Assembly (NCBI GenBank): GCA_963776925.1
Contig: CAVZON010000007.1
Location: forward strand, 141,158 to 205,157
Length of the DNA stretch: 64,000 nt
Source: an uncultured Chloroflexia bacterium
GTDB taxonomy: Bacteria > Chloroflexota > Limnocylindria > Limnocylindrales > CSP1-4
Direction: 5' to 3'
Position 1 is the stretch's first letter, and each line of letters opens with the position of its first letter. Below the pieces are notes generated by a model. That model was not told the DNA's origin. It ran no database searches and saw only the letters and a list, made by a program, of their open reading frames with translations. The translations under genes and the position numbers were made by a program. Positions 1 through 64,000 of the stretch are shown here, piece after piece.

Positions 1-26
1 TTGCCGTTCGAGCTCGGGTCAGCCGC

Positions 27-1788
27 TCATTCGTCCGCCCCGCCCCACTTCTCGATGAGGTCGGACAGGCCCTTGCCGGCCGGCATCATCGGGAACACGT
101 TCTGCTCCTCGGCGATCTCGAACCAGATGAGCGCCGGGCCGTCGACCGCCTGGGCGGCGCGGATCGCCGTCGTCCACCTCGGCCGGCGTCGACGCCCGGA
201 AGGCCGGGATGCCGAACGCGTCGGCGAGCTTGGCGAAGTCCGGGCCGGGCAGGTGGGCCGAGTGGTAGTTGCCCGCGTAGATGATCTCCTGCCACTGGCG
301 GATCATCCCGAGCTTCTTGTTGTCGAGCAGCGCGATCTTGACCGGGATGTCGTCCGGCGACGAGCGTCATCAGCTCCTGGAAGGTCATCTGGAAGCCGCC
401 GTCGCCGGTGATCGCCCAGGTCTCGCGGTCCGGTCGGCCGAGCGCGGCGCCCATCGCCGCCGGGACGGAGAAGCCCATCGTCCCGAGGCCGCCCGACGAG
501 ACGTGGGAGTTCGGGCTTGCGGAAGCCGGTGTAGCGGGCCAGCCACATCTGGTTCTGGCCGACGTCGGCGACGTAGGTCGCCTGGTGGTCGGTCAGCTCG
601 CCGATCCGCTCGACGACGTAGTCGGCCGACAGCAGCCCGTCGCGCCAGGCGCCCGAGCCGTGCCACGACGACGCCTCCGAGTCGCGCCTTCCAGTCGGCG
701 AGCTGGTCGAGGTACGTCCGGCGCGTCGTCGCCGGGGTCTCGGGCGACCATCGGGGTGAGGGCGCTGCAGGACGCGCTTCGCGTCGCCGACGATCGGGCA
801 CCTCGACCGCCACGTTCTTGCCGATCTCGGCCGGGTCGATGTCGACGTGGATGATCCGGGCGTACGGCGCGTAGGTCCGGACGTTGCCGGTCACCCGGTC
901 GTCGAAGCGCATGCCGATGGCGATGAGCAGGTCGGCGCTCTGGATCGCCCGGTTGACGTGCTTCCAGCCGTGCATGCCCATGTAGCCGTAGGCCAGCGGG
1001 TGGGTCTCGTCGATCGCGCCGATCCCGAGCAGCGTCCAGGCGACCGGGATCTGACGTCTTCTCGGCGAAGGCCCGCAGGTCGTCCCAGGCCTCGGCGTGG
1101 AGGACGCCGTGGCCGGCCAGGATGACCGGCCGCTTGGCGGCGGCGATCTCCGCGGCGGCGAGCTTGAGCTGGCGGCCGTGGCCGTCGAGGTTCGGGCGGA
1201 AGCCGGGCAGGCCGGCGATGACCTCCGCCTCGGTCGGGTGCTCGGCGCCGGCGTCTCCTGCTGGAGCGCGTCCTTGGTGATGTCGATGTGGACCGGGCCC
1301 GGGCCGCCCGGTCCGGGCGATGTGGAACGCCTCGGCGATGACCCGCGGCAGGTCGTCGGCGTCGCGGACCAGGTAGTTGTGCTTGGTCATCGGCAGCGTG
1401 ATGCCGTTGATGTCGATCTCCTGGAACGCGTCCTTGCCGATCAGCGCGGCCGGGCACGTTGCCGGTGATGGCGACCATCGGCACCGAGTCGAGGAGGGCC
1501 GTCCCGATCCCGGTCACGAGGTTGGTGGCGCCCGGCCCGGACGTGCCCATGCACACGCCGACCCGGCCGGTCACCCGGGCATAGCCGTCGGCGGCGTGCG
1601 CGCCGCCCTGCTCGTGGCGGACGAGGACGTGGCGCAGCTCCGGGTAGTCGCCGAGGACGTCGTAGAGCGGGCAGGATGACGCCGCCCGGGTAGCTGAAGA
1701 AGACGTCGACGCCCTGGCGGAGCAGCGCCTCGCACAGGACGTCGGCCCCGATCCGCGTCCGCTTGAGGTCGCGCGCCTCGTGGAGCAT
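27..1788 (-). CDS. ilvB: acetolactate synthase large (catalytic) subunit; reading frame broken at least 6 times in this assembly
   Basis: Fragments from three minus frames join into a full ThDP-dependent ALS: [29 protein letters not shown]; [71 protein letters not shown]; [32 protein letters not shown]; [33 protein letters not shown]; [38 protein letters not shown]; [15 protein letters not shown]. Stop TGA at 29-27. An alternative ATG at 1925 has a GGAGGG RBS 9 nt upstream. Confidence 0.85.
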
Positions 1789-1954
1789 CGCCCTTCCGGG
1801 CGCTGCTCGACGGCCGCGGCCTCGGCCGTCCCGTCGCTGGGCACGTGGCTGCGCCGTCTCGTCGCCCGGCTGTCGGCCGCCCGCCGGACTGGGCGGCTTC
1901 GCGGTCTCCGTTCTGCGATCGTCATCGTGCTGGGCCCTCCGTGCCGTGTCGTCG

Positions 1955-1990
1955 GACAAAACAAAAGACCCTCGCCTCCCGGCGAGGGTC
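1955..1990 (-). terminator. intrinsic terminator or possible attenuator hairpin just upstream of ilvB
   Basis: Minus strand reads GACCCTCGCC-GGGA-GGCGAGGGTC (perfect 10-bp stem, 1990-1967) followed directly by TTTTGTTTTG (1966-1957). Confidence 0.7.
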
Positions 1991-2302
1991 CCTTCGGTCT
2001 GCGTGGTTCGTGGCGCCTAGCGCCTCGTCCCTCCGCGTTCCTCCGTTCTCCCGCCGGGAGCCGGTAATGAGCCCAAGAAGGCCACCAAGCCCCGGAAGCG
2101 AGCGAAGAAGCGCGAGGAGCGATACGTCGGCGAGGCGGTCCGGCCCGATGGGCACGTGGACGCGCCGACCGTCCGTCGTGACGACGACGGCGACCTTGCG
2201 GCGATCCTGCCGATCGAACCGGCCCAATGCGGCCTCCAGGCGCGGTGCCCGACGGCATGCCGCCGTGCGGTGCGCCGCAGTCTAGCAGGGATCGACGAGG
2301 CG

Positions 2303-3971
2303 TCAACGTCGCGCCGATGGTACCGGTCCGCGGTCATGCCGGATGCTCACGTCGGCGCTCGAGCGCAGCCGGTCGACGAGCCAGTCGCCGGACGCGGCAC
2401 CAGGCGCGTCGAGGTCGACCGGCTCGGTCGACGGCCGCTCCGATCGGCCGGCCGAGCAGGTAGCCCTGGCCGGCGCGGATGCCCGAGCGAGCGCACGAAC
2501 TCGAGCTGCTCGGGCGTCTCGATGCCTTCGGCGATGACCAGCGCGCCCCAGCGGTCGGCGAGGTCCTTGAGCGTGCGCACGACCTCGTGCGAGGTCGGCG
2601 CGGACGGCGCCGCCCTGGACGAGCGACAGGTCGATCTTGACGATGTCGAACTGGAGCTGGCGAGAGCAGGCGCAGGCCGGCGTTGCCGGCGCCGACGTCA
2701 TCGGCCGCGAGGCGCATGCCCGGCGGCGCGGCAGGCCTCGACCGCGCGGACGCAGCCGGTCCATGTCCTCGACGGCCTCGCGCTCGGTCAGCTCGAGCAC
2801 GACCCGGCCGCGGGTCGATGCCGTGGCGGTGCGAGCAGCTGCACGAGGCCGTGGACGCTGAAGTCGTCCGATCTCGAGCGTGCGCGGCGAGAGGTTGAGG
2901 GTCAGGCTCCCGGCAGCCGCAGCCGGGCGAACGCCGGCGATCGAGGTGGTCAGGCAGGCGAGGTCCAGCTCGACCGTCCGGCCGACCGCCTCGGCCGCCG
3001 CGAACAGCTCGCCCGGCATCGGCGAAGCCGCGAGCCGGGCATCGGCCGGATGAGGCCCTCGAAGCCCGCGCGGCGCCCGTTGCGCAGGTCGTAGATCGGC
3101 TGGAACACGGCGCGTCAGGGCGCCGGTCGCGGCGACCTGCGCGACGAGCGCGGCCGACTGCCTCGGCTCGTGCGCTCGCGCGGCGCTCGTCGTGGCGGTC
3201 CGGGTCGAAGATCGTGACGCACGTTCGGCCGTGCCGCTTGCCCGAAGAGCAGGGCCGCGTCGGCCTCGCGGTACAGCGTCGCCGCGGTCGCGTGGCCGTG
3301 CCCGGGTAGCGCGGCGACGCCCGGCCGTGAACGACCACGGCGCGCGCGGCTCGTCGTCACGGGTGCGATGCGTCCCCGATCGACCCTCGAGGGCGGTCGG
3401 CCAGCACGCGCCGCAGCGACAGGTAGCTGCCGTCGGCATCGGTGCCGGGCATGAGGACGGCGAACTCGTCGCCGCCGATCCGGAAGACGCGGTCCGTGCG
3501 GCGCAGGCCGGCGGTCAGCGTCGGCGGCCACGCCGACGAGGACGCGGTCGCCGACCCACGTGGCCCTTCGACGTCGTTGATCCGCCGGAAGTCGTCGAGG
3601 TCGACGATGGCCAGGGCGAAGCGGCTGCTGGTAGCGGGTCGCGCCGGCCCACATGCCGCTCGAGCTCCTCCTGGAAGGCGCGGTGGTTGCCGAGCCCGGT
3701 CAGCGAGTCGCGCAGCGACTCGGCGCGGGCGCGCGTGTAGGCGTCCTCGAGGACGACCCGCGCCCGGTCCAGCCGTTCGGCCGGCTCCAGCACGCGGCGC
3801 GCCAGCCAGACCGTGAGCCCGCCGAGGACGACGGCCAGGACGACGATGCCGACCGTCGGCACCAGGATGGATCCGCCGTCGTCGCGAGGCGAGGGCGTAG
3901 ACGAGCGGGGCCGCGATGGCGATCGGGATCGCGAACATCGTGACGAGCGCCAGGAACAGCCGGAGCCGCAC
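2303..3971 (-). CDS. membrane-anchored GGDEF-EAL protein (c-di-GMP turnover); several frame breaks
   Basis: N-terminal TM segments: [28 protein letters not shown] and [28 protein letters not shown] part: [54 protein letters not shown] part: [80 protein letters not shown]. The pieces lie in three minus frames. The 3' end could be 2303 or 2334. Confidence 0.8.
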
Positions 3972-4290
3972 GACCCGCAGGTCGGTCGACCCGTCGAAGA
4001 TCGTCTGGGCAGGATCCTGGTCGTCGCTGTACGGCGCGCGGTCGTCGGTGATGGTGCGTCCCTCCGGTCGCAGGTGGACTCCGGAATGTGGTTATACGGC
4101 CGCGGGGGCACGGCGCGGACGGGCACCGTCGTACCGGTGTACATAGGACGAACGTTGCCCCGATGCACCCATGACGCATGGCGGCGGTACGCCCGGATGG
4201 CCGCCACCGGACCGTTGGTCCGACCGGTCGCCGAGCCGACCTGTGCTAGCCTCAGCGACCCCGAAACCCGCACGCAGGACGCCTCGCCAC

Positions 4291-5742
4291 ATGCCCCCCG
4301 ACAGCCCGCGCACCATCGTCGACAAGATCTGGACCGACCACGTCGTGACCCAGGATCCGGGGGCGCCGGCCGTCCTCGCCGTGGACCTCCACCTCGTCCA
4401 CGAGGTGACCTCGCCGCAGGCGTTCACCGGGCTTCGACAGCGCGGCCTGCCGCGTCCGCCGGCCGGCCCAGACCGTGGCCACCGCGGACCACTCGATCCC
4501 GACGACGCCGCGCAGCCTGCCGATGCTCGATCTCCAGGCCGCGGCCCAGATCAGCCAGCTGGAGCGGAACTGCGCCGAGTTCGGCATCCCGCTCCACGGC
4601 ATCGGCTCGCCGAGCCAGGGCATCGTCCACGTCATCGGCCCGCAGCTGGGGCTGACCCAGCCGGGCATGACGATCGTGTGCGGTGACTCGCACACCTCGA
4701 CCCACGGGGCGTTCGGCGCGCTGGCCTTCGGCATCGGGACGTCCGAGGTCGAGATGGTGCTCGCGACCCAGACCCTCCTCCAGCGCGATCCGAAGACCTA
4801 CGAGGTCCGCGTCGACGGCCGGCTCGCGCCCGGCGTCAGCAGCCAAGGACATCATCCTGGCCCTGATCGCCCGGATCGGGGTCGGTGGCGGGACCGGCCA
4901 CGTCTTCGAGTACCGCGGCGAGGCCATCCGGGCGCTGACGATGGAACAGCGGATGACCATCTGCAACATGAGCATCGAGGGCGGCGCACGGGCCGGCCTG
5001 ATCGCCCCGGACGACACGACGTTCGAGTACATGCACGGCCGAGCCGCACGTCCCGCAGGGCGCCGACTGGGATGCGGCCGTCGCCCGCTGGCGGACGCCT
5101 CCCGACCGACGACGGCGCGACGTTCGACAAGTCGATCGTCATCGACGCCGACGCCCTCGAGCCGATGATCACCTACGGCACGAACCCGGGCATGGGCATC
5201 CCCATCACGTCGAACGTGCCGTCGCCCGACGAGGAGACCGATCCGTCCGCGCGGCGCGCCCTCGAGCGAGCGCTCGAGTACATGGACCTGCGCCCCGGCC
5301 AGGCGATCCTCGGCCAGAAGGTCGACGTCGTCTTCGTCGGCTCGTGCACCAACGGCCGCATCAGCGACCTGCGCCTGGCTGCCGCGGCCCTCAAGGACCG
5401 CAAGGTCGCCGACGGTGTGCGCGCTGATGGTCACGCCGGGCAGCGACGAGGTGAAGCGCGAGGCCGAGCGCGAGGGCCTGGCCGACATCTTCAAGGCCGC
5501 CGGTGCCGACTGGCGCGAGTCCGGCTGCTCGATGTGCATCGCGATGAACGGCGACCAGCTGCAGCCCGGTCAGTACGCGGTCAGCACGAGCAACCGCAAC
5601 TTCGAGGGTCGCCAGGGCAAGGGCGGCCGGACCTTCCTGGCCTCGCCGCTGACCGCGGCCGCGACCGCCATCAGCGGCGTCGTCGACCGATCCGCGGACC
5701 CTGCCCGGCATCGAGACGCTGGCCGCGGTCGGAGGGCGCTGA
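4291..5742 (+). CDS. leuC: 3-isopropylmalate dehydratase large subunit; about 4 frame breaks
   Basis: Motifs: [151 protein letters not shown] 4291; TGA 5740-5742. Confidence 0.9.
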
Positions 5743-5744
5743 CG

Positions 5745-6370
5745 ATGGCCGAGCCGTACACGATGTTCACCAGCAAGGTCGTCCCGCTCGACGCGGAGAA
5801 CGTCGACACCGACCAGATCGTCCCCGCCCGCTACCTCAAGGTGACCGACAAGGCCGGCCTCGCCGACGCGCTCTTCCGCGACTGGCGGTTCGAGGAGGAC
5901 GGCTCGCTCAAGGACCCTCGGTTCATCCTCGACCAGCCGGGGATGGCCGGTCGCAAGATCCTCCTCGTCGGCGACAACTTCGGCGCCGGCTCGTCCCGCG
6001 AGCACGCGCCCTGGGCGCTGACGTCGTGGGGCGTCGCGCGCGATCCTGTCGACGAGCTACGCCGACATCTTCCGCAACAACAGCCTCAAGAACGGCCTGC
6101 TGCCGATCGTCGTGCCGCCCGAGGTCCACGGGCGGCTGTGGCAGCTCCTGGCCGACGACCCTGAGGCGGAGCTGACGATCGACCTGGCGGAGGAGGGCAT
6201 CCTCCTGCCGGACGGCTCGACCGTCGACTTCCACATCGACCCGTTCGCCAAGCGGATGCTCCTCGCCGGGACGGACGAGCTGGGCTACCTGCTCGTCGAA
6301 GGAGCCGGAGCTCGAGGCGTGGGAGGCGGCCCACCCGCCTCGCATCGATACGCTGGCCGGGGCTCGCTGA
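5745..6370 (+). CDS. leuD: 3-isopropylmalate dehydratase small subunit; 2 frame breaks
   Basis: [53 protein letters not shown]. After a frame change: [19 protein letters not shown] and [22 protein letters not shown] lies 3 nt after the leuC stop. TGA 6368-6370. Confidence 0.9.
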
Positions 6371-6389
6371 CCCCGGACGACGGGACGGC

Positions 6390-6554
6390 CTAGCGCGCGA
6401 CGGCGTGGGCCAGGCGGATCAGGAGCTGCCGGAGCGCGGGGCGGCGGTCGCTCGCGGGGCGTCCGACGGACGGGCTGGGTCCATGCGCGCCGCGCTCTTC
6501 GGCGGCGGACAGGCTGGTGCGGAGGATCACGTCGTGCGGCGTATGTCGAGGCAT
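6390..6554 (-). CDS. hypothetical small protein (54 aa), tentative
   Basis: ATG preceded by AGGAAG 8 nt upstream. GC3 is high through the ORF. No recognisable family (MPRHTPHDVILRTSLSAAEERG...LLIRLAHAVAR). Confidence 0.3.
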   Translation of the reverse strand: MPRHTPHDVILRTSLSAAEERGAHGPSPSVGRPASDRRPALRQLLIRLAHAVAR

Positions 6555-6737
6555 CGGGAGGACTTCCTGGTTCGTGGTGGCTCGATGGCCATGGATGGCG
6601 GCCGACCGCGATCGTCGCCCTCGCCCGCACCCGACGCCCACCGGCAGACGGCCACGGTCGACCGTCGTCACTTGACGTACTCGGCCACGACGTCGGGCGA
6701 TCCGGAACCGGTCGCCGCCACGAGCCGTCTGCCGCGC

Positions 6738-7231
6738 ATGGACGATCTGCGACTCGCCCGCCGGTTCCGGCTCGGCATCATCACCACCATCCTGGCCATC
6801 GGTCTCGCCGCGTGTGGGAGCGCGGCCGATCCGGATGCGGCCGTCTCGTCACCACCCGACGGCGTCGGCGCCGTCAGCCCCGACCCGGCGGCTGTGTTCG
6901 TCGTGCCACGTCCCGGCCAGCTCGACGTCCACGACGTCGCCGCGGACCGATTCGAGGCCACCGTCGACGGCTCGACGATGACGGTCACCGCGACCTGGAC
7001 GAGCGGCGTCGAACCGTGCTCGACCCTCGACACGGTCGTCGTCGACCAGAGGACGCCCGGGGTCATCACCGTGACGCTCCGCGAGGGCCATGGTCCCGAG
7101 GATATCGCCTGCGTCGCCATCGCCATGGAGCACCAGACGCGAATTCGACGATCCCGGACGTGGCGCCGGGGACCTACACGATCCGCGATGGGGCCGGCAA
7201 CGCCCCGGACGTCGAGGTCGTCGTCGGCTGA
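6738..7231 (+). CDS. hypothetical lipoprotein; 1 frame break near 7140
   Basis: MDDLRLARRFRLGIITTILAIGLAAC-GS signal peptide with lipobox. The C-terminal about 30 aa continue in another frame (TYTIRDGAGNAPDVEVVVG-stop). Confidence 0.6.
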
Positions 7232-7326
7232 CGCCCATCGGCCCGCCGCGCCGGGCCAGCAGCCTCGGAGCCGGACTCCGCCTGTCGCGGCCGACGGCTC
7301 TCGCGACCTGTGCGACCATCCCGCCA

Positions 7327-8511
7327 GTGAACCCGCTGGACATCATCGCCGTCCTGCTCGTCGTGCTCGCGGTCCTCCTCGGCTTCCGCTCGGGTGCGCT
7401 CCCCCAGGTCGGCGGCCTGCTCGGCGCGATCGGCGGCGGCGCCCTCGTCATCGCCGCGCTGCCCGCGCTGACCGACACCCTCGAAGGCATCGACCCGGCC
7501 ATCCGGCCGTTCGTCGTGCTCGGCGGGTTGCTGCTCGCGGTCGGGCTTGGCGAGTCGATCGGCTCGGCCATCGGTCGGTCCGTGGCCCGTGGGCTGGGGA
7601 CGGGCGTGATGAGCGCCGCCGACCGCGTGGCTGGGAGCTTCCTGGGCGCCGGACAGGCCCTGCTCATCGTGTGGCTCGCCGGCGGGCTGCTGGCGCTCGG
7701 ACCGGTCCCCAGGCTGGCCGAGGACGCCCAGACATCGACCGCGGTCCGTGGCCTCAACGCGGTCCTGCCGCCGCCGACGGAGATCGCCGCGGAGCTCGGT
7801 GGCCTGCTCGATGCGTCGGGCCTGCCGGAGGTCTTCGTCGGGTTCGACCCGCTGCCGCGGCCGCCGGTCGAGCTGCCGGCCGATGCGACCGCACGGGCGA
7901 TCTTCGAGCTGGCCTCGCCGAGCACGTTCCGGGTCGTCGCCGCGACCTGTGGCTACGAGTCGTCGGGCAGCGGTGTGGTCGTGGCCGATGGCGCCATCGT
8001 GACCAACGCCCATGTCGTGGCCGGCGCCCGCCGGGGCGGCGTGAAGGTCATCGCCACCGACGGCGAGCCGTACGACGCGACGGTCGTGCTGCTCGACCCG
8101 GACCTCGATGTCGCCCTCCTCCACGTCGACGGGCTGGATGCTCCGGTCCTGCCGTTCGCGGCCGCGGATCCGGAGCGGGGCGCCCTCGGGGCCGCGCTCG
8201 GCTATCCCGGTGGCGAGCGGCTGACCGTCGTGCCGGCTGCGGTGGCCGGCGCCTACCCGGCGACGGGCCGCGACATCTACGCCGAGGACCTCGTCCGGCG
8301 CGACATCCTGGAGCTCCACGCCCGGATCGATCCCGGCGACAGCGGCGGGCCGTTCGTGCTCGAGGACGGCTCGATCGGCGGGCTGGTGTTCGCCGAGGCC
8401 CGGACCGATGACCAGGTCGGCTACGCCCTGGCACCGACCGACGTGGCGGCACGCATCGGACCGGCACTCGACCGCACGGAACGCGTGGCGACCGGCGACT
8501 GCGTCCGCTAG
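7327..8511 (+). CDS. CvpA-family membrane domain fused to a trypsin-like serine protease (MarP/Rv3671c-like architecture)
   Basis: GTG 7327. N-terminal multi-TM region (VNPLDIIAVLLVVLAVLLGF, GGLLGAIGGGALVIAAL, FVVLGGLLLAVGLG, GQALLIVWLAGGLLALG). Protease triad contexts: TNAHVV, DVALLHV, GDSGGP. Intact frame. Confidence 0.85.
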   Translation: MNPLDIIAVLLVVLAVLLGFRSGALPQVGGLLGAIGGGALVIAALPALTDTLEGIDPAIRPFVVLGGLLLAVGLGESIGSAIGRSVARGLGTGVMSAADRVAGSFLGAGQALLIVWLAGGLLALGPVPRLAEDAQTSTAVRGLNAVLPPPTEIAAELGGLLDASGLPEVFVGFDPLPRPPVELPADATARAIFELASPSTFRVVAATCGYESSGSGVVVADGAIVTNAHVVAGARRGGVKVIATDGEPYDATVVLLDPDLDVALLHVDGLDAPVLPFAAADPERGALGAALGYPGGERLTVVPAAVAGAYPATGRDIYAEDLVRRDILELHARIDPGDSGGPFVLEDGSIGGLVFAEARTDDQVGYALAPTDVAARIGPALDRTERVATGDCVR

Positions 8512-8550
8512 CGACCGCGGGCGCGGCCGGCGCGCGGTCGCCGACGCGGG

Positions 8551-8967
8551 TCAGTGGGCCCGGTCGCCCTCCAGCGCGGCCAGCCGCTGGGCGACGACGC
8601 GCAGCATGCCCGACTCGATCTCCGGGTGGTCCAGGCGCAGGGCGTTGAACTCGCGGGCGCCGAGGACGATGAGCCGGCACGGGGTCGTGCACGTCACGGT
8701 CGCCGTGCGCGGGATCCGGGCGACGAGCGCCAGCTCGCCGAAGGTGTCGCCGGCCCCGAGGTCGCGCAGATGCTGGCCATCCCGCTCGACGGAGACCGTG
8801 CCCTCGACGATGACGTAGAACTCGTGGCCCGCGGATCCCTGGGCGGCGAGGACCTTGCCGGGCTTGGCATCGATCTCGTCGCTGGCGCGCGCGATCGCAT
8901 CCAGGTCACGGGCGTTCAGCCCGGCGAAGAACGGGACCTGCGAGAGGAGTCGCTGCTTCTGGTCCAT
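8551..8967 (-). CDS. stand-alone cyclic-nucleotide-binding domain protein (138 aa)
   Basis: MDQKQRLLSQVPFFAGLNARDL, EFYVIVEGTVSV, GAGDTFGELALVARIPRTATV. Typical CNB fold, intact. Confidence 0.85.
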   Translation of the reverse strand: MDQKQRLLSQVPFFAGLNARDLDAIARASDEIDAKPGKVLAAQGSAGHEFYVIVEGTVSVERDGQHLRDLGAGDTFGELALVARIPRTATVTCTTPCRLIVLGAREFNALRLDHPEIESGMLRVVAQRLAALEGDRAH

Positions 8968-9097
8968 CGTCGGCCGTCGTCCTCCAGAGGGCGGAGCTGC
9001 CATCCGTCGCAGGGCGCCACGTCGCGGCAGCATAGACGCTGGCGGGGCCGCCGGAAAGACATCCGGGTGGGACGAGTGGTCGATATGCTGTCGGTCC

Positions 9098-10766
9098 ATG
9101 CGTCGAGCCTTCGCCGACACGCTGCGCCCGGCGCTCGACGCCATGCGGACGACGCTGTCCGACCCGGACCTCCGCGGCCTGCTCGTGGCCTGGTTCACGG
9201 TCATGGCCGGCAAGTGGGCCTTCCTCGTCGCCGGGCTCGTCATCGCCTACGACGCCGGTGGCGCGGTCGCGGTCGGGATCTTCGGCCTGGCCCGGTATCT
9301 GCCGCCGACGATCCTCGCGCCGTTCACCGGGCTGCTGACGGTCCGCTGGCGTCCGGAGGTCGTGTTCCGTGCGACGAACGCGATCCGGACGCTGATGGTC
9401 GCCGCCGCGTTCCTGGTCGTGGTCGCGGACCTGCCGTTCGCCGTCTACCTCCTCGTCGTCGCGCTCGAGGCCGGCATCGGCGCCGCGACGCGTCCGCTGT
9501 ACATGGCGCTGCTGCCGGCGATCGCGCGGACCCCATCGCAGCTCGTCGCGTCCAACGTCGCGTCGAGCGCGATGGAAGGGATCGGGACGTTCGTCGGGCC
9601 GGCGGTCGCCGGCCTGCTGTTGACCCAGGGCGGTCCGGCGAGCGTCATCCTGGCCGTCGTCGGGGTCTACGCGGCCGGCGTCTGGGCGATCATCCGGCTG
9701 ACCGTCCCGGCGGTCGGACGGCCGGTCGCCAGCGTGGCCGCCGCGCTCGAGCAGGTCTCGGCGGGCGTCCGGGCCGTCACGACCCTGTCCGGTCCTCGCC
9801 TCGTGGTGCTCGACCTCGGGGCGCAGACGTTCGTGCGCGGTCTGTTGACCGTCCTTGTGGTGGTCGCGTCTGTGGAGCTGCTGCCGCTGGGCGACCCCGG
9901 CGTCGGGACGCTGAACGCGATGATGGGCCTGGGTGGGCTGCTCGGCGCGATGGTCGCGGTCCTGCTCGCCGGCCGCGAGCGCCTCGGCCCGGCGTTCCTG
10001 CTGGCCCTCGCCGGATGGGGGCTGCCGATCGCGGTCTTCGGCCTCGTGCCGACCGTGGTCGTGGCGCTCCTGGCGATGACGATGGTCGGCGTCAGCAACT
10101 CGGTCCTCGACGTCGCCGGTTTCACGCTCGTCCAGCGGACGACGCCGAACCAGAGTCGCGTCGCCGTCCTGGGGCTGCTCGACAGCGTGGCCAATGGCGG
10201 CGTGGCCATCGGCGGCATCGTGGCGCCGATCCTCATCGTGGCCTTCGGGACGGCGCCGGCGCTCATCGTGGCCGGCGCCATCCTGCCACTGGCCGCGATC
10301 GTGTCGGTGCCGTTCATGCGGCGCATCGACGAGGGCGGCCCGGCCGTCGCCGTGCGGGTCGAGCTGCTGCGGGCGAACCCCCTCTTCGCTCCGCTGTCGC
10401 TGGCCACGGTCGAATACCTCTCGTCGTGCCTGCAGCCCGTCGAGTACGACGACGGCGCGTGGCTGATGCGCGAGGGCGACCACGGCACGGAGTACCTGCT
10501 CATCGAGACGGGGACGGTCACGGTCAGCCAGGGCGGCCAGACGATCCGCGATCTCGGCGCCGGGGAGCGGGGTCGGCGAGATCGCGCTGCTCCGGCACGT
10601 CCATCGGACCGCATCGGTCCAGGCTCGTGGCCCCGTCCGCGCGTTCAGCCTGCACCGGGATGCCTTCCTGGAGGCGGTCACGGGCCATCCCGTCGGCCGC
10701 GAGGTGGCCTCGACCGTGGCCGACGAGCACCTGGCCGCGGACCGGGAGCGCCCGGCACTACACTGA
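9098..10766 (+). CDS. MFS transporter with C-terminal cyclic-nucleotide-binding domain; 1 frame break near 10565
   Basis: Long multi-TM body (LLPAIARTPSQLVASNVASSAMEGIGTFVGPAVAG, LLAMTMVGVSNSVLDVAGFTLVQRTTP). CNB domain follows: LFAPLSLATVEYL, GDHGTEYLLIETGTVTV, and after the frame change GVGEIALLRHVHRTASV. TGA 10764-10766. Confidence 0.8.
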
Positions 10767-10807
10767 CCCGGCGTCCCACCCAGCCCCGAGCCGGAGAGCC
10801 GTTCCCG

Positions 10808-12553
<1,746 letters not shown>

Positions 12554-12557
<4 letters not shown>

Positions 12558-13459
12558 CCGTCGCCATCCCGATCGGGATCAAGACCTCGCCGCAGGGCGT
12601 CGACTGGCAGACCCTCGACGGCGCATGGGCCCGCATCGGCGAGCACGACGTCTTCGATGCGGTCTGGATGAACGACCACCTGACCGACATCAACCACGAG
12701 CGCCACGGCCCCAGCTTCGAGGCGCTCACCGCGATGGCCGCGCTCGTCCATCGCGTGCCCGGCAAATGGGTCGGCCACGCCGTCCTGTCGAACACCTTCC
12801 GGCATCCGGCGGTGCTGGCCAAGGCCGCGACGGTCATGGACCACGCCACCGGCGGCCGGTTCATCCTGGGTCTCGGGGCGGGCTGGCACGAGGGCGAGCA
12901 CGAGCCGTTCGGCATCCCCCTGCCGTCGATGCCCGAGCGCTTCGATCGGTTCGAGTCTGGCGTCCACGTGCTCCGCGCCCTGTGGTCCGCCGAGGCCGCG
13001 TCGCCACCCGGCGTCACCCGGCCCGATCCGTTCTACCCACTGCACGAGGCGACCAACGAGCCGGCTCCGCTGACGCCGGGTGGTCCCCAGCTCTGGCTGG
13101 GCGGCCAGAAGCGGCGGGGCATCGCCCTCGCGGCCGCGGTCGCCGATGGCTGGGCCCTGCCGACGGTCGTGGCGCTCGGGGCACCATCCGACCTCGTCTA
13201 TTTCAGCGAGAAGCGTGAGCGCATCCTGGCGGCCCTGGCCGACATCGGGCGCGATCCGGCCACGTTCACCATCAGCGCCCAGATCCCGACCGGGACCACG
13301 GCCGAGGACCGGGCCTGGGCGCTCGATCAGGCGCGCGAAGCGATCGAGCGCGGGGCGACGCACCTCATCCTCGGCATGCCGGCGGCCCTCGGCGCGGCCG
13401 GCGTCGACGCCGTCGCCAGCGACGTCGCCATCCCGCTGCGGGACACGGCCGGCGGATGA
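12554..13459 (+). CDS. luciferase-like monooxygenase (LLM) family oxidoreductase, probably F420-dependent
   Basis: GTG overlaps the ilvD stop (GTGA). Motifs: [55 protein letters not shown]. Intact. Confidence 0.75.
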
Positions 13460-14418
13460 CCGCGGCCTCGATCCAGCCGGTCGGCGACGGGCCGGATCGA
13501 GCGGCCTTCGTCGCCATCATCAACGCGGTCACGCCGGACGACCCGTCGGCACTCGACCAGCTCGATTGGGAGGACGCCACGTACCCGGGCTCGGTCCGGT
13601 TCCTGGCACGGCTCGGTGACCGGGTCGTGGGGGCCGCCACGACGGGACGGATCCACGTCCTGCCGCCTGACTACCCCGACTACTGGGCGTCGGTCGTGGT
13701 CGACCCCGACGTGCGCCGCCAGGGAATCGGCGGCGCGCTCCTCACGGCGGTCTCGGCCGTGGCAGCGTCGGCGGGCAAATCCGGACTCCAGCTGCGTGCC
13801 TGGGAGCACCGCCCGGAGGGCATCGCGTTCCTCGAGCACCGCGGCTTCCGCGAGTACGAGCGGGCCCGCATGGTCCGCCTGTCGCTGGCGGGCCTCGCCC
13901 GCCCGACCGTCACCCCGCCAGACGGCATCCACCTCACCACGCTGGCCGACCGCCCTGAGCTCGTCGCCCGGGTGCACGACATCGCCCTCGAGACCTTCGA
14001 CGACATCCCCGGTGGCGACGAGCCGATGGCCGCCGGCGACCTGGCCGAGTTCCGCGCCCGCGACGTCGATCGACCGGGCATCCCGGCCGACGGCTTCTTC
14101 CTGGCCATCGACGACGCGACCGGCGACGCCGTCGGCTACGCCAGTCTCATCTTCCTGCCCGGCTCCACGACCGTCGCGTGGCACGACATGACCGCGGTCC
14201 GCCGGGCGTTCCGTGGCCGGGGCCTGGCGACGGTCCTCAAGCTGGCCACGATCGGCTGGGCCATCGACCACGGGCTGGAGGCCCTCGAGACCGGCAACGA
14301 CGTCGACAACGCCCCGATGCGGGCGGTCAATGGCCGTCTGGGCTACGCGCCCCTGCCGGATGAGCTGACGATGCGCGGACCGCTCGTCGGCGTGCCGGCC
14401 CCGGACGGGGCATCATGA
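13456..14418 (+). CDS. GNAT family N-acetyltransferase with two GNAT-like halves
   Basis: ATGA overlap with the preceding gene. Acetyl-CoA motifs VDPDVRRQGIGGALL and VRRAFRGRGLATVL occur in two successive halves. Intact, 320 aa. Confidence 0.8.
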   Translation: MTAASIQPVGDGPDRAAFVAIINAVTPDDPSALDQLDWEDATYPGSVRFLARLGDRVVGAATTGRIHVLPPDYPDYWASVVVDPDVRRQGIGGALLTAVSAVAASAGKSGLQLRAWEHRPEGIAFLEHRGFREYERARMVRLSLAGLARPTVTPPDGIHLTTLADRPELVARVHDIALETFDDIPGGDEPMAAGDLAEFRARDVDRPGIPADGFFLAIDDATGDAVGYASLIFLPGSTTVAWHDMTAVRRAFRGRGLATVLKLATIGWAIDHGLEALETGNDVDNAPMRAVNGRLGYAPLPDELTMRGPLVGVPAPDGAS

Positions 14419-14666
14419 CCGCCGTGACCGAACCGCTCGCCGCACCGCCCCCGGTCGATCCCGACGACCCGCGCCACGCCATCGCCCGGGCCAAGGGCCT
14501 CGAGCAGCCGGTCATCACCGGCGGTGAGGATCCCGATCCCGGCCCTGCCCTCGAGGTCGATCGGCACTACGGCAAGCTGCTGCTGGCGATGGTCCTGATC
14601 ATCATCGCGTCGGGCTTCGTCATCGGCATCGCCCTCGCCCTCATCGGTCCCCCCGGTGGCCGCTGA
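14415..14666 (+). CDS. small single-TM membrane protein (83 aa), hypothetical
   Basis: ATGA overlap with the GNAT stop. GC3 is high. One clear TM helix (LLLAMVLIIIASGFVIGIALALIG). Confidence 0.55.
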   Translation: MTAVTEPLAAPPPVDPDDPRHAIARAKGLEQPVITGGEDPDPGPALEVDRHYGKLLLAMVLIIIASGFVIGIALALIGPPGGR

Positions 14667-16113
14667 CACGGCGGCCGCAGACACGGCGGCCGCGTCGCGA
14701 CCGTCGGACGCGGTCTCCGTGGCGACCTGGGACGCCGCCCACGCCAGCCTCATCGAGACGCTCCGGGCGCTCATCCGCATCCCGTCGGTCAATCCGCCAC
14801 CGACCGTCGGCGCCGACGGCGAGACGCGGGTCGCCCGCTACCTGGCCGACCGCCTGACCGCCCTCGGCCTCGAGCCGGAGCTGCTGGAGACCGTGCCCGG
14901 CCGCGCCTCGGTCCACGTCCGCCTGCGCGGGGACGGCACCGGTGGCGACCCGTTCCTGCTCCTGTCGCATCTCGACGTCGTGCCGGCCCCGCCCGATCGA
15001 TGGACCCACGACCCGTTCGCGGGCGAGGTCGCGGATGGCTACGTCTACGGCCGCGGCGCGGTCGACATGAAGGGCATGATCGCCCTCGAGCTCGGCGTCA
15101 TCGAGCGCCTCGTGGCCGAGGCGAGGGACGCCGGCCTGGACCCGGCCCGCGATCCGATCCCCGGGCTTCGTCGCGATGTCCTGTTCACCAGCGCCTCCGA
15201 CGAGGAGGCCGGTGGCGAGGCGGGGGTCAAGGCCATCGCCGTGCACCATCCGGAGTGGCTCCGGGCGGCAGGCGCCGTCAACGAGGCCGGCGGCGTGTCG
15301 ATGACCGTGGCCGGTCGCCGGCTGTACCCGATCCAGGTCGCCGAGAAGGGCTTCACCCCGCTGGAGATCCACGTCCGGGGCACGTGGGGTCACGGCTCCA
15401 TGCCGCGCGAGGACAACGCGGCCGTGCTCGCGGCCCGAGTGGTCGAGCGGCTCGCGGCGCCCGGCCCGATCACGGTCACCCCGGTCATGGCCGAGTTCCT
15501 CGACGCGGCGAGCGCGGCCCTCCCGGCGACCACCGCTCGCGTGCTTCGTCGGCTGGCCGATGGCGACCCGGAGGCGGACGCCGAGCTCGACCGGCTGTGC
15601 GAGCCGACGTACGCCCGCATCGTGCGCGCGCTGCTCCGCGACACGCTCTCGCCGGACGTCATCCACGCCGGCGTGAAGTACAACGTGATCCCGGGTGACG
15701 CCATCGTCCAGGTCGACGTCCGGGTCCTGCCGGGCATGACCGAGGCCGCCGCCCGGGCGATGGTCGAGGCCCGCATCGGGCCGGAGCTGCTCGAGGCCTG
15801 CACCATCGAGCTCATCGTCTGGGGTGCACCGGTCGCCTCGCCGGCCTCGGGGCCGCTGTGGGACGTCCTGTGCGACACGATCCGCGACCACGACCCGGAG
15901 GGTGTCCCGTTGCCGATCATGGCGCCGTTCGGCACGGACGCGAAGACGACCGTCCCGCTGGGCACGCCGACGTACGGCTTCTCGCCGCTCCGACTCGCCC
16001 CGGACGAGCACTTCCTGGATCGGTTCCACGCGGTCGACGAGCGCGTCGGCATCGACGCCCTGCGCTTCGGGCTCCCGGTCCTGTACGACGTCACCCGCCG
16101 CTTCTGCGGTTGA
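14656..16113 (+). CDS. M20 family metallopeptidase (dipeptidase/deacylase type)
   Basis: Motifs: LLSHLDVVPA, GRGAVDMKG, TSASDEEAGGEAG, HVRGTWGHGSMP. Intact, 485 aa. GTG start overlaps the preceding ORF by 11 nt. Confidence 0.85.
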   Translation: MAADTAAADTAAASRPSDAVSVATWDAAHASLIETLRALIRIPSVNPPPTVGADGETRVARYLADRLTALGLEPELLETVPGRASVHVRLRGDGTGGDPFLLLSHLDVVPAPPDRWTHDPFAGEVADGYVYGRGAVDMKGMIALELGVIERLVAEARDAGLDPARDPIPGLRRDVLFTSASDEEAGGEAGVKAIAVHHPEWLRAAGAVNEAGGVSMTVAGRRLYPIQVAEKGFTPLEIHVRGTWGHGSMPREDNAAVLAARVVERLAAPGPITVTPVMAEFLDAASAALPATTARVLRRLADGDPEADAELDRLCEPTYARIVRALLRDTLSPDVIHAGVKYNVIPGDAIVQVDVRVLPGMTEAAARAMVEARIGPELLEACTIELIVWGAPVASPASGPLWDVLCDTIRDHDPEGVPLPIMAPFGTDAKTTVPLGTPTYGFSPLRLAPDEHFLDRFHAVDERVGIDALRFGLPVLYDVTRRFCG

Positions 16114-16273
16114 CCGACCCCGCTCGATAAGGCACCGGTGCGGCACGGTCCGCCCAAGATCGGGTGCCGGCGGCCGCCGCGATAAGGCGTCGCACGATGG
16201 CAGCGCCCTCCTTTCCGACGAGCATCGGTATCGACGGATGAGCCCCGTCCGAGCTCTCAGGAAGGAGTCCACG

Positions 16274-16462
16274 ATGGACCGCTACGCACGACGCCAGCAC
16301 TTCGAACGCCTCTGCGGGATGCGAGACCGCTACGCCAGCCTGGGTCCCGACGACACGGTCTGGATCATCACCATCGCCGACGTCATCGAGTGGGCCAGCG
16401 AGCAGCTGGCGACCGAGTCAGTGCCGTCAGCGAACGACGAGACGCCGCGCGACGCCGCCTGA
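16274..16462 (+). CDS. hypothetical small protein (62 aa)
   Basis: ATG preceded by GGAAGGAG 6 nt upstream. No recognisable family. Confidence 0.5.
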   Translation: MDRYARRQHFERLCGMRDRYASLGPDDTVWIITIADVIEWASEQLATESVPSANDETPRDAA

Positions 16463-16492
16463 GCGATCAGGCAGCGTCGCCGGACGCTCTGC

Positions 16493-16915
16493 TCACTCGC
16501 CGCGCTTCGACAGGAGCGTGCCGCTCGAGTTGCGGAGATAGGCGTACTCGGTGCCGCTGTTGTTCCAGACGGCGCCGTACGACCGGCCCCAGTAGCGGGT
16601 TGTGGTCGTGTTGCTGCCGACACCCGTCTTCAAGGTGATCGAGGCGCCCGGCTTGATCTTGACCCCTGTCGCGAACCGATAGGTGTGCTTCCGTCCGTAG
16701 TCATGGATCGACCACGCCGACAGCGACTTCGTGGTGGAGCAGTAGTTCTTGATCCGGACCCACTCCCCGTTGGTGTTGTAGTTGTCGTCGCCCGAGGCGT
16801 TGAAGTTCGTCGCGCTGAAGCGAACGCACGAGGCGGCGGATGTCGGCGCGGCCTGGACGGCACCGACGCCGAGCAGGGCGACGAGCGCGACGAGGCCGAT
16901 GAGTAGACGGGACAT
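16493..16915 (-). CDS. secreted lamin-tail-domain (LTD) protein
   Basis: Signal peptide MSRLLIGLVALVALLGVGAVQA. LTD pattern: NFNASGDDNYNTNGEWVRIKNY, WSIHD, YRFATGVKIKPGASITLKTG, YWGRSYGAVWNNSGTEYAYLRNSSG. RBS AAGGAGAG. Visibly less GC-rich than its neighbours. Confidence 0.8.
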   Translation of the reverse strand: MSRLLIGLVALVALLGVGAVQAAPTSAASCVRFSATNFNASGDDNYNTNGEWVRIKNYCSTTKSLSAWSIHDYGRKHTYRFATGVKIKPGASITLKTGVGSNTTTTRYWGRSYGAVWNNSGTEYAYLRNSSGTLLSKRGE

Positions 16916-16977
16916 GGTTCTCTCCTTGTTAGGTCGAATGGTGTGGATGGACGCCGACGACGGGGACGGCGCCGGCC

Positions 16978-17889
16978 TTAGTTGCTCTCGCAGCCGCGGC
17001 CGTCGTGGTCGGAGCCGTCGAAGCGGTACTCGTCCGGGCCGATGACCTCGACCGGGAAGTCGATGTCGCCGCAGTCCAGATCCCCGGCGACATCCGGGAC
17101 GCACGGTCGATAGGACGGATGGCAGCCGGCCTCGACCGGTTCCTCGGGTTGCGACGTTGCCGCGGGCGCGCTGTCGTCGCCCTCAGACCCGATCACGTCC
17201 TCCAGCGGCAGGTCGACCCGACCGTCGCAGCGGGCCCAGATGCCGCGGTGGCCGCTCCGGGCCGCTTCGGCGGCCGCGTCGAATTCGTCCGCGTGCGTGC
17301 TCGGGTCCTCGTAGATGTAGTGGATCCCGAAGCCCTGGTCGATGGCCTCGCTCGCGTAGAGCACGTCGCCGACATGGACGTGCGCCAGGAGCCGGTCATA
17401 GCGGTCCCGCTCGTCCTGGGTCGGGTCGAGCTCCAGGCCGACGGACTGCCCCTCGAGCGTTCGCCTGGCGAAGGCGGTCGCCTCCGCCCCGTAGCAGGCC
17501 TCGGGCTGGCTCGGGTGGACGACCTCGGGCGTGTCGAGTCCGATGATCCGGACGGTCTCCCGGCCGGTGGCAAGGTCGACGCGGATGGTGTCGCCATCGA
17601 CCACCTCGGTCACCGTGCCCGAGAGCATCGCCACCGACGGCGCAGTGGGCGCCGCTGACGGGGTCGGTGCCAGCGAGGGTGTCCCGGTCGGGGACGGCGT
17701 CGGCATCGCGACATCGTCGTTCGGGGTGAGCTCAGGGGTCGGGGAGACGGGCTGCGGATCCGGTGTCGTGGTCGAGAGGACCGTCGAGGAGGCGATCGTC
17801 GCCGTCCCCTCGTCCGGGCTACCGCCGACGAGGGCCGCGGCGACGACGAGTGTGGCGACGACGACCAGGGCGAGACGCTTGCGTGACAT
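16978..17889 (-). CDS. secreted thermonuclease (SNase-like) with C-terminal Excalibur-like Ca-binding motif
   Basis: N-terminal TM/signal segment (RLALVVVATLVVAAALVGG) and a Pro/Thr/Ser linker. SNase core: VVDGDTIRV, VRIIGLDTPE, YGAEATAFARRTLEGQSVGLELD, RDRYDRLLAHV. C-terminal motif: FDGSDHDGRGCE. Intact. Confidence 0.85.
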   Translation of the reverse strand: MSRKRLALVVVATLVVAAALVGGSPDEGTATIASSTVLSTTTPDPQPVSPTPELTPNDDVAMPTPSPTGTPSLAPTPSAAPTAPSVAMLSGTVTEVVDGDTIRVDLATGRETVRIIGLDTPEVVHPSQPEACYGAEATAFARRTLEGQSVGLELDPTQDERDRYDRLLAHVHVGDVLYASEAIDQGFGIHYIYEDPSTHADEFDAAAEAARSGHRGIWARCDGRVDLPLEDVIGSEGDDSAPAATSQPEEPVEAGCHPSYRPCVPDVAGDLDCGDIDFPVEVIGPDEYRFDGSDHDGRGCESN

Positions 17890-18018
17890 CGATGGAGGGA
17901 CTCCGAGTGCTGAGGATCGATGTCACAAGGGTCTCGTCCGGATACTGCCGCGACCATTGCCGGGACCGGCAGACTCGCGGGCAGCAGATTGCCGACATGG
18001 CGAAGCCTGGGGCTGGGT

Positions 18019-18603
18019 TCAGGTCCCGGGTTCGCGGTTCGCGCGGATCAGTCGGCCCCGCCGGCTGATGGCGTGCGTGGCCAGCGCCGCGACGCCCATC
18101 GCCACGACCGCACGCTCGGCCGTCGGCAACGGCCGCACGGCGCCGAGGAACTGCTCGGCCCGGGCCCGGTCGACGACGCGCAGGATGGCGTGACCGCGCG
18201 GGGTCAGGCGCAGGATCTTCTGCCGCCGGTCGGCCTCCTCGGGCTGCCGTTCGACGAAGCGTCGCCGGACCAGGCCGTCGATGAGCCGGCTCGTCGCCGA
18301 CGGGGAGCGATTGATCGCCTCGGCCAGCTCACCGACCGTCAGCGTCGAGCCGTCGGCCAGGACGTACAGGGCGGCCAGCTGGGTGAAGCCGAGGCGCAGG
18401 TCGCCAAGCTGGCTGGCGAAGCCGATGACGAGCTCGCGCCAGAGCGCCCGACCCATCGCCACGCGCTCGCTGATCTGGCGCACGTTGGTGATGCGCGTGC
18501 CGGCCGCCAGGACCGGTGCCGACAGGTCCGCCTCGAAGCGTCGCGCGATCGCCCGACGCGGGGCCGGACGCGTGGAAGGACGAGTCGGACGTGGGTCGGC
18601 CAT
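18019..18603 (-). CDS. MarR family transcriptional regulator
   Basis: LTVGELAEAINRSPSATSRLIDGLVRRRFVERQPEEADRRQKILRLTPRG winged-helix core. Intact. Divergent from fabD. Confidence 0.85.
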   Translation of the reverse strand: MADPRPTRPSTRPAPRRAIARRFEADLSAPVLAAGTRITNVRQISERVAMGRALWRELVIGFASQLGDLRLGFTQLAALYVLADGSTLTVGELAEAINRSPSATSRLIDGLVRRRFVERQPEEADRRQKILRLTPRGHAILRVVDRARAEQFLGAVRPLPTAERAVVAMGVAALATHAISRRGRLIRANREPGT

Positions 18604-18662
18604 ACATGCAAGTGTGCACGTGAATCGGCCTCCGCGCCAGTGTCGCGACTACGCTCTCGGCG

Positions 18663-19627
18663 ATGCCACCGATCGCCTTCGTGTTCCCCGGCCAGGGCTC
18701 GCAAACGGTGGGCATGGGCCGGGATCTCGCCGCGTCCTCGACCGCTGCCGCGGCCGTCTATGCCACGGCCGACGCCGCCCTCGGGGAGTCCATCAGCACG
18801 CTCGCGTGGGAGGGCCCGGCCGACCTGCTGGACCTGACCGAGCACGCGCAGCCCGCCCTGCTCGCCACATCGATCGCGATCCTCGACGCCTGGCGCGAGC
18901 GAGCCGAGGCGGTCGGCGCCGTCGCTGCCGGCCCCGGCCTTCGCGGCCGGCCACTCGATGGGCCAGTACTCGGCATTCGTCGCCAGCTGGCGTCATCTCG
19001 CTGGCCGACGGCGTCCGGCTGGTCCGGCGACGCGGGGAGCTGATGCAGGCGTCCGGCGAGGGTCGGGACGGCGCGATGGCCGCGCTCATCGGCCTCGACG
19101 ACGCTCGACTCCCCGAGCTCGTCAGCGCGGCATCGGCGCACGGCACGTTCGTCGTCGCCAATCGCAATGCCCCGGGCCAGGTCGTCGTCTCCGGCGAGCG
19201 TCCGGCGATCGAGGCTGGTGCGGCGATCGCCAGGGAGCTCGGCGCGAAGCGGGCGATCGTCCTGCCGGTCAGCGTGGCGGCCCACTCGCCGCTCATGGCC
19301 GAGGCCGCCGAGGCGATGCGCGCGGAGCTCGCCGACGTCGCCTTCCACGACCCGACCACGACCCTGCTGGCCAACGCCGACGGCCACCCGATCACGACCG
19401 CCGACGGCGCCCGAGCCGAGCTCGTGGAGCACCTGACCGCGGGCGTCGACTGGGTCGGCGCGGTCGGCCGGATGACCGCAGCCGGCGTGACCACCTTCGT
19501 CGAGGTCGGGCCGGGCAAGGTCCTGACCGGCCTCATCAAACGCATCGCCCCGGACGCCGAGGTGGTCCCCGCGGACGACCCGGCCGCCGCCGATCGACTG
19601 CTCGACCTGGCCGCTTCGGCGGTCTGA
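18663..19627 (+). CDS. fabD: malonyl CoA-ACP transacylase; 2 frame breaks (about 18940 and 18990)
   Basis: IAFVFPGQGSQTVGMG, AQPALLATSIA, GHSMGQYSAFVAS, NAPGQVVVSG, VSVAAHSPLM, FVEVGPGKVLTGL. Confidence 0.9.
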
Positions 19628-19650
19628 CCGATCCAGGAGGACACCACCCC

Positions 19651-20926
19651 ATGCGTCGACCCGACTACGACCGCCGCGTCGTCGTGACCGGTCTCGGGGT
19701 CATCAGCCCCGTCGGCAACGACACGGCCACGGTCTGGTCCAACCTCGTCAACGGGGTCTCCGGCCTGGACACCATCACCCGGTTCGATCCGGGACCGTAC
19801 GAGGCCAAGCTCGCCGGCGAGGTCCGCGACTTCGTCGCCAGCGACTGGATGGACGCGAAGGCCGCCCGACGGAGCGAGAGCAGCCTGCACTTCGGGGTCG
19901 CGGCCGCGAAGCAGTCCCTCGCCGACTCGGGCTTCGAGCTGACCGACGAGAACCGGACCGAGGTCGGTGTCATCTTCGGCTCGGGCGCAGGCGGCCAGAC
20001 GCTGATGATCGAGAACTACAGCAGCCTCCACGAGCGCGGGCCGCGGACCGTCGCCCCGACGTTCATCGCCAACGCCCTGGTCGACTCGTGCTCGGGGATG
20101 ATCGCCATCGAGACCGGGCGCGATCGGCCACAACATGTGCGTCGTGTCGGCCTGTGCGACCGGCACCCACAACGTCGGCGAGGCGGCGGAGGCGATCCGC
20201 CGCGGCGACTGCATCGCGGTCATCGCCGGCTCGACCGAGGCCCCGCTGCTCGAGGTCGGGCACGCCGGCTTCTCGAACATGCGCGGGATGGGCATGCCCC
20301 GACCCGGCGAGGCGCCGCAGACCGTGTCGCGGCCGTTCGACGCGACCCGCGACGGGTTCGTCCTGGGCGAAGGCTCGGGCAGCCTGTTCCTGGAGGACCT
20401 CGAGCTGGCCAAGGCCCGCGGTGCGCGGATCTACGCCGAGGTCGTCGGCTACGGCTCGGCCGCCGACGGGTGGGACATGATCCAGCCGATCGACGCCGGC
20501 ATCGGCTCAGCCCGGGCGATGCAGATGGCCCTCGAGCGGCGGGGCGTCCCGGCCGACGAGGTCGACCTCATCAACCCGCATGGCACGTCCACGCCGCTCG
20601 GCGACAAGCGCGAGGCCGAGGCCATCCACACCGTGTTCGGATCGCGCGCATCCCGCGACGCCAGGTCGCTCGCGATCAGCGGCACGAAGTCGATGACCGG
20701 GCACCTGATGGGCGCTGCCGGCGCGTTCGAGGCGTTCGCGACCGTCAAGTCGATCGCCGAGCAGTGCGTCCCGGGCACGATCAACTATCGCGACTACGAC
20801 CCGGAGTGCGACGTGTGGGTCGCCGCCGAGACGCAGTCGATGCCCATCCGCTACGCGCTCTCGAACAACATCGGCCTCGGCGGCCACAACGGCGCCATCA
20901 TCTTCAAGCGCTACGACGGTGACTGA
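19651..20926 (+). CDS. fabF: beta-ketoacyl-ACP synthase II (KAS I/II family); 1 frame break near 20116
   Basis: RBS AGGAGG at 19635-19640. RVVVTGLGVISPVGN, and after the frame change VVSACATGTHNVGEA (active-site Cys), NPHGTSTPLGDKRE, SGTKSMTGHLMGAAG, NNIGLGGHNGA. Starts 24 nt after fabD with no ACP gene between them. Confidence 0.9.
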
Positions 20927-21418
20927 TCAGCCAGCATCCAGGCGCTCGATGAGGCGGAACCACTCGCAGACCACGGCGGTCGATGTCGTGATCGCGAAGT
21001 CGGGGTCGTGAAGCGCACGCCGATAGGCATCGAGGTACGTCGCCCAGGATCCCTCGTGGGCGATGCGCCAGGCCGTCGCGTCGGCATAGCCCTCGCCCTC
21101 GGCCTCGGCGAACGCGTCATCGACCAGGCCGACGGTCCACAGCCGCCAGGCGGTCGTCTCGACGATGGCGACCGGCTGCAGGTCCGACCCGAAGACGACC
21201 GACCGCTCGCCGACGGTCGGCAGCCGAGCCCCGTCGATGATGTAGTCGACGACGAGCGACGTCGTCGCCGTCTTCTCGCCGGCCAGGACCGCGGCCGTCA
21301 GCTCGTCGCGCACCGGACCGGGGTCGGCGAAGCCGAACGCGGGCATGCCCAGCAGCTCGGTCGGTTCATCCGGCCAGTCGGAGCGGGGCGCGTCCGGGTC
21401 GGTCATGCCGTCTACCAT
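20927..21418 (-). CDS. ASCH domain protein
   Basis: FGFADPGPVRDELTAAVLAGEKTATTSL, VVFGSDLQPVAIVETT, FAEAEGEGY. Start ATG could be 21418 or 21406. Confidence 0.7.
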   Translation of the reverse strand: MVDGMTDPDAPRSDWPDEPTELLGMPAFGFADPGPVRDELTAAVLAGEKTATTSLVVDYIIDGARLPTVGERSVVFGSDLQPVAIVETTAWRLWTVGLVDDAFAEAEGEGYADATAWRIAHEGSWATYLDAYRRALHDPDFAITTSTAVVCEWFRLIERLDAG

Positions 21419-21479
21419 GCCACGACGCATTGGGTACCATCGCCTCCCGGCGACAGACCACCCAGGTTGGAGGGAACAC

Positions 21480-22746
21480 GTGCCTGAGCGCGACCCCGCG
21501 CGTCGTGCGGTCATCACCGGCCTCGGCGCGGTGATGCCCATCGGGAACGACTTCCCGACGTACTGGGCGAACCTCCAGGCCGGGCGTGACCGGGACCCGG
21601 ACGATCCAGAGCTTCGACGCGTCGCACCACGAGGTCCGCATCGCCGCGGAGGTCCTCGACTTCGATCCGACGACGGTCATGGACGCCAAGATGGCCCGCC
21701 GGATGAGCCGCTTCATCCACTTCGCGATGGCCGCCGGCAAGGAAGCGGTCGCCGATTCCGGCATCGACTTCAGCGCGATGGACGAGGACCAGCGCGACCG
21801 GGTCGGCGTCGTCGTCAACACCGGCGGTGGCGGCATCGAGCAGATCATCGACGGGACCCATATCCACGACCAGAAGGGGCCGCGCTTCGTCTCGCCGTTC
21901 GCGGTGCCGGCGCTGTCGGGCTCGATGGGCGCGGCGATGCTCTCGATGGAGTGGGGCCTGACCGGCCCGGTCATGACCCAGGTCGCCGCCTGTGCCACGT
22001 CGGTCATCGCCTTCCACGACGCGCTCCGCCTCATCCGCGACGACGAGTGCGACGTCGTCCTGACCGGCGGCTCCGAAGCCCCGGTCTGGCCGATGGGCGT
22101 GGCCGCCCTGGCCAACATGACGGCCCTGTCCAAGCGCAACGACGATCCGGCCACGGCATCGCGTCCGTTCGACCGGACGCGCGACGGCTTCGTCCTCGGC
22201 GAGGGCGGCGGCGTGGTCGTCGTCGAGTCGCTGGCCCACGCCCTCGCGCGCGGGGCGACCCCCATCGCCGAGATCATCGGTGGCGCGCTGACCGCGGACG
22301 CCTTCCACATCAGCGCCCCTGAACCGACCGGCCGCGGCCAGGCTCGGGCCATGACCCTGGCCCTCAAGCGCAGCGGCGTCGCCCCGGACGAGGTCGACTA
22401 CATCGTCGCCCACGGCACGGCCACGCCACTCAACGACATGACCGAGACGAAGGCGATCAAGGCCGCGTACGGCGCGCATGCCTACAAGGTCGCGATCAGC
22501 TCCCCGAAGTCGATGATCGGTCACCTCGTCGGCGCGGCGGGCATCGCCAGCGCGCTGGCCGGGATCGGGGCGATCCGCGACCAGGTCATCCCGCCGACGG
22601 CCAACCTGCACACGCCCGATCCGGAGTGCGACCTGGACTACGTCCCGCTGGTCAAGCGGCCGGCGAAGGTCGACACGGTCGCCATCGACGGCTTCGGGTT
22701 CGGCGGGCAGAACGCGGTCACCATCCTGCGACGCGTCGTCGACTGA
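21480..22746 (+). CDS. fabF: beta-ketoacyl-ACP synthase II paralogue; 1 frame break near 21585
   Basis: GTG 21480 with GGAGGGA upstream. RRAVITGLGAVMPIGN, VAACATSVIAFHDA, AHGTATPLNDMTE, SSPKSMIGHLVGAAG, DGFGFGGQNAV. Confidence 0.9.
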
Positions 22747-22766
22747 GGCTCGCGCCGGCGACGGGG

Positions 22767-23258
22767 TCAGGCGCGGAGCGCGCGGCCCTCGAAGGCCTCG
22801 ATCGCGGCGACGAACTCGGGCGAGATCGGGGTCGGCCGCTCGGTCGCGTAGTCGTAGCGGACCATGACCGACTCGCTCACGGCCACGAGTCGGGGCGTAC
22901 CGCCAGGCGGGCACGCCGTCAGGCGATGCTCCAGGGTGAAGCTGGACGACCCGATCCGGGTCGTGCGGGTCTCGACGGTGACCTGCTCGGTGTGGAAGAC
23001 CGGAGCGCGGTAGGCGATGCGCGCCTCGGCCAGGATGAGGCTCTCGGCACCCTCGTGGCCGGCCGCCACCGGCTCGCCGGTCACGTCGGTCCAGTACTGG
23101 ATCCGAGCCGCCTCGCAGTAGGTCAGGTAGACCGCGTTGTTGACGTGGCCCATCGCGTCGGTGTCGGCGAAGCGGACGTCGAGCGTGATCCGGTGGCGGA
23201 ACGGCCCGGCCAGGTCGCGCGGGTCCGGCGCGGTCTCGATCCGATCGGCGATGGCCAT
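22767..23258 (-). CDS. acyl-CoA thioesterase, hotdog fold (4HBT/YbgC-like)
   Basis: VRFADTDAMGHVNNAVYLTYCEAARIQYW. Intact, 163 aa. Confidence 0.8.
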   Translation of the reverse strand: MAIADRIETAPDPRDLAGPFRHRITLDVRFADTDAMGHVNNAVYLTYCEAARIQYWTDVTGEPVAAGHEGAESLILAEARIAYRAPVFHTEQVTVETRTTRIGSSSFTLEHRLTACPPGGTPRLVAVSESVMVRYDYATERPTPISPEFVAAIEAFEGRALRA

Positions 23259-23262
23259 GCCG

Positions 23263-25964
23263 TCAGTCTGCCGCCTCGACCGTGAGCGTGCCGGTCATGC
23301 CGGCCTCGGCGTGACCCTCGACGGTGCAGCGCACCACGTAGGTGCCCGGCCGATCGAGCACGAAGCGCAGCCGCTGGGTCTGGCCGGGCCGCGCACCGGC
23401 ATCGACGTTGGCCACGCCCTCGACCTCCCAGTCGTGGAAGATCGGGTCGTCGTTGGTGAACGTGACGACGACGACCTCGCCGGCGCGGACGGCCACGTCG
23501 GCCGGCTGGAAGCGGACGTCGCTGGCGGTGATGGCGACGTGCCGGGCGTTGGCGTCGATGAGCCGGTCCGCGGCCATCACGCCTCCGGCGAGGACGAGCG
23601 CCGCCAGGGCGATGGCGCCGAGGAACCAGGCCGCGCGGAGGTGTCCCGCATAGCCGTGGCGCCGCACCTCGTGGCGCGCCTGCGGCCGGGCGTCGTACCC
23701 GCGCAGCCGCAGGGCGTTGAGCACGACGCTGACCGACGAGAAGGCCATGGCCGCCGCGGCCAACGCCGGCGACAGGGCGATGCCGAAGGCCGGCACCAGG
23801 ACACCCATCGCGACCGGGATGAGCAGCACGTTGTAGGCGAATGCCCAGAACAGGTTCTGGCGGACGATCGTCATCGTCGCCCGGGACAGGCCGATGGCGG
23901 CCGGCACGAGCCGCGGATCGCCGCCGACGAGGGTCACCTCCGCGGCCTCGATCGCGACGTCGGTCCCGGTCCCGATGGCGATGCCCACGTCGGCCTGGGC
24001 CAGGGCCGGCGCGTCATTGATGCCGTCGCCGACCATCGCCACGGTCCGGCCGCGACCCTGCAGGTCGCGGATGACCCCGGCCTTGCCCTCGGGCAGGACC
24101 TCGGCCAGGACGCGGTGCACCGGGATGCCGACCTGGGCCGCCACCGCCAGGGCCGTGGACCGTCGGTCGCCGCTCACGAGCCAGGTCTCGATGCCGCCGT
24201 CGGTCAGCTCGCGGATCGCGGACGACGGCCTCGGCCTTGACCGGGTCGCTGATGGCCAGCAGCCCGGCCACCTGGCCATCGATGGCCACGAGCGTGACCG
24301 TCCGGTCGTTCGTCGCGGCCGCCTCGATGGCGCCGGTCAACGGGGCGAGGTCCACCCCGGCCTCGGCCAGCAGCCGCTCCGTCCCGACGATGACCGCGCG
24401 GACGATCCCGTCGTCGCCGCGGACGCTCGCCCGGACCCCGCCACCGACGACGGCCTCGAACGCGACGATCGGGGCGAACCCGAGCTCGTCGCGTCGGGCA
24501 CGGGCGACGATGGCCGCCCCGAGCGGATGCTCGCTGCCGGTCTCGGCGCTGGCCGCCAGGTCGAGCACGTCGGCGGGCGTGTGGCCGGGCGCTGCCACGA
24601 CCTCGACCACGGTCGGGCGCCCGAGCGTCAGCGTGCCGGTCTTGTCGAAGACGACGGTGTCGACGCGGTGGGCGATCTCGAGCGCCTCGCCGCCGCGGAT
24701 GAGGATGCCGGCCTCGGCGCCACGACCCGTCCCGACCATGATCGCGGTCGGCGTGGCCAGCCCGAGGGCGCATGGGCAGGCGATGACCACGACCGCGATG
24801 AACGAGGTCAGCGCCAGCGTCAGGCGCGGCTCCGGTCCGAACAGGAACCAGACGACGAACGTGCCGGCGGCAAGGAGCAGGACGGCCGGCACGAACACCT
24901 CGGCGATGCGGTCGACGAGGCGCTGGATCGGCGCCTTGCTCCCCTGCGCCCGGCCGACGAGGTCGACGATGCGGGCCAGGGCCGTGTCCCGGCCCACGGC
25001 GGTCGCGCGCATGACGAAGGTGCCGGTCGTGTTGCGCGTCGCGCCGATGACCGACGTCTCGGGTCCGACCTCGACCGGGATCGGCTCACCCGTGAGCATG
25101 CTCGTGTCGACGGCGGAGGCCCCCTCGACGACGATGCCATCGACCGGCACGGTCTCGCCGGCGCGGACGCGCAGCAGGTCGCCGACCACGACCGCCTCGA
25201 GCGCGACGTCGTCCTCGCGACCGTCGAGCAGCCGGTGGGCCGTCGCCGCCTGGAGCCCGATGAGCCGCCGGATGGCACCGGTCGCGCCGGCCTTGGCCCG
25301 CGCCTCCAGCCAGCGGCCGAGGAGGACCAGGCCGATGATGATCGTCGACGAGTCGAAGTACGTCTCCGGGTGGAGGCCGGCCTCGTGGATGACCTCGGGG
25401 AACGCGGTCACGACCACGCTGTAGGCCCACGCCGCGCTGGTCCCCACCGCGACGAGGGTGTCCATGTTCGCGGTGCCGTGGCGAGCGGCTCGCCAGGCCG
25501 GGCGGTAGAAGCGGCGTCCGGCCCAGACCTGGATGAACGTGGCCGGGATCAGCGCCAGCCGGTTGATGTCCTCCATCGGGATGGTCGTCTGCGGGCACGA
25601 ACATCGCGATCATGATCACGACGGCCACGCCGATCGACACGAGGGCCTCGCGCAGCAGCTCGCGGGCGTGCCGGTCGCGCTCGGCGTCCTCGGCCGTGAA
25701 CGTCGCCGCAAGGTCGTCGCGAGCGGATGCCGCCTCGCCGGTCGGGGCCGGTCGCACGTCATAGCCGGCGGCCTCGACCGCACCGACGAGGGCCGTCCGG
25801 TCGGCGACCTCGGGCAGGTAGCGGATGGTCGCGATCTCGGTGGCCAGGTTGACCGTCGCCGACTCCACGCCGTCGGTCTGGCGCAGGAACCGCTCGATGC
25901 GATTCACGCACGAGGCGCAGGTCATGCCCTCGATGGGCAGCTGGATCTCGGTGGGCGTCGTCAT
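23263..25964 (-). CDS. copA: copper-translocating P1B-type ATPase with an extra C-terminal TM helix and a fused cupredoxin-like domain; 2 frame breaks (about 25580 and 24230)
   Basis: N-terminal HMA domain: [57 protein letters not shown]. After the last canonical TM: an extra helix [22 protein letters not shown], then [30 protein letters not shown]...[17 protein letters not shown] (His, Cys, His, Met ligand pattern). Confidence 0.85.
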
Positions 25965-25979
25965 ACTCCCTGGGAGTAT
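25963..25979. promoter_or_regulatory. perfect 8+1+8 palindrome (candidate metalloregulator operator) overlapping the copA -10 element and start codon
   Basis: ATACTCCC-T-GGGAGTAT. On the copA strand: TATACT (25980-25975, -10-like), then cccagggagt, then ATG (25964). Confidence 0.55.
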
Positions 25980-26022
25980 ACCAGCGCGTGCCGGAACGCC
26001 CCGCGGCGGGCACACTCTGCCC

Positions 26023-26581
26023 ATGCCCGCGTCGCTCGTCATCGCCACGCTCGTCGCCCCGGACGGGCCGTTCCACGTCGCCGTCTCGGCTCGCGGCGTC
26101 GTCGCGGCGGAACGCGGTGGCGATCGCGCGGCCTTCGAGTCGATGCTCGGCGACGCGCTTCCACGGGCTGGCCGAGCCGACGCCGGCGGCGCAGCGGACG
26201 TTCCGGCGCCTGCTGCCCACGCTCGAGGCCATCCTCGACGGTGCCGAGCGCGATGTCCGACGCGTCCCGGTCGACCTCGCGGACCGTGCCCCGTTCGACC
26301 AGGCCGTGCTGGCTGCCGTGCGTGAGGTGCCGTGGGGCGAGACCGCGAGCTACGGGGAGATCGCCCGTCGGGTCGGCACGCCCCGGGCGGCGCGGGCGGT
26401 CGGTGGGGCCGTCGGCCGCTGCCCGGTGAGCACGTTCATCCCCTGCCACCGCATCATCGCCGCGGACGGCACGCTCGGCGGCTACGGCGGGGACGGCCCG
26501 GCCGACCGGGACGACGCCCTGGAGCACAAGCGGGCCCTCCTGCTGCGTGAAGGCATCACGGTCGGGCGGCGCGCAACGTAG
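26023..26581 (+). CDS. ogt: methylated-DNA-protein-cysteine methyltransferase; 1 frame break near 26155
   Basis: FDQAVLAAVREVPWGETASYGEIARRVG, VGGAVGRCPVSTFIPCHRIIAADGTLGGYGG (PCHR active site). Confidence 0.85.
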
Positions 26582-26639
26582 ACTCCCCGCGTACCGACGC
26601 CACCCGGGGTCCCGCCGCTTCCCACGAGGCCTCACGACC

Positions 26640-28478
26640 ATGTCCGCTGCGACGGCTCCCGCCCCGTCGATGTTCGCCGTCTTCCGCCGCCGCGACTTCT
26701 CGTTGCTGTGGCTGGCGCAGCTCATCTCGACGGCCGGGTCGTCCCTGACCGACCTCGCCGCCGGCATCTGGGTCTATCGCGAGACCGGGTCGGCGCTGGC
26801 CGTCGGCCTGACGCTGATGGCCACGGCCATCCCGAGCCTGGTCGTCGGGCTGCTCGCCGGCGTCTACGTCGACCGGCACGATCGCAAGAAGATCCTCGTG
26901 GGTGACCTGCCTGATCCAGGCGGTCGTCGTCGGCTTCATCGCGCTCGCCGTCGAGTTCGACTCGATCATCGGGTTGTACGCGCTGCTCCTGCTCAACGCC
27001 GGGGTCAAGCAGTTCTTCGACCCGGCCCACGACAGCCTCATCCCGGAGATGGCCAGCGACGAGGAGTTGGCCGCGGCCAACGCCTTCCTGTCGATCGCCG
27101 CCTTCGGTTCGACCGCGATCGGGTTCGCCGGCGCCGGGCCTGCTGGCCAGCACGGTCGGCCTGACCTGGGCGTTCATCCTCGACGCCGTCTCGTTCGTGG
27201 TGTGCGCCGTCCTCATCGGGCTGATGGGCCGCTACCCGATGCCGACCCCGGACGGGGACTCGAGCGTCAGCGGTCATCGTCGCCAACCTGAAGGACGGGC
27301 TGGGGATCCTGTTCGGCACGCCCGTCATCCGCTCGCTGCTCATCGTCGGCGCCTTCATGTTCGTCGCCTTCGGCCTGTGGAACGTCCTGCTCCTGCCGTT
27401 CTCGATCGTGGAGCTCGGCGCGACCGAGTTCGAGTACGGGTTGCAGGAGGGCCTGACCTCGGTCGGCTTCGTGGTCGGCTCGCTGTTCATGGCGCGCTTC
27501 GCCAAGCTCCTGCCCGAAGCGGCGTGGATCTTCGTGTCGATGCTGGCGATGGGCGTCCTGGGCATCGGCTACGCGTTGTCGACCACGGTGCCGGTGGCCA
27601 TCCTGCTGGTGACGCTGAGCGGGTTCGCCCAGCCACCGTCATCGGTCTCCCGCGCGGTCCTGCTCCAGCGCCACACGCCGCGCGAGGCGCGGGGCCGGGT
27701 CTTCTCCGCCTTCTACGTCATGCGCGACGTGATCTTCCTGATCGGCATGGCCGGCGCCGGGCTGGCGGACATCGTGGACATCCGGGTGCTCATCATCTTC
27801 GCGTCGAGCCTGCTGTTCGTGTCGGCCGCGTTCACGCTGTTCGCACCGGGCCTCGGGTACCGCACGTGGCGGACGGCGGCCGCGCGGCTTGCTCCGGCCG
27901 CCGGGCGCCCGGTCATGGCCGCCCTGCCGTATCGTGCCGCGACCCTGGCCGACTTCGACCGGCTCATCGGCAGGCTGCCGACGTTCGCGCGGCTGGCCGA
28001 CGACCAGCGAGCGGCCTTCGTGCACGACGCGACGGTCCGCGAGGTCCCGGCCGGGACCCGCGTCGTGGAGCACGGCGACGCCGCCTCGAACGCGTACTTC
28101 ATCCTCGACGGCGTGGCCAGCGCCGGGCGTCCCCGAGGAGGACGGCTCGTACCGCGGCCTGTCGACGATGCACGGTCGGCGACTTCTTCGGCGAGATCGC
28201 GGCCCTGACCGGCAGCCCGCGCACGGCCGACGTCGTGGCCGACGAGGACAGCGTCCTGCTCGAGGTCCCGGCCGAATCGCTGCGCGCGACGATGGTCGTG
28301 CCCGAGATCCAGCGGCTCGTCTTCTCGACGCTGACCTCACGCCTGCTGCGGACCGCAGGCGGCGGACCTGCCGCGTCTGGCCGGCCTCGACCAGGAGTCG
28401 CTGCGCGACCTGCGCACGCCCCAGCCGAGCGTCGAGGCGCTCCCCCGGTCCTACGCCGAGGGCGGTGGCACGACCTGA
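26640..28478 (+). CDS. second MFS transporter with C-terminal cyclic-nucleotide-binding domain; at least 5 frame breaks
   Basis: FAVFRRRDFSLLWLAQLISTAGSSLTDLAAGIWVY, LLNAGVKQFFDPAHDSLIPEM, FMFVAFGLWNVLLLPF, LQRHTPREARGRVFSAFYV. CNB part: LPTFARLADDQRAAF, NAYFILDGV, GDFFGEIAALTGSPRTADV. TGA 28476-28478. Confidence 0.8.
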
Positions 28479-28598
28479 CCCGTGTCAGGTAGGTGACAGG
28501 GGCCGCGGTCAGGCAGCATCTTCCCGAAGCGGTCGCCGACCCGTAGAGTGCGCACATCAACCAAGGCAGGATGGACGCGGGCGAAGGGACTGAACGTG

Positions 28599-28829
28599 AT
28601 GCAGAAGAACGTGAAACTGCCGAAGGAAGGCATCCATCTGACCCAACCGGACGGCGGCGAGAGCGCCCTGAAGTCGGAGCCGCTGATCGACAGCAACGAC
28701 GTGGAGGGCCACGGCCTTCCGCTCACCCCGCCGCCGAGCTTCGGCTCGCAGCGAACACCCGGCCACGGCGGCGAGAACATCCCGACGCCGGTCGACGACG
28801 ACAACGACGTCGAGGGCCACCGCGCATAG
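28599..28829 (+). CDS. small acidic Gly/His/Pro-rich protein (76 aa) with duplicated NDVEGH motif; hypothetical
   Basis: MQKNVKLPKEGIHLTQPDGGESALKSEPLIDSNDVEGHGLPLTPPPSFGSQRTPGHGGENIPTPVDDDNDVEGHRA. GAAGGGA lies about 10 nt upstream of the ATG and TAGAGT (-10-like) at 28544-28549. A terminator hairpin follows. Less GC-rich than the flanks. GTG 28596 is an alternative start. Confidence 0.55.
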   Translation: MQKNVKLPKEGIHLTQPDGGESALKSEPLIDSNDVEGHGLPLTPPPSFGSQRTPGHGGENIPTPVDDDNDVEGHRA

Positions 28830-28861
28830 CACTTCCCGGCTGACCAGCCACCGCACCGATG

Positions 28862-28893
28862 AGACCGCCCGGACCCCAGCCGGGCGGTCTTCT
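28862..28893 (+). terminator. stem-loop terminator after the small ORF (also 3' of the convergent S8 gene)
   Basis: AGACCGCCCGG-acccag(7 nt loop)-CCGGGCGGTCT (11-bp perfect stem, 28862-28872 / 28880-28890), then TCT. Confidence 0.6.
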
Positions 28894-28902
28894 CATGTCC
28901 GG

Positions 28903-29736
28903 CTAGGGCGTGGCCGCGTCTGCCGGACTGGCCGTCGCGGCGAGCAGGGCCTTGATCTCGAACGGGCTGGCCGCCGGGTAGCGCGAGCGCAGCCGGGCCG
29001 CCTGGCCGGCGAGGTGCGGCGCCGCGAACGAGTTGCCGGTCGCCCGGATCCGGCCGCCGTCCCGCCAGGCCACGTCGACGTCGACGCCGTACGCGCCGAA
29101 CTCGACCGGTGGTGACGGGTTGTAGAACCAGGTGTCGGGATCGGCGACGTCGTGCGCGGCGACCGAGACGACCGCGGCGAACGACGACGGGTACGACGGT
29201 CCCGGCAGGTTGTTGACCGCGCAGACGAGCAGGGTGTTGGCGAAGTACGCCCGATCGGCGACCTCGTGGAACGCCGCATACATCGCCTCCGATCGCGACG
29301 ACAGGCTGAGGTTGACGACCTCGATGCCCGCGTCGACCGCCCAGTCGACGGCGGCCGCGACCGCCCGGCCCTTGCCCCGGTTGTCCGCACCGAGGACCCG
29401 GATCGACCACAGCTCGGCCGCCGGAGCGATGCCGGCGATGATCCCGGCGCAGGCCGTGCCGTGGCCGACGACGTCGGTCGCCGTCGGGTCCTCGACGATG
29501 CGGGCGTCGTCGCCGTCCAGGTCGACCCGGTAGGTGTGGCGGAGCCGGTCGCCGACGGCCGGATGGCCGGCGTCGACGCCGGAGTCGATGACCGCCACGC
29601 GGACGCCCCGTCCGTCCGCCTCGCCGAAGACGCTGGCCCGATCGAGTCGGCCGAACGGCAACGGGACCTGGCGCTCGAGGTCGGACCGGTGGGCCGCTGC
29701 GAACGCCTCGCTCCAGGCGATGTGCGGCTCGGTCAT
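28903..29736 (-). CDS. S8 (subtilisin-like) serine peptidase without a signal peptide
   Basis: Triad contexts: VAVIDSGVD (Asp), VVGHGTACAGIIAG (His), ATGNSFAAPHLAG (Ser). No N-terminal hydrophobic segment. ATG overlaps the upstream stop (ATGA at 29733-29736). Intact, 277 aa. Confidence 0.85.
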   Translation of the reverse strand: MTEPHIAWSEAFAAAHRSDLERQVPLPFGRLDRASVFGEADGRGVRVAVIDSGVDAGHPAVGDRLRHTYRVDLDGDDARIVEDPTATDVVGHGTACAGIIAGIAPAAELWSIRVLGADNRGKGRAVAAAVDWAVDAGIEVVNLSLSSRSEAMYAAFHEVADRAYFANTLLVCAVNNLPGPSYPSSFAAVVSVAAHDVADPDTWFYNPSPPVEFGAYGVDVDVAWRDGGRIRATGNSFAAPHLAGQAARLRSRYPAASPFEIKALLAATASPADAATP

Positions 29737-30530
29737 CCCGATCGACTGGTGCGGCCGCTCCGGCCGGCGTGGCGGATGAGCGCGTCGAGCCAGTCGCTCG
29801 CGAGCTCGAGATGGTCCGGATCGGTGTCGACCAGCTGGGCGATCCGGTCGGCCAGGCGCCAGGCGGGATCGTCACGCTCCCGCGCGAGCGCCGCGGTGCG
29901 TCGCGCTGACGAGCGCCTCGACATCGCGCTCGCCGGCGGCATCGCCGAGGACCGCCTCGAGGCTGTCCGCAAGCAGGATCGCGGCATCGCGCTCGGCCCG
30001 GCCGGCGCGGGCGATGACGGTCGCCTCGCGGGCGAGCGCCGCGGCGATCTCGAGATCGTGGAGGTCGAACGACCCGCCGCCGCGCCGGTCGAGGACCTCG
30101 AGGACGCCGATCGCGCCCTGGTCGTCGATGAGCGGCGTCGCCAGCAGCGAGCTCGGCACGTAGCCGGTCGAGTCGGCCACGGATCGATCGAAGCGCGGGT
30201 CCTGGCGCGACGTCGGCGATGGCCAGCTGCTGGCCGGTCGAGAACGCGTAGCCGGCGATCCCCGCGGTCGCGGCGATGCCCAGCCCGACCACGTCACCGC
30301 TCGCCGGGCCGGCGGCCGCGACGAACACGAGCTGGTCGGTGGCCGGGTCGTGCAGGGCGATCGACGAGGCCTGCGCGTCGAGGACCGTCGCCGCCGTGGC
30401 GACGACCGCGTGCAGCAGCGGCTCGGCGGACCGCGGCTGGAGACGGTCGGCGGCGGCGAGCCGACGCGTGACCGCGACGAGCGTGTCGAGCGCCGGCGTC
30501 GCACCGGTCGCGGCCGTGATCGTCGGTCAT
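29733..30530 (-). CDS. GAF domain protein; about 3 frame breaks, start inferred
   Basis: LDTLVAVTRRLAAADRLQPRSAEPLLHAVVATAATVLDAQASSIALHDPATDQLVFVAAAGPASGDVVGLGIAATAGIAGYAFSTGQQLAIADV, then a frame change, then RQDPRFDRSVADSTGYVPSSLLATPLIDDQGAIGVLEVLDRR, then the tail RDDPAWRLADRIAQLVDTDPDHLELASDWLDAL. ATG 30530 overlaps the Crp stop (ATGA), but a frame change is needed within about the first 10 codons. Confidence 0.7.
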
Positions 30531-31264
30531 CGGCGGGCGGCCGCGGCCAGGCGGCTCGGATCGGGGATGACCAGGTCGTCGCCGTCGAAGCGGAGCAGCC
30601 CGTCGGCGACGAAGTCGGCGAGCAGGCGGTTCACCGTCTGGCGCGAGCCGCCGATCATGCCCGCCAGCTCGGCCTGGGTGTACGGCCAGGGCAGGCGCAT
30701 CTCGGTCCGCGGGAGGTCGGCGAGGTCGTCGTCCGAGCAGCCACGCTGTCGGGCGAGCTCGCGCAGGAGATGCCGGGCGAGCCGCCCGGGCAGGTCGAGG
30801 AAGTGGAGGTCCTCGACCTGGGCGGTCAGCCGCCGGATCTCCGCGGCCAGCGAGGCCAGCAGCGCCCGGCGCAGGGCCGGCTGCTCGTCGACCAGGCGAT
30901 CGAACGCGTCGCGGCGCAGGACGAGCGTCGTCACCGCGTCGAGGGCGACGGCCGTGGCCGACCGCGGCGCGCCATCGAGCAGGGCCAGCGTCCCGAAGAA
31001 CCCGCCCGGGCCGACGGTCGTCAGGATGGCCGGCTCCGAGCCGTCGTCCGCGGGCAGCGTGATCTTGACCTGGCCCTCGGCGACGACGAACAGGGCATCG
31101 CCCGGGTCGCCGGCGTGGAACACGGTCTCGCCCCGTCGGAACCGTCGCGGCCGGAGCGCGGCGGCCACGAGCCCGAGGGTCTCGTCGTCGACGCCCGCGA
31201 ACAGCCCGCACGCCTGGAGGGCGGCGATCGCCATGTCTGCGGGGACCCCCGAGGTACCGACCAT
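30527..31264 (-). CDS. Crp/Fnr family transcriptional regulator (CNB domain plus HTH)
   Basis: LQACGLFAGVDDETL, GDPGDALFVVAEGQVKI, GGFFGTLALLDGAPRSATAVA, YTQAELAGMIGGSRQTVNRLLADF. Intact. Possible starts: ATG 31264, ATG 31234 or GTG 31306. Confidence 0.85.
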   Translation of the reverse strand: MVGTSGVPADMAIAALQACGLFAGVDDETLGLVAAALRPRRFRRGETVFHAGDPGDALFVVAEGQVKITLPADDGSEPAILTTVGPGGFFGTLALLDGAPRSATAVALDAVTTLVLRRDAFDRLVDEQPALRRALLASLAAEIRRLTAQVEDLHFLDLPGRLARHLLRELARQRGCSDDDLADLPRTEMRLPWPYTQAELAGMIGGSRQTVNRLLADFVADGLLRFDGDDLVIPDPSRLAAAARR

Positions 31265-31290
31265 GGACCGATGGTAACGCCCTCCGTGGG

Positions 31291-31306
31291 GTGGTCGTCC
31301 GACCAC
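31291..31306. promoter_or_regulatory. inverted repeat GTGGTCG-TC-CGACCAC in the crp/cyclase divergent region
   Basis: Perfect 7-bp arms with a 2-nt spacer, read directly from the sequence. Confidence 0.4.
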
Positions 31307-31342
31307 GCCCGGCGCCGCCGTCGCGGGCCTGCGACGCGCGCT

Positions 31343-31360
31343 CGACCGTCCACACGGTCG
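31343..31360. promoter_or_regulatory. inverted repeat CGACCGT-CCAC-ACGGTCG just upstream of a -10-like TAGACT (31368-31373) of the cyclase gene
   Basis: Perfect 7-bp arms. It shares the GGTCG/CGACC half-site with the repeat at 31291. TAGACT lies 9 nt before ATG 31383. Confidence 0.4.
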
Positions 31361-31382
31361 CGGTCGCTAGACTCGGGGCTGC

Positions 31383-34300
31383 ATGGACGTGGTCGTCTGC
31401 CCCAGCTGCCGGGAGGAGAACCCGGCAAAGTTCCGGCTGTGCGGGTTCTGCGGAACCTCTCTCGCACCAGCCGAGACCGTCGCCTGCCCGTCATGCGGTG
31501 AGGAGAACCCCGGTCGATTCCGGTTGTGCGGGTTCTGCGGGACCACGCTCCAGGCCGGCGCCGCTCCCCCACCGCCGGCCCCGGCGCCTGCCGTCCCGAC
31601 CCAGCTCGGGGCGTCCGAGGTGCGCAAGCCGGCGACGTTCATCTTCGTCGACCTCAAGGGCTCGACCGCGCTGACCGAGCGCATCGACCAGGAGGCGATG
31701 AGCGAGATCAAGCGGCGCTACTTCACGGTCATGGCCGCCCAGATCGAGCGTCACGGCGGGACGATCGAGAAGTACATCGGCGACGCGATCATGGCCGTGT
31801 TCGGGATCCCGCGAGCGCACGAGGACGACGCGCTGCGGGCCGTCCGGGCGGCCCACGGGATGCAGCAGGAGCTGGCCGGGCTCAACGAGGACTTCCAGCG
31901 CTTCTACGGCGTCGAGCTGGCCAACCGGACCGGCGTGAACACCGGCGAGGTGGTGGCCAATACCGATCCGACCGCCAACCAGCAGCTGGCCACGGGCGAC
32001 ACGGTCAACGTCGCGGCGAGGTTGGAGCAGGCCGCGCCGGCCAACGAGATCCTCATCGGCGAGACGACCTACGACCTCGTTCGCGGGCACGTCGAGGTGG
32101 AGGAGGTCGAGCCGCTCGAGCTGAAGGGCAAGTCGGAGCGGGTACCGGCGTACCGGCTGATCCGCATCCGCGAGGCCACCGAGGAGCGCGGTGGAGACCG
32201 TCAAGGCGGCGCCGCTCGTCGGGCGGCAGGCCGAGTGGACGACACTCGCAGGACGCGCTCGACACGGTCGTCGCAGAGCAGCGCACGGGGCTCGCGACCG
32301 TCGTCGGCGATCCGGGCGTCGGCAAGACGCGCCTGGTGAAGGACTTCACGGCGGCCCAGGCCAAGACCGCGCGGATCGTGCACGGCCGCTGTCCGCCGTA
32401 CGGCGACGGCATCACCTTCTGGCCGCTCGCGGAGGTCGTCCGGGAGGCTGCCGGCATCACCGACGAGGACAACCCTGAGCACCGCCCGCGGGAAGCTGGA
32501 CGCGATCCTCGAGCCGGCCGGCGCCGATGGCACGGCCATCGCTGACCGCGTCGCGTCGGCGATCGGGCTGTCCGTCACCCCGTTCCCCGTCGCGCGAGCT
32601 GTTCTGGGGCGGGCGCCGTCTGCTGGAGACGCTGGCCACGGACCGGCCCGTCGTCGTCGTCGTCGATGACCTGCACTGGGCCCAGCCGACGTTCCTCGAG
32701 TTCCTGCGGCACATGGTCGACACGTCCACGAGTGCGTCGATCCTCATGCTGTGCACCGCCCGCCACACGCTTCTCGAGCGGCACGTGGACTGGACCGAAC
32801 GTCCGATCGGGCCGATGCTCTTGCTGGAGCCACTGACCGCCGAGGAGTCCGGCGGGCTGGTCGACCACCTCCTCGGGTCGAGCGGGCTGGACGCGGTCGT
32901 CCGCGACAAGGTCGTCGCCGCCGCCGACGGCAACCCCCTGTTCGTGGAGCAGATGGTCTCGATGCTCGTCGACAAGGGCCTGCTCCGCCGGGTGGGCGAC
33001 ACCTGGGCGCCGGCGGAGCAGATCGTCGACCTCGCGGTCCCGCCGACCATCCAGGCCCTCCTCGCGTCGCGGCTCGACGACCTGTCCCGGGAGGAGCGCG
33101 CCGTCGTGGAGCCGGCATCCGTCATCGGGCTGGTGTTCTTCGAACCGGCGATCGAGGAGATGGTCCCGCAGCTGGCGAAGGATGGCGTGGTCCTCCAGCT
33201 GGACTCCCTCGACGCCAAGCAGTTCGTGGCCCGCGACCAGGCCGACCCCGAGGAGGAGACCTATCGCTTCCGCCACGGGCTGATCCGCGAGGCCACGTAC
33301 GGCAGCCTGCTCAAGCGGACCAGGGCGGTGCTCCACGAGCGCTTCGTGACGTGGGCCGAGCGCGTCAACCGCGAGCGCGGCCGGGAGCAGGAGTTCGAAG
33401 AGATCCTGGGTTTCCACCTCGAGCAGTCGTACCGCTACCGGACCGAGCTCGGTCCGCTCGACGATGCGGGGCGGGAGCTCGCGCGCCGGGCATCCGCCAA
33501 GCTTGGCTCGGCCGGGCATCGCGCCTTCCTGCGCGGCGACCTGCCCGCGGCCAGCAACCTCCTGCGGCGCGCGGCGGCGGTGCTGCCGCCGGGCGACATC
33601 GGGCGGCTCGAGCTGCAGGCCGATGCGATCGGCGCGCTGTCCGAGTCGGGCGAGTTCGAGGAGGTTCGGCGGCTCATCGACGAATCGCTGGCGGACGAAT
33701 CGGTCGCCATCGACGCACGGGGCGCTGCCCGGGTACGCCTTGCCGCCATCGACTCGGACCTGTTCGGGATGGACGAATCGATGTCGCTCGACAAGGCCAT
33801 GGAAGCGATCGACACCCTGCTCCAGGAGATGGTCGCCTCGGGCGACCACGGCGGGATCGCCCGCGCGTGGCGGACGCTGATGGTCATCCATGGCACGGCC
33901 GGGCGGATCGATGCCTGGACGACGGCCGCGGAGGCCGCAGTCCGCCACGCGGACCTCGCTCACGACGACCGCATCGCTGGCCGCGGCGTGATGGGCTATG
34001 TCTCGAGCGCCGTCCATGGCCCGCGGCCGGTCGACGAGGTCCTCCCGCGCTGCGAGGCCTACCTCGACCGCGTCCATGGCGATCGGACGTCCGAGGCGAC
34101 GGTCAAGGCGGCGATGGCCCAGCTGTATGCGATGGCCGGCGACCGCGAGCGTGCTCGGGAACTGGCTCGTGAGTACCGGACGACGCTGCTCCAGCTTGGG
34201 CCCAGCGTCAGTGGTGCGTCGACGTCGCTCGAGACCTCACGCATCGACCTGCTGGCCGATGACGCGGAGTCGGCCGAACGCGACCTTCGTCGCGACTTCG

Positions 34301-34740
34301 ATGACCTCGGTCTCCTCGGTGAGCGCTACTTCCGGTCGACCATCGGCGCGATGCTGGCGCGTGTCCTCGCCATCCGTGGCGACGCGGAGGGGGCCATCCA
34401 GCTCGCCACCGAGGTCGCCGAGCTGGCCGACCCGGAGGATCAGGTCACCCAGATCATCTGGCGACTGGCGAAGGCTCGCGGCCTGAGCCGGCGTGGGGAT
34501 GCCGGCCCGGCGATCGAACTCGCTGATGAGGGTGTCGGGATCGCCGTGGACACGCCGGAGTACGTCGTCTTCCTGGCCGACGCCTACCTCGATCTGGGCG
34601 ACATCCACGCCGACCTCGGCGATCGCGAACGGGCGACCGCTGCCTGGGCGCGGGCGCTGGAGCTCGCCACCGCCAAGGGCGATGTCGGGTCCGCGGCCGG
34701 GCTGCGGGAGCGACTCGACGCGGTCCCGGCACCCGGCTGA
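31383..34740 (+). CDS. double zinc-ribbon / class III adenylate-guanylate cyclase / P-loop STAND ATPase / TPR-like protein; about 4 frame breaks
   Basis: Two CPxC...CGFCG ribbons: VCPSCREENPAKFRLCGFCG and ACPSCGEENPGRFRLCGFCG. Cyclase core: ATFIFVDLKGSTALTERI, GGTIEKYIGDAIMAVFG, NRTGVNTGEVV, GDTVNVAARLEQ. P-loop: VVGDPGVGKTRL; VVVVVDDLHWAQPTFLEFL. Long helical-repeat C-terminus. No HTH at the end. Confidence 0.85.
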
Positions 34741-34751
34741 CGGAGACGCGT

Positions 34752-34779
34752 CGACGGCGGACCCGAAGGTCCGCCGTCG
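34752..34779. terminator. bidirectional stem-loop between convergent genes
   Basis: CGACGGCGGACC-CGAA-GGTCCGCCGTCG: perfect 12-bp stem, 4-nt loop, no clear U-tract. Confidence 0.55.
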
Positions 34780-34819
34780 TGTAGAGCGCGAAGGGGATAT
34801 GCCGTGGATCAGCCGCGGA

Positions 34820-35969
34820 TCACTTGCCGCGGACGACCCCGTTCTCGGGGAACCGGACGGTGAACGTCCAGGTCTCGCCGTCGTAGATCGACGCCGTCCA
34901 GCAGTCGGTCGTCTTCTGGGCGGTGCATTCGGACTTCTTCGAGGTGTCGATGGTCACGGTCTTGGTCGCACCGACGTGGACGATGCCGGCCTTGTTGATG
35001 TTGAAGCCGGCCGGAAGGGTGTTCCAGACCAGCGTCACCTCGATATAGCCGTTCACCTTGGTGCCGTCATTGACCGAGATCTCGAAGGCATCGCCGAAGC
35101 AGGTGGTGGCGCTACCGCAGGCAGTGGTCGTGTCGGCGGCGCCCAGCTCCACGAGAAGCGCCTTGACGACGGCGTTCTTGTTCGTCGCGCCGACCGGCAC
35201 GATCAGGTCGATGGCCTGGTCGCAGCCCGTGCCGAGGAACCCGGTCGTGTCGAGCTGCTTGGCGAGTCCGGCAGGGAGGTAGCCCTGCAGGCCACCACAG
35301 CCGGGTTCGAGGATGTCGACGACACCTTCGGCCGCGAAGGTATCGAGGTTCGCGGCGCCACCGTTGTCGTTGGCGTTCTCGGCGACCTTGACGGTCGCCT
35401 TGAGGTCCAGCACGTCGGCCGTCCCCGCGGTCAGCAGCAGCGTGATCGTGAAGGACTTGCCCTTGGCGAGCGATCCGACGTCGCAACTGACGGGTCCGCT
35501 CGTCGGCTGCTGGCAGGTCTTGGCTCGGGGAGGTCGAGACGACCGTCAGGCTCGACCCGTCCGTGAACGCGACCGGGAACTCCGGGATCGTCGGGGGCGT
35601 GGTGTAGGACTCGTCGACCATCGGCAGTCCGTCGAGCCCGACCTTGAACTGCACGTTGTTGATCGTCTGCTGTCCGCCGTTCTTGACCGAGACGACGAGC
35701 AGGGACTGCTCACCTTCGCTGACCGGCGTGGTCGTCAGGACGCCGTTGTCGATCGCGGCACCATTCAACGAGCCGATCGTGATGAGCCGGGTGTCCGCGG
35801 CGAAGGCTGGCACGGCTCCGGCCAGGAGCAACGCCCCGGTCAGGAGGGTGGCCAACAGGCCGACCCCGGTGCGGTGGGTACGGGCTTGCACGGATGTGTC
35901 CCCTTCCAAGTCGACGCCATCGGCGTCATGCGCGCTCTGCGCGAGCCTGGCTCGCGGCTGCTTAGACAT
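34820..35969 (-). CDS. secreted hypothetical protein; 1 frame break near 35520
   Basis: Signal peptide GVGLLATLLTGALLLAGAVPAFA-AD. Beta-rich, Cys-containing mature part (SLLVVSVKNGGQQTINNVQFKV, GKSFTITLLLTAG, ECTAQKTTDCW). Less GC-rich than the neighbours. No family assigned. Confidence 0.6.
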
Positions 35970-36166
35970 TCGATCGGCCTTCGACTGGCCCCTCGGTCCT
36001 GGGACGAAAGTACCGATCAGCCGAGCGTGCGGTAGGCCCGAGTCGATGTCAAGTCACCTTGCTGACAGGCTCGGGTTCCGCTCTGATACTGGTGCATTGT
36101 CGCACCGGAATGTGCGGTCCGGTGCGGTCCGGACCCCGGTTCGAGGGCCGGAGGATATCCCAGCGC

Positions 36167-36704
36167 TCAGGAACGTGGGACGGGACGCATCGGGTAGACA
36201 CCGACGACGATCGGCGTGCGGGGGTCGAGCGACAGCTCGTAGCCGATCTCGCCGCCCCGCAGCAGGTCGCCCAGAAGGGTCCCCTCCCGCTGCGGCAGAC
36301 CGACGTAGATGGCTCCGCCGCCGTCCATCGAGACCTGGGTGACGTCGTCGTCCTGGCCGTCGATCCCGAACCGTCGACGTAGCTCGTGCATCGGCACGTA
36401 TGGGCGGCTCTTGATGAACCGGCGCAACTGCGGTGCGGTGCAACCGTTGCCGGTGAGCTGGCCGCCGTTGGCGTGCACCGGCGGGCCCAGGCGCGACCGG
36501 TGGGGCCGGTGGGACCAACGCCGCCGGAGCACCGCCACCGCCGTTCACGTGGGACGCGGCAGCCTGCGCCGGGGGCACGGTCGGCTCGGACGGTCGGGCG
36601 TCGACCGAGGTGGGGCGCGGCGCCCCAGGGTCGACGGCCGCCGGCGGCGCGCCTTCGGGGCGTGGCCGTCCGTGGTGGCGCGATCGGCCGTGTCGCCGGC
36701 TCAT
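36167..36704 (-). CDS. hypothetical protein with Pro/Ala-rich N-terminus; 1 frame break, start tentative
   Basis: The C-terminal 90 aa are well-behaved coding sequence (APQLRRFIKSRPYVPMHELRRRFGIDG...GEIGYELSLDPRTPIVVGVYPM). The N-terminal MSRRHGRSRHHGRPRPEG... is in another frame. Confidence 0.4.
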
Positions 36705-36828
36705 CGGCTGCGTGAAGCGACGGTCAACCGTCGCTGGATGGTGGGCATTCGGTATCCGTGGATCGGTCCGCTCCGCGGTCGCGAGGCGTCCGGCGATGAT
36801 ACCGCAGCCCGGTCGGAGACCCCGCGGG

Positions 36829-37976
36829 TCAGCCGTCGACGATGTACAGCTCGCGCGGCGCCCCGTTGAGGACCGACCGGCCCGTCCGGGCCGCACACGA
36901 CGATGTCCTCGATGCGGGCGCCGTACTCGCCGGGGAAGTAGATGCCCGGCTCCACGCTGAAGGCCATGCCCTCCGCGAGCGGCAGGTCGTTGCCCGCGAC
37001 GAGGTACGGGTCCTCGTGGCCCTCCAGGCCGATGCCGTGCCCGGTCCGGTGGAAGAACGCCTCGCCGTAGCCCTCGGCGTCGATCGGCGCCCGCGCCGCC
37101 GCGTCGATCGCCTCGCAGGCGATGCCGGGGCGGACCGCGGCCGTGCCCGCGGCCTGGGCGTTGTACAGGACGTTGAACAGGTGCCGGAAGCGCTCGTCCG
37201 GCCCGTTGGCCGGATCGCCACCGGTCACCCACAGGGTCCGGGTGATGTCGGACCCGTAGCCGCCGAGGGTCCCGCCGATGTCGAGCACGATCGGCTCGCC
37301 GGCCTGGATCACCCGGTCCGACGCTTCGTGGTGGGGTGATGCGGAGTTCGGCCCGGAGCCGACGATCGCGAAGTGCGCCTCTTCGTGGCCTTCGGCGATG
37401 AGCTGCTCACGGACCTCACGCGGCGACGTCCGCCTCCGTCCGCCCGATGAGCCGCCCGGCTGCGATCCGGGCCACGACGCGATCGGCGGCCTCCGCGGCC
37501 AGCCGGAGGAGCGTGATCTCGTCGGCGTCCTTGACCATGCGCAGGGAGCGCAGGACGCCGGACGCCAGCTCGAACGGGGTGCCCGGCCCGAGCGCCGCCT
37601 GCAACCGCAGCACGTGCATCGCCAGCATCGTGTCGCTCACGGCCACGCGATCCGCGCCGGACAGGCCGGCCGTGGCCAGGGCGTACGGATCGTCGGTCTC
37701 GTCCCAGGTCGCGATCCGCACCGCGGTCCGAAGTCCGGCCTCGGCCGCACCACGCTCCAGGCGCGGCACGACGATGACCGGCGCCTCGGCGGGCCGGACG
37801 ACCAGCAGCGTCAGCCGCTCGAGCGGCATGGCCTCGTAGCCGGTCAGGTAACGCAGGTCGGAACCGACCCCGATGAGCAGGGCGGACACGCCCGCTGCCG
37901 CGGCTGCCTCGCTGGCGGCCGTCAGACGCGCGGCGTAGCGCTCGGCCGCGACGACCGGACGTGCGGCGACGGTCAT
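36829..37976 (-). CDS. M24B Xaa-Pro aminopeptidase/dipeptidase; about 3 frame breaks
   Basis: SDLRYLTGYEAMPLERL, VKDADEITLLRLAAEAAD, PIVLDIGGTLGGYGSDITRT, FFHRTGHGIGLEGHEDP, MAFSVEPGIYFPGEYGARIEDIVV. ATG overlaps the upstream stop (ATGA 37973-37976). Confidence 0.85.
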
Positions 37977-38338
37977 CCTGCCGGCACCGGACGGCCCAGC
38001 CATGCGGCCACGGTCGCCGGTCCGTCCTCGAACAGCTTGCGGTAGGCGAGCACCTTGTCGGCACCACGGGCGAGCGCCTGCTTGCGCTGCTCGACGTCGT
38101 CGTGCTGGCCGACGGCCAGGACCCGGGCCCCGGCGGCGACCGCCCGCTCGATGGCGACCAGCGGGTCGTACGCCGGAGCCGTCAGGTCGACGATCGCGTC
38201 GTCGGCGGAGACGAGGGCCGCGTCGAGCTCGGGAACGGTCCCGGCCCGAACCGGTTCGGCCCCCGCTGCCTCGATCGAGCGGGCGAGCCGGTCCTGCCAG
38301 ATGAGGTCCTGGGCCAGGACGGCGACACGGGTCGTCAT
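37973..38338 (-). CDS. small CheY-like (receiver-fold) protein, tentative
   Basis: MTTRVAVLAQD, DAIVDLTAP, ARVLAVGQH, ADKVLAYRK: alternating beta/alpha pattern with Asp at the expected position. Intact, 121 aa. Confidence 0.4.
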   Translation of the reverse strand: MTTRVAVLAQDLIWQDRLARSIEAAGAEPVRAGTVPELDAALVSADDAIVDLTAPAYDPLVAIERAVAAGARVLAVGQHDDVEQRKQALARGADKVLAYRKLFEDGPATVAAWLGRPVPAG

Positions 38339-38342
38339 CGCG

Positions 38343-38846
38343 TCAGCCGAGCGTCCGCGCGACGTGCGCGAAGACGTCGCGGGCGCTGACCACGCCGGTC
38401 GGACGGCCGCCGTCGACGATCGGGATGTGGCGGAAGCCGCCGACCGCCATCTTGTGGATGGCCACGGCGATCGGATCGTCGTGGCGGAGCACGACCGGGT
38501 CATGGGTCATGACCTCGCCGACGGCGATCCCGTCGAGCGACCGGCCGGCGACCTTGAGCACGGCATCGCGGTCGGTGAAGATGCCGACGAGGCGCTCGCC
38601 ATCGAGGACGAGCACGCAGTCGGCCTCGGCGTCGTGCATCCGATCGATGGCCTCGGCGACCGGCGTGTCCCGCTCGGCGACGATCGGGGCGCGGCGCGCG
38701 CAACGCGTCGAGATGCTCGCCGAGGAGCTGGCCCTGGAAGCGTGATGGCCGGCTGCGGCGTGTCGTGACCGCCCAGGTCCGCGCCACAGTTGTCGCAGAC
38801 CTCGGCGCCGATCAGGTTGTCGAACGCGCAGACTCGGACAGATCAT
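38343..38846 (-). CDS. zinc-ribbon plus CBS-pair protein; about 2 frame breaks
   Basis: MICPS-CAFDNLIGAEVCDNCGADLGG (CxxC...CxxC), then CBS repeats: PVAEAIDRMHDAEADCVLVLDGERLVGIFTDRD and PIAVAIHKMAVGGFRHIPIVDGGRPTGVVSARD. Confidence 0.7.
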   Translation of the reverse strand: MICPSLRVRQPDRRRGLRQLWRGPGRSRHAAAGHHASRASSSASISTRCARRAPIVAERDTPVAEAIDRMHDAEADCVLVLDGERLVGIFTDRDAVLKVAGRSLDGIAVGEVMTHDPVVLRHDDPIAVAIHKMAVGGFRHIPIVDGGRPTGVVSARDVFAHVARTLG

Positions 38847-38871
38847 CCCGGCGCGCTCCCTCGGCTCGCGT

Positions 38872-39956
38872 CTATTCGACCGTCCAGGTCTCGCTGCCAA
38901 GCAAGGTCCGGGCGAGGTCGCCCTCCCCGGCTTGGCCACGGCGGCCGTCAGCTGGCCCTGGATGAGCGCATCGTGGGTCGGTCGCTGGACGCGCGCGCAG
39001 GACGCCCGACCGGGACCGGGAAGTCCGGCCAGAACATGCGCGACAGGATGAGCGCGAGGTACGGATCCGTCGGCGTGCTCGTCGTGGACCAGCAGGTCCG
39101 CCTCGGTGACGCCGTCCTGCCCGATGGTCACGACCTCGGGGTGCAGGCCCGTCAGGCGGATGCCCTTGTCGCGGTCCTTGCCGAAGATCATCGGCTTGCC
39201 GTGCTTGAGGACGAGCATGCGGTCCTCGCGGACCTCGCGATCGGTGAAGTCGCGCCAGGCGCCGTCGTTGAAGATGTTGCAGTTCTGGAGGACCTCGACG
39301 AACGCGGAGCCCTTGTGGCGGCCGGCCCGCTCGAGCGTGTCCTGGAGGTGCTCGGTGTGGGTGTCGACGCGTGCGCGCCACGAAGATCGCCTCGGCGCCG
39401 AGGGCGATGGTCAGCGGCATGATCGGCGTGTCGACGGTGCCCGATCGGGGTCGACTTGGTGCGCTTGCCGAACTCGGAGGTCGGCGAGGCCTGGCCCTTG
39501 GTCAGGCCGTAGATGCGGTTGTTGAACATCACGAGCGTTGATGTCGACGTTGCGGCGCATCGAGTGGATGACGTGGTTGCCGCCGATCGACAGCGCGTCA
39601 CCGTCGCCGGTGATGACCCAGACCATGAGGTCGGGGCGGGCCGCCTTGAGCCCGGTCGCCAGCGTCGGCGCGCGGCCGTGGATGGTGTGGAAGCCGTACG
39701 TGTTCATGTAGTACGGCAGCCGGCCGGAGCAGCCGATGCCGCTGATGAACACGATGTTCTCGCGTGGCGTAGCCGAAGTCGGGCATCACCTTCTGGGTCT
39801 GGGCGAGGATCGAGTAGTCGCCGCAGCCGGGGCACCAGCGGACCTCCTGGTCCGACACGAAGTCCTTGCGCGTCAGCGCGATGACCTGGGCGTTCTCGGG
39901 CTGACGGCGGGCTGCGGCGGGCACGGCGTCGCGCCGCTGGCCGTTCGTGTCGGTGG

Positions 39957-39960
<4 letters not shown>
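38872..39960 (-). CDS. korB: 2-oxoglutarate:ferredoxin oxidoreductase beta subunit; many frame breaks
   Basis: [114 protein letters not shown]. Confidence 0.85.
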
Positions 39961-41837
<1,877 letters not shown>

Positions 41838-41841
<4 letters not shown>

Positions 41842-42341
41842 GCGCCTTCCGGCTCCTTCATGCGCTGGTGCGGCCGAGGCGGCAGGTTGAGGAGCTCCTC
41901 GGGGAACGACTCGGCCAGGTACTTGATGATGTCGGTCTGGCGGACGACGCCGACCAGCCGACCCGTCTCGTCGACGACGGGGACGTTGCGGTAGCGACCG
42001 GTCTGCATCAGCTCGATCGCGTCGCGGATCGTCTCGTCGAGGTCCAGCGTCCGCGGGGCGGTCGTCATCAGGCGCGTCGACCGGCTGCGTCGAGGTCGAC
42101 GTCGCCGCCGACGATCCGGCCGAAGATGTCGCGCTCGGTCAGGACGCCGACCAGCTGGCCGTCGCGGGTCGCACACGAAGACCGAATCGCCCGTCCCGGT
42201 CCGCTGGATCGCGCGCAGGCAGTCGGCCACGCTGGTGCCCGGCGCGACGGTCACGGGCTGGCGGCGGCTGAGGACCCGCAGGCGCTCGTCGGTCAGGGAT
42301 GGGACGCGACGGGCGACCTCGCGTTCGGTGAGGTCGGTCAC
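41838..42341 (-). CDS. CBS-pair domain protein; about 2 frame breaks; probably leaderless
   Basis: [28 protein letters not shown] and [42 protein letters not shown] 42341 lies 7 nt downstream of TACACT. Confidence 0.7.
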
Positions 42342-42348
42342 GCACGAG

Positions 42349-42354
42349 AGTGTA
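42349..42354 (-). promoter_or_regulatory. -10-like TACACT placed 7 nt before the GTG start of the CBS/kor operon (leaderless geometry)
   Basis: Minus strand reads TACACT-ctcgtgc-GTG. Confidence 0.4.
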
Positions 42355-42401
42355 GTCCGTCCCCGCGCCGGGCGGTTGCGGGCTGGTAGCCTCGGGCGCT
42401 C

Positions 42402-43395
42402 ATGGATCGACGTCATGCCCTGGGTGTGGGCCTGGTCCTCGTGGCCGGCGCCAGCTTCGCCTCGGGCTCCATCTTCGCCACGCTGTCCTACGAGGCCGGT
42501 CTCGACTGGCTGACGCTCATGTGGTGGCGCTTCCTCATCGGCGCGGTGCTGGCCTGGCTGTGGGTGCTGGCCTCGCCGACGCGACGGGCGATCGTCCGCT
42601 CCATGCCGCGGCGGCAGGTCGCTCGTGGCGCTCGGTCTCGGGGCCGTCTACACGGGCAACGCGGGCACCTACTACGCGGGCATCGAGACGGTGCCGGCGG
42701 CGCTGGCCGGGGTCCTCGTGTACATCTACCCGGTCTTCGTCGCCCTGCTCTCGCTCCGCTTCGCGACGCGCCTGCCGGGTCGGCGACCGTGGATCGCGCT
42801 GGGTCTGGCGATCGTCGGCGTCGTGCTCGCGCTCGGCGGGATCGACCTGTCGTCGGGCGAGGTCCCGGTGGAGGGGCTGCTGCTCATCCTCGCCTCGGCC
42901 GCGATCTACTCGGTCTGGATCGTGCTCTCGGCCCGGCTGTCCGGGGAGCGGCGCGACCGGCTCGGCCAGGACGCCCCGTCGGGCGCCGCGCCGGCCAGCG
43001 ACGCCGCGGTGACCACGGCCCTGATGATGGCCGCCACGGCGACCGTGTTCGCGGTGATGTCCGTGGCCCTCGGGCGGTCGCTCGATCCGCGGTCCGTGCC
43101 GGGCGACGCGTGGCCGTACCTCCTCGGCATCGGCCTCGTCGCCTCGTTCCTGGCGATCCAGTCGCTCTACGCGGGGGCGCGGCGGGTCGGCGCGGCCCAG
43201 GCCGCCCTGATCTCGACGACCGAGCCGCTGTTCATCGTGATCCTGGCGTTCTTCGTGCTCGGCCAGACGCTGGCGCCGATCCAGCTGCTCGGTGCGGCGT
43301 GCATCCTGGTCGGCGTGGTGATCGCCCAGACGTCGCCGCGTCCCCGCGGTGCGCCGGAGCCGGCGACCCCACTCGAGGCCGAGGTCGAGGGCTAG
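42402..43395 (+). CDS. EamA/DMT family transporter; 1 frame break near 42620
   Basis: Ten-TM-like profile: GVGLVLVAGASFASGSIFA, AGVLVYIYPVFVALLS, AALISTTEPLFIVILAFFVLGQTL, GAACILVGVVIAQ. Confidence 0.8.
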
Positions 43396-43400
43396 CGCAG

Positions 43401-44160
43401 CTAGCGACCCGCCGCCGCGAGCATCGCGCGCGCCCCGGCGCTGACGTACGAGCCCTCGGAGCCGAGGCCGATGAAGCGGAACCCGAGCTCCAGGTGGCGA
43501 GGCAGCGCCGCGGCGTCGTAGATGAGGATGCCGGCCGCCTTGCCGTGGCGTTCGCACGCGGCGACGACCGTCTCCAGGGCCGCGAGGTAGCCCGGATCGT
43601 CGAACTGCCCGGGCACGCCCAGGCCGTGGGACAGGTCCGCCGGGCCGACGAACAGGACGTCGACCTCGTCCAGGCCGGCGATCTCGTCGGCATCCGCGAC
43701 GGTGCCCGGTGCCTCGATCTGGACGATCCCGACGATCCGCTCGTTGACGACGCGGGCGACGTCGGCATGCCCCAGCGCGCCCATCGACGCACCGCGCGTG
43801 CGCAGGGCGACGCCGCGCTGGCCGACCGGCGGATAGCGCAGGTAGCGGACCGCCTCGCGCACCTCGGCCGCCGACTGGAGCTGCGGCAGCATGATCCCGG
43901 CCGCCCCCAGGTCGAGGGCACGGCCGATGCGCAACCGCTCGGCCGATGGCGCCCGGACGAGGGCCGTCATCGGCGTCGCCGCAGCGGCGTACAGCAGCCC
44001 GAGCAGCGACGCCTCGGTCGCGGCGCCGTGCTCGAGGTCGAGCACGGTCCAGTCGAAGCCGGCCGCGCCGGTCAGCTCGACGGCGAGCGGGGAGTCCAGG
44101 TCGGAGAAGCAGCCGATGAGGGTCTCGCCGGCGCGGATGCGGGTCCTGCAGGTCGGTCAT
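43401..44160 (-). CDS. HpcH/HpaI aldolase family protein; 1 frame break at a GGG run (44141-44143)
   Basis: MTDLQD(R)IRAGETLIGCFSDLDSPLAVELTGAAGFDWTVLDLEHGA, IMLPQLQSAAEV, YPPVGQRG, IVQIEAPG, LFVGPADLSHGLG. Confidence 0.8.
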
Positions 44161-44269
44161 GCCCCGATGATGCCGTCTCGGCGACCTGCCGGTACGCGTC
44201 CGGCGGTCCGCGGCGGGATGGCGTAGCGTGCGCAGCCGTCAGCCGCTTGCGCTCGTCGCCACCCGCCGC

Positions 44270-44691
44270 TCAGGCGTGGTTGAAGGGCAGACCCTCGGGA
44301 ACCTGGTCCGGGCTGTCTGCTGTACGCCCGTTGGGCGATGGTCGCGCGCCGGAAGTAGGCCGATACGCGGCCGGCCACATCGGCCTCGATGCCCGTGCTC
44401 GGCCAGCGCGCGGTCGAACGCCGCGAGGCAGGCCTCGTCGAGGTCCTCGTGGACGCCGTTGCCAGCGTGGATCCGCTGGACGGACGACTCGTCCCCGTAG
44501 CCGGCCGTGTAGAGGGCAGGACCCCCGAGCGCCTCCGCCAGGTAGGCGGCCAGGCGCTCGTCGTGACCGGGGTGCAGCTCGCGATCGAACGGGTGCGCCG
44601 CGATGGGGTCGGCAAGGCACAGCTCGTGCCAGCGCCGGGTGAGCGCAAGGATCACGTCGAACCCGCCGACCGCCTCGTAGAGGCTTCCCAT
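44270..44691 (-). CDS. truncated (2-on-2, bacterial-type) globin; 2 frame breaks in the C-terminal third
   Basis: MGSLYEAVGGFDVILALTRRWHELCLADPIAAHPF, LAAYLAEALGGPALYT, SSVQRIHAGNGV, ACLAAFDRAL. Confidence 0.7.
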
Positions 44692-45745
44692 GACGGAAGT
44701 GTCGCACCGATGGCGGCCCGACCGGATCGCCGCGACCGCGCGACGCCGTACGGCCGTTGACCAGCCCGGTCGTGTCGACGACCTCGAGGTTCCGGCCGGT
44801 GATGACGTCGAGCTCGTGCATGACGTCGTCGTCGAAGCGCGGGTCGCTCGTGCCGCTGATGTACCAGGGCGAGCCGTTGTCGGCGAGGATCATCCCGTAG
44901 CGCTTGAGCGCCTCGGCGATGGCCCGGGCGTGGGGCGAGAAGCGCGACGTGTCATACGACGCCTTGAGCCGGACGCGCAGCCCCATCGGCGGGAGCGACG
45001 TCGAGGTCGAGTCGCTGGCGTGGTGGCGGGCCGGATAGATGTAGGCCTTGCGGGTGCGGTTGGTCGTGAACCGCAGCGCGTGGCGGATCGCCCCGGCGGC
45101 GACCTCGTCGTAGCGGACGAGACCGGGCAGGATCGGCAGGCCGGCCGCATCGGCGCTCGTCCAGCCGGCCGGCCGGAGGGCGTTGGAGCGCAGGTCCCAG
45201 GTCGCGCCGCTCCCGGCGTACCAGCGGCCGCCCGACTTCGATGCCGCGAACAGCTCGAACAGCCGGCACGCGTCCTTGTCGACCATGAGGATGTGCCGGT
45301 CGGAGCCGCCCTCGATCTTCGGGGTCGCCGGGATCGGATAGCCGACCTGGTCGGACTCGTTGGCGTACTGGAAGGTGACCGTCGAGCGAGGCGTCGCCGC
45401 GGTGACGACCTGCCACGGGATGCCGTAGCCGGCGTACGAGCCGAAGTCCATGTGCAGCCCGCGGTCGAGGCCGATCGAGCTGATCATCGTGGCCGAGTTC
45501 GCCGCGACCTTGCGGCCGTCGATGCGGACGTTCCAGACGTTGTCGATGGGGAAGATCGGGCACGACGTCGCGCCCGGCACGGTCGGCGGCTTGACCTCGC
45601 CAACGCGCGTCATCCGCGTTCGCTCGCCGCTGGTGCTGGGGGTGGCTGCCGACGCCGACCCGGCCGATGTCGCCCCGAGCGCCATGACGACGATCAGGGT
45701 GAGCGGCCACGGACGGAAGGGACGACGGCGCAGGGGCGTCGGCAT
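44692..45745 (-). CDS. secreted conserved hypothetical protein; 3' end not definable
   Basis: Signal peptide WPLTLIVVMALGATSAGSASA. Well-behaved mature sequence (CPIFPIDNVWNVRIDG, GYGIPWQVV, HILMVDKDACRLFELF, ADAAGLPILPGLVRYDEV, HALRFTTNRTRKAYIYPARH, YGMILADNGSPWYISG). No stop codon occurs in any minus frame before the globin ATG, so the stop was probably lost to an indel. Confidence 0.6.
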
Positions 45746-45843
45746 GCGCGAACGGTGCCCGCGGCCCGATCCGGACGCGACGGCACGGAGGTCCCGTCGC
45801 CGATGCACCGAGGTCAGGTGCAAGCAAGCACCGGGTCGCACCG

Positions 45844-47067
45844 TCAGTCCGGGAACGCCTCCGGGCCGCGCTCGCTGAGCTCGCGAGCCTCGCCGGCGGC
45901 GTCCTCGGGCGGCAGCCAGCTGTACGGGTAGCGCGGATCGTCGAGGTCCATCGCCGCCTGGGTGACGTGGAGCGGGTGGAACGTGTCGACCATGACCGCC
46001 AGCTCCTCGGTCGCCTCCTTGCCGATCGACGCCTCCGCCGTCCCGGGATGCGGCCCATGGGCGATGCCGGCCGGATGGAGCGTGAACGACGCGATGTCCA
46101 CGCCGCGCCGGCTCATGAAGTTGCCCGCGACGTAGTAGATGACCTCATCCGAGTTGATGTTCGAGTGGTTGTACGGCGCCGGGATGGCGAGCGGGTGGTA
46201 GTCGAACTTGCGCGGCACGAACGAGCACACGACGAAGTTCCGCGCCTGGAACGTCTGGTGGACCGGCGGCGGCTGGTGGACCCGCCCGGTGATCGGCTGG
46301 AAGTCGGCGATGTCGAAGCGGAACGGCCACAGGTAGCCATCCCAGCCGACGAGGTCGAACGGATGGTGGCGGTAGTGGTAGGCCGTGATCCGGTCGGTCG
46401 AGCGGACGTGGATGACGAAGTCGCCGGTCTCGTCGCGGGGCTCGACGTCGTCCGGCGCGTGCAGGTCGCGCTGCGAGTACGGCGCGTGCTCGAGGAGCTG
46501 GCCGTAGTCGTTGCGATAGCGCTTCGGCGGCTCGATCTCCGACGGCGCCTCGAGGTACAGCAGGCGCTGCTCCGAGCCCGCGTCCGGGTCCAGCCGCCAG
46601 GTCGTGCCGATGGGCAGGACGAGGTAGTCGCCGGGCCCGTAGCGCATCGGTCCGAAGATCGTGTCGCACACGCCGGTGCCCTCGTGGACGAACAGCATCT
46701 CGTCGGCCACGCCATTGCGGTAGAACGTGCCCTCCGGCATCGGGCCGGCCGGGCGGACGATGCCGAAGACGACGTCGTGGTTGAAGTACAGCGGGATGCG
46801 GCCGGTGACGACGTCGCCGGCGATCGGCACGTCGCCGGTCTTGGTCAATCGATGGCGATGCAGATCGTCATCGGCCGCCTCGAGCCGGATGCGCGTGACC
46901 GGCTCGATCCGGTGCGTCCGCGTCGGTGGCGTCAGGTGGTAGAGCAGCGACGAGCGGCCGGTGAACCCCTCGACGCCGAACAGCTCCTCCGCGTACAGGC
47001 TGCCATCCGCGGCGCGGTGCTGGGTGTGGCGCTGGCGGGGGATGCTGCCGTGGGCGACGTAGTACAT
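45844..47067 (-). CDS. hmgA: homogentisate 1,2-dioxygenase
   Basis: Intact, 407 aa. LYAEELFGVEGFTGRSSLLYH, FYRNGVADEMLFVHEGTG, FDYHPLAIPAPYNHSNINSDEVIYYV, FTLHPAGIAHGPHPG. Confidence 0.9.
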   Translation of the reverse strand: MYYVAHGSIPRQRHTQHRAADGSLYAEELFGVEGFTGRSSLLYHLTPPTRTHRIEPVTRIRLEAADDDLHRHRLTKTGDVPIAGDVVTGRIPLYFNHDVVFGIVRPAGPMPEGTFYRNGVADEMLFVHEGTGVCDTIFGPMRYGPGDYLVLPIGTTWRLDPDAGSEQRLLYLEAPSEIEPPKRYRNDYGQLLEHAPYSQRDLHAPDDVEPRDETGDFVIHVRSTDRITAYHYRHHPFDLVGWDGYLWPFRFDIADFQPITGRVHQPPPVHQTFQARNFVVCSFVPRKFDYHPLAIPAPYNHSNINSDEVIYYVAGNFMSRRGVDIASFTLHPAGIAHGPHPGTAEASIGKEATEELAVMVDTFHPLHVTQAAMDLDDPRYPYSWLPPEDAAGEARELSERGPEAFPD

Positions 47068-47071
47068 CGAC

Positions 47072-47105
47072 GACTGGCCTCCTCGACGGTGCGTGGAGGC
47101 CAGTC
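47072..47105 (-). promoter_or_regulatory. perfect 11-bp stem-loop whose 3' arm contains the hmgA Shine-Dalgarno (also possible terminator of the upstream sigma operon)
   Basis: Minus strand reads GACTGGCCTCC-acgcaccgtcga-GGAGGCCAGTC-gtcg-ATG(hmgA). Confidence 0.55.
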
Positions 47106-47137
47106 TAGGTCGGTCCGGCGGTCGCCGATGGCGCCGG

Positions 47138-48346
47138 TCAGGGGGTCGGAAGCGTGTCGAGGAAGTGGATGGAGTCGATGACGGCCTCCTCGTCGGCAGC
47201 GGTCACACCCTCGCCCGCGTACCACAGGACGTAGGCATCACCGTCGAGCTCGACGATCCAGAACGAGCGCGGGTCACCCAGCGCCATCGTGTACTCGCCG
47301 TCTTCCGAGGCGACGGGCGGATGGAACGCCATGATCTCGCCGGCCGGGCAGTCGACCCCGGCGTCCGACTCGATCGTCAGGTGGACCGCGGGTCGGCCAT
47401 CGACCGAGTCGTCCGTTGACGTCACGCTGAGGCCCGGCAGGTCGGCAAGGTACTCGGTGATGGCGACCGCGGAAGGCTCGATCGGCACGGGCTGCCGACT
47501 CGTGGCGCATGGCGCGTCGAAGCCCATCGGGTTGCGCACGATGGTGAGCTCGACCGAACCGTCGAAGGTGTGGATGACCGGGCCGTCGGTCGCTCCGCTC
47601 ATCGCCCACCGCATGGTCGGTAGGGTCGCCTGGATCCACGGGTCGAACGGGATGACGCCTGGGCCACCGTCGTTGACCGCACTCAGCGAGTGCACCCACG
47701 TCCGACCGAAGGTGGCGGCACGGGCTTCGCAGGCATCCTCGATGACCGTGAGGGTGAGGAACGTCCCGTCCGTCGACCGCTCCCAGTGATAGTCGGCCTG
47801 TCGTCGCCGATCTCGCATCCACCCAGCCGATGGGTGCTGACGAACGAGAGCCCGTCTGCGGCGGCGGCCACGGACGTGCTCCGGAGCGCGAAATCGCCGC
47901 CCCGAGGCGTCTGGATCCAGGCGGTCTTGCCGGCGTCCCAGTCGATCGACAGCTGGAGGGTGTCGCCATCGGCGCTGACGCCGGAGATGGCATCGGCTTT
48001 GGTCTGCCAGTCGCCGAGGACGGCGTCCGGCATCCGGACCGGGACGATCGCTGCCGGCGACGGCGGCGACGACGGGCTCGGCGATGGGCGAGGGTGCGGG
48101 GCCGGGCCCCGGACCGCCGGTCGTCAGCAGGCCGACGCCGGCGATCGCCAGCACGGCCGCGCCGACGAGCAGCGCGAGTCGAAGTGGGGTGGTCATGCGA
48201 GGGATCCTCCACGGGAACCAGTCCCGTTCTTGGGAAGTCGACTGGATGCGGAGGAGGGCAGCCTCGACCGCCGCCTCCGGTGCCTGGGTCGGTCCGACCT
48301 CGATGAACGAGCGAGCGGCGCGTTCGAGCGAGCGATCGTCGGTCAT
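47138..48346 (-). CDS. single-pass membrane protein partnered with ECF sigma (candidate anti-sigma/sensor), cassette 1; about 2 frame breaks
   Basis: ATGA overlap with the sigma stop. Cytoplasmic N-terminus: MTDDRSLERAARSFIEVGPTQAPEAAVEAALLRI. TM: LRLALLVGAAVLAIAGVGLL. Extracytoplasmic domain ends ...GDPRSFWIVELDGDAYVLWYAGEG...IDSIHFLD. Confidence 0.65.
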   Translation of the reverse strand: MTDDRSLERAARSFIEVGPTQAPEAAVEAALLRIQSTSQERDWFPWRIPRMTTPLRLALLVGAAVLAIAGVGLLTTGGPGPGPAPSPIAEPVVAAVAGSDRPGPDAGRRPRRLADQSRCHLRRQRRWRHPPAVDRLGRRQDRLDPDASGRRFRAPEHVRGRRRRRALVRQHPSAGWMRDRRRQADYHWERSTDGTFLTLTVIEDACEARAATFGRTWVHSLSAVNDGGPGVIPFDPWIQATLPTMRWAMSGATDGPVIHTFDGSVELTIVRNPMGFDAPCATSRQPVPIEPSAVAITEYLADLPGLSVTSTDDSVDGRPAVHLTIESDAGVDCPAGEIMAFHPPVASEDGEYTMALGDPRSFWIVELDGDAYVLWYAGEGVTAADEEAVIDSIHFLDTLPTP

Positions 48347-48900
48347 GCCGAGCGTCCTTCCTGGGCGTAGGCCCCCCCGTCGGGACCGGTCATGAGGACC
48401 TCCCGGAGGGCGGCGATGGCGTAGTGGAGCCGCGATCGGGCGGTCCCGGCCGGGATGCCGAGCAACTCGGCGACCTCGACCAGGGGCAGCCCGACGTAGT
48501 GGTGCAACACGAAGACCGCGCGCTGCTCGACCGACAGCCGGCGGAAGGCCCGCTCCAGCTCGTCGCGATCGGCCAGGACGGCGCTGCCGTCCGGGGTCGA
48601 CGGGCCGTCGAGCGACAGGCTGCGGACCTGGGCGGTCCACGGTCGCGCCCGGCGGGACTCGTCGTAGCAGGCGTGGACGAGGATGCGATGGATCCAGGCC
48701 TCGAAGCGCTCGGGCTCCCGCAACCGCGGCAGCTGGCGCCAGGCCAGGACGAGGGCGTTCTGCAGCGCGTCCTCGGCCAGTCCCGGGTCGCGCAGGATCC
48801 GCTGTGCGACCGCGTAGAGCGGTCCACTGACCTGGTGCACCAGGACGGTGAACGCCTCACGATCGCCGTGACGGGCCTGCTCGACGAGGAACGGGTCCAC
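48343..48900 (-). CDS. ECF-type sigma-70 family RNA polymerase sigma factor (cassette 1)
   Basis: Intact, 185 aa. Region 2: GDREAFTVLVHQVSGPLYAVAQRILRDPGLAEDALQNALVLAWRQL. Region 4: LSVEQRAVFVLHHYVGLPLVEVAELLGIPAGTARSRLHYA. Confidence 0.9.
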   Translation of the reverse strand: MDPFLVEQARHGDREAFTVLVHQVSGPLYAVAQRILRDPGLAEDALQNALVLAWRQLPRLREPERFEAWIHRILVHACYDESRRARPWTAQVRSLSLDGPSTPDGSAVLADRDELERAFRRLSVEQRAVFVLHHYVGLPLVEVAELLGIPAGTARSRLHYAIAALREVLMTGPDGGAYAQEGRSA

Positions 48901-49026
48901 ATCGACCCCTCGATCACCGCGACCTCGATGGCCGCGGACTACCCACTATGACTAGGTGGACCGGGCAGAACGTTCACACGGGACGGGCGTCACGGGACCG
49001 CCACGAAGGGCGCGTAGGATGCGGCC

Positions 49027-49848
49027 ATGACGGACCACCACGGCCACACCGGCGACGAGGCCGAGCTTCGGGCGGTCCTGACCGGTGAGCACCCCGGGAT
49101 GGCCACGATGCGTCAACGGATGCGGCACGTCCCGAGCACGCCCCGCTGCAAGATGTGTTGGGCGCCGTTCGGTGGCGTCGGCGGTGGCGTCCTGCGGCAC
49201 TTCGGGTTCAGCAGGTACTCGGGCAACCCGTCGATCTGCAACTTCTGCATCCGCCAGTTCCACGACAACGGCGTCACCGGCGCCGAGATCCCGGTGACGC
49301 TGCTGTTCGCCGATATCCGCGGCTCGACCGGCATCGGCGAGCGCGTGTCGCCGACGGCCTTCCACGACTTCCTGCGGCGCTTCTACGCCCTCGCCCTGGA
49401 CGCCGTGATGGCCAACGAGGGCCTGGTCGACAAGTTCGTCGGCGACGAGGTCGTGGCCCTGTTCTTCGGCGGGGTCACGGGTCCAGGGCATGCCGCCGCC
49501 GGCATCGCAGCCGCCGAGCGCCTCGTCGAGCGCTGCGGCCGGGCGGATGCGACACCGATGGGCCCGATCCCTGTCGGCGCGGGCGTCCACACCGGCGAGG
49601 CGTACGTCGGCACGAGCGGCCCGGTCGGTCAGGCGGTCGACGACTTCACGGCGCTCGGCGATCCGGTGAACGCCGCGGCGCGGCTGGCCTCGAGCGCGGC
49701 CGCCGGGGAGATCCTCGTCAGCGTCGACGCGCTCAAGGCCGCCGGTCGGGATGCGACATCCGGCGACCGACGGACGGTCGAGATCCGCGGCCGGCAGGGA
49801 TCGCTCGACGTGGTCGTCCTTCGCCCGGGAGCCGCGGTCCCGGCCTAG
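49027..49848 (+). CDS. class III adenylate/guanylate cyclase with N-terminal 4-Cys (zinc-ribbon-like) segment
   Basis: Intact, 273 aa. CKMCWAPF...CNFCIRQF, then VTLLFADIRGSTGIGERV, GLVDKFVGDEVVALFFG, VGAGVHTGEAYVG, FTALGDPVNAAARLAS. Confidence 0.85.
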   Translation: MTDHHGHTGDEAELRAVLTGEHPGMATMRQRMRHVPSTPRCKMCWAPFGGVGGGVLRHFGFSRYSGNPSICNFCIRQFHDNGVTGAEIPVTLLFADIRGSTGIGERVSPTAFHDFLRRFYALALDAVMANEGLVDKFVGDEVVALFFGGVTGPGHAAAGIAAAERLVERCGRADATPMGPIPVGAGVHTGEAYVGTSGPVGQAVDDFTALGDPVNAAARLASSAAAGEILVSVDALKAAGRDATSGDRRTVEIRGRQGSLDVVVLRPGAAVPA

Positions 49849-50360
49849 CCTTCCGGGTCGATGGCGCGCCGACGCTCGAGCAGCACGACATCGCGCCAGC
49901 GTCCGGTCACATCCTGTCCGAGTCGCTCCTGGACGCCGACCCGCCGGAACCCCACGTGCTCGTGGAGCGCGAGGCTCGCCGTGTTGTCCGCGAGGACGCC
50001 GGCCAGCAGTGTCCACACGCCGGCCGCATCGGCCGTGGCGATCAACTGCTCGAGGAGCGCTCGACCGATGCCCTGCCCCCTGGCGGTCTCCGCCACGTAG
50101 ACGCTCTCCCAGGCGACACCGGTGTAGACGCGCCGCGAGGAGTACGACGAGAGCGCCACCCAGCCGACGACCTCGCCGTCACTCGACCGGGCGACGATCC
50201 GCCCTTCCGCTCGGTGAGACCGATCGAAGTGGTCCCAGTCCGGCGCCTGTCGCTCCAGCGTGGCCAGCCCGGTGGCGATGCCCTCGGCGTAGATGCGCCG
50301 AACGGTCGGCCAGTCGCCGGGCGTCATGGGCTCGAGGCGGATCCCGGCGGGCAGGGGCAT
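49845..50360 (-). CDS. GNAT N-acetyltransferase (phosphinothricin-acetyltransferase-like)
   Basis: IRLEPMTPGDWPTVRRIYAEGIATGLATLE, ESVYVAETARGQGIGRALLEQL, GVLADNTASLALHEHVGFR. The stop overlaps the cyclase stop in a CTAG. Confidence 0.8.
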   Translation of the reverse strand: MPLPAGIRLEPMTPGDWPTVRRIYAEGIATGLATLERQAPDWDHFDRSHRAEGRIVARSSDGEVVGWVALSSYSSRRVYTGVAWESVYVAETARGQGIGRALLEQLIATADAAGVWTLLAGVLADNTASLALHEHVGFRRVGVQERLGQDVTGRWRDVVLLERRRAIDPEG

Positions 50361-50484
50361 GCGCGAATCCTCACATACCGAGCAGATGTGCGACATCCGT
50401 CATGGTCGGACATCGTCATCTGACGATGGCTCGCGCGGCGTGGCTCGCCCTACCGTCCTTCTTGGTCACACGCTCGCTGCCTCC

Positions 50485-50518
50485 ACGAAGCCGGCTCACT
50501 GGGGAGAGCCGGCTTCGT
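50485..50518 (-). terminator. perfect 13-bp stem-loop overlapping the FAH stop codon
   Basis: ACGAAGCCGGCTC-(8 nt)-GAGCCGGCTTCGT. No U-tract on the minus strand. Confidence 0.5.
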
Positions 50519-51518
50519 CATTTCTGGCGCCGACGCGGTCCTCAGGCCGGGCCACGATCGGGTGGCGCAGGACGCCGAGCCGCTCCACCTCCAGCTCGAC
50601 GACATCGCCGGGTTCCAGGTACCGCCCGATCGTCGTCTCGCGCACCTCGAGCAGGCAGCCGCCGCCGACGGTGCCCGAGCCGAGCAGGTCGCCGGGTCGC
50701 AGGTGGACATCGGCACTCGCCCGGGCGGCCAGGTCGGCCAGGCCGTGGACCGCGTCGCTCCAGCGACCCCGTGACGTCTCGATGCCGTTGACCCGGGCGA
50801 CCATCGCCAGGTCGAACCCGCGTTCGGCGCGCGCGTCCGCGAGCTCGTCCGGCGTCACCAGCCACGGCCCGAAGGACGACGCGAAGTCCTTGCCCTTGGC
50901 CGGCCCCAGGCGAACGGACGTCTCATCGCGCTGGAGATCGCGGGCCGACCAGTCGCCGAAGATCATGTACCCGCCGAACGCCTCTTCGGCACGGTCCGGG
51001 TCCAGGTCGATCGCCGGGGTGTCGACGAGGGCCGCTACCTCCAGCTCGTAGTCGAGCTCCTGGCTGCCGCGCGGCGCCCAGATCGGGTCCTCAGGACCAC
51101 GGATCTCGGATGGATTGGAGAAGTAGAAGATCGGCAGGCGGAACCACGCCTCGGGGATGTCCGCGCCGCGACGTGCCCACATCGTCCCGACGTGGCCCTG
51201 GAAGCCATACCCGTCGCGGATCGATGGCGGTCGGAGGACCGGTGGGCCGAAGCGCAGGGTGGACCCGTCGAGGACCGCCTCGTCGTCCTCGTCGCGAGGC
51301 TCGAACCCGTCGACGAGGTCGGCCAGGGCCGCGACCCGGAGTCCGGCCGCGAGGTGATCGTCGAGCGTGGTCAGGGGACGGCGATGGAGGACGGAGTCGT
51401 GCTCCAGGCTCGGCGTCGCCCGCACCTGTCGGCGCCGGACCCGGTCCAGGTCGAGCCAGCGCCGAGCGTCGGGATCCAGGGCCGCGGCGAGCCGCCATGG
51501 CGCTGCCCGCCGGGGCAT
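50496..51518 (-). CDS. fumarylacetoacetate hydrolase (FAH) family protein; candidate fumarylacetoacetase
   Basis: SIRDGYGFQGHV, WFRLPIFYFSNPSEIRGPEDPI, LDYELEVAALV, IFGDWSARDLQRDE, LGPAKGKDFASSFGPWLVTPDEL, PGDLLGSGTVGGGCLLE. A possible extension to ATG 51552 needs a frame change. Confidence 0.8.
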   Translation of the reverse strand: MPRRAAPWRLAAALDPDARRWLDLDRVRRRQVRATPSLEHDSVLHRRPLTTLDDHLAAGLRVAALADLVDGFEPRDEDDEAVLDGSTLRFGPPVLRPPSIRDGYGFQGHVGTMWARRGADIPEAWFRLPIFYFSNPSEIRGPEDPIWAPRGSQELDYELEVAALVDTPAIDLDPDRAEEAFGGYMIFGDWSARDLQRDETSVRLGPAKGKDFASSFGPWLVTPDELADARAERGFDLAMVARVNGIETSRGRWSDAVHGLADLAARASADVHLRPGDLLGSGTVGGGCLLEVRETTIGRYLEPGDVVELEVERLGVLRHPIVARPEDRVGARNDEAGSPQ

Positions 51519-51548
51519 GACGTTCGCGGATGTGCGCCAGGCGCACGG

Positions 51549-52319
51549 TCAACCGGGCCCGTAGGTCAGCACCTGGGGACCGGTCAGGACGAGCTGGCCG
51601 TTGGGCATGATCTCCCAGCGGCCGACCGCGTCCAGCGCGGGCAGGTACACCGACTCGATGCCGGAGCCGGGCCCCTCACAGGCCATCTCCGTCGCGGACA
51701 GCGGCCCGATGGCGATCGTGCCGCCATCCGTCGAGTACGGGCCGCCGTAGGAGTTGCAGCCGCCGAACCCGCTGACCGTGCCGTCGGCGGCGAACGCCAG
51801 GGTGGGCACGACCTGCGCGTCGACGCTCGAACCGTCCAGGTCGACGAGCAACCACGATGAGGCGCCAAGCTCGGCCGGCTCGCCGCTGCCCATCGGCGCG
51901 GCGGCATCCGCCGGCGTGGCCAGGATGTCGCCATGGCCACGCAGCTCGAGCTCGTTCGTCTCGGTCAATCGCCACTCGGTCGCCCCGGACAATGCCGCCC
52001 CGAAGGCCTGCGCCTGGGCCGTGCGCGGTGGGTCGCAGCCCATCAGCGTCGTCCCGAGCTGGCTGACCTCGATCGACGACCCATCCGTCCGGAACGTGCC
52101 GGTGTACTGGTTGCACCCGTCGCTGCCGCTCACCGCGCCCTCCGGGGCGAACGACATCGTCGGCCGTGCCTCGTCGAGGGTCGCCGTCCCGGCGATCGAC
52201 CCGACGACCCAGGACGTGTTCGCCAGCCCGCCGTTCGCGTTGTCCGACCCGGGTGCGCAGGCCGCTGCGAGGGCGATCGCGCAGAGCGCGGTGACCGTGA
52301 CGGCGAGCCGGGTCCTCAC
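51549..52319 (-). CDS. lipoprotein with two META (HslJ-like) domains
   Basis: Lipobox ALCAIALAAAC. Two repeats: SGSDGCNQYTGTF and SGFGGCNSYGGPY. Intact. The GTG start overlaps the upstream stop (GTGA). Confidence 0.8.
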   Translation of the reverse strand: MRTRLAVTVTALCAIALAAACAPGSDNANGGLANTSWVVGSIAGTATLDEARPTMSFAPEGAVSGSDGCNQYTGTFRTDGSSIEVSQLGTTLMGCDPPRTAQAQAFGAALSGATEWRLTETNELELRGHGDILATPADAAAPMGSGEPAELGASSWLLVDLDGSSVDAQVVPTLAFAADGTVSGFGGCNSYGGPYSTDGGTIAIGPLSATEMACEGPGSGIESVYLPALDAVGRWEIMPNGQLVLTGPQVLTYGPG

Positions 52320-52804
52320 CCGGGCTTGAGCACCATCAGCCAGAGCAGGATGACGAGGCCGAGGCCGCCGGTGACGAGCAGGGCCTCCGGGCGTCGGGTG
52401 TCGAGCAGCGCAGCGAGCTCTTCCGGGCTGGCCGTCGGCTCACCACCCGGCTCGCCGCGCACCGGTGCACCGACGGCCTGGCGCACGCGGATGTAGTACG
52501 GCGTGGCCATGCCGTACATCGCGCCGATGACCAGGACGAACACGACCGCGGAGGCGATGATCCACGGCTCGAACCACAGGTTCGCGCCGGCCGCCGCGCC
52601 GAGCCCACCGATGATCAGGAGGAGCATCCCGAGGTACATCGGTCCGATGGCCATCGAGCTCGCCTCCATCGCCGCCGCGATCGCGCGAGGCTCGCGCTGG
52701 CTGCGGATGCGGAAGGCGACGAACATCGACACCCCGTGGCAGGCCACGAACAGGACCAAGCCGATCAGGTGGAGCAGGACGAACCACGGAAAGAGTTCTG
52801 TCAC
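52316..52804 (-). CDS. integral membrane protein (about 4 TM), hypothetical
   Basis: FPWFVLLHLIGLVLFVACHGVSMFVAF, GPMYLGMLLLIIGGLGAAAG, WIIASAVVFVLVIGAMYG, LVTGGLGLVILLWLMVL. GTG 52804 is chosen as the start. Confidence 0.6.
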   Translation of the reverse strand: MTELFPWFVLLHLIGLVLFVACHGVSMFVAFRIRSQREPRAIAAAMEASSMAIGPMYLGMLLLIIGGLGAAAGANLWFEPWIIASAVVFVLVIGAMYGMATPYYIRVRQAVGAPVRGEPGGEPTASPEELAALLDTRRPEALLVTGGLGLVILLWLMVLKPG

Positions 52805-52930
52805 GGTCGAGCCTCCGAGCGAACGACGTGCGACAGAGGATAGCGGCCGCTCGGATCCGGGAATGATTTCCAACGCATCGGCGGTCCATCATCTACCTGT
52901 AGACCATGGACGACGTCCCGATGGAGCGTC

Positions 52931-53497
52931 ATGAGGGCGGCGACGGTGGATCGCGACCTGATCGAGGCGGCGCAGCGAGGGCGACCAGTCGGCATTCGTC
53001 GATCTGGTCCGTTCGCGTGGCGACCGATTTTTCGGGATCGCCCATCGCATCCTCCGGGACGTCGATCGGGCTGAGGATGCCCTGCAGGACGCGCTGGTGA
53101 TCGCCTGGCGGGACCTGCCGAGCCTCCGCGATCCGGACCGGTTCGATGGCTGGATCCACCGGGTCCTCACGAACATCTGCATCGCCCAGGCGACGCGAGA
53201 GCGTCGCCGCACGGTGAACCTGCGCGTCCTGCCGCTCGAGGGGCCGGTCGCGCCGGACGAGCTGCTCACGTGGCGGACCGCGATCAATTCGAACGCGGGT
53301 TCCGACGGCTGTCGCCCGAGGAGCGCGCCATCCTCGTCCTGCATCACTTCGTGGGCTACACCCCGTCCGAGATCGCCGAGCTGCTCGGCTTCCCGGCGGG
53401 ACCGTTCGCTCGCGCCTCCATCACGCCCATCGCGCCATGCGGGCTGCGCTCGATGCTGAGGCGCGCGCAGTCGCCGTCGGAGGATACGCCGTCATGA
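52931..53497 (+). CDS. ECF-type sigma factor (cassette 2); about 3 frame breaks
   Basis: MRAATVDRDLIEAAQRG, then DQSAFVDLVRSRGDRFFGIAHRILRDVDRAEDALQDALVIAWRDLPSLRDPDRFDGWIHRVL, then FRRLSPEERAILVLHHFVGYTPSEIAELLGFPAG. TGA 53495-53497 overlaps the next ATG. Confidence 0.8.
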
Positions 53498-54398
53498 TCG
53501 ACCACTCCGACATCGACGGCGTCCTGCAGCACTGGTTCGACGACGGCCCGTCGACGATGCCTGACCGCGTGGTCGATGTCGTGGCGGACCGGATCAGCCG
53601 CGAGCGGCAGCGGCCCGCACGGCGCCTCCCTTGGAGGCCTTTCGAATGAACTCGACGATCAAGATCGGTGCCGCCGTCGCCGCGGTCCTCGTCCTCGCCA
53701 TCGCGGGCTGGAACCTCCTGCCTGGCCAGACCGCCGGCATCGGGGGGTCGACGACATCCCCATCGCCATCGCAGTCACCATCGATCAGTCCATCCGCGGT
53801 GCCGGACGCCGACGATCCGTCGGGATGGGCGGGCGCGGGCGCCCTCCCCGCCGGCACCCACACCTCGCAACGCTTCGTCCCGGCCGTCACCTTCACCGTC
53901 CCGGCAGGCTGGAGCAACGGTTCGGACGGGGAGGTGGCCGGCTACGACCTGTTCGCGGACTCCTCGTCGATCATCGTCGTGTCCGCGACGGACGGCTGGG
54001 CCGATGGCTGGGGCATCTGCGCGGGGACGTATCGCCCGGGAGTCGCACTGACGGCAGCGGACATCACCGCAGCGCTGCGGGCGAGTGAGCACCTCGTGAC
54101 GACCGAACCGGTGCCGGTGACCATCGGTGGCCTGGAGGGCCAACGCCTCGACGTCCGCCTGAGTCCAAGCGGGAGCGGCATCTGCGAGCCCGCCGCGGAT
54201 GATCCGCCGGACCTGGACTTCTCGGACGTCCGGCTTCGGCTCATCGTGCTCGATCACCCCGACGGGAGCGACGTCGTGCCCGTCCTGGTCCAGTCCGCTC
54301 ACGCGGACGAGTTCGACGACTTCGTCGCGGATGCGATGCCGATCGTCGAAACCTTCGAGTTCGACCTCGAAGTGGCCGAGTCGCCAAGTCCGTCCTGA
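53494..54398 (+). CDS. sigma-partner single-pass membrane protein, cassette 2; 1 frame break near 53640
   Basis: MIDHSDIDGVLQHWFDDGPSTMPDRVVDVVADRISRE. TM: IKIGAAVAAVLVLAIAGWNLL. Ser/Pro linker. Extracytoplasmic domain: PAGTHTSQRFVPAVTFTVPAGWSN...VTIGGLEGQRLDV...DAMPIVETFEFD. Confidence 0.7.
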
Positions 54399-54517
54399 CG
54401 GTCATCCAGCTCCCCGCGCCGCTCCACACTTCGCCTGCTCCGGTCGAAGACTGAACGCTCGACGCACCAGCAGGACCATTGCTCCCGACGACGCGCCAGA
54501 CTGGCGCCCAAGGAGCA

Positions 54518-55075
54518 ATGCGGATGGATCGCGACCTCGTTGCAGCGGCTCGACACGGCGACCAGGCAGCCTTCATGGACCTGGTTCGTTCGCGCTCGGG
54601 CTGGCTGTTCGGGATCGCGCTGAACATCCTCCGCGACATCGATCGGGCCGAGGACGCCCTCCAGGATGCGCTGGTGATCGCCTGGCGTGACCTGCGTGGG
54701 CTCCGCGATCCGGACCGATTCGATCCGTGGCTCCGCCGACTGCTCGTCAACGTATGCATCCGCGAGGCGACGCGCGAGCGTCGCCGCGCGGTGAACCTGC
54801 GGGCCCTGCCGGTCGACGGACCGGCCGCACCCGACGACCTGCTTTCCTTCGCCGACCGGGACCAGCTCGAGCGTGGGTTTCGCCGGCTGCCGCCCGACCA
54901 ACGGGCCATCCTCGTGCTCCATCACTACCTGGGCTACGCCCCAAGCGAGATCGCCGAGACCCTCGGCATCCCGCCGGGGACGGCCCGCTCCCGACTCTTC
55001 AACGCCCATCGCGCCATGCGGGCCGCACTCGAAGCGGATGCCCGAATGACCGTTGTCGGAGGACGTTCGGCATGA
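54518..55075 (+). CDS. ECF-type sigma factor (cassette 3)
   Basis: Intact. MRMDRDLVAAARHGDQAAFMDLVRSRSGWLFGIALNILRDIDRAEDALQDALVIAWRDLRGLRDPDRFDPWLRRLL; FRRLPPDQRAILVLHHYLGYAPSEIAETLGIPPGTARSRLFNA. Confidence 0.9.
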   Translation: MRMDRDLVAAARHGDQAAFMDLVRSRSGWLFGIALNILRDIDRAEDALQDALVIAWRDLRGLRDPDRFDPWLRRLLVNVCIREATRERRRAVNLRALPVDGPAAPDDLLSFADRDQLERGFRRLPPDQRAILVLHHYLGYAPSEIAETLGIPPGTARSRLFNAHRAMRAALEADARMTVVGGRSA

Positions 55076-55994
55076 CCAGTGATCGCGACATCGAACCGAT
55101 CCTCGATCGCTGGCTCACCGAGCGGCCGACGCAGGTCGCCGATCGCGTCCTCGATGAGGTCGCCGACCGGATCGCGCGTCAGCCACAGCAGCTCGCGTGG
55201 CGTGCCACCCGGAGGGATATCCACGTGACCACGTATCTCAAGCCATTGCTGGCAGTCGCGGCCGTCATCGTCATCGCGGTCGCCGGCCTTGCCGTCCTGC
55301 AGCCCCAAGCAGGCTCGAACGTCGGGGGACCTGCCTCGCCGGCCCCGTCGTCATCGCCGTCGTCATCGCCGGCCGCATCCGCGTCACCATCGGCGAGCGC
55401 CGTGTTCCCGACATGGTTCCCGCCGACCGCCGATGGGGCCGGGATCCTCCCCGCAGGCAGCCATACGGACCGATGCCTTCATGCCCGCCTTCGCGTTCGC
55501 CGTCCCGGAGGGTTGGGTCAACAGCAGCGACGAAGCTGGCTACTACGGCCTGTTCCCGGATACGCCGGCCAACGCGGCCCAACACGCTGCCTCCGAGAGC
55601 CTCGCCCACGAGATCTTCCTGGGGCTGCATGGCGAGCCCGCAGTTCGTCTGCGACGAGTGGGAGGACAACAGCGGGGCGAGTGCGGCCGAGATCGTGGCC
55701 GCAGCGGTGGCTAATGACGCCATTGCGACGTCCGTGCCGGTCGACGTGACGATCGGCGGCTTGACCGGCAAGCAGATCGACACCCAGCTCGATCCCGCCT
55801 GGACGGAGAGCTGCCCGGGCGACCCGCCGACGCTGGACATCGGGGACATGCGGGCTCGAACGATCCTCCTCGACACTGCGGATGGCGGTGTCCTGGTGAT
55901 CTTCATCGGATCGTTGCACTCGGACGGCCACGAGGCCTTCCTGGCCGAGGCGATGCCGATCGTCGAGAGCTTCCAGTTCGACCCGACCCCCTGA
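55072..55994 (+). CDS. sigma-partner single-pass membrane protein, cassette 3; about 2-3 frame breaks
   Basis: ATGA overlap with the sigma stop. MTSDRDIEPILDRWLTERPTQVADRVLDEVADRIARQ. TM: LLAVAAVIVIAVAGLAVL. PAGSHT..FMPAFAFAVPEGWVN...VTIGGLTGKQIDT...EAMPIVESFQFD. Confidence 0.7.
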
Positions 55995-56017
55995 TCGGGA
56001 CCGGATCCTGAGACCAC

Positions 56018-56050
56018 AGCGCGGGAGCCTCGACTAGAGGTTCCCGCGCT
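56018..56050. terminator. stem-loop between convergent partner-3 and hppD genes
   Basis: AGCGCGGGAGCC-(9 nt)-GGTTCCCGCGCT: 12-bp stem with 1 mismatch, followed on the + strand by TCTCCTGTTC. It overlaps the hppD stop. Confidence 0.5.
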
Positions 56051-57203
56051 TCTCCTGTTCGCGCTCGATGGCCTCGAACAGCGCCTTGAAGTTGCCGACC
56101 CCGAAGCCGCGAGAACCGTGGCGCTCGATGATCTCGAAGAAGAAGGTGGGGCGGTCCTGGACGGGGCGGGTGAAGATCTGGAGGAGATAGCCCTCCTCGT
56201 CCCGGTCCGCCTCGATGCCCAGCTCCTCGAGCGTGTCCATCGGCACACCGACATCGCCGACGCGGTCGGCCAGCGTCGCGTAGTACTCGTGCGGCAGGCC
56301 CAGGAACTCGACCCCGTTGTCGCGCAGCCGGCGGACCGTGCCCACGATGTCGTCGGTGCGCAGCGCGATGTGCTGGCAGCCCGGTGAGCGGTACCAGTCG
56401 AGGTACTCCTGGATCTGGCTCTTCTTCTTGCCGGTCGCCGGTTCGTTGATGGGGAACTTGATGCGGCCGTTGCCGTTGGTCATGACCTTCGACATCAGGG
56501 CGCTGTAGTCGGTGTGGATGACCTTGTCGTCGTAGTGGATGAGCTGGGCGAAGCCGAGGACGTCGCGGTAGAAGTCGACGAACGCGTCCATCTCGCCAAG
56601 CGCGACGTTGCCCACGCAGTGGTCGACCTCGAGCAGCGACAGGCCGTCGGCGGCGCGCGGGGGGTCCTTCACGGCCCGATAGCCCGGGGCGAAGACGCCG
56701 TCGTAGGACGACCGGTCGACGAACGAGTGGAGCGTCTCCCCGTACGTCCGGATGCTGGCCCTGCGGAGGACGCCATCCTCGCCACCATCCAGCTCGGTCG
56801 GCTCCAGCGCCGAGACCGCGCCGCGGGTGGTCGTCTCGCGCCAGGCCGACTCGACGTCCTTCACCCGGAAGGCGATGTCGTGGACGCCGTCGCCGTGCGC
56901 CCGGACGTGCTCCGCGATCTCACCGTCCGGTGTCAGCGGCGCCGTGAACACGAACCGGATGTCGTGCTGGACCATGACGTAGCTGGCCCGGTCGCGGACC
57001 TTGGTCTCGAGTCCGCTGAAGGCGACCGGGGTGAAGCCCCACAGCGCCCGGTAGTACGCCGCGGCCTGGCGGGCGTTGCCCACCCAGAACTCGACGTGAT
57101 CGATGCCATCGAGCGGCAGGAAGTCGGCCGCCTTGGCGTAGGCGTCCGTGTCGACCCGGGCGCCGGCCTGGTTGGCGGCACCCCGGGACAGCGTCTCGGT
57201 CAT
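56034..57203 (-). CDS. hppD: 4-hydroxyphenylpyruvate dioxygenase
   Basis: Intact, 389 aa. IDHVEFWVGNARQAAAYY, HGDGVHDIAFRV, VDHCVGNV, KKSQIQEYLDWYRSPGCQHIALRTDDI, LLQIFTRPVQDRPTFFFEIIER. Confidence 0.92.
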   Translation of the reverse strand: MTETLSRGAANQAGARVDTDAYAKAADFLPLDGIDHVEFWVGNARQAAAYYRALWGFTPVAFSGLETKVRDRASYVMVQHDIRFVFTAPLTPDGEIAEHVRAHGDGVHDIAFRVKDVESAWRETTTRGAVSALEPTELDGGEDGVLRRASIRTYGETLHSFVDRSSYDGVFAPGYRAVKDPPRAADGLSLLEVDHCVGNVALGEMDAFVDFYRDVLGFAQLIHYDDKVIHTDYSALMSKVMTNGNGRIKFPINEPATGKKKSQIQEYLDWYRSPGCQHIALRTDDIVGTVRRLRDNGVEFLGLPHEYYATLADRVGDVGVPMDTLEELGIEADRDEEGYLLQIFTRPVQDRPTFFFEIIERHGSRGFGVGNFKALFEAIEREQEKRGNL

Positions 57204-57319
57204 GGCTCATCTCCGCTGTCGCGGTGGGCCCCGGACGCCGAGAGCCGCCTCGTGGGCGGCGCCGGCCCGAGGCGTTGGTCAGTGGCGCCATCGTACGCCG
57301 CGCATGCGACACTGGCGAT

Positions 57320-57829
57320 ATGGACGCACCCACCGTGTCGGACCGCCAGCGCCTGACCGCGCTGCGCCGCGCCTACCGCGACCTGGAGCCCCAGGTCATC
57401 GCCGGCGAGCCGTGGCCGCTGGCCGAGGCATTCGGGGTCGAGCCCGAGGCGTCGTGGGGCCCGCGTGAAGTGCTCGCCCACGTCGCCGAGATGCTGCCGT
57501 TCTGGCTCGGCGAGATGGATCGCATCGTGCTCGATGCTGGCGGCAAGCCGGTCCCATTCGGGCGCGGTCAGGACGACCCGATGCGCATCGGCCTCATCGA
57601 GCGTGAGCGGACGCTTCCGCTGCCGGTCCTGTTCGCCCGGGTCGATGGCAGCCTCCACGACTGGGAGCTGCGGCTGGCGACGCTGACCCCGACCGACCTC
57701 GAGCGCGTCGGGCGCCATCCGCTGCGCGGCGAGATGCGCGTCGCGGACATGCTCGAGCCGTTCTGCCTGGGGCACGCCGAGGGCCACGTCGAACAGCTCG
57801 AGACGATCCTGGCGGCGTCCGGGCGGTAG
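57320..57829 (+). CDS. DinB-fold (DinB_2 / MDMPI-N-like) putative metal-dependent protein
   Basis: WGPREVLAHVAEMLPFWLGEM and LEPFCLGHAEGHVEQL (His-containing helices typical of the DinB fold). Intact. Divergent from hppD. Confidence 0.65.
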   Translation: MDAPTVSDRQRLTALRRAYRDLEPQVIAGEPWPLAEAFGVEPEASWGPREVLAHVAEMLPFWLGEMDRIVLDAGGKPVPFGRGQDDPMRIGLIERERTLPLPVLFARVDGSLHDWELRLATLTPTDLERVGRHPLRGEMRVADMLEPFCLGHAEGHVEQLETILAASGR

Positions 57830-57840
57830 GGCCCGCCCCG

Positions 57841-58395
57841 ATGTTCATCCTCTACGCCATCCCGGTCGGCATCGTCGCGGGCTTCGTGCTCGGCGGACGA
57901 CTGGACCGGCTGGGGGACCTGCACCTGCGCTGGGCGTGGCTGGCGGTCGCCGGGCTCGTCGCCCAACTCCTGCTGTTCGCAGACCCGATCGCCACCTCGA
58001 TCGGCGATCTCGGCGCGCCGATCTACGTCCTGTCGACCGCGGCCGTGCTCGTCGCGGTGGTGCGCAACTGGCGCATCCCCGGGATGTGGCTGGTCGCCGT
58101 CGGCGCCGCGTCGAACCTGCTCGCGATCGTCGCCAACGGCGGGGTCATGCCGGCATCGCCCGAGGCGGTCAGCGCCCTCGATCCGGTCGGTGGCGAGGGC
58201 TTCTCGAACAGCGTCGTCGTCGTCGATCCGGCGCTCCGCCCGCTGACCGACATCTTCGCCCTGCCGGCATGGCTGCCGTTCGCCAACGTGTTCAGCATCG
58301 GGGACGTCCTGATCGGCGTGGGCATCGCCGTCGTCATCGCGCTGGCCATGCGCCGCGACGCTCGACCGGCAGAGCCGATGGTGACGACCGGCTAG
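57841..58395 (+). CDS. integral membrane protein (resembles the DUF5317 family)
   Basis: MFILYAIPVGIVAGFVLGGRLDRL, WAWLAVAGLVAQLLLF, NLLAIVANGGVMP, FSIGDVLIGVGIAVVIALA. Intact. Confidence 0.65.
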   Translation: MFILYAIPVGIVAGFVLGGRLDRLGDLHLRWAWLAVAGLVAQLLLFADPIATSIGDLGAPIYVLSTAAVLVAVVRNWRIPGMWLVAVGAASNLLAIVANGGVMPASPEAVSALDPVGGEGFSNSVVVVDPALRPLTDIFALPAWLPFANVFSIGDVLIGVGIAVVIALAMRRDARPAEPMVTTG

Positions 58396-58437
58396 CGACG
58401 AACGGTCGCCGATGCCAACGACTAGCATCCGAGCGAC

Positions 58438-58914
58438 ATGGACTTCCTCCCGGACATCGGCTCCAGCCTGCCGGAGGTCATCCTCCGGACCGCCGTCGTC
58501 TACCTCTTCCTCGTCGTCGTCCTGCGCATCTCCGGCAAGCGCGAGGTCGGGCAGCTGTCGGTCCTGGAGCTGGTCGTCATCCTCGTCATCTCGGACGCCG
58601 TCCAGAACTCGATGGTCGGCGAGAACACGACGCTGTGGGGCGGGCTGGTCGCGGTCCTCACCCTGCTCGGTCTGGACATCGCGCTCAAGTGGGCGGTCGG
58701 GCGGTCGCGTCGTCTGCGGGGTGTCGTGGAGGGCGAGCCGCGTCTGCTCGTCCGCGACGGCAAGCTCCTCGAGAAGGCGTTGCGCGAGGAAGGCGTCGAT
58801 GCCGAGGAGGTCCGCCGCGCGGTGCGCCGCCAGGGCCTCGCCCGGGTGGACGACGTGCGACTCGCGGTCCTCGAGACGGACGGCACGATCTCGGTCATCC
58901 CCAAGGAGGACTGA
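58438..58914 (+). CDS. DUF421 (YetF-like) membrane protein
   Basis: RTAVVYLFLVVVLRISGKREVGQLSVLELVVILVISDAVQNSM. C-terminal soluble part: EGVDAEEVRRAVRRQGLARVDDVRLAVLETDGTISV. Intact. Confidence 0.75.
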   Translation: MDFLPDIGSSLPEVILRTAVVYLFLVVVLRISGKREVGQLSVLELVVILVISDAVQNSMVGENTTLWGGLVAVLTLLGLDIALKWAVGRSRRLRGVVEGEPRLLVRDGKLLEKALREEGVDAEEVRRAVRRQGLARVDDVRLAVLETDGTISVIPKED

Positions 58915-58919
58915 CGCCC

Positions 58920-59342
58920 TTGCAGCGCATCGCCGTCCTCGGCGCGCTGCTCCTCGTCCTGCTCGGCTGCGCGGGCCCGGAGGCGACGCCGGTCATCCGT
59001 GACGTACGGATCGACGACGTGCCGTGGCGCCTCATCGAGGCCACGCCCGACGGCATGCGCGGCCAGCTCGGCTTCGGCGAGGCGGACGGGATGCTCTTCG
59101 ACATGGGCGGGGTGACGGACCCGAACGCGGTGGTGTTCGTCATGGACAACGTCGCCTTCCCGCTCGACATCGCCTGGTTCGACGCGGATGGGCGGCTGCT
59201 CGGCCTCGCGAGCATGCCTCGCTGCGGCGACCCGGTGTGTCCGCGGTTCCGCGCGCCCGGCCCGTTCCGCTGGGCCGTGGAGGCGCCGCACGGGGCGTTC
59301 GACCGGCTGGAGGATGACGCTCGACTCGAGATCCCCGACTGA
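58920..59342 (+). CDS. DUF192 family lipoprotein
   Basis: TTG start. Lipobox LLLVLLGC. GMLFDMGG...VVFVMDNVAFPLDIAWFDADGRLL. Confidence 0.65.
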   Translation: MQRIAVLGALLLVLLGCAGPEATPVIRDVRIDDVPWRLIEATPDGMRGQLGFGEADGMLFDMGGVTDPNAVVFVMDNVAFPLDIAWFDADGRLLGLASMPRCGDPVCPRFRAPGPFRWAVEAPHGAFDRLEDDARLEIPD

Positions 59343-59360
59343 ACGACGTCCGGGCCTGCG

Positions 59361-61338
59361 TCAGCCTTCGATCGGGACGTGCGTCCGCAGGAAGCCGAGG
59401 ATGCGCTCGAAGGCATCGCGCCGGTTCTCGCGCTTCTCCCACCCGTGGCCCTCGTCGTCGTACCAGTGGACCTCGTGGGTCTTGTCCTCGATCTCGAGCG
59501 CCTCGACCATGCGCTCGGTCATGAGCGGCACGACCCGCTTGTCCTTGCGGCCGTGGAGGATGAGCAGGGGCGCCTCGATCCGCTCCGCGCGGTAGACCGG
59601 GGAACCGCGTCGATACGAGGCGGTCCGCGCCGGATCTTCGGGCGTGCCCATCATCCGTTGCAGGTCCAGCCGGCCGACCCGGTCGCCGTGCCGGAAGCTC
59701 TCCGCGATCTCCGAATCGCCGTACAGGTCGATGCCGGCCGACCACATGGTCGGGCTCCTCGACGAGCGCGCAGAGCACGAGATAGCCGCCATACGACCCG
59801 CCGTAGATGGCCAGCCGGCCGTCCGACCACGGTTGCTCGCGGACCCACCGTCCGGCGTCGATCATGTCCTCGACGTCCGCGTGGCCCCATTCGTCGTGGT
59901 TGGCGTGGCGGAAGGCGCGTCCGTATCCGGTCGACCCACGGAAGTCGACGTCGAAGAAGGCATAGCCCTCGCGAGCGAGGAGCAGCCGGATCGGCGCGAA
60001 CACCCGATACGCCTGCCAGGTCGGACCGCCGTGCGGGAACACGATCGTCGGGACGCGTTTCCCGCCGCGCTTGCCGGTCGCGCCGGTCGGGCGCCACAGC
60101 GTGCCCTCGATGCGCAGTCCGTCGCGGGCGGTGAAGGCGACCCGTTCGCCGGTCGCGACCCGGCCGGGGGCGAGCGCCGCAGCGAGGACGGCCGGGCGCG
60201 AGTCGGTCACCTGGCGCGGCCGAGCGCCATCGGGCGCGACGTCGGGCACGGGCAGGAGCCACAGGTCCTGCGGTCGCGTCTCGCTCTCGCCGACGGCCGC
60301 GACCCACGCACCGTCGGGCAGCCAGCCGACCGCCCGCCAGACGCCCGGCCATGGCGAGATCGTGGCCGGTGGCGCCCCCGCCGCGACCACCGTGCGCGGC
60401 TGCTTGGGTGGCCGGCCGCGTCCGCGACGCGGGGGCTGCGCGGCCTCCAATGAGCGGACCACGAGGTCGACCAGCCCATCGTGGACCTCGATGTGTACGA
60501 CCCGGCTGGCGTCCGGCGAGGGCAGCGGAGCCAGCCCGTACTCGCCGGCAGGCTCGCCGTGCTCGCGCTCGCCATCGCTCAGGACGATGCGGTCGCGTCC
60601 GTCCGGCGTGCGGCGTACGACCTGGAACCAGCCCGAGGCATCCGACAGGTACAGCAGCGAGCCGTCCGAGGCCCAGCGCGGACCGGTGTCCAGGCTCGAC
60701 TCCCCGGCGATGACCTCCAGCCCACCACCGGCCGCGTCGACCAGGGCGATCTGGCGGTTCTCGAGGTCGTCCGGATGGATCTGCGCGGCGACGGCGAGGC
60801 GTTGTCCATCCGGCGCCCAGGCAAGGCTCAGCACGTCGGTCCCCGGCTCGGTCAGGGCGGTCGCCTCCGGGGGCCGTGGGTCCCGCTGCGGACGGCCACG
60901 GCGCGGGACCGGCGCGTCGATGACCCACACCTGGGACCAGCCACGGCGACGCGACAGGAAGGCGAGGCGGTGCCCATCGGGCGACCAGCGCGGCTCGCTG
61001 CCACGACCCGGCTTGGCGACGACGAGCGACTCGCGGGACCCGTCGACCTCGACGACCCAGATCTCCCCGTCGCGCACGAACGCGAGCCGACGGCCGTCGG
61101 GCGACCACTGCGGATCGCTGACCGACATCTCCGACGCGGTCAGCTGGGTCGGTGGCGTCCATCCGCCGCGCAGGGACATCGTGCACAGCTGCCGTGCCCC
61201 GGCGATCTCCGCGGTGAAGGCCATGATCCGATCGCGCGGATGGACGCGGAACTCGCGCGGGCTGTCGACCGAGGTGATCGACTCGATGGTCAGGCCGCCG
61301 CCGTGGCGCGCGGGGTCGGCACTCCGTCGATCGGTCAC
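59361..61338 (-). CDS. S9 prolyl-oligopeptidase-family serine peptidase with N-terminal beta-propeller; 1 frame break near 59770
   Basis: Propeller repeats: PQWSPDGRRLAFV, PRWSPDGHRLAFLS, LAWAPDGQRLAV, PRWASDGSLLYLSD. Hydrolase part: IVFPHGGPTWQ, FDVDFRGSTGYG, LAIYGGSYGGY (GxSxG), LILHGRKDKRV, YDDEGHGW. Confidence 0.85.
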
Positions 61339-61345
61339 CGCCGCA

Positions 61346-62410
61346 TCAGCCGGCGCGCTGGGCGACGCACCACGGGCCGAGCATGGCCAGGTGCTTGCGC
61401 GTGTGCCCGTGGAGGCAGTCGTACGCCCACGACCAGCCATCGGGCGAACGCAGCTCCTCGACGGACAGCGTGTCGATGGCGGCGAACAGGGCGACCCGCG
61501 CGGCGTCATACCGCGCCAACGCCTCGGCCGGACGCTCCCCGGCGGCACGGGCTGCTTCGACATGGCGCTCGTTCCACGGGTCGACGCCCTCGTCCGGGTC
61601 GGCCAGCCAATGCCCACGACGGTGGTAGACGTCGATGGCGGCGACGGCCTCCTCGGCCCAGTCGGCGAGGTGCCCGACGTGATCGCGCAGGGTCCACCCG
61701 GGCGTGACCGGCTCGGCATCCCAGGCGGCCGTCGGCAGGTCGCGGATGAGCGCATCGAACTGCGCCTCGACCACGTCGTCCTGGTCGCGGAAGCCCGCGT
61801 GGTCCGCGGCACGCGGATCGTCGAGGAACGGATCGCCCTCGACCTGGCGGGCACGCAGCTGGGCGGCCCACGGCTCGAGCACCGCGAGATGGTCCAGGTA
61901 GTGGCCGCCGAGGACCATGTGCACCCAGCCCCACGCGGCGTGCTCACGGACCCGCTCCGGGCCGAGCTCGCGGGCGAGCTCGAGCAGGCGCGGGCGGGCG
62001 TTCGCCCAGCGCGCCTCGATGGTCGCGGCCGGCATCGTCGTCCACGGCGCGCGCCGTCGCTCGTTGTAGCGGTCGAAGTCCCCGCCGTCGTAGTCGTCAT
62101 CGCTCGGCCAGGCGCCGGTGGCGAGGGCGACCCCGACGTAGTCGATGGCGAGCTCCTGCCAGTCGACGATGTGGCCGACATGCTCGGCCAGCGACCAGTC
62201 CGGCCCGCCGGCGTCGGACGGTGCGGCGCCGGGAAGATGCCAGGCGGCGTCATCGAGGCCGGCGAGCGTCACCTCGAGGCGGTCGTGGAGCGCGGCTTCG
62301 TCGGCCCACAGGTCACGGTCGGCCGCGTGGAGGTCGACCGAGCGGAGGTCCGCCAACGACGCCCGACGCAGGTCGATCGACGGTGCGGCCCGTGTCCCGG
62401 TCGCGGTCAT
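61346..62410 (-). CDS. tandem DinB-fold protein (two MDMPI-N/DinB-like halves)
   Basis: Intact, 354 aa. Internal duplication: WSLAEHVGHIVDWQELAIDY...YNERRRAPW versus WTLRDHVGHLADWAEEAVAAIDV...WNERHVEAA. Each half ends in an HxxxH-type helix (GGHYLDHL / HGHTRKHL). Confidence 0.65.
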   Translation of the reverse strand: MTATGTRAAPSIDLRRASLADLRSVDLHAADRDLWADEAALHDRLEVTLAGLDDAAWHLPGAAPSDAGGPDWSLAEHVGHIVDWQELAIDYVGVALATGAWPSDDDYDGGDFDRYNERRRAPWTTMPAATIEARWANARPRLLELARELGPERVREHAAWGWVHMVLGGHYLDHLAVLEPWAAQLRARQVEGDPFLDDPRAADHAGFRDQDDVVEAQFDALIRDLPTAAWDAEPVTPGWTLRDHVGHLADWAEEAVAAIDVYHRRGHWLADPDEGVDPWNERHVEAARAAGERPAEALARYDAARVALFAAIDTLSVEELRSPDGWSWAYDCLHGHTRKHLAMLGPWCVAQRAG

Positions 62411-63300
62411 CGGTCGGTCGGTCGGCGTTCGGGGGTGGGTGCGCCCGCCGAGGCGTCGACCCGGGCCTCCAGCTGATCACCCAGCTCCAGCGTCCGTCGG
62501 AAGGCCGCCCAGACGGCCTCGCTCATGACCGTCCGCAGCCGACCGCGCTCCAGCTCGTGCAGCGCGGCCGCGGACGTCCCGCCCGGCGAGGTCACCATGT
62601 TGCGCAGCTCGGCCGGGTGCATCCCGGACTGCTTGGCGAACAGGGTCGAGCCCTCGAGCGTCTCGATGACCAGGTCGTGGGCGATGTGGCGCGGGAAGCC
62701 GAGGTGGACCGCGGCGTCGATGAGCGCCTCCATCACCAGGAAGACGTAGGTCGGGCCGGTGCCGCTGACCGCGGTCGCCATCGCGACCATCTTCTCGTCG
62801 TCGACCTCCAGCTGGTGACCGAGCGCCCCGAGCAGGGCGGCCGCCTGCTGGCGCTGCTCGTCGGTCGTCGCGGGGGTGGCGTACCAGACGGTCATGCCCT
62901 TGCCCAGGCGCGCCGGCGTGTTGGGCATGCTGCGCACGACCTGGTCGTGCCCGAGCATCCCGATCAGGGCGGTGGTCGTCGCCCCGGCGAGCACGCTGAG
63001 GACGAGCTGGCCGCGACGCAGGTGCGGGCCGATCTCGCGCCCGACCTTGTCGAGCATCTGGGGCTTGATGCCGAGCAGGATGACGTCCGCGCCGCGGACG
63101 GCCTCGACGTTGTCGGCCACCGTCCGGATGCCGTACTCGCGCTCGAGCGCCTCGCGCCGCTCCGCCCGCGGGTGGCTGGCCACGACCTGGTCGGGCTGGA
63201 CGAGCTGCCCCTGCTGGCCGCGCAGCAGCCCGGCGATCATCGCCTCGGCCATGACACCGGAACCGACGGTGGCGATCGTGACGCTCGACAGGGGGGACAT
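62407..63300 (-). CDS. proC: pyrroline-5-carboxylate reductase
   Basis: IATVGSGVMAEAMIAGLL, ILLGIKPQML, VVRSMPNTPARLGKGMTVW, ATAVSGTGPTYVFLVMEAL, MVTSPGGTSAAAL. The stop overlaps the downstream ATG (ATGA). Confidence 0.88.
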   Translation of the reverse strand: MSPLSSVTIATVGSGVMAEAMIAGLLRGQQGQLVQPDQVVASHPRAERREALEREYGIRTVADNVEAVRGADVILLGIKPQMLDKVGREIGPHLRRGQLVLSVLAGATTTALIGMLGHDQVVRSMPNTPARLGKGMTVWYATPATTDEQRQQAAALLGALGHQLEVDDEKMVAMATAVSGTGPTYVFLVMEALIDAAVHLGFPRHIAHDLVIETLEGSTLFAKQSGMHPAELRNMVTSPGGTSAAALHELERGRLRTVMSEAVWAAFRRTLELGDQLEARVDASAGAPTPERRPTDR

Positions 63301-63386
63301 CGCGCGGAGTATAGCCATCGGTCCACCGCTGCCCGGTCGGGCGGCCCGGCCCGTGCGCCCACTGCCGGCGTGGCGTCGCGACCCGT

Positions 63387-64000
63387 TCAGCCGGCGACGC
63401 CGGTCCCGAGCACGAAGAACCGGCCGGTCGTCGTCACCTCGACGTCCCGGAACCCGGCGGCGGCGAGGGCCGCCGTCAGCTCCTCCGGCGTGTAGTAGAC
63501 CTTGACGATCGTGAACTCGCGGCCGTCGTCGAGCCGACGGACCGCGCGATCGTCGGCGGGGACCGGATGGTCGGCGGCTCCGGAGGCCGCGTCGGGCAAC
63601 GAGTCGATGAAGGCGTAGCGCCCGCCGGGTCGCAGCCAGCGCCGGGCCAGCTCGAGGAACTCGCCCAGCCGCCCCCGCTCGACGTGGCTGAGCCAGAACC
63701 CGGTGAACAGCGCGTCGGCGACACCGTCCGGGTCGGCCCACGCGTCGCGGACGTGGATGTGGGCGCGGAGACGATGCGCCACGAGGCGCTCGCGGGCGCG
63801 ATCCAGCGGCGCCGCCGCCGCGTCGTAGATCGACAGCTCGCCCTTGCCGGCGAGGAGCGGCGACCACCATCCCGTGCCCGCTGCGAGCTCCACGATCCGA
63901 CCGTCGAGCGGCAGGCCGTCCAGCCAGCGCCCGGCCCGGTCGACCTCGGCGTGCCAGGCCGCATCGTGGATCGCGCCACGGGCGTAGCGACCGCGGCGCA
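63387..64000 (-). CDS. class I SAM-dependent methyltransferase (5' end beyond the window)
   Basis: IVELAAGTGWW (motif I), LRPGGRYAFID, VKVYYTPEEL. The reading frame is open to the window edge. Confidence 0.7.
   Translation of the reverse strand, partial: RRGRYARGAIHDAAWHAEVDRAGRWLDGLPLDGRIVELAAGTGWWSPLLAGKGELSIYDAAAAPLDRARERLVAHRLRAHIHVRDAWADPDGVADALFTGFWLSHVERGRLGEFLELARRWLRPGGRYAFIDSLPDAASGAADHPVPADDRAVRRLDDGREFTIVKVYYTPEELTAALAAAGFRDVEVTTTGRFFVLGTGVAG

Follow-up and report, generated by a model that had tools for sequence, protein, structure and literature searches.

Linked genes for cyclic-nucleotide signaling, a GAF-partnered cytoplasmic subtilase, and a small VEGH-repeat protein form a conserved chromosomal neighborhood

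We identify in the window (the whole 64,000-nt stretch of DNA that was analyzed, which belongs to a Limnocylindria-type Chloroflexota MAG) a group of genes that are linked from soil Chloroflexota to Actinomycetota, and that we interpret, with a probability of about 0.5, as a conserved chromosomal signaling module coupling a cyclic nucleotide, a Crp-type regulator, and a GAF-set subtilisin-like (S8) protease to the cleavage, and maybe the export, of VEGH-repeat proteins. In the proposed mechanism, a class III cyclase, here of a ligand-sensing STAND/TPR type and elsewhere of other types, would make a cyclic nucleotide, probably cAMP; liganded Crp on a TGTC-N8-GACA operator would switch on the VEGH-repeat gene; and the S8 protease, its activity set by its GAF partner, would cut the repeat protein on the C-terminal side of each VEGH His. 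The freed fragments of 15 to 40 residues may then act in the cell or exit by a cNMP-gated MFS transporter. We found the module described in no literature and no curated family. Domains were called by Pfam searches on stop-to-stop ORF pieces, and the features of the locus are as follows.

26640..28492, plus strand: MFS_3-type transporter with a C-terminal cNMP-binding (CNB) domain, ~610 aa after repair of 3-4 frameshifts (Pfam MFS_3/MFS_1 and cNMP_binding)
28483..28498, no strand: palindrome TGTCAGGTAGGTGACA (TGTC-N8-GACA), overlapping the MFS-CNB stop codon, ~100 nt before the small ORF
28544..28549, plus strand: -10-like hexamer TAGAGT, putative promoter element of the small ORF; in relatives, TAnnnT is conserved ~45 nt downstream of the palindrome
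28599..28829, plus strand: small ORF, 76 aa, with NDVEGH twice; unannotated VEGH-repeat small-protein family
28861..28891, no strand: GC-rich hairpin between the convergent small ORF and S8
28903..29736, minus strand: Peptidase_S8, cytoplasmic subtilisin-like serine peptidase, 277 aa, catalytic domain only (Pfam 8e-30)
29733..30530, minus strand: GAF-domain protein, ~265-280 aa, GAF plus helical C-terminal region (Pfam GAF/GAF_2, two frames)
30527..31264, minus strand: Crp/Fnr-family regulator, 245 aa, cNMP_binding and HTH_Crp_2 (Pfam 1.8e-25 and 5.9e-15)
31383..34740, plus strand: class III cyclase-STAND-TPR protein, ~1,115 aa after two frameshifts are repaired (Pfam on three pieces)
36167..36544, minus strand: sm113, a small gene without a family (tblastn, 80% identity to the 113-aa protein of locus L001)

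Every domain that the first-pass annotation listed for these 8 kb was recovered in place, and the layout that it described was borne out: crp and the cyclase gene form a divergent pair, S8 and the small ORF a convergent one, and stops overlap starts as ATGA at crp/gaf (30530-30527) and gaf/S8 (29736-29733), read directly from the letters, so that the GAF gene is translationally coupled to crp and S8 at both its ends. The Crp start had been placed at GTG 31306 and is instead ATG 31264. Farther away, the second cyclase (49027-49848) and the free CNB protein (8554-9246) are present as claimed; the further MFS-CNB protein has its MFS part (~9.2-10.3 kb) with no CNB domain seen in that frame, and of the GGDEF-EAL protein the GGDEF motif was found, at ~3476 (-). 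Single-base frameshifts, 2-4 in each, break the genes for MFS-CNB, GAF, and the cyclase, and the Cu-ATPase, MGMT, and M24 genes in the flanks are broken likewise, at ~1 per kb; being spread over the whole window, these are most likely assembly indels and not pseudogenes. Searched by tblastn against the L001 orthologues, the MFS-CNB gene covers residues 1-608 of an intact 612-aa protein in four frames, and the GAF gene matches in three pieces. The hairpin folds as RNA at -30.7 kcal/mol (z = -4.5; 0/200 shuffles as stable) and is likely a bidirectional terminator.

Relatives were found in 408 species-level genomes, and the core genes are 64-96% identical in a fixed chromosomal backbone of POR, M24 peptidase, MGMT, Cu-ATPase, and fatty-acid synthases. 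Our Limnocylindria comparison set comprised 80 species-level relatives. GAF lies directly upstream of S8 in all 77 loci and Crp upstream of GAF in 70/74 (it is absent in four), while MFS-CNB is convergent to S8 in 52/68 and missing or replaced in 16/68. The gene sm113 occurs in all Limnocylindria loci with sufficient flank, directly upstream of crp where the cyclase insertion is absent, and may be the first operon gene there; outside this class it was not seen, which makes it lineage-specific and leaves its place in the module uncertain. Much of this synteny could be shared descent, since the whole 20-kb Limnocylindria neighborhood is syntenic, including unrelated MGMT, Cu-ATPase, and KAS genes; adjacency within the class alone therefore proves little, and the functional argument rests mainly on a smaller set of rearranged loci elsewhere.

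In Actinomycetota and other lineages, Crp, MFS-CNB, cyclase, and small repeat ORF regroup around GAF-S8 amid unrelated flanks; at least six gene orders occur, among them the following.

Nocardioides L084 and L093: MFS-CNB> cyclase-STAND> <Crp GAF-S8(fused)> VEGH>
L087: <cyclase <Crp <VEGH, then GAF> S8> MFS-CNB>
L092: Crp> VEGH> GAF> MFS-CNB> S8> HK> Hpt> RR-cyclase>

The gene set is also found in L088, L089, L090, and L091, and MFS-CNB shares an operon with GAF/S8 in L087 and L092. We disfavor, as very improbable, the reading that crp-gaf-S8 is the sole operon and that MFS-CNB, small ORF, and cyclase are merely neighbors by descent in a slowly rearranging lineage: the 20-kb synteny speaks for it, but these genes rejoin GAF/S8 in other phyla, in new orders and strands and without the Limnocylindria flanks, the MFS-CNB gene of L092 sits between gaf and S8, and the operator upstream of the small ORF is conserved over lineages. 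The genes do keep company across lineages, and the outcome that would have refuted the first-pass annotation, orthologues unlinked in related genomes, was not observed.

The tie of GAF to S8 is universal: among diverse metagenome loci whose flanks were long enough, the two adjoin in 19/19 (in both orders), and they are joined as single chains in 10 or more clusters, cultured-lineage Nocardioides among them (fused clusters are P0132, P0134, P0147, P0188, P0370, and others); the predicted fold of the fusion is confident (pLDDT 89, pTM 0.73). A Crp, MFS, or cyclase partner accompanies the pair in 15/19 of the diverse loci; in the other four neither a CNB nor a cyclase partner could be detected, and cyclic-nucleotide control may therefore not extend to every locus. 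Among solved structures, those closest to the GAF domain are cNMP-binding GAFs, and that this domain senses a cyclic nucleotide is unproven. Adjacency, fusion, and reassembly together support the earlier proposal of a dedicated signaling-to-proteolysis module at the level of linkage, its biochemistry being inferred.

The palindrome upstream of the small ORF resembles a Crp-family operator, and which protein binds it is inferred. An exact TGT(C/G)-N8-(C/G)ACA occupies this position in 61/76 relatives (~80%), with invariant half-sites and variable spacer bases, and 65 of the 90 exact matches in 1.46 Mb fall there; ~38 matches would be expected overall. Every lineage examined has TGTC-N8-GACA ~100 nt ahead of the small ORF; outside Limnocylindria it precedes VEGH ORFs in seven loci, often as a pair of sites spaced 23 bp apart, and it also precedes the second VEGH class. 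Assignment of TAGAGT as the -10 element is an inference made without transcript data. Crp is part of the module in other phyla as well, and the module proteins carry R-(Q/P) at the position of the R-E of CRP, a residue that reads the base differing between TGTC and TGTG; the recognition helix in the window is SRQTVNR, not the RE form of Escherichia coli CRP. The phosphate-binding cassettes of the CNB domains are intact in orthologous Crps; in the window's own Crp (FFGTLALL), Thr replaces the ribose-contacting Glu, either as a true substitution or through an error in the sequence. The MFS-CNB cassette, FFGEIAALTGSPRTADV, is intact. Peptides of 15-40 residues would be an unusual MFS cargo, small molecules being the normal one.

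The small ORF matches neither Pfam nor NCBIfam, and among the 94 clusters of its homologues none is named and none has a Pfam domain. A small ORF with the D(V/T/A)EGH motif follows S8 in 67/77 relatives, the motif occurs 4.38 times per 10 kb near S8 and 0.08 times elsewhere (53-fold), and VEGH/TEGH-repeat ORFs adjoin GAF/S8 in Nocardioides and other lineages. The family is small and hydrophilic, with 1-10 acidic-(V/T)-(E/S)-G-H motifs; repeat bodies vary between lineages and the motif alone is conserved, a further PGHGGE motif being conserved in Limnocylindria. The first-pass annotation had treated this ORF as optional; we regard it as a core component and the conserved target of the Crp-type operator.

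The S8 protein is an intracellular subtilase, as first annotated, without signal peptide or propeptide. Its catalytic motifs (Asp51/His92/Ser236) are conserved, with D/H/S motif residues invariant in the family alignment, and homologues 74-96% identical number thousands of metagenome proteins. The clade is narrow (221 clusters at E<=1e-30) and shares an N-terminal PAWSExF motif. The best matches among curated families are QhpE and mycosin, both under cutoff. Beyond the motif enrichment beside S8 and the conservation of the motif alone, the substrate idea is supported by QhpE being a leader-peptide protease and by an ABC-exporter-S8 fusion in the clade. Cleavage after VEGH would place Val at P4, Gly at P2, and His at P1, so that Val and His fit the usual S4/S1 preference of subtilases; this inference has motif logic as its only basis, without biochemical or expression evidence.

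It is possible, although we think it unlikely, that the module is real and the VEGH protein is not a substrate, being instead a pseudo-substrate inhibitor or adaptor that docks on the protease through VEGH, or a peptide that binds metal or a ligand and is handled by the MFS protein, with S8 targets elsewhere. Intracellular subtilases are restrained by short N-terminal peptides, and MFS_3 relatives include exporters of metal chelators, EntS for one; the small proteins themselves are acidic and contain His, with the extra PGHGGE motif in Limnocylindria, where the conserved neighbors include a Cu-ATPase that has HMA and cupredoxin domains. That Cu-ATPase is unlinked outside Limnocylindria, however, the VEGH protein matches no metal-binding family, and 1-10 repeats in which only the motif is conserved are typical of a multi-site substrate or multi-copy precursor and not of a stoichiometric inhibitor.

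Cleavage of the repeat protein remains our preferred reading. The cyclase encoded next to crp has a double zinc ribbon, Guanylate_cyc, AAA_16, and TPR domains, and Leu in place of the Asp of adenylate cyclases at the second specificity position, so its product is uncertain. Its gene is present here as first annotated but is no fixed member of the module: between sm113 and crp it comes and goes as a block of 4.5-5.5 kb, present in 18/55 Limnocylindria relatives (33%). The same architecture stands beside the module in Nocardioides L084, L093, and L091, and elsewhere beta-propeller or response-regulator cyclases replace it.

Such variable presence would suit anti-phage defense (Pycsar-like or STAND/Avs-like), in which the STAND cyclase would sense infection, its nucleotide would activate CNB or GAF effectors (protease, membrane protein), and infection would be aborted. 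The cyclase domain matches Pycsar PycC profiles (best 81 bits), CNB domains match Pycsar effector profiles weakly (20-29 bits), and the distant locus L092 adjoins BrxC/D-like and PemK genes. We nevertheless give this reading hardly any credence. The PADLOC matches amount to generic domain similarity, with no defense-family match for the GAF protein, small ORF, or STAND/TPR part; most genomes keep the module without an adjacent cyclase; and known cNMP defense systems do not feature their own transcription factor together with a conserved operator before a small gene. Nor does the locus look like the "island" of the first-pass annotation: GC content is flat over the region, so there is no island by composition, mobility genes are absent, and with its core genes in a fixed backbone, it is a conserved chromosomal neighborhood, neither a mobile nor a defense island.

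Among known systems, Pycsar likewise combines a class III-type cyclase with cNMP-binding-domain proteins, to which the generic profile matches correspond, but our module is no two-gene cyclase-effector cassette, its cyclase is dispensable in most loci, its effector architectures are different, and its locus is core-chromosomal and conserved. The unusual MFS-CNB fusion is also found in the uncharacterized Rv3728 and Rv3239c of Mycobacterium tuberculosis (Actinomycetota); we know of no report of either beside GAF-S8 or VEGH genes. Cyclase-STANDs of the mycobacterial Rv0386/Rv1358/Rv2488c class and the TIGR03903 TOMM kinase/cyclase share a class III cyclase N-terminal to AAA_16/STAND and C-terminal repeats. 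TIGR03903 matches are weak (63 and 116 bits vs. a cutoff of 706), and our protein ends in TPR, not a LuxR HTH, and begins with a double zinc ribbon; in Rv0386 the second specificity residue is also non-canonical. The module Crp has the CNB and HTH_Crp_2 architecture of E. coli CRP and mycobacterial Crp (Rv3676), and its putative operator, like that of CRP, is 16 bp, two-fold symmetric, and has 6-8 bp between half-site cores; the module Crp differs from E. coli CRP in having R-Q/P, not R-E, in the helix and TGTC, not TGTG, as half-site, and scores 78 against the NCBIfam CRP equivalog (cutoff 266). TGTCA-N6-TGACA-like sites resemble the CooA site.

On the protease side, similarity to Bacillus ISPs (PDB 7y6m, 7xr8) is recognizable at 66-76 bits. 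Both are cytoplasmic subtilases without a classical propeptide and under post-translational regulation; in ISPs an N-terminal LIPY/F extension provides autoinhibition, whereas the module clade has its PAWSExF motif and is obligately partnered by, or fused to, GAF. The best curated match is QhpE (NCBIfam NF049966; 120 bits vs. a cutoff of 165), a small, cytoplasmic subtilisin-like protease of quinohemoprotein amine dehydrogenase maturation that removes the leader of QhpC, a small polypeptide encoded by a neighboring gene. QhpE and the module S8 are alike short, signal-less, and catalytic-domain-only, but the qhp genes (radical-SAM QhpD, QhpA/B/C) are absent nearby, and the module S8 is partnered by a GAF protein and has a candidate substrate that carries VEGH repeats. 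Multi-copy precursors cut by subtilases, namely cyanobactin PatE (PatA/PatG), fungal KEX2 repeat peptides, and Bacillus Phr (subtilisin/Epr/Vpr), differ in that the module has no modification enzymes (heterocyclase, DUF), its processing is undemonstrated, its protease is cytoplasmic and GAF-coupled, its exporter would be an MFS protein with a cNMP-binding domain, and its S8 matches the PatA/PatG family negligibly (27 bits vs. a cutoff of 421). The resemblance to them lies in the logic of the proposed model, a small precursor with repeated units each bounded by a short conserved recognition motif, with an S8 protease encoded alongside and often an exporter and a regulator.

Coding regions in the window were found by codon-position GC profiles, and the stop-to-stop pieces were then searched against Pfam. 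Every domain that the first-pass annotation had named between 26 and 35 kb was recovered, in a stretch of 72% GC DNA whose composition is unbroken over this region, giving the following features:

26640-28492 (+), MFS-CNB, an MFS_3-type transporter with a C-terminal cNMP-binding (CNB) domain (Pfam: MFS_3/MFS_1 and cNMP_binding)
28599-28829 (+), small ORF of 76 aa, family-less (MQKNVKLPKEG...SNDVEGHGLPLTPPPSFGSQRTPGHGGENIPTPVDDDNDVEGHRA)
29736->28903 (-), S8, a Peptidase_S8 protein without signal peptide or propeptide (Pfam)
30530->29733 (-), GAF protein (Pfam)
31264->30527 (-), Crp-type regulator with CNB and HTH_Crp_2 domains (Pfam)
31383-34740 (+), cyclase-STAND, a protein with double zinc ribbon, Guanylate_cyc, AAA_16, and TPR matches, divergent from crp (Pfam)

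ATGA overlaps join crp to gaf and gaf to S8, and a stable hairpin (-30.7 kcal/mol, z = -4.5) lies between the convergent small ORF and S8. The coding signal repeatedly changes frame: nearly every long gene of the window contains single-base frameshifts, about 1 per kb, away from long homopolymers [e.g., 23266-25952 (-), 36832-37961 (-), 26900, 27130, 27270, 30175, 29895, 32230, and 32500], leaving the Cu-ATPase, M24 peptidase, GAF, and cyclase genes in 3 pieces each, MFS-CNB in 4, and MGMT also split. Because every long gene is affected and many close relatives are long-read MAGs, we infer that these are most likely uncorrected long-read assembly indels; gene decay is not favored, the Cu-ATPase and M24 peptidase being broken just as often. 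Genes called on this contig will consequently be fragmented. The stretch 24014-25609 belongs to the Cu-ATPase by tblastn and holds no separate gene.

Other signaling proteins predicted from the sequence alone are also present elsewhere in the window. The second cyclase is a small, stand-alone class III enzyme (49027-49848, +), divergent from an ECF sigma factor (48346-48945, -). The free CNB protein lies at 8554-9246 (-), adjoined by a Colicin_V-production/Trypsin_2 fusion (7075-8511, +). Of the further MFS-CNB, only the MFS part is supported (~9.2-10.3 kb), and for the GGDEF-EAL protein, support extends to the GGDEF part only (motif near 3476). No Rfam match was found in the whole window, and a scan for sigma-70 promoters and terminators returned nothing useful in DNA of this GC content.

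We find thousands of metagenomic homologues of S8 (74-96% identity, ~271 aa), some of them named Candidatus Limnocylindrales. Three long contigs share the order POR/CBS/M24 peptidase, small 113-134-aa gene, Crp, GAF, and S8, followed by a small 65-70-aa ORF, MFS-CNB, and MGMT, and then Cu-ATPase, thioesterase, and KAS; only one of the three carries the cyclase-STAND. Relatives are present in 408 species-level genomes (GTDB, one genome per species), the best 80 of which are all Limnocylindria-type Chloroflexota. A tblastn tally over these 80 (denominators vary by gene) places GAF immediately upstream of S8 in all 77 loci, Crp upstream of GAF in 70 of 74, MFS-CNB downstream and convergent in 52/68, and the cyclase-STAND upstream and divergent in 18/55, where it behaves as a 4.5-5.5-kb presence/absence block between crp and sm113, a family-less gene of ~113 aa. 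Other placements of the cyclase-STAND are downstream of S8 (L065 and L068) or on the same strand (L062). Core-gene identity ranges from 64 to 96%, the backbone position is fixed, and the flanks are ordinary housekeeping genes, so that the locus is part of the chromosomal backbone and not a mobile island.

Several features of these loci were noted in passing. In the window, sm113 occupies 36167-36544 (-), and it has orthologues in all Limnocylindria loci; the cyclase-STAND block appears inserted between it and crp, and since it lies only 25 nt upstream of crp where the block is absent, sm113 may head the operon. Between the cyclase-STAND and sm113 (34820-36053, -) are one or two frameshifted ORFs without Pfam match, with a signal-peptide-like N terminus (...LLATLLTGALLLAGAVPAFAADT...), whose product may be secreted. 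Locus L030 has two tandem small ORFs (10857-11186 and 11304-11576, both -), each with its own palindrome of the kind described below, and no Crp gene detectable beside GAF. No crp is detectable between cyclase and gaf in the cyclase-containing loci L003, L006, L013, and L015, whose cyclase-STAND has two tandem cyclase domains, a subtype other than the single-domain, double-zinc-ribbon form of the window.

Synteny among close relatives also covers plainly unrelated genes, as would be expected if the module genes were merely neighbors by descent, and we therefore extended the search for the S8 clade exhaustively to 50%-identity cluster representatives. The clade is narrow (221 clusters at E<=1e-30). 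In four representatives (P0132, P0134, P0147, and P0188), GAF and S8 form a single chain; P0248 was dismissed as a frameshift artefact. Using the fusion as query, we found more GAF-S8 proteins, some from cultured-lineage Nocardioides, as well as stand-alone S8s annotated as Actinomycetota, Acidimicrobiia, and Dormibacterota. Further fusions join S8 to Ser/Thr protein kinase domains, a LuxR/GerE HTH, or the C terminus of an ABC exporter (P0142-P0146 and P0180), the last having a PCAT-like layout, but with S8 where PCAT has C39. Taken together, the clade seems devoted to signaling or peptide processing. PDB sequence and fold searches with S8 and a GAF-S8 model yielded no solved structure of GAF-S8 architecture, only ordinary subtilisins.

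Outside Limnocylindria, the gene set is rebuilt in shuffled order between unrelated flanks, as in these loci (arrowheads, direction):

L084, Nocardioides: MFS-CNB> DZR-cyclase-AAA_16-TPR> <Crp GAF-S8> 79-aa ORF>
L087: <cyclase(beta-propeller) <Crp <66-aa ORF; GAF> S8> MFS-CNB>
L088: MFS-CNB> <123-aa ORF GAF> S8> ... <Crp <CNB
L091: two cyclases, CNB, Crp, GAF, S8, 64-aa ORF
L092: Crp> 41-aa ORF> GAF> MFS-CNB> S8> multi-GAF kinase> Hpt> RR-cyclase>, one overlapping operon

A metagenome scan added 80 further loci, 19 of them with at least 2.5 kb on both sides. GAF adjoins S8 in all 19, in both orders, while a Crp, MFS, or cyclase partner is present in 15 and the cyclase-STAND in 4. The first-pass annotation had suggested that these genes work as a unit, a claim that unlinked orthologues in related genomes would have refuted. 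Given the linkage among relatives and the gene sets rebuilt elsewhere, the proposed linkage held, and the genes are not side by side by chance; likewise, the rearranged loci in other phyla disfavor neighborhood by descent.

We also considered whether the module could be a defense system of Pycsar- or STAND-like type. In one distant locus, L092, the module is flanked by a BrxC/BrxD-like ATPase and a PemK toxin (80-1342 and 3874-4203), the only context with a defense-island flavor. PADLOC profile matches are generic only, however, and the fixed core-genome position, the dispensable cyclase, and a dedicated transcription factor with its operator do not suit defense. A Pycsar cassette is self-contained and has two genes, one for a CNB effector and one for a cyclase that is never missing, whereas the cyclase-STAND is found in only the 18/55 Limnocylindria and 4/19 diverse loci counted here, and elsewhere the module stands without it. 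PycTIR and PycTM effector profiles reach only 20-29 bits, confined to the CNB part of Crp; Pycsar effectors join a CNB to a TIR or simple transmembrane killer, but MFS-CNB is a 12-TM MFS_3 transporter, and none of GAF, S8, and the small ORF belongs to Pycsar. A patchy distribution in variable defense islands would be expected, in contrast to the fixed backbone position, the relatives in 408 species-level genomes, and the flat GC of the region in the window. We thus disfavor defense and retain a conserved module in which the cyclase-STAND is facultative.

The small ORF is a core part of this module. As tblastn misses it in distant loci, it was sought with a six-frame motif scan, which in 67 of 77 Limnocylindria loci places an ORF with the motif D(V/T/A)EGH directly downstream of S8 and on the other strand; in most of the others, VEGH-repeat ORFs of a second class lie 2-3.5 kb upstream. 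The motif count is 194 in the interval from -4 to +2 kb around S8, 7 in the remaining 0.84 Mb, and 5 in shuffled DNA. In close relatives, the protein is similar to that of the window, with a conserved N terminus, DVEGHG(L/I)PxTxPPS, PGHGGE, and an acidic tail in which a second DDVEGH may or may not be present; in distant ones, it consists of 3-7 tandem units, each closed by DDVEGH. Inspection by eye found a small ORF with the same motif beside GAF/S8 in 7 of 8 non-Limnocylindria contexts, none being recognized in the frameshift-ridden locus L086. The repeat bodies vary between lineages (3x DVEGH in Nocardioides, 8x RAPRVDGSDEDVEGH in L093, 2x DDTEGHLK in L092, 10x ...AEPEVEGH in L135, and a Gln variant, DDTEGQ, in L088), and the motif alone is conserved. 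The 94 clusters of the family are all annotated "hypothetical," there is no Pfam or NCBIfam model, and the motif is absent from the searchable literature. The second class (L045, L057, L061, L065, L068, L069, L072, L074-L079, and L083) lies on the strand of S8 and ends in a conserved tail of ~45 aa, ...DDVEGH(S/N)M(L/I)xNPxLAR(E/D)LAxARExDIQRxxxxH...KK, which may be a functional product freed by cleavage.

Comparison of orthologous upstream regions, from which alone the signal emerged, reveals a palindrome, TGTCAGGTAGGTGACA (28483-28498), that shares bases with the MFS-CNB stop, 100 nt ahead of the small-ORF ATG. An exact TGT(C/G)-N8-(C/G)ACA occupies the same place in 61 of 76 relatives (about 80%), with invariant half-sites, free spacers, and a conserved TAnnnT hexamer ~45 nt downstream; of 90 exact occurrences in 1.46 Mb (~38 expected), 65 are at that single position. 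The palindrome also precedes the second VEGH class and, in L084 and L087-L092, the VEGH ORFs, where it often occurs twice at a distance of 23 bp. No exact operator was consistently found upstream of crp, gaf, cyclase, or MFS-CNB, and the canonical CRP site TGTGA-N6-TCACA is not enriched in the window (5 found, 10.6 expected). In CRP, the Glu of the recognition-helix RE reads the base pair separating TGTG from TGTC; the module Crps have (S/T)R(Q/P)xVN where Escherichia coli CRP has RE. As the change falls on that residue, and given the co-occurrence, we infer that the adjacent Crp is the obvious candidate to bind the operator. The window's regulator scores above Pfam gathering thresholds (PF00027, 89 bits; PF13545, 55 bits), by which it is assigned to the Crp/Fnr superfamily; the CRP equivalog model NF008732 was rejected (78 bits, cutoff 266). 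Its phosphate-binding cassette (30977-31000, -) is FFGTLALL, against FFGELALL in every orthologue inspected. The cassette Glu normally contacts the ribose 2'-OH; either a base is wrong here, or nucleotide binding has truly been lost in this genome.

Across 26 family members, the catalytic motifs of S8 [D51 (DSGVD), H92 (HGTACAG), S236 (GNSFAAP), and N175/176] do not vary, and an Asp-His-Ser triad plus oxyanion Asn in canonical motifs fits an active MEROPS S8 peptidase as far as sequence can tell. The best curated match is QhpE, a leader-peptide protease, below cutoff (NF049966, 120 bits against 165), and qhpA/B/C/D are absent from all module contexts inspected. A T7SS mycosin (TIGR03921, 117 against 279) and a cyanobactin PatA/PatG protease (TIGR03895, 27 against 421) were likewise rejected; S8 has no hydrophobic N or C terminus, and ESX genes are absent nearby. 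The top PDB matches of GAF are 4mcw (the GAF domain of a "metal dependent phosphohydrolase" entry), 5w10, PDE5, PDE10, PDE2 GAF-B, and CyaB2 (E 1e-15 to 1e-3); its nearest solved relatives thus appear to be cNMP-binding GAFs, but the NKFDE-type signature is only partly kept (F...AE), and the ligand is not predictable. Phosphate-binding cassettes are intact in MFS-CNB and the orthologous Crps. The cyclase-STAND, with AAA_16 on two frames and TPR/TPR_MalT matches (nSTAND1/AAA_16 is called in the intact L003 orthologue), has the STAND layout of an N-terminal effector, a P-loop NTPase (AAA_16/nSTAND), and a repeat sensor. Its product, which in a Pycsar cyclase would be cCMP or cUMP, is uncertain, since the specificity residues are Lys and a noncanonical Leu, the second being Leu instead of Asp. 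Pieces of it weakly match TIGR03903 (63 and 116 bits, cutoff 706), a kinase/cyclase fusion associated with TOMM ribosomal-peptide clusters.

The mechanism we propose starts from the observed cross-phylum linkage, translational coupling, GAF-S8 fusion, conserved catalytic motifs and cNMP cassettes, and conserved operator. A cyclase, whose type is interchangeable between lineages and in the window would be a STAND/TPR ligand sensor, would supply the cyclic nucleotide; Crp would switch on the VEGH gene, and GAF would set S8 activity. S8 would cut after VEGH, a site proposed because Val at P4, Gly at P2, and His at P1 suit the S4 and S1 pockets of subtilases, and the fragments would work inside the cell or leave through the cNMP-gated MFS_3 exporter. 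The QhpE match and the ABC-exporter-S8 fusion are hints of a peptide-processing role. The main rival accepts the module but takes the VEGH protein to be an inhibitor, adaptor, or metal-binding peptide; there are no biochemical data, the cargo is large for an MFS transporter, partners are missing in some loci, the cyclase product is uncertain, and the window's Crp departs from the FFGELALL cassette. Three results at the level of annotation, all missing from curated databases, hold whether or not the VEGH protein is the substrate: the linkage across phyla, the fusion proteins, and the operator. Taking proteolysis of the VEGH protein further, we regard as possible but rather unlikely a new class of system in which a multicopy precursor induced by cAMP-Crp is cut by GAF-controlled S8 into peptides of 15-40 residues, secreted by MFS-CNB, that would be signals or metal-binding agents. 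If true, this would be an unknown class of ribosomal peptide signaling in Actinomycetota and in the abundant, uncultured Chloroflexota of soil; it would also supply the first protease regulated by GAF and the first MFS-CNB transporter with an assigned function.

To our knowledge, Limnocylindria rank with the most abundant soil bacteria not yet cultured, and their signaling is almost unknown. A loose observation has become a defined, testable unit of five gene families and a conserved operator. One family consists of unannotated small proteins marked by a diagnostic VEGH motif, and the unit is shared with cultivable Nocardioides, among them the GCA_002117935.1 lineage. If the proposed mechanism is true, the module provides an example of a GAF-regulated protease, a role for MFS-CNB fusions (enigmatic proteins that mycobacteria have too), and a new route from cyclic-nucleotide signaling to regulated proteolysis or peptide release.

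Literature searches for GAF with subtilase, Crp, and cyclase, and for Limnocylindria with cAMP, found nothing relevant, and the module is undescribed in what they returned. Among known systems, the closest in logic are ribosomal-peptide loci, which combine a precursor, a protease, an exporter, and a regulator; the module differs from them in its cytoplasmic, GAF-coupled protease and in its proposed control by cyclic nucleotides at as many as three levels.
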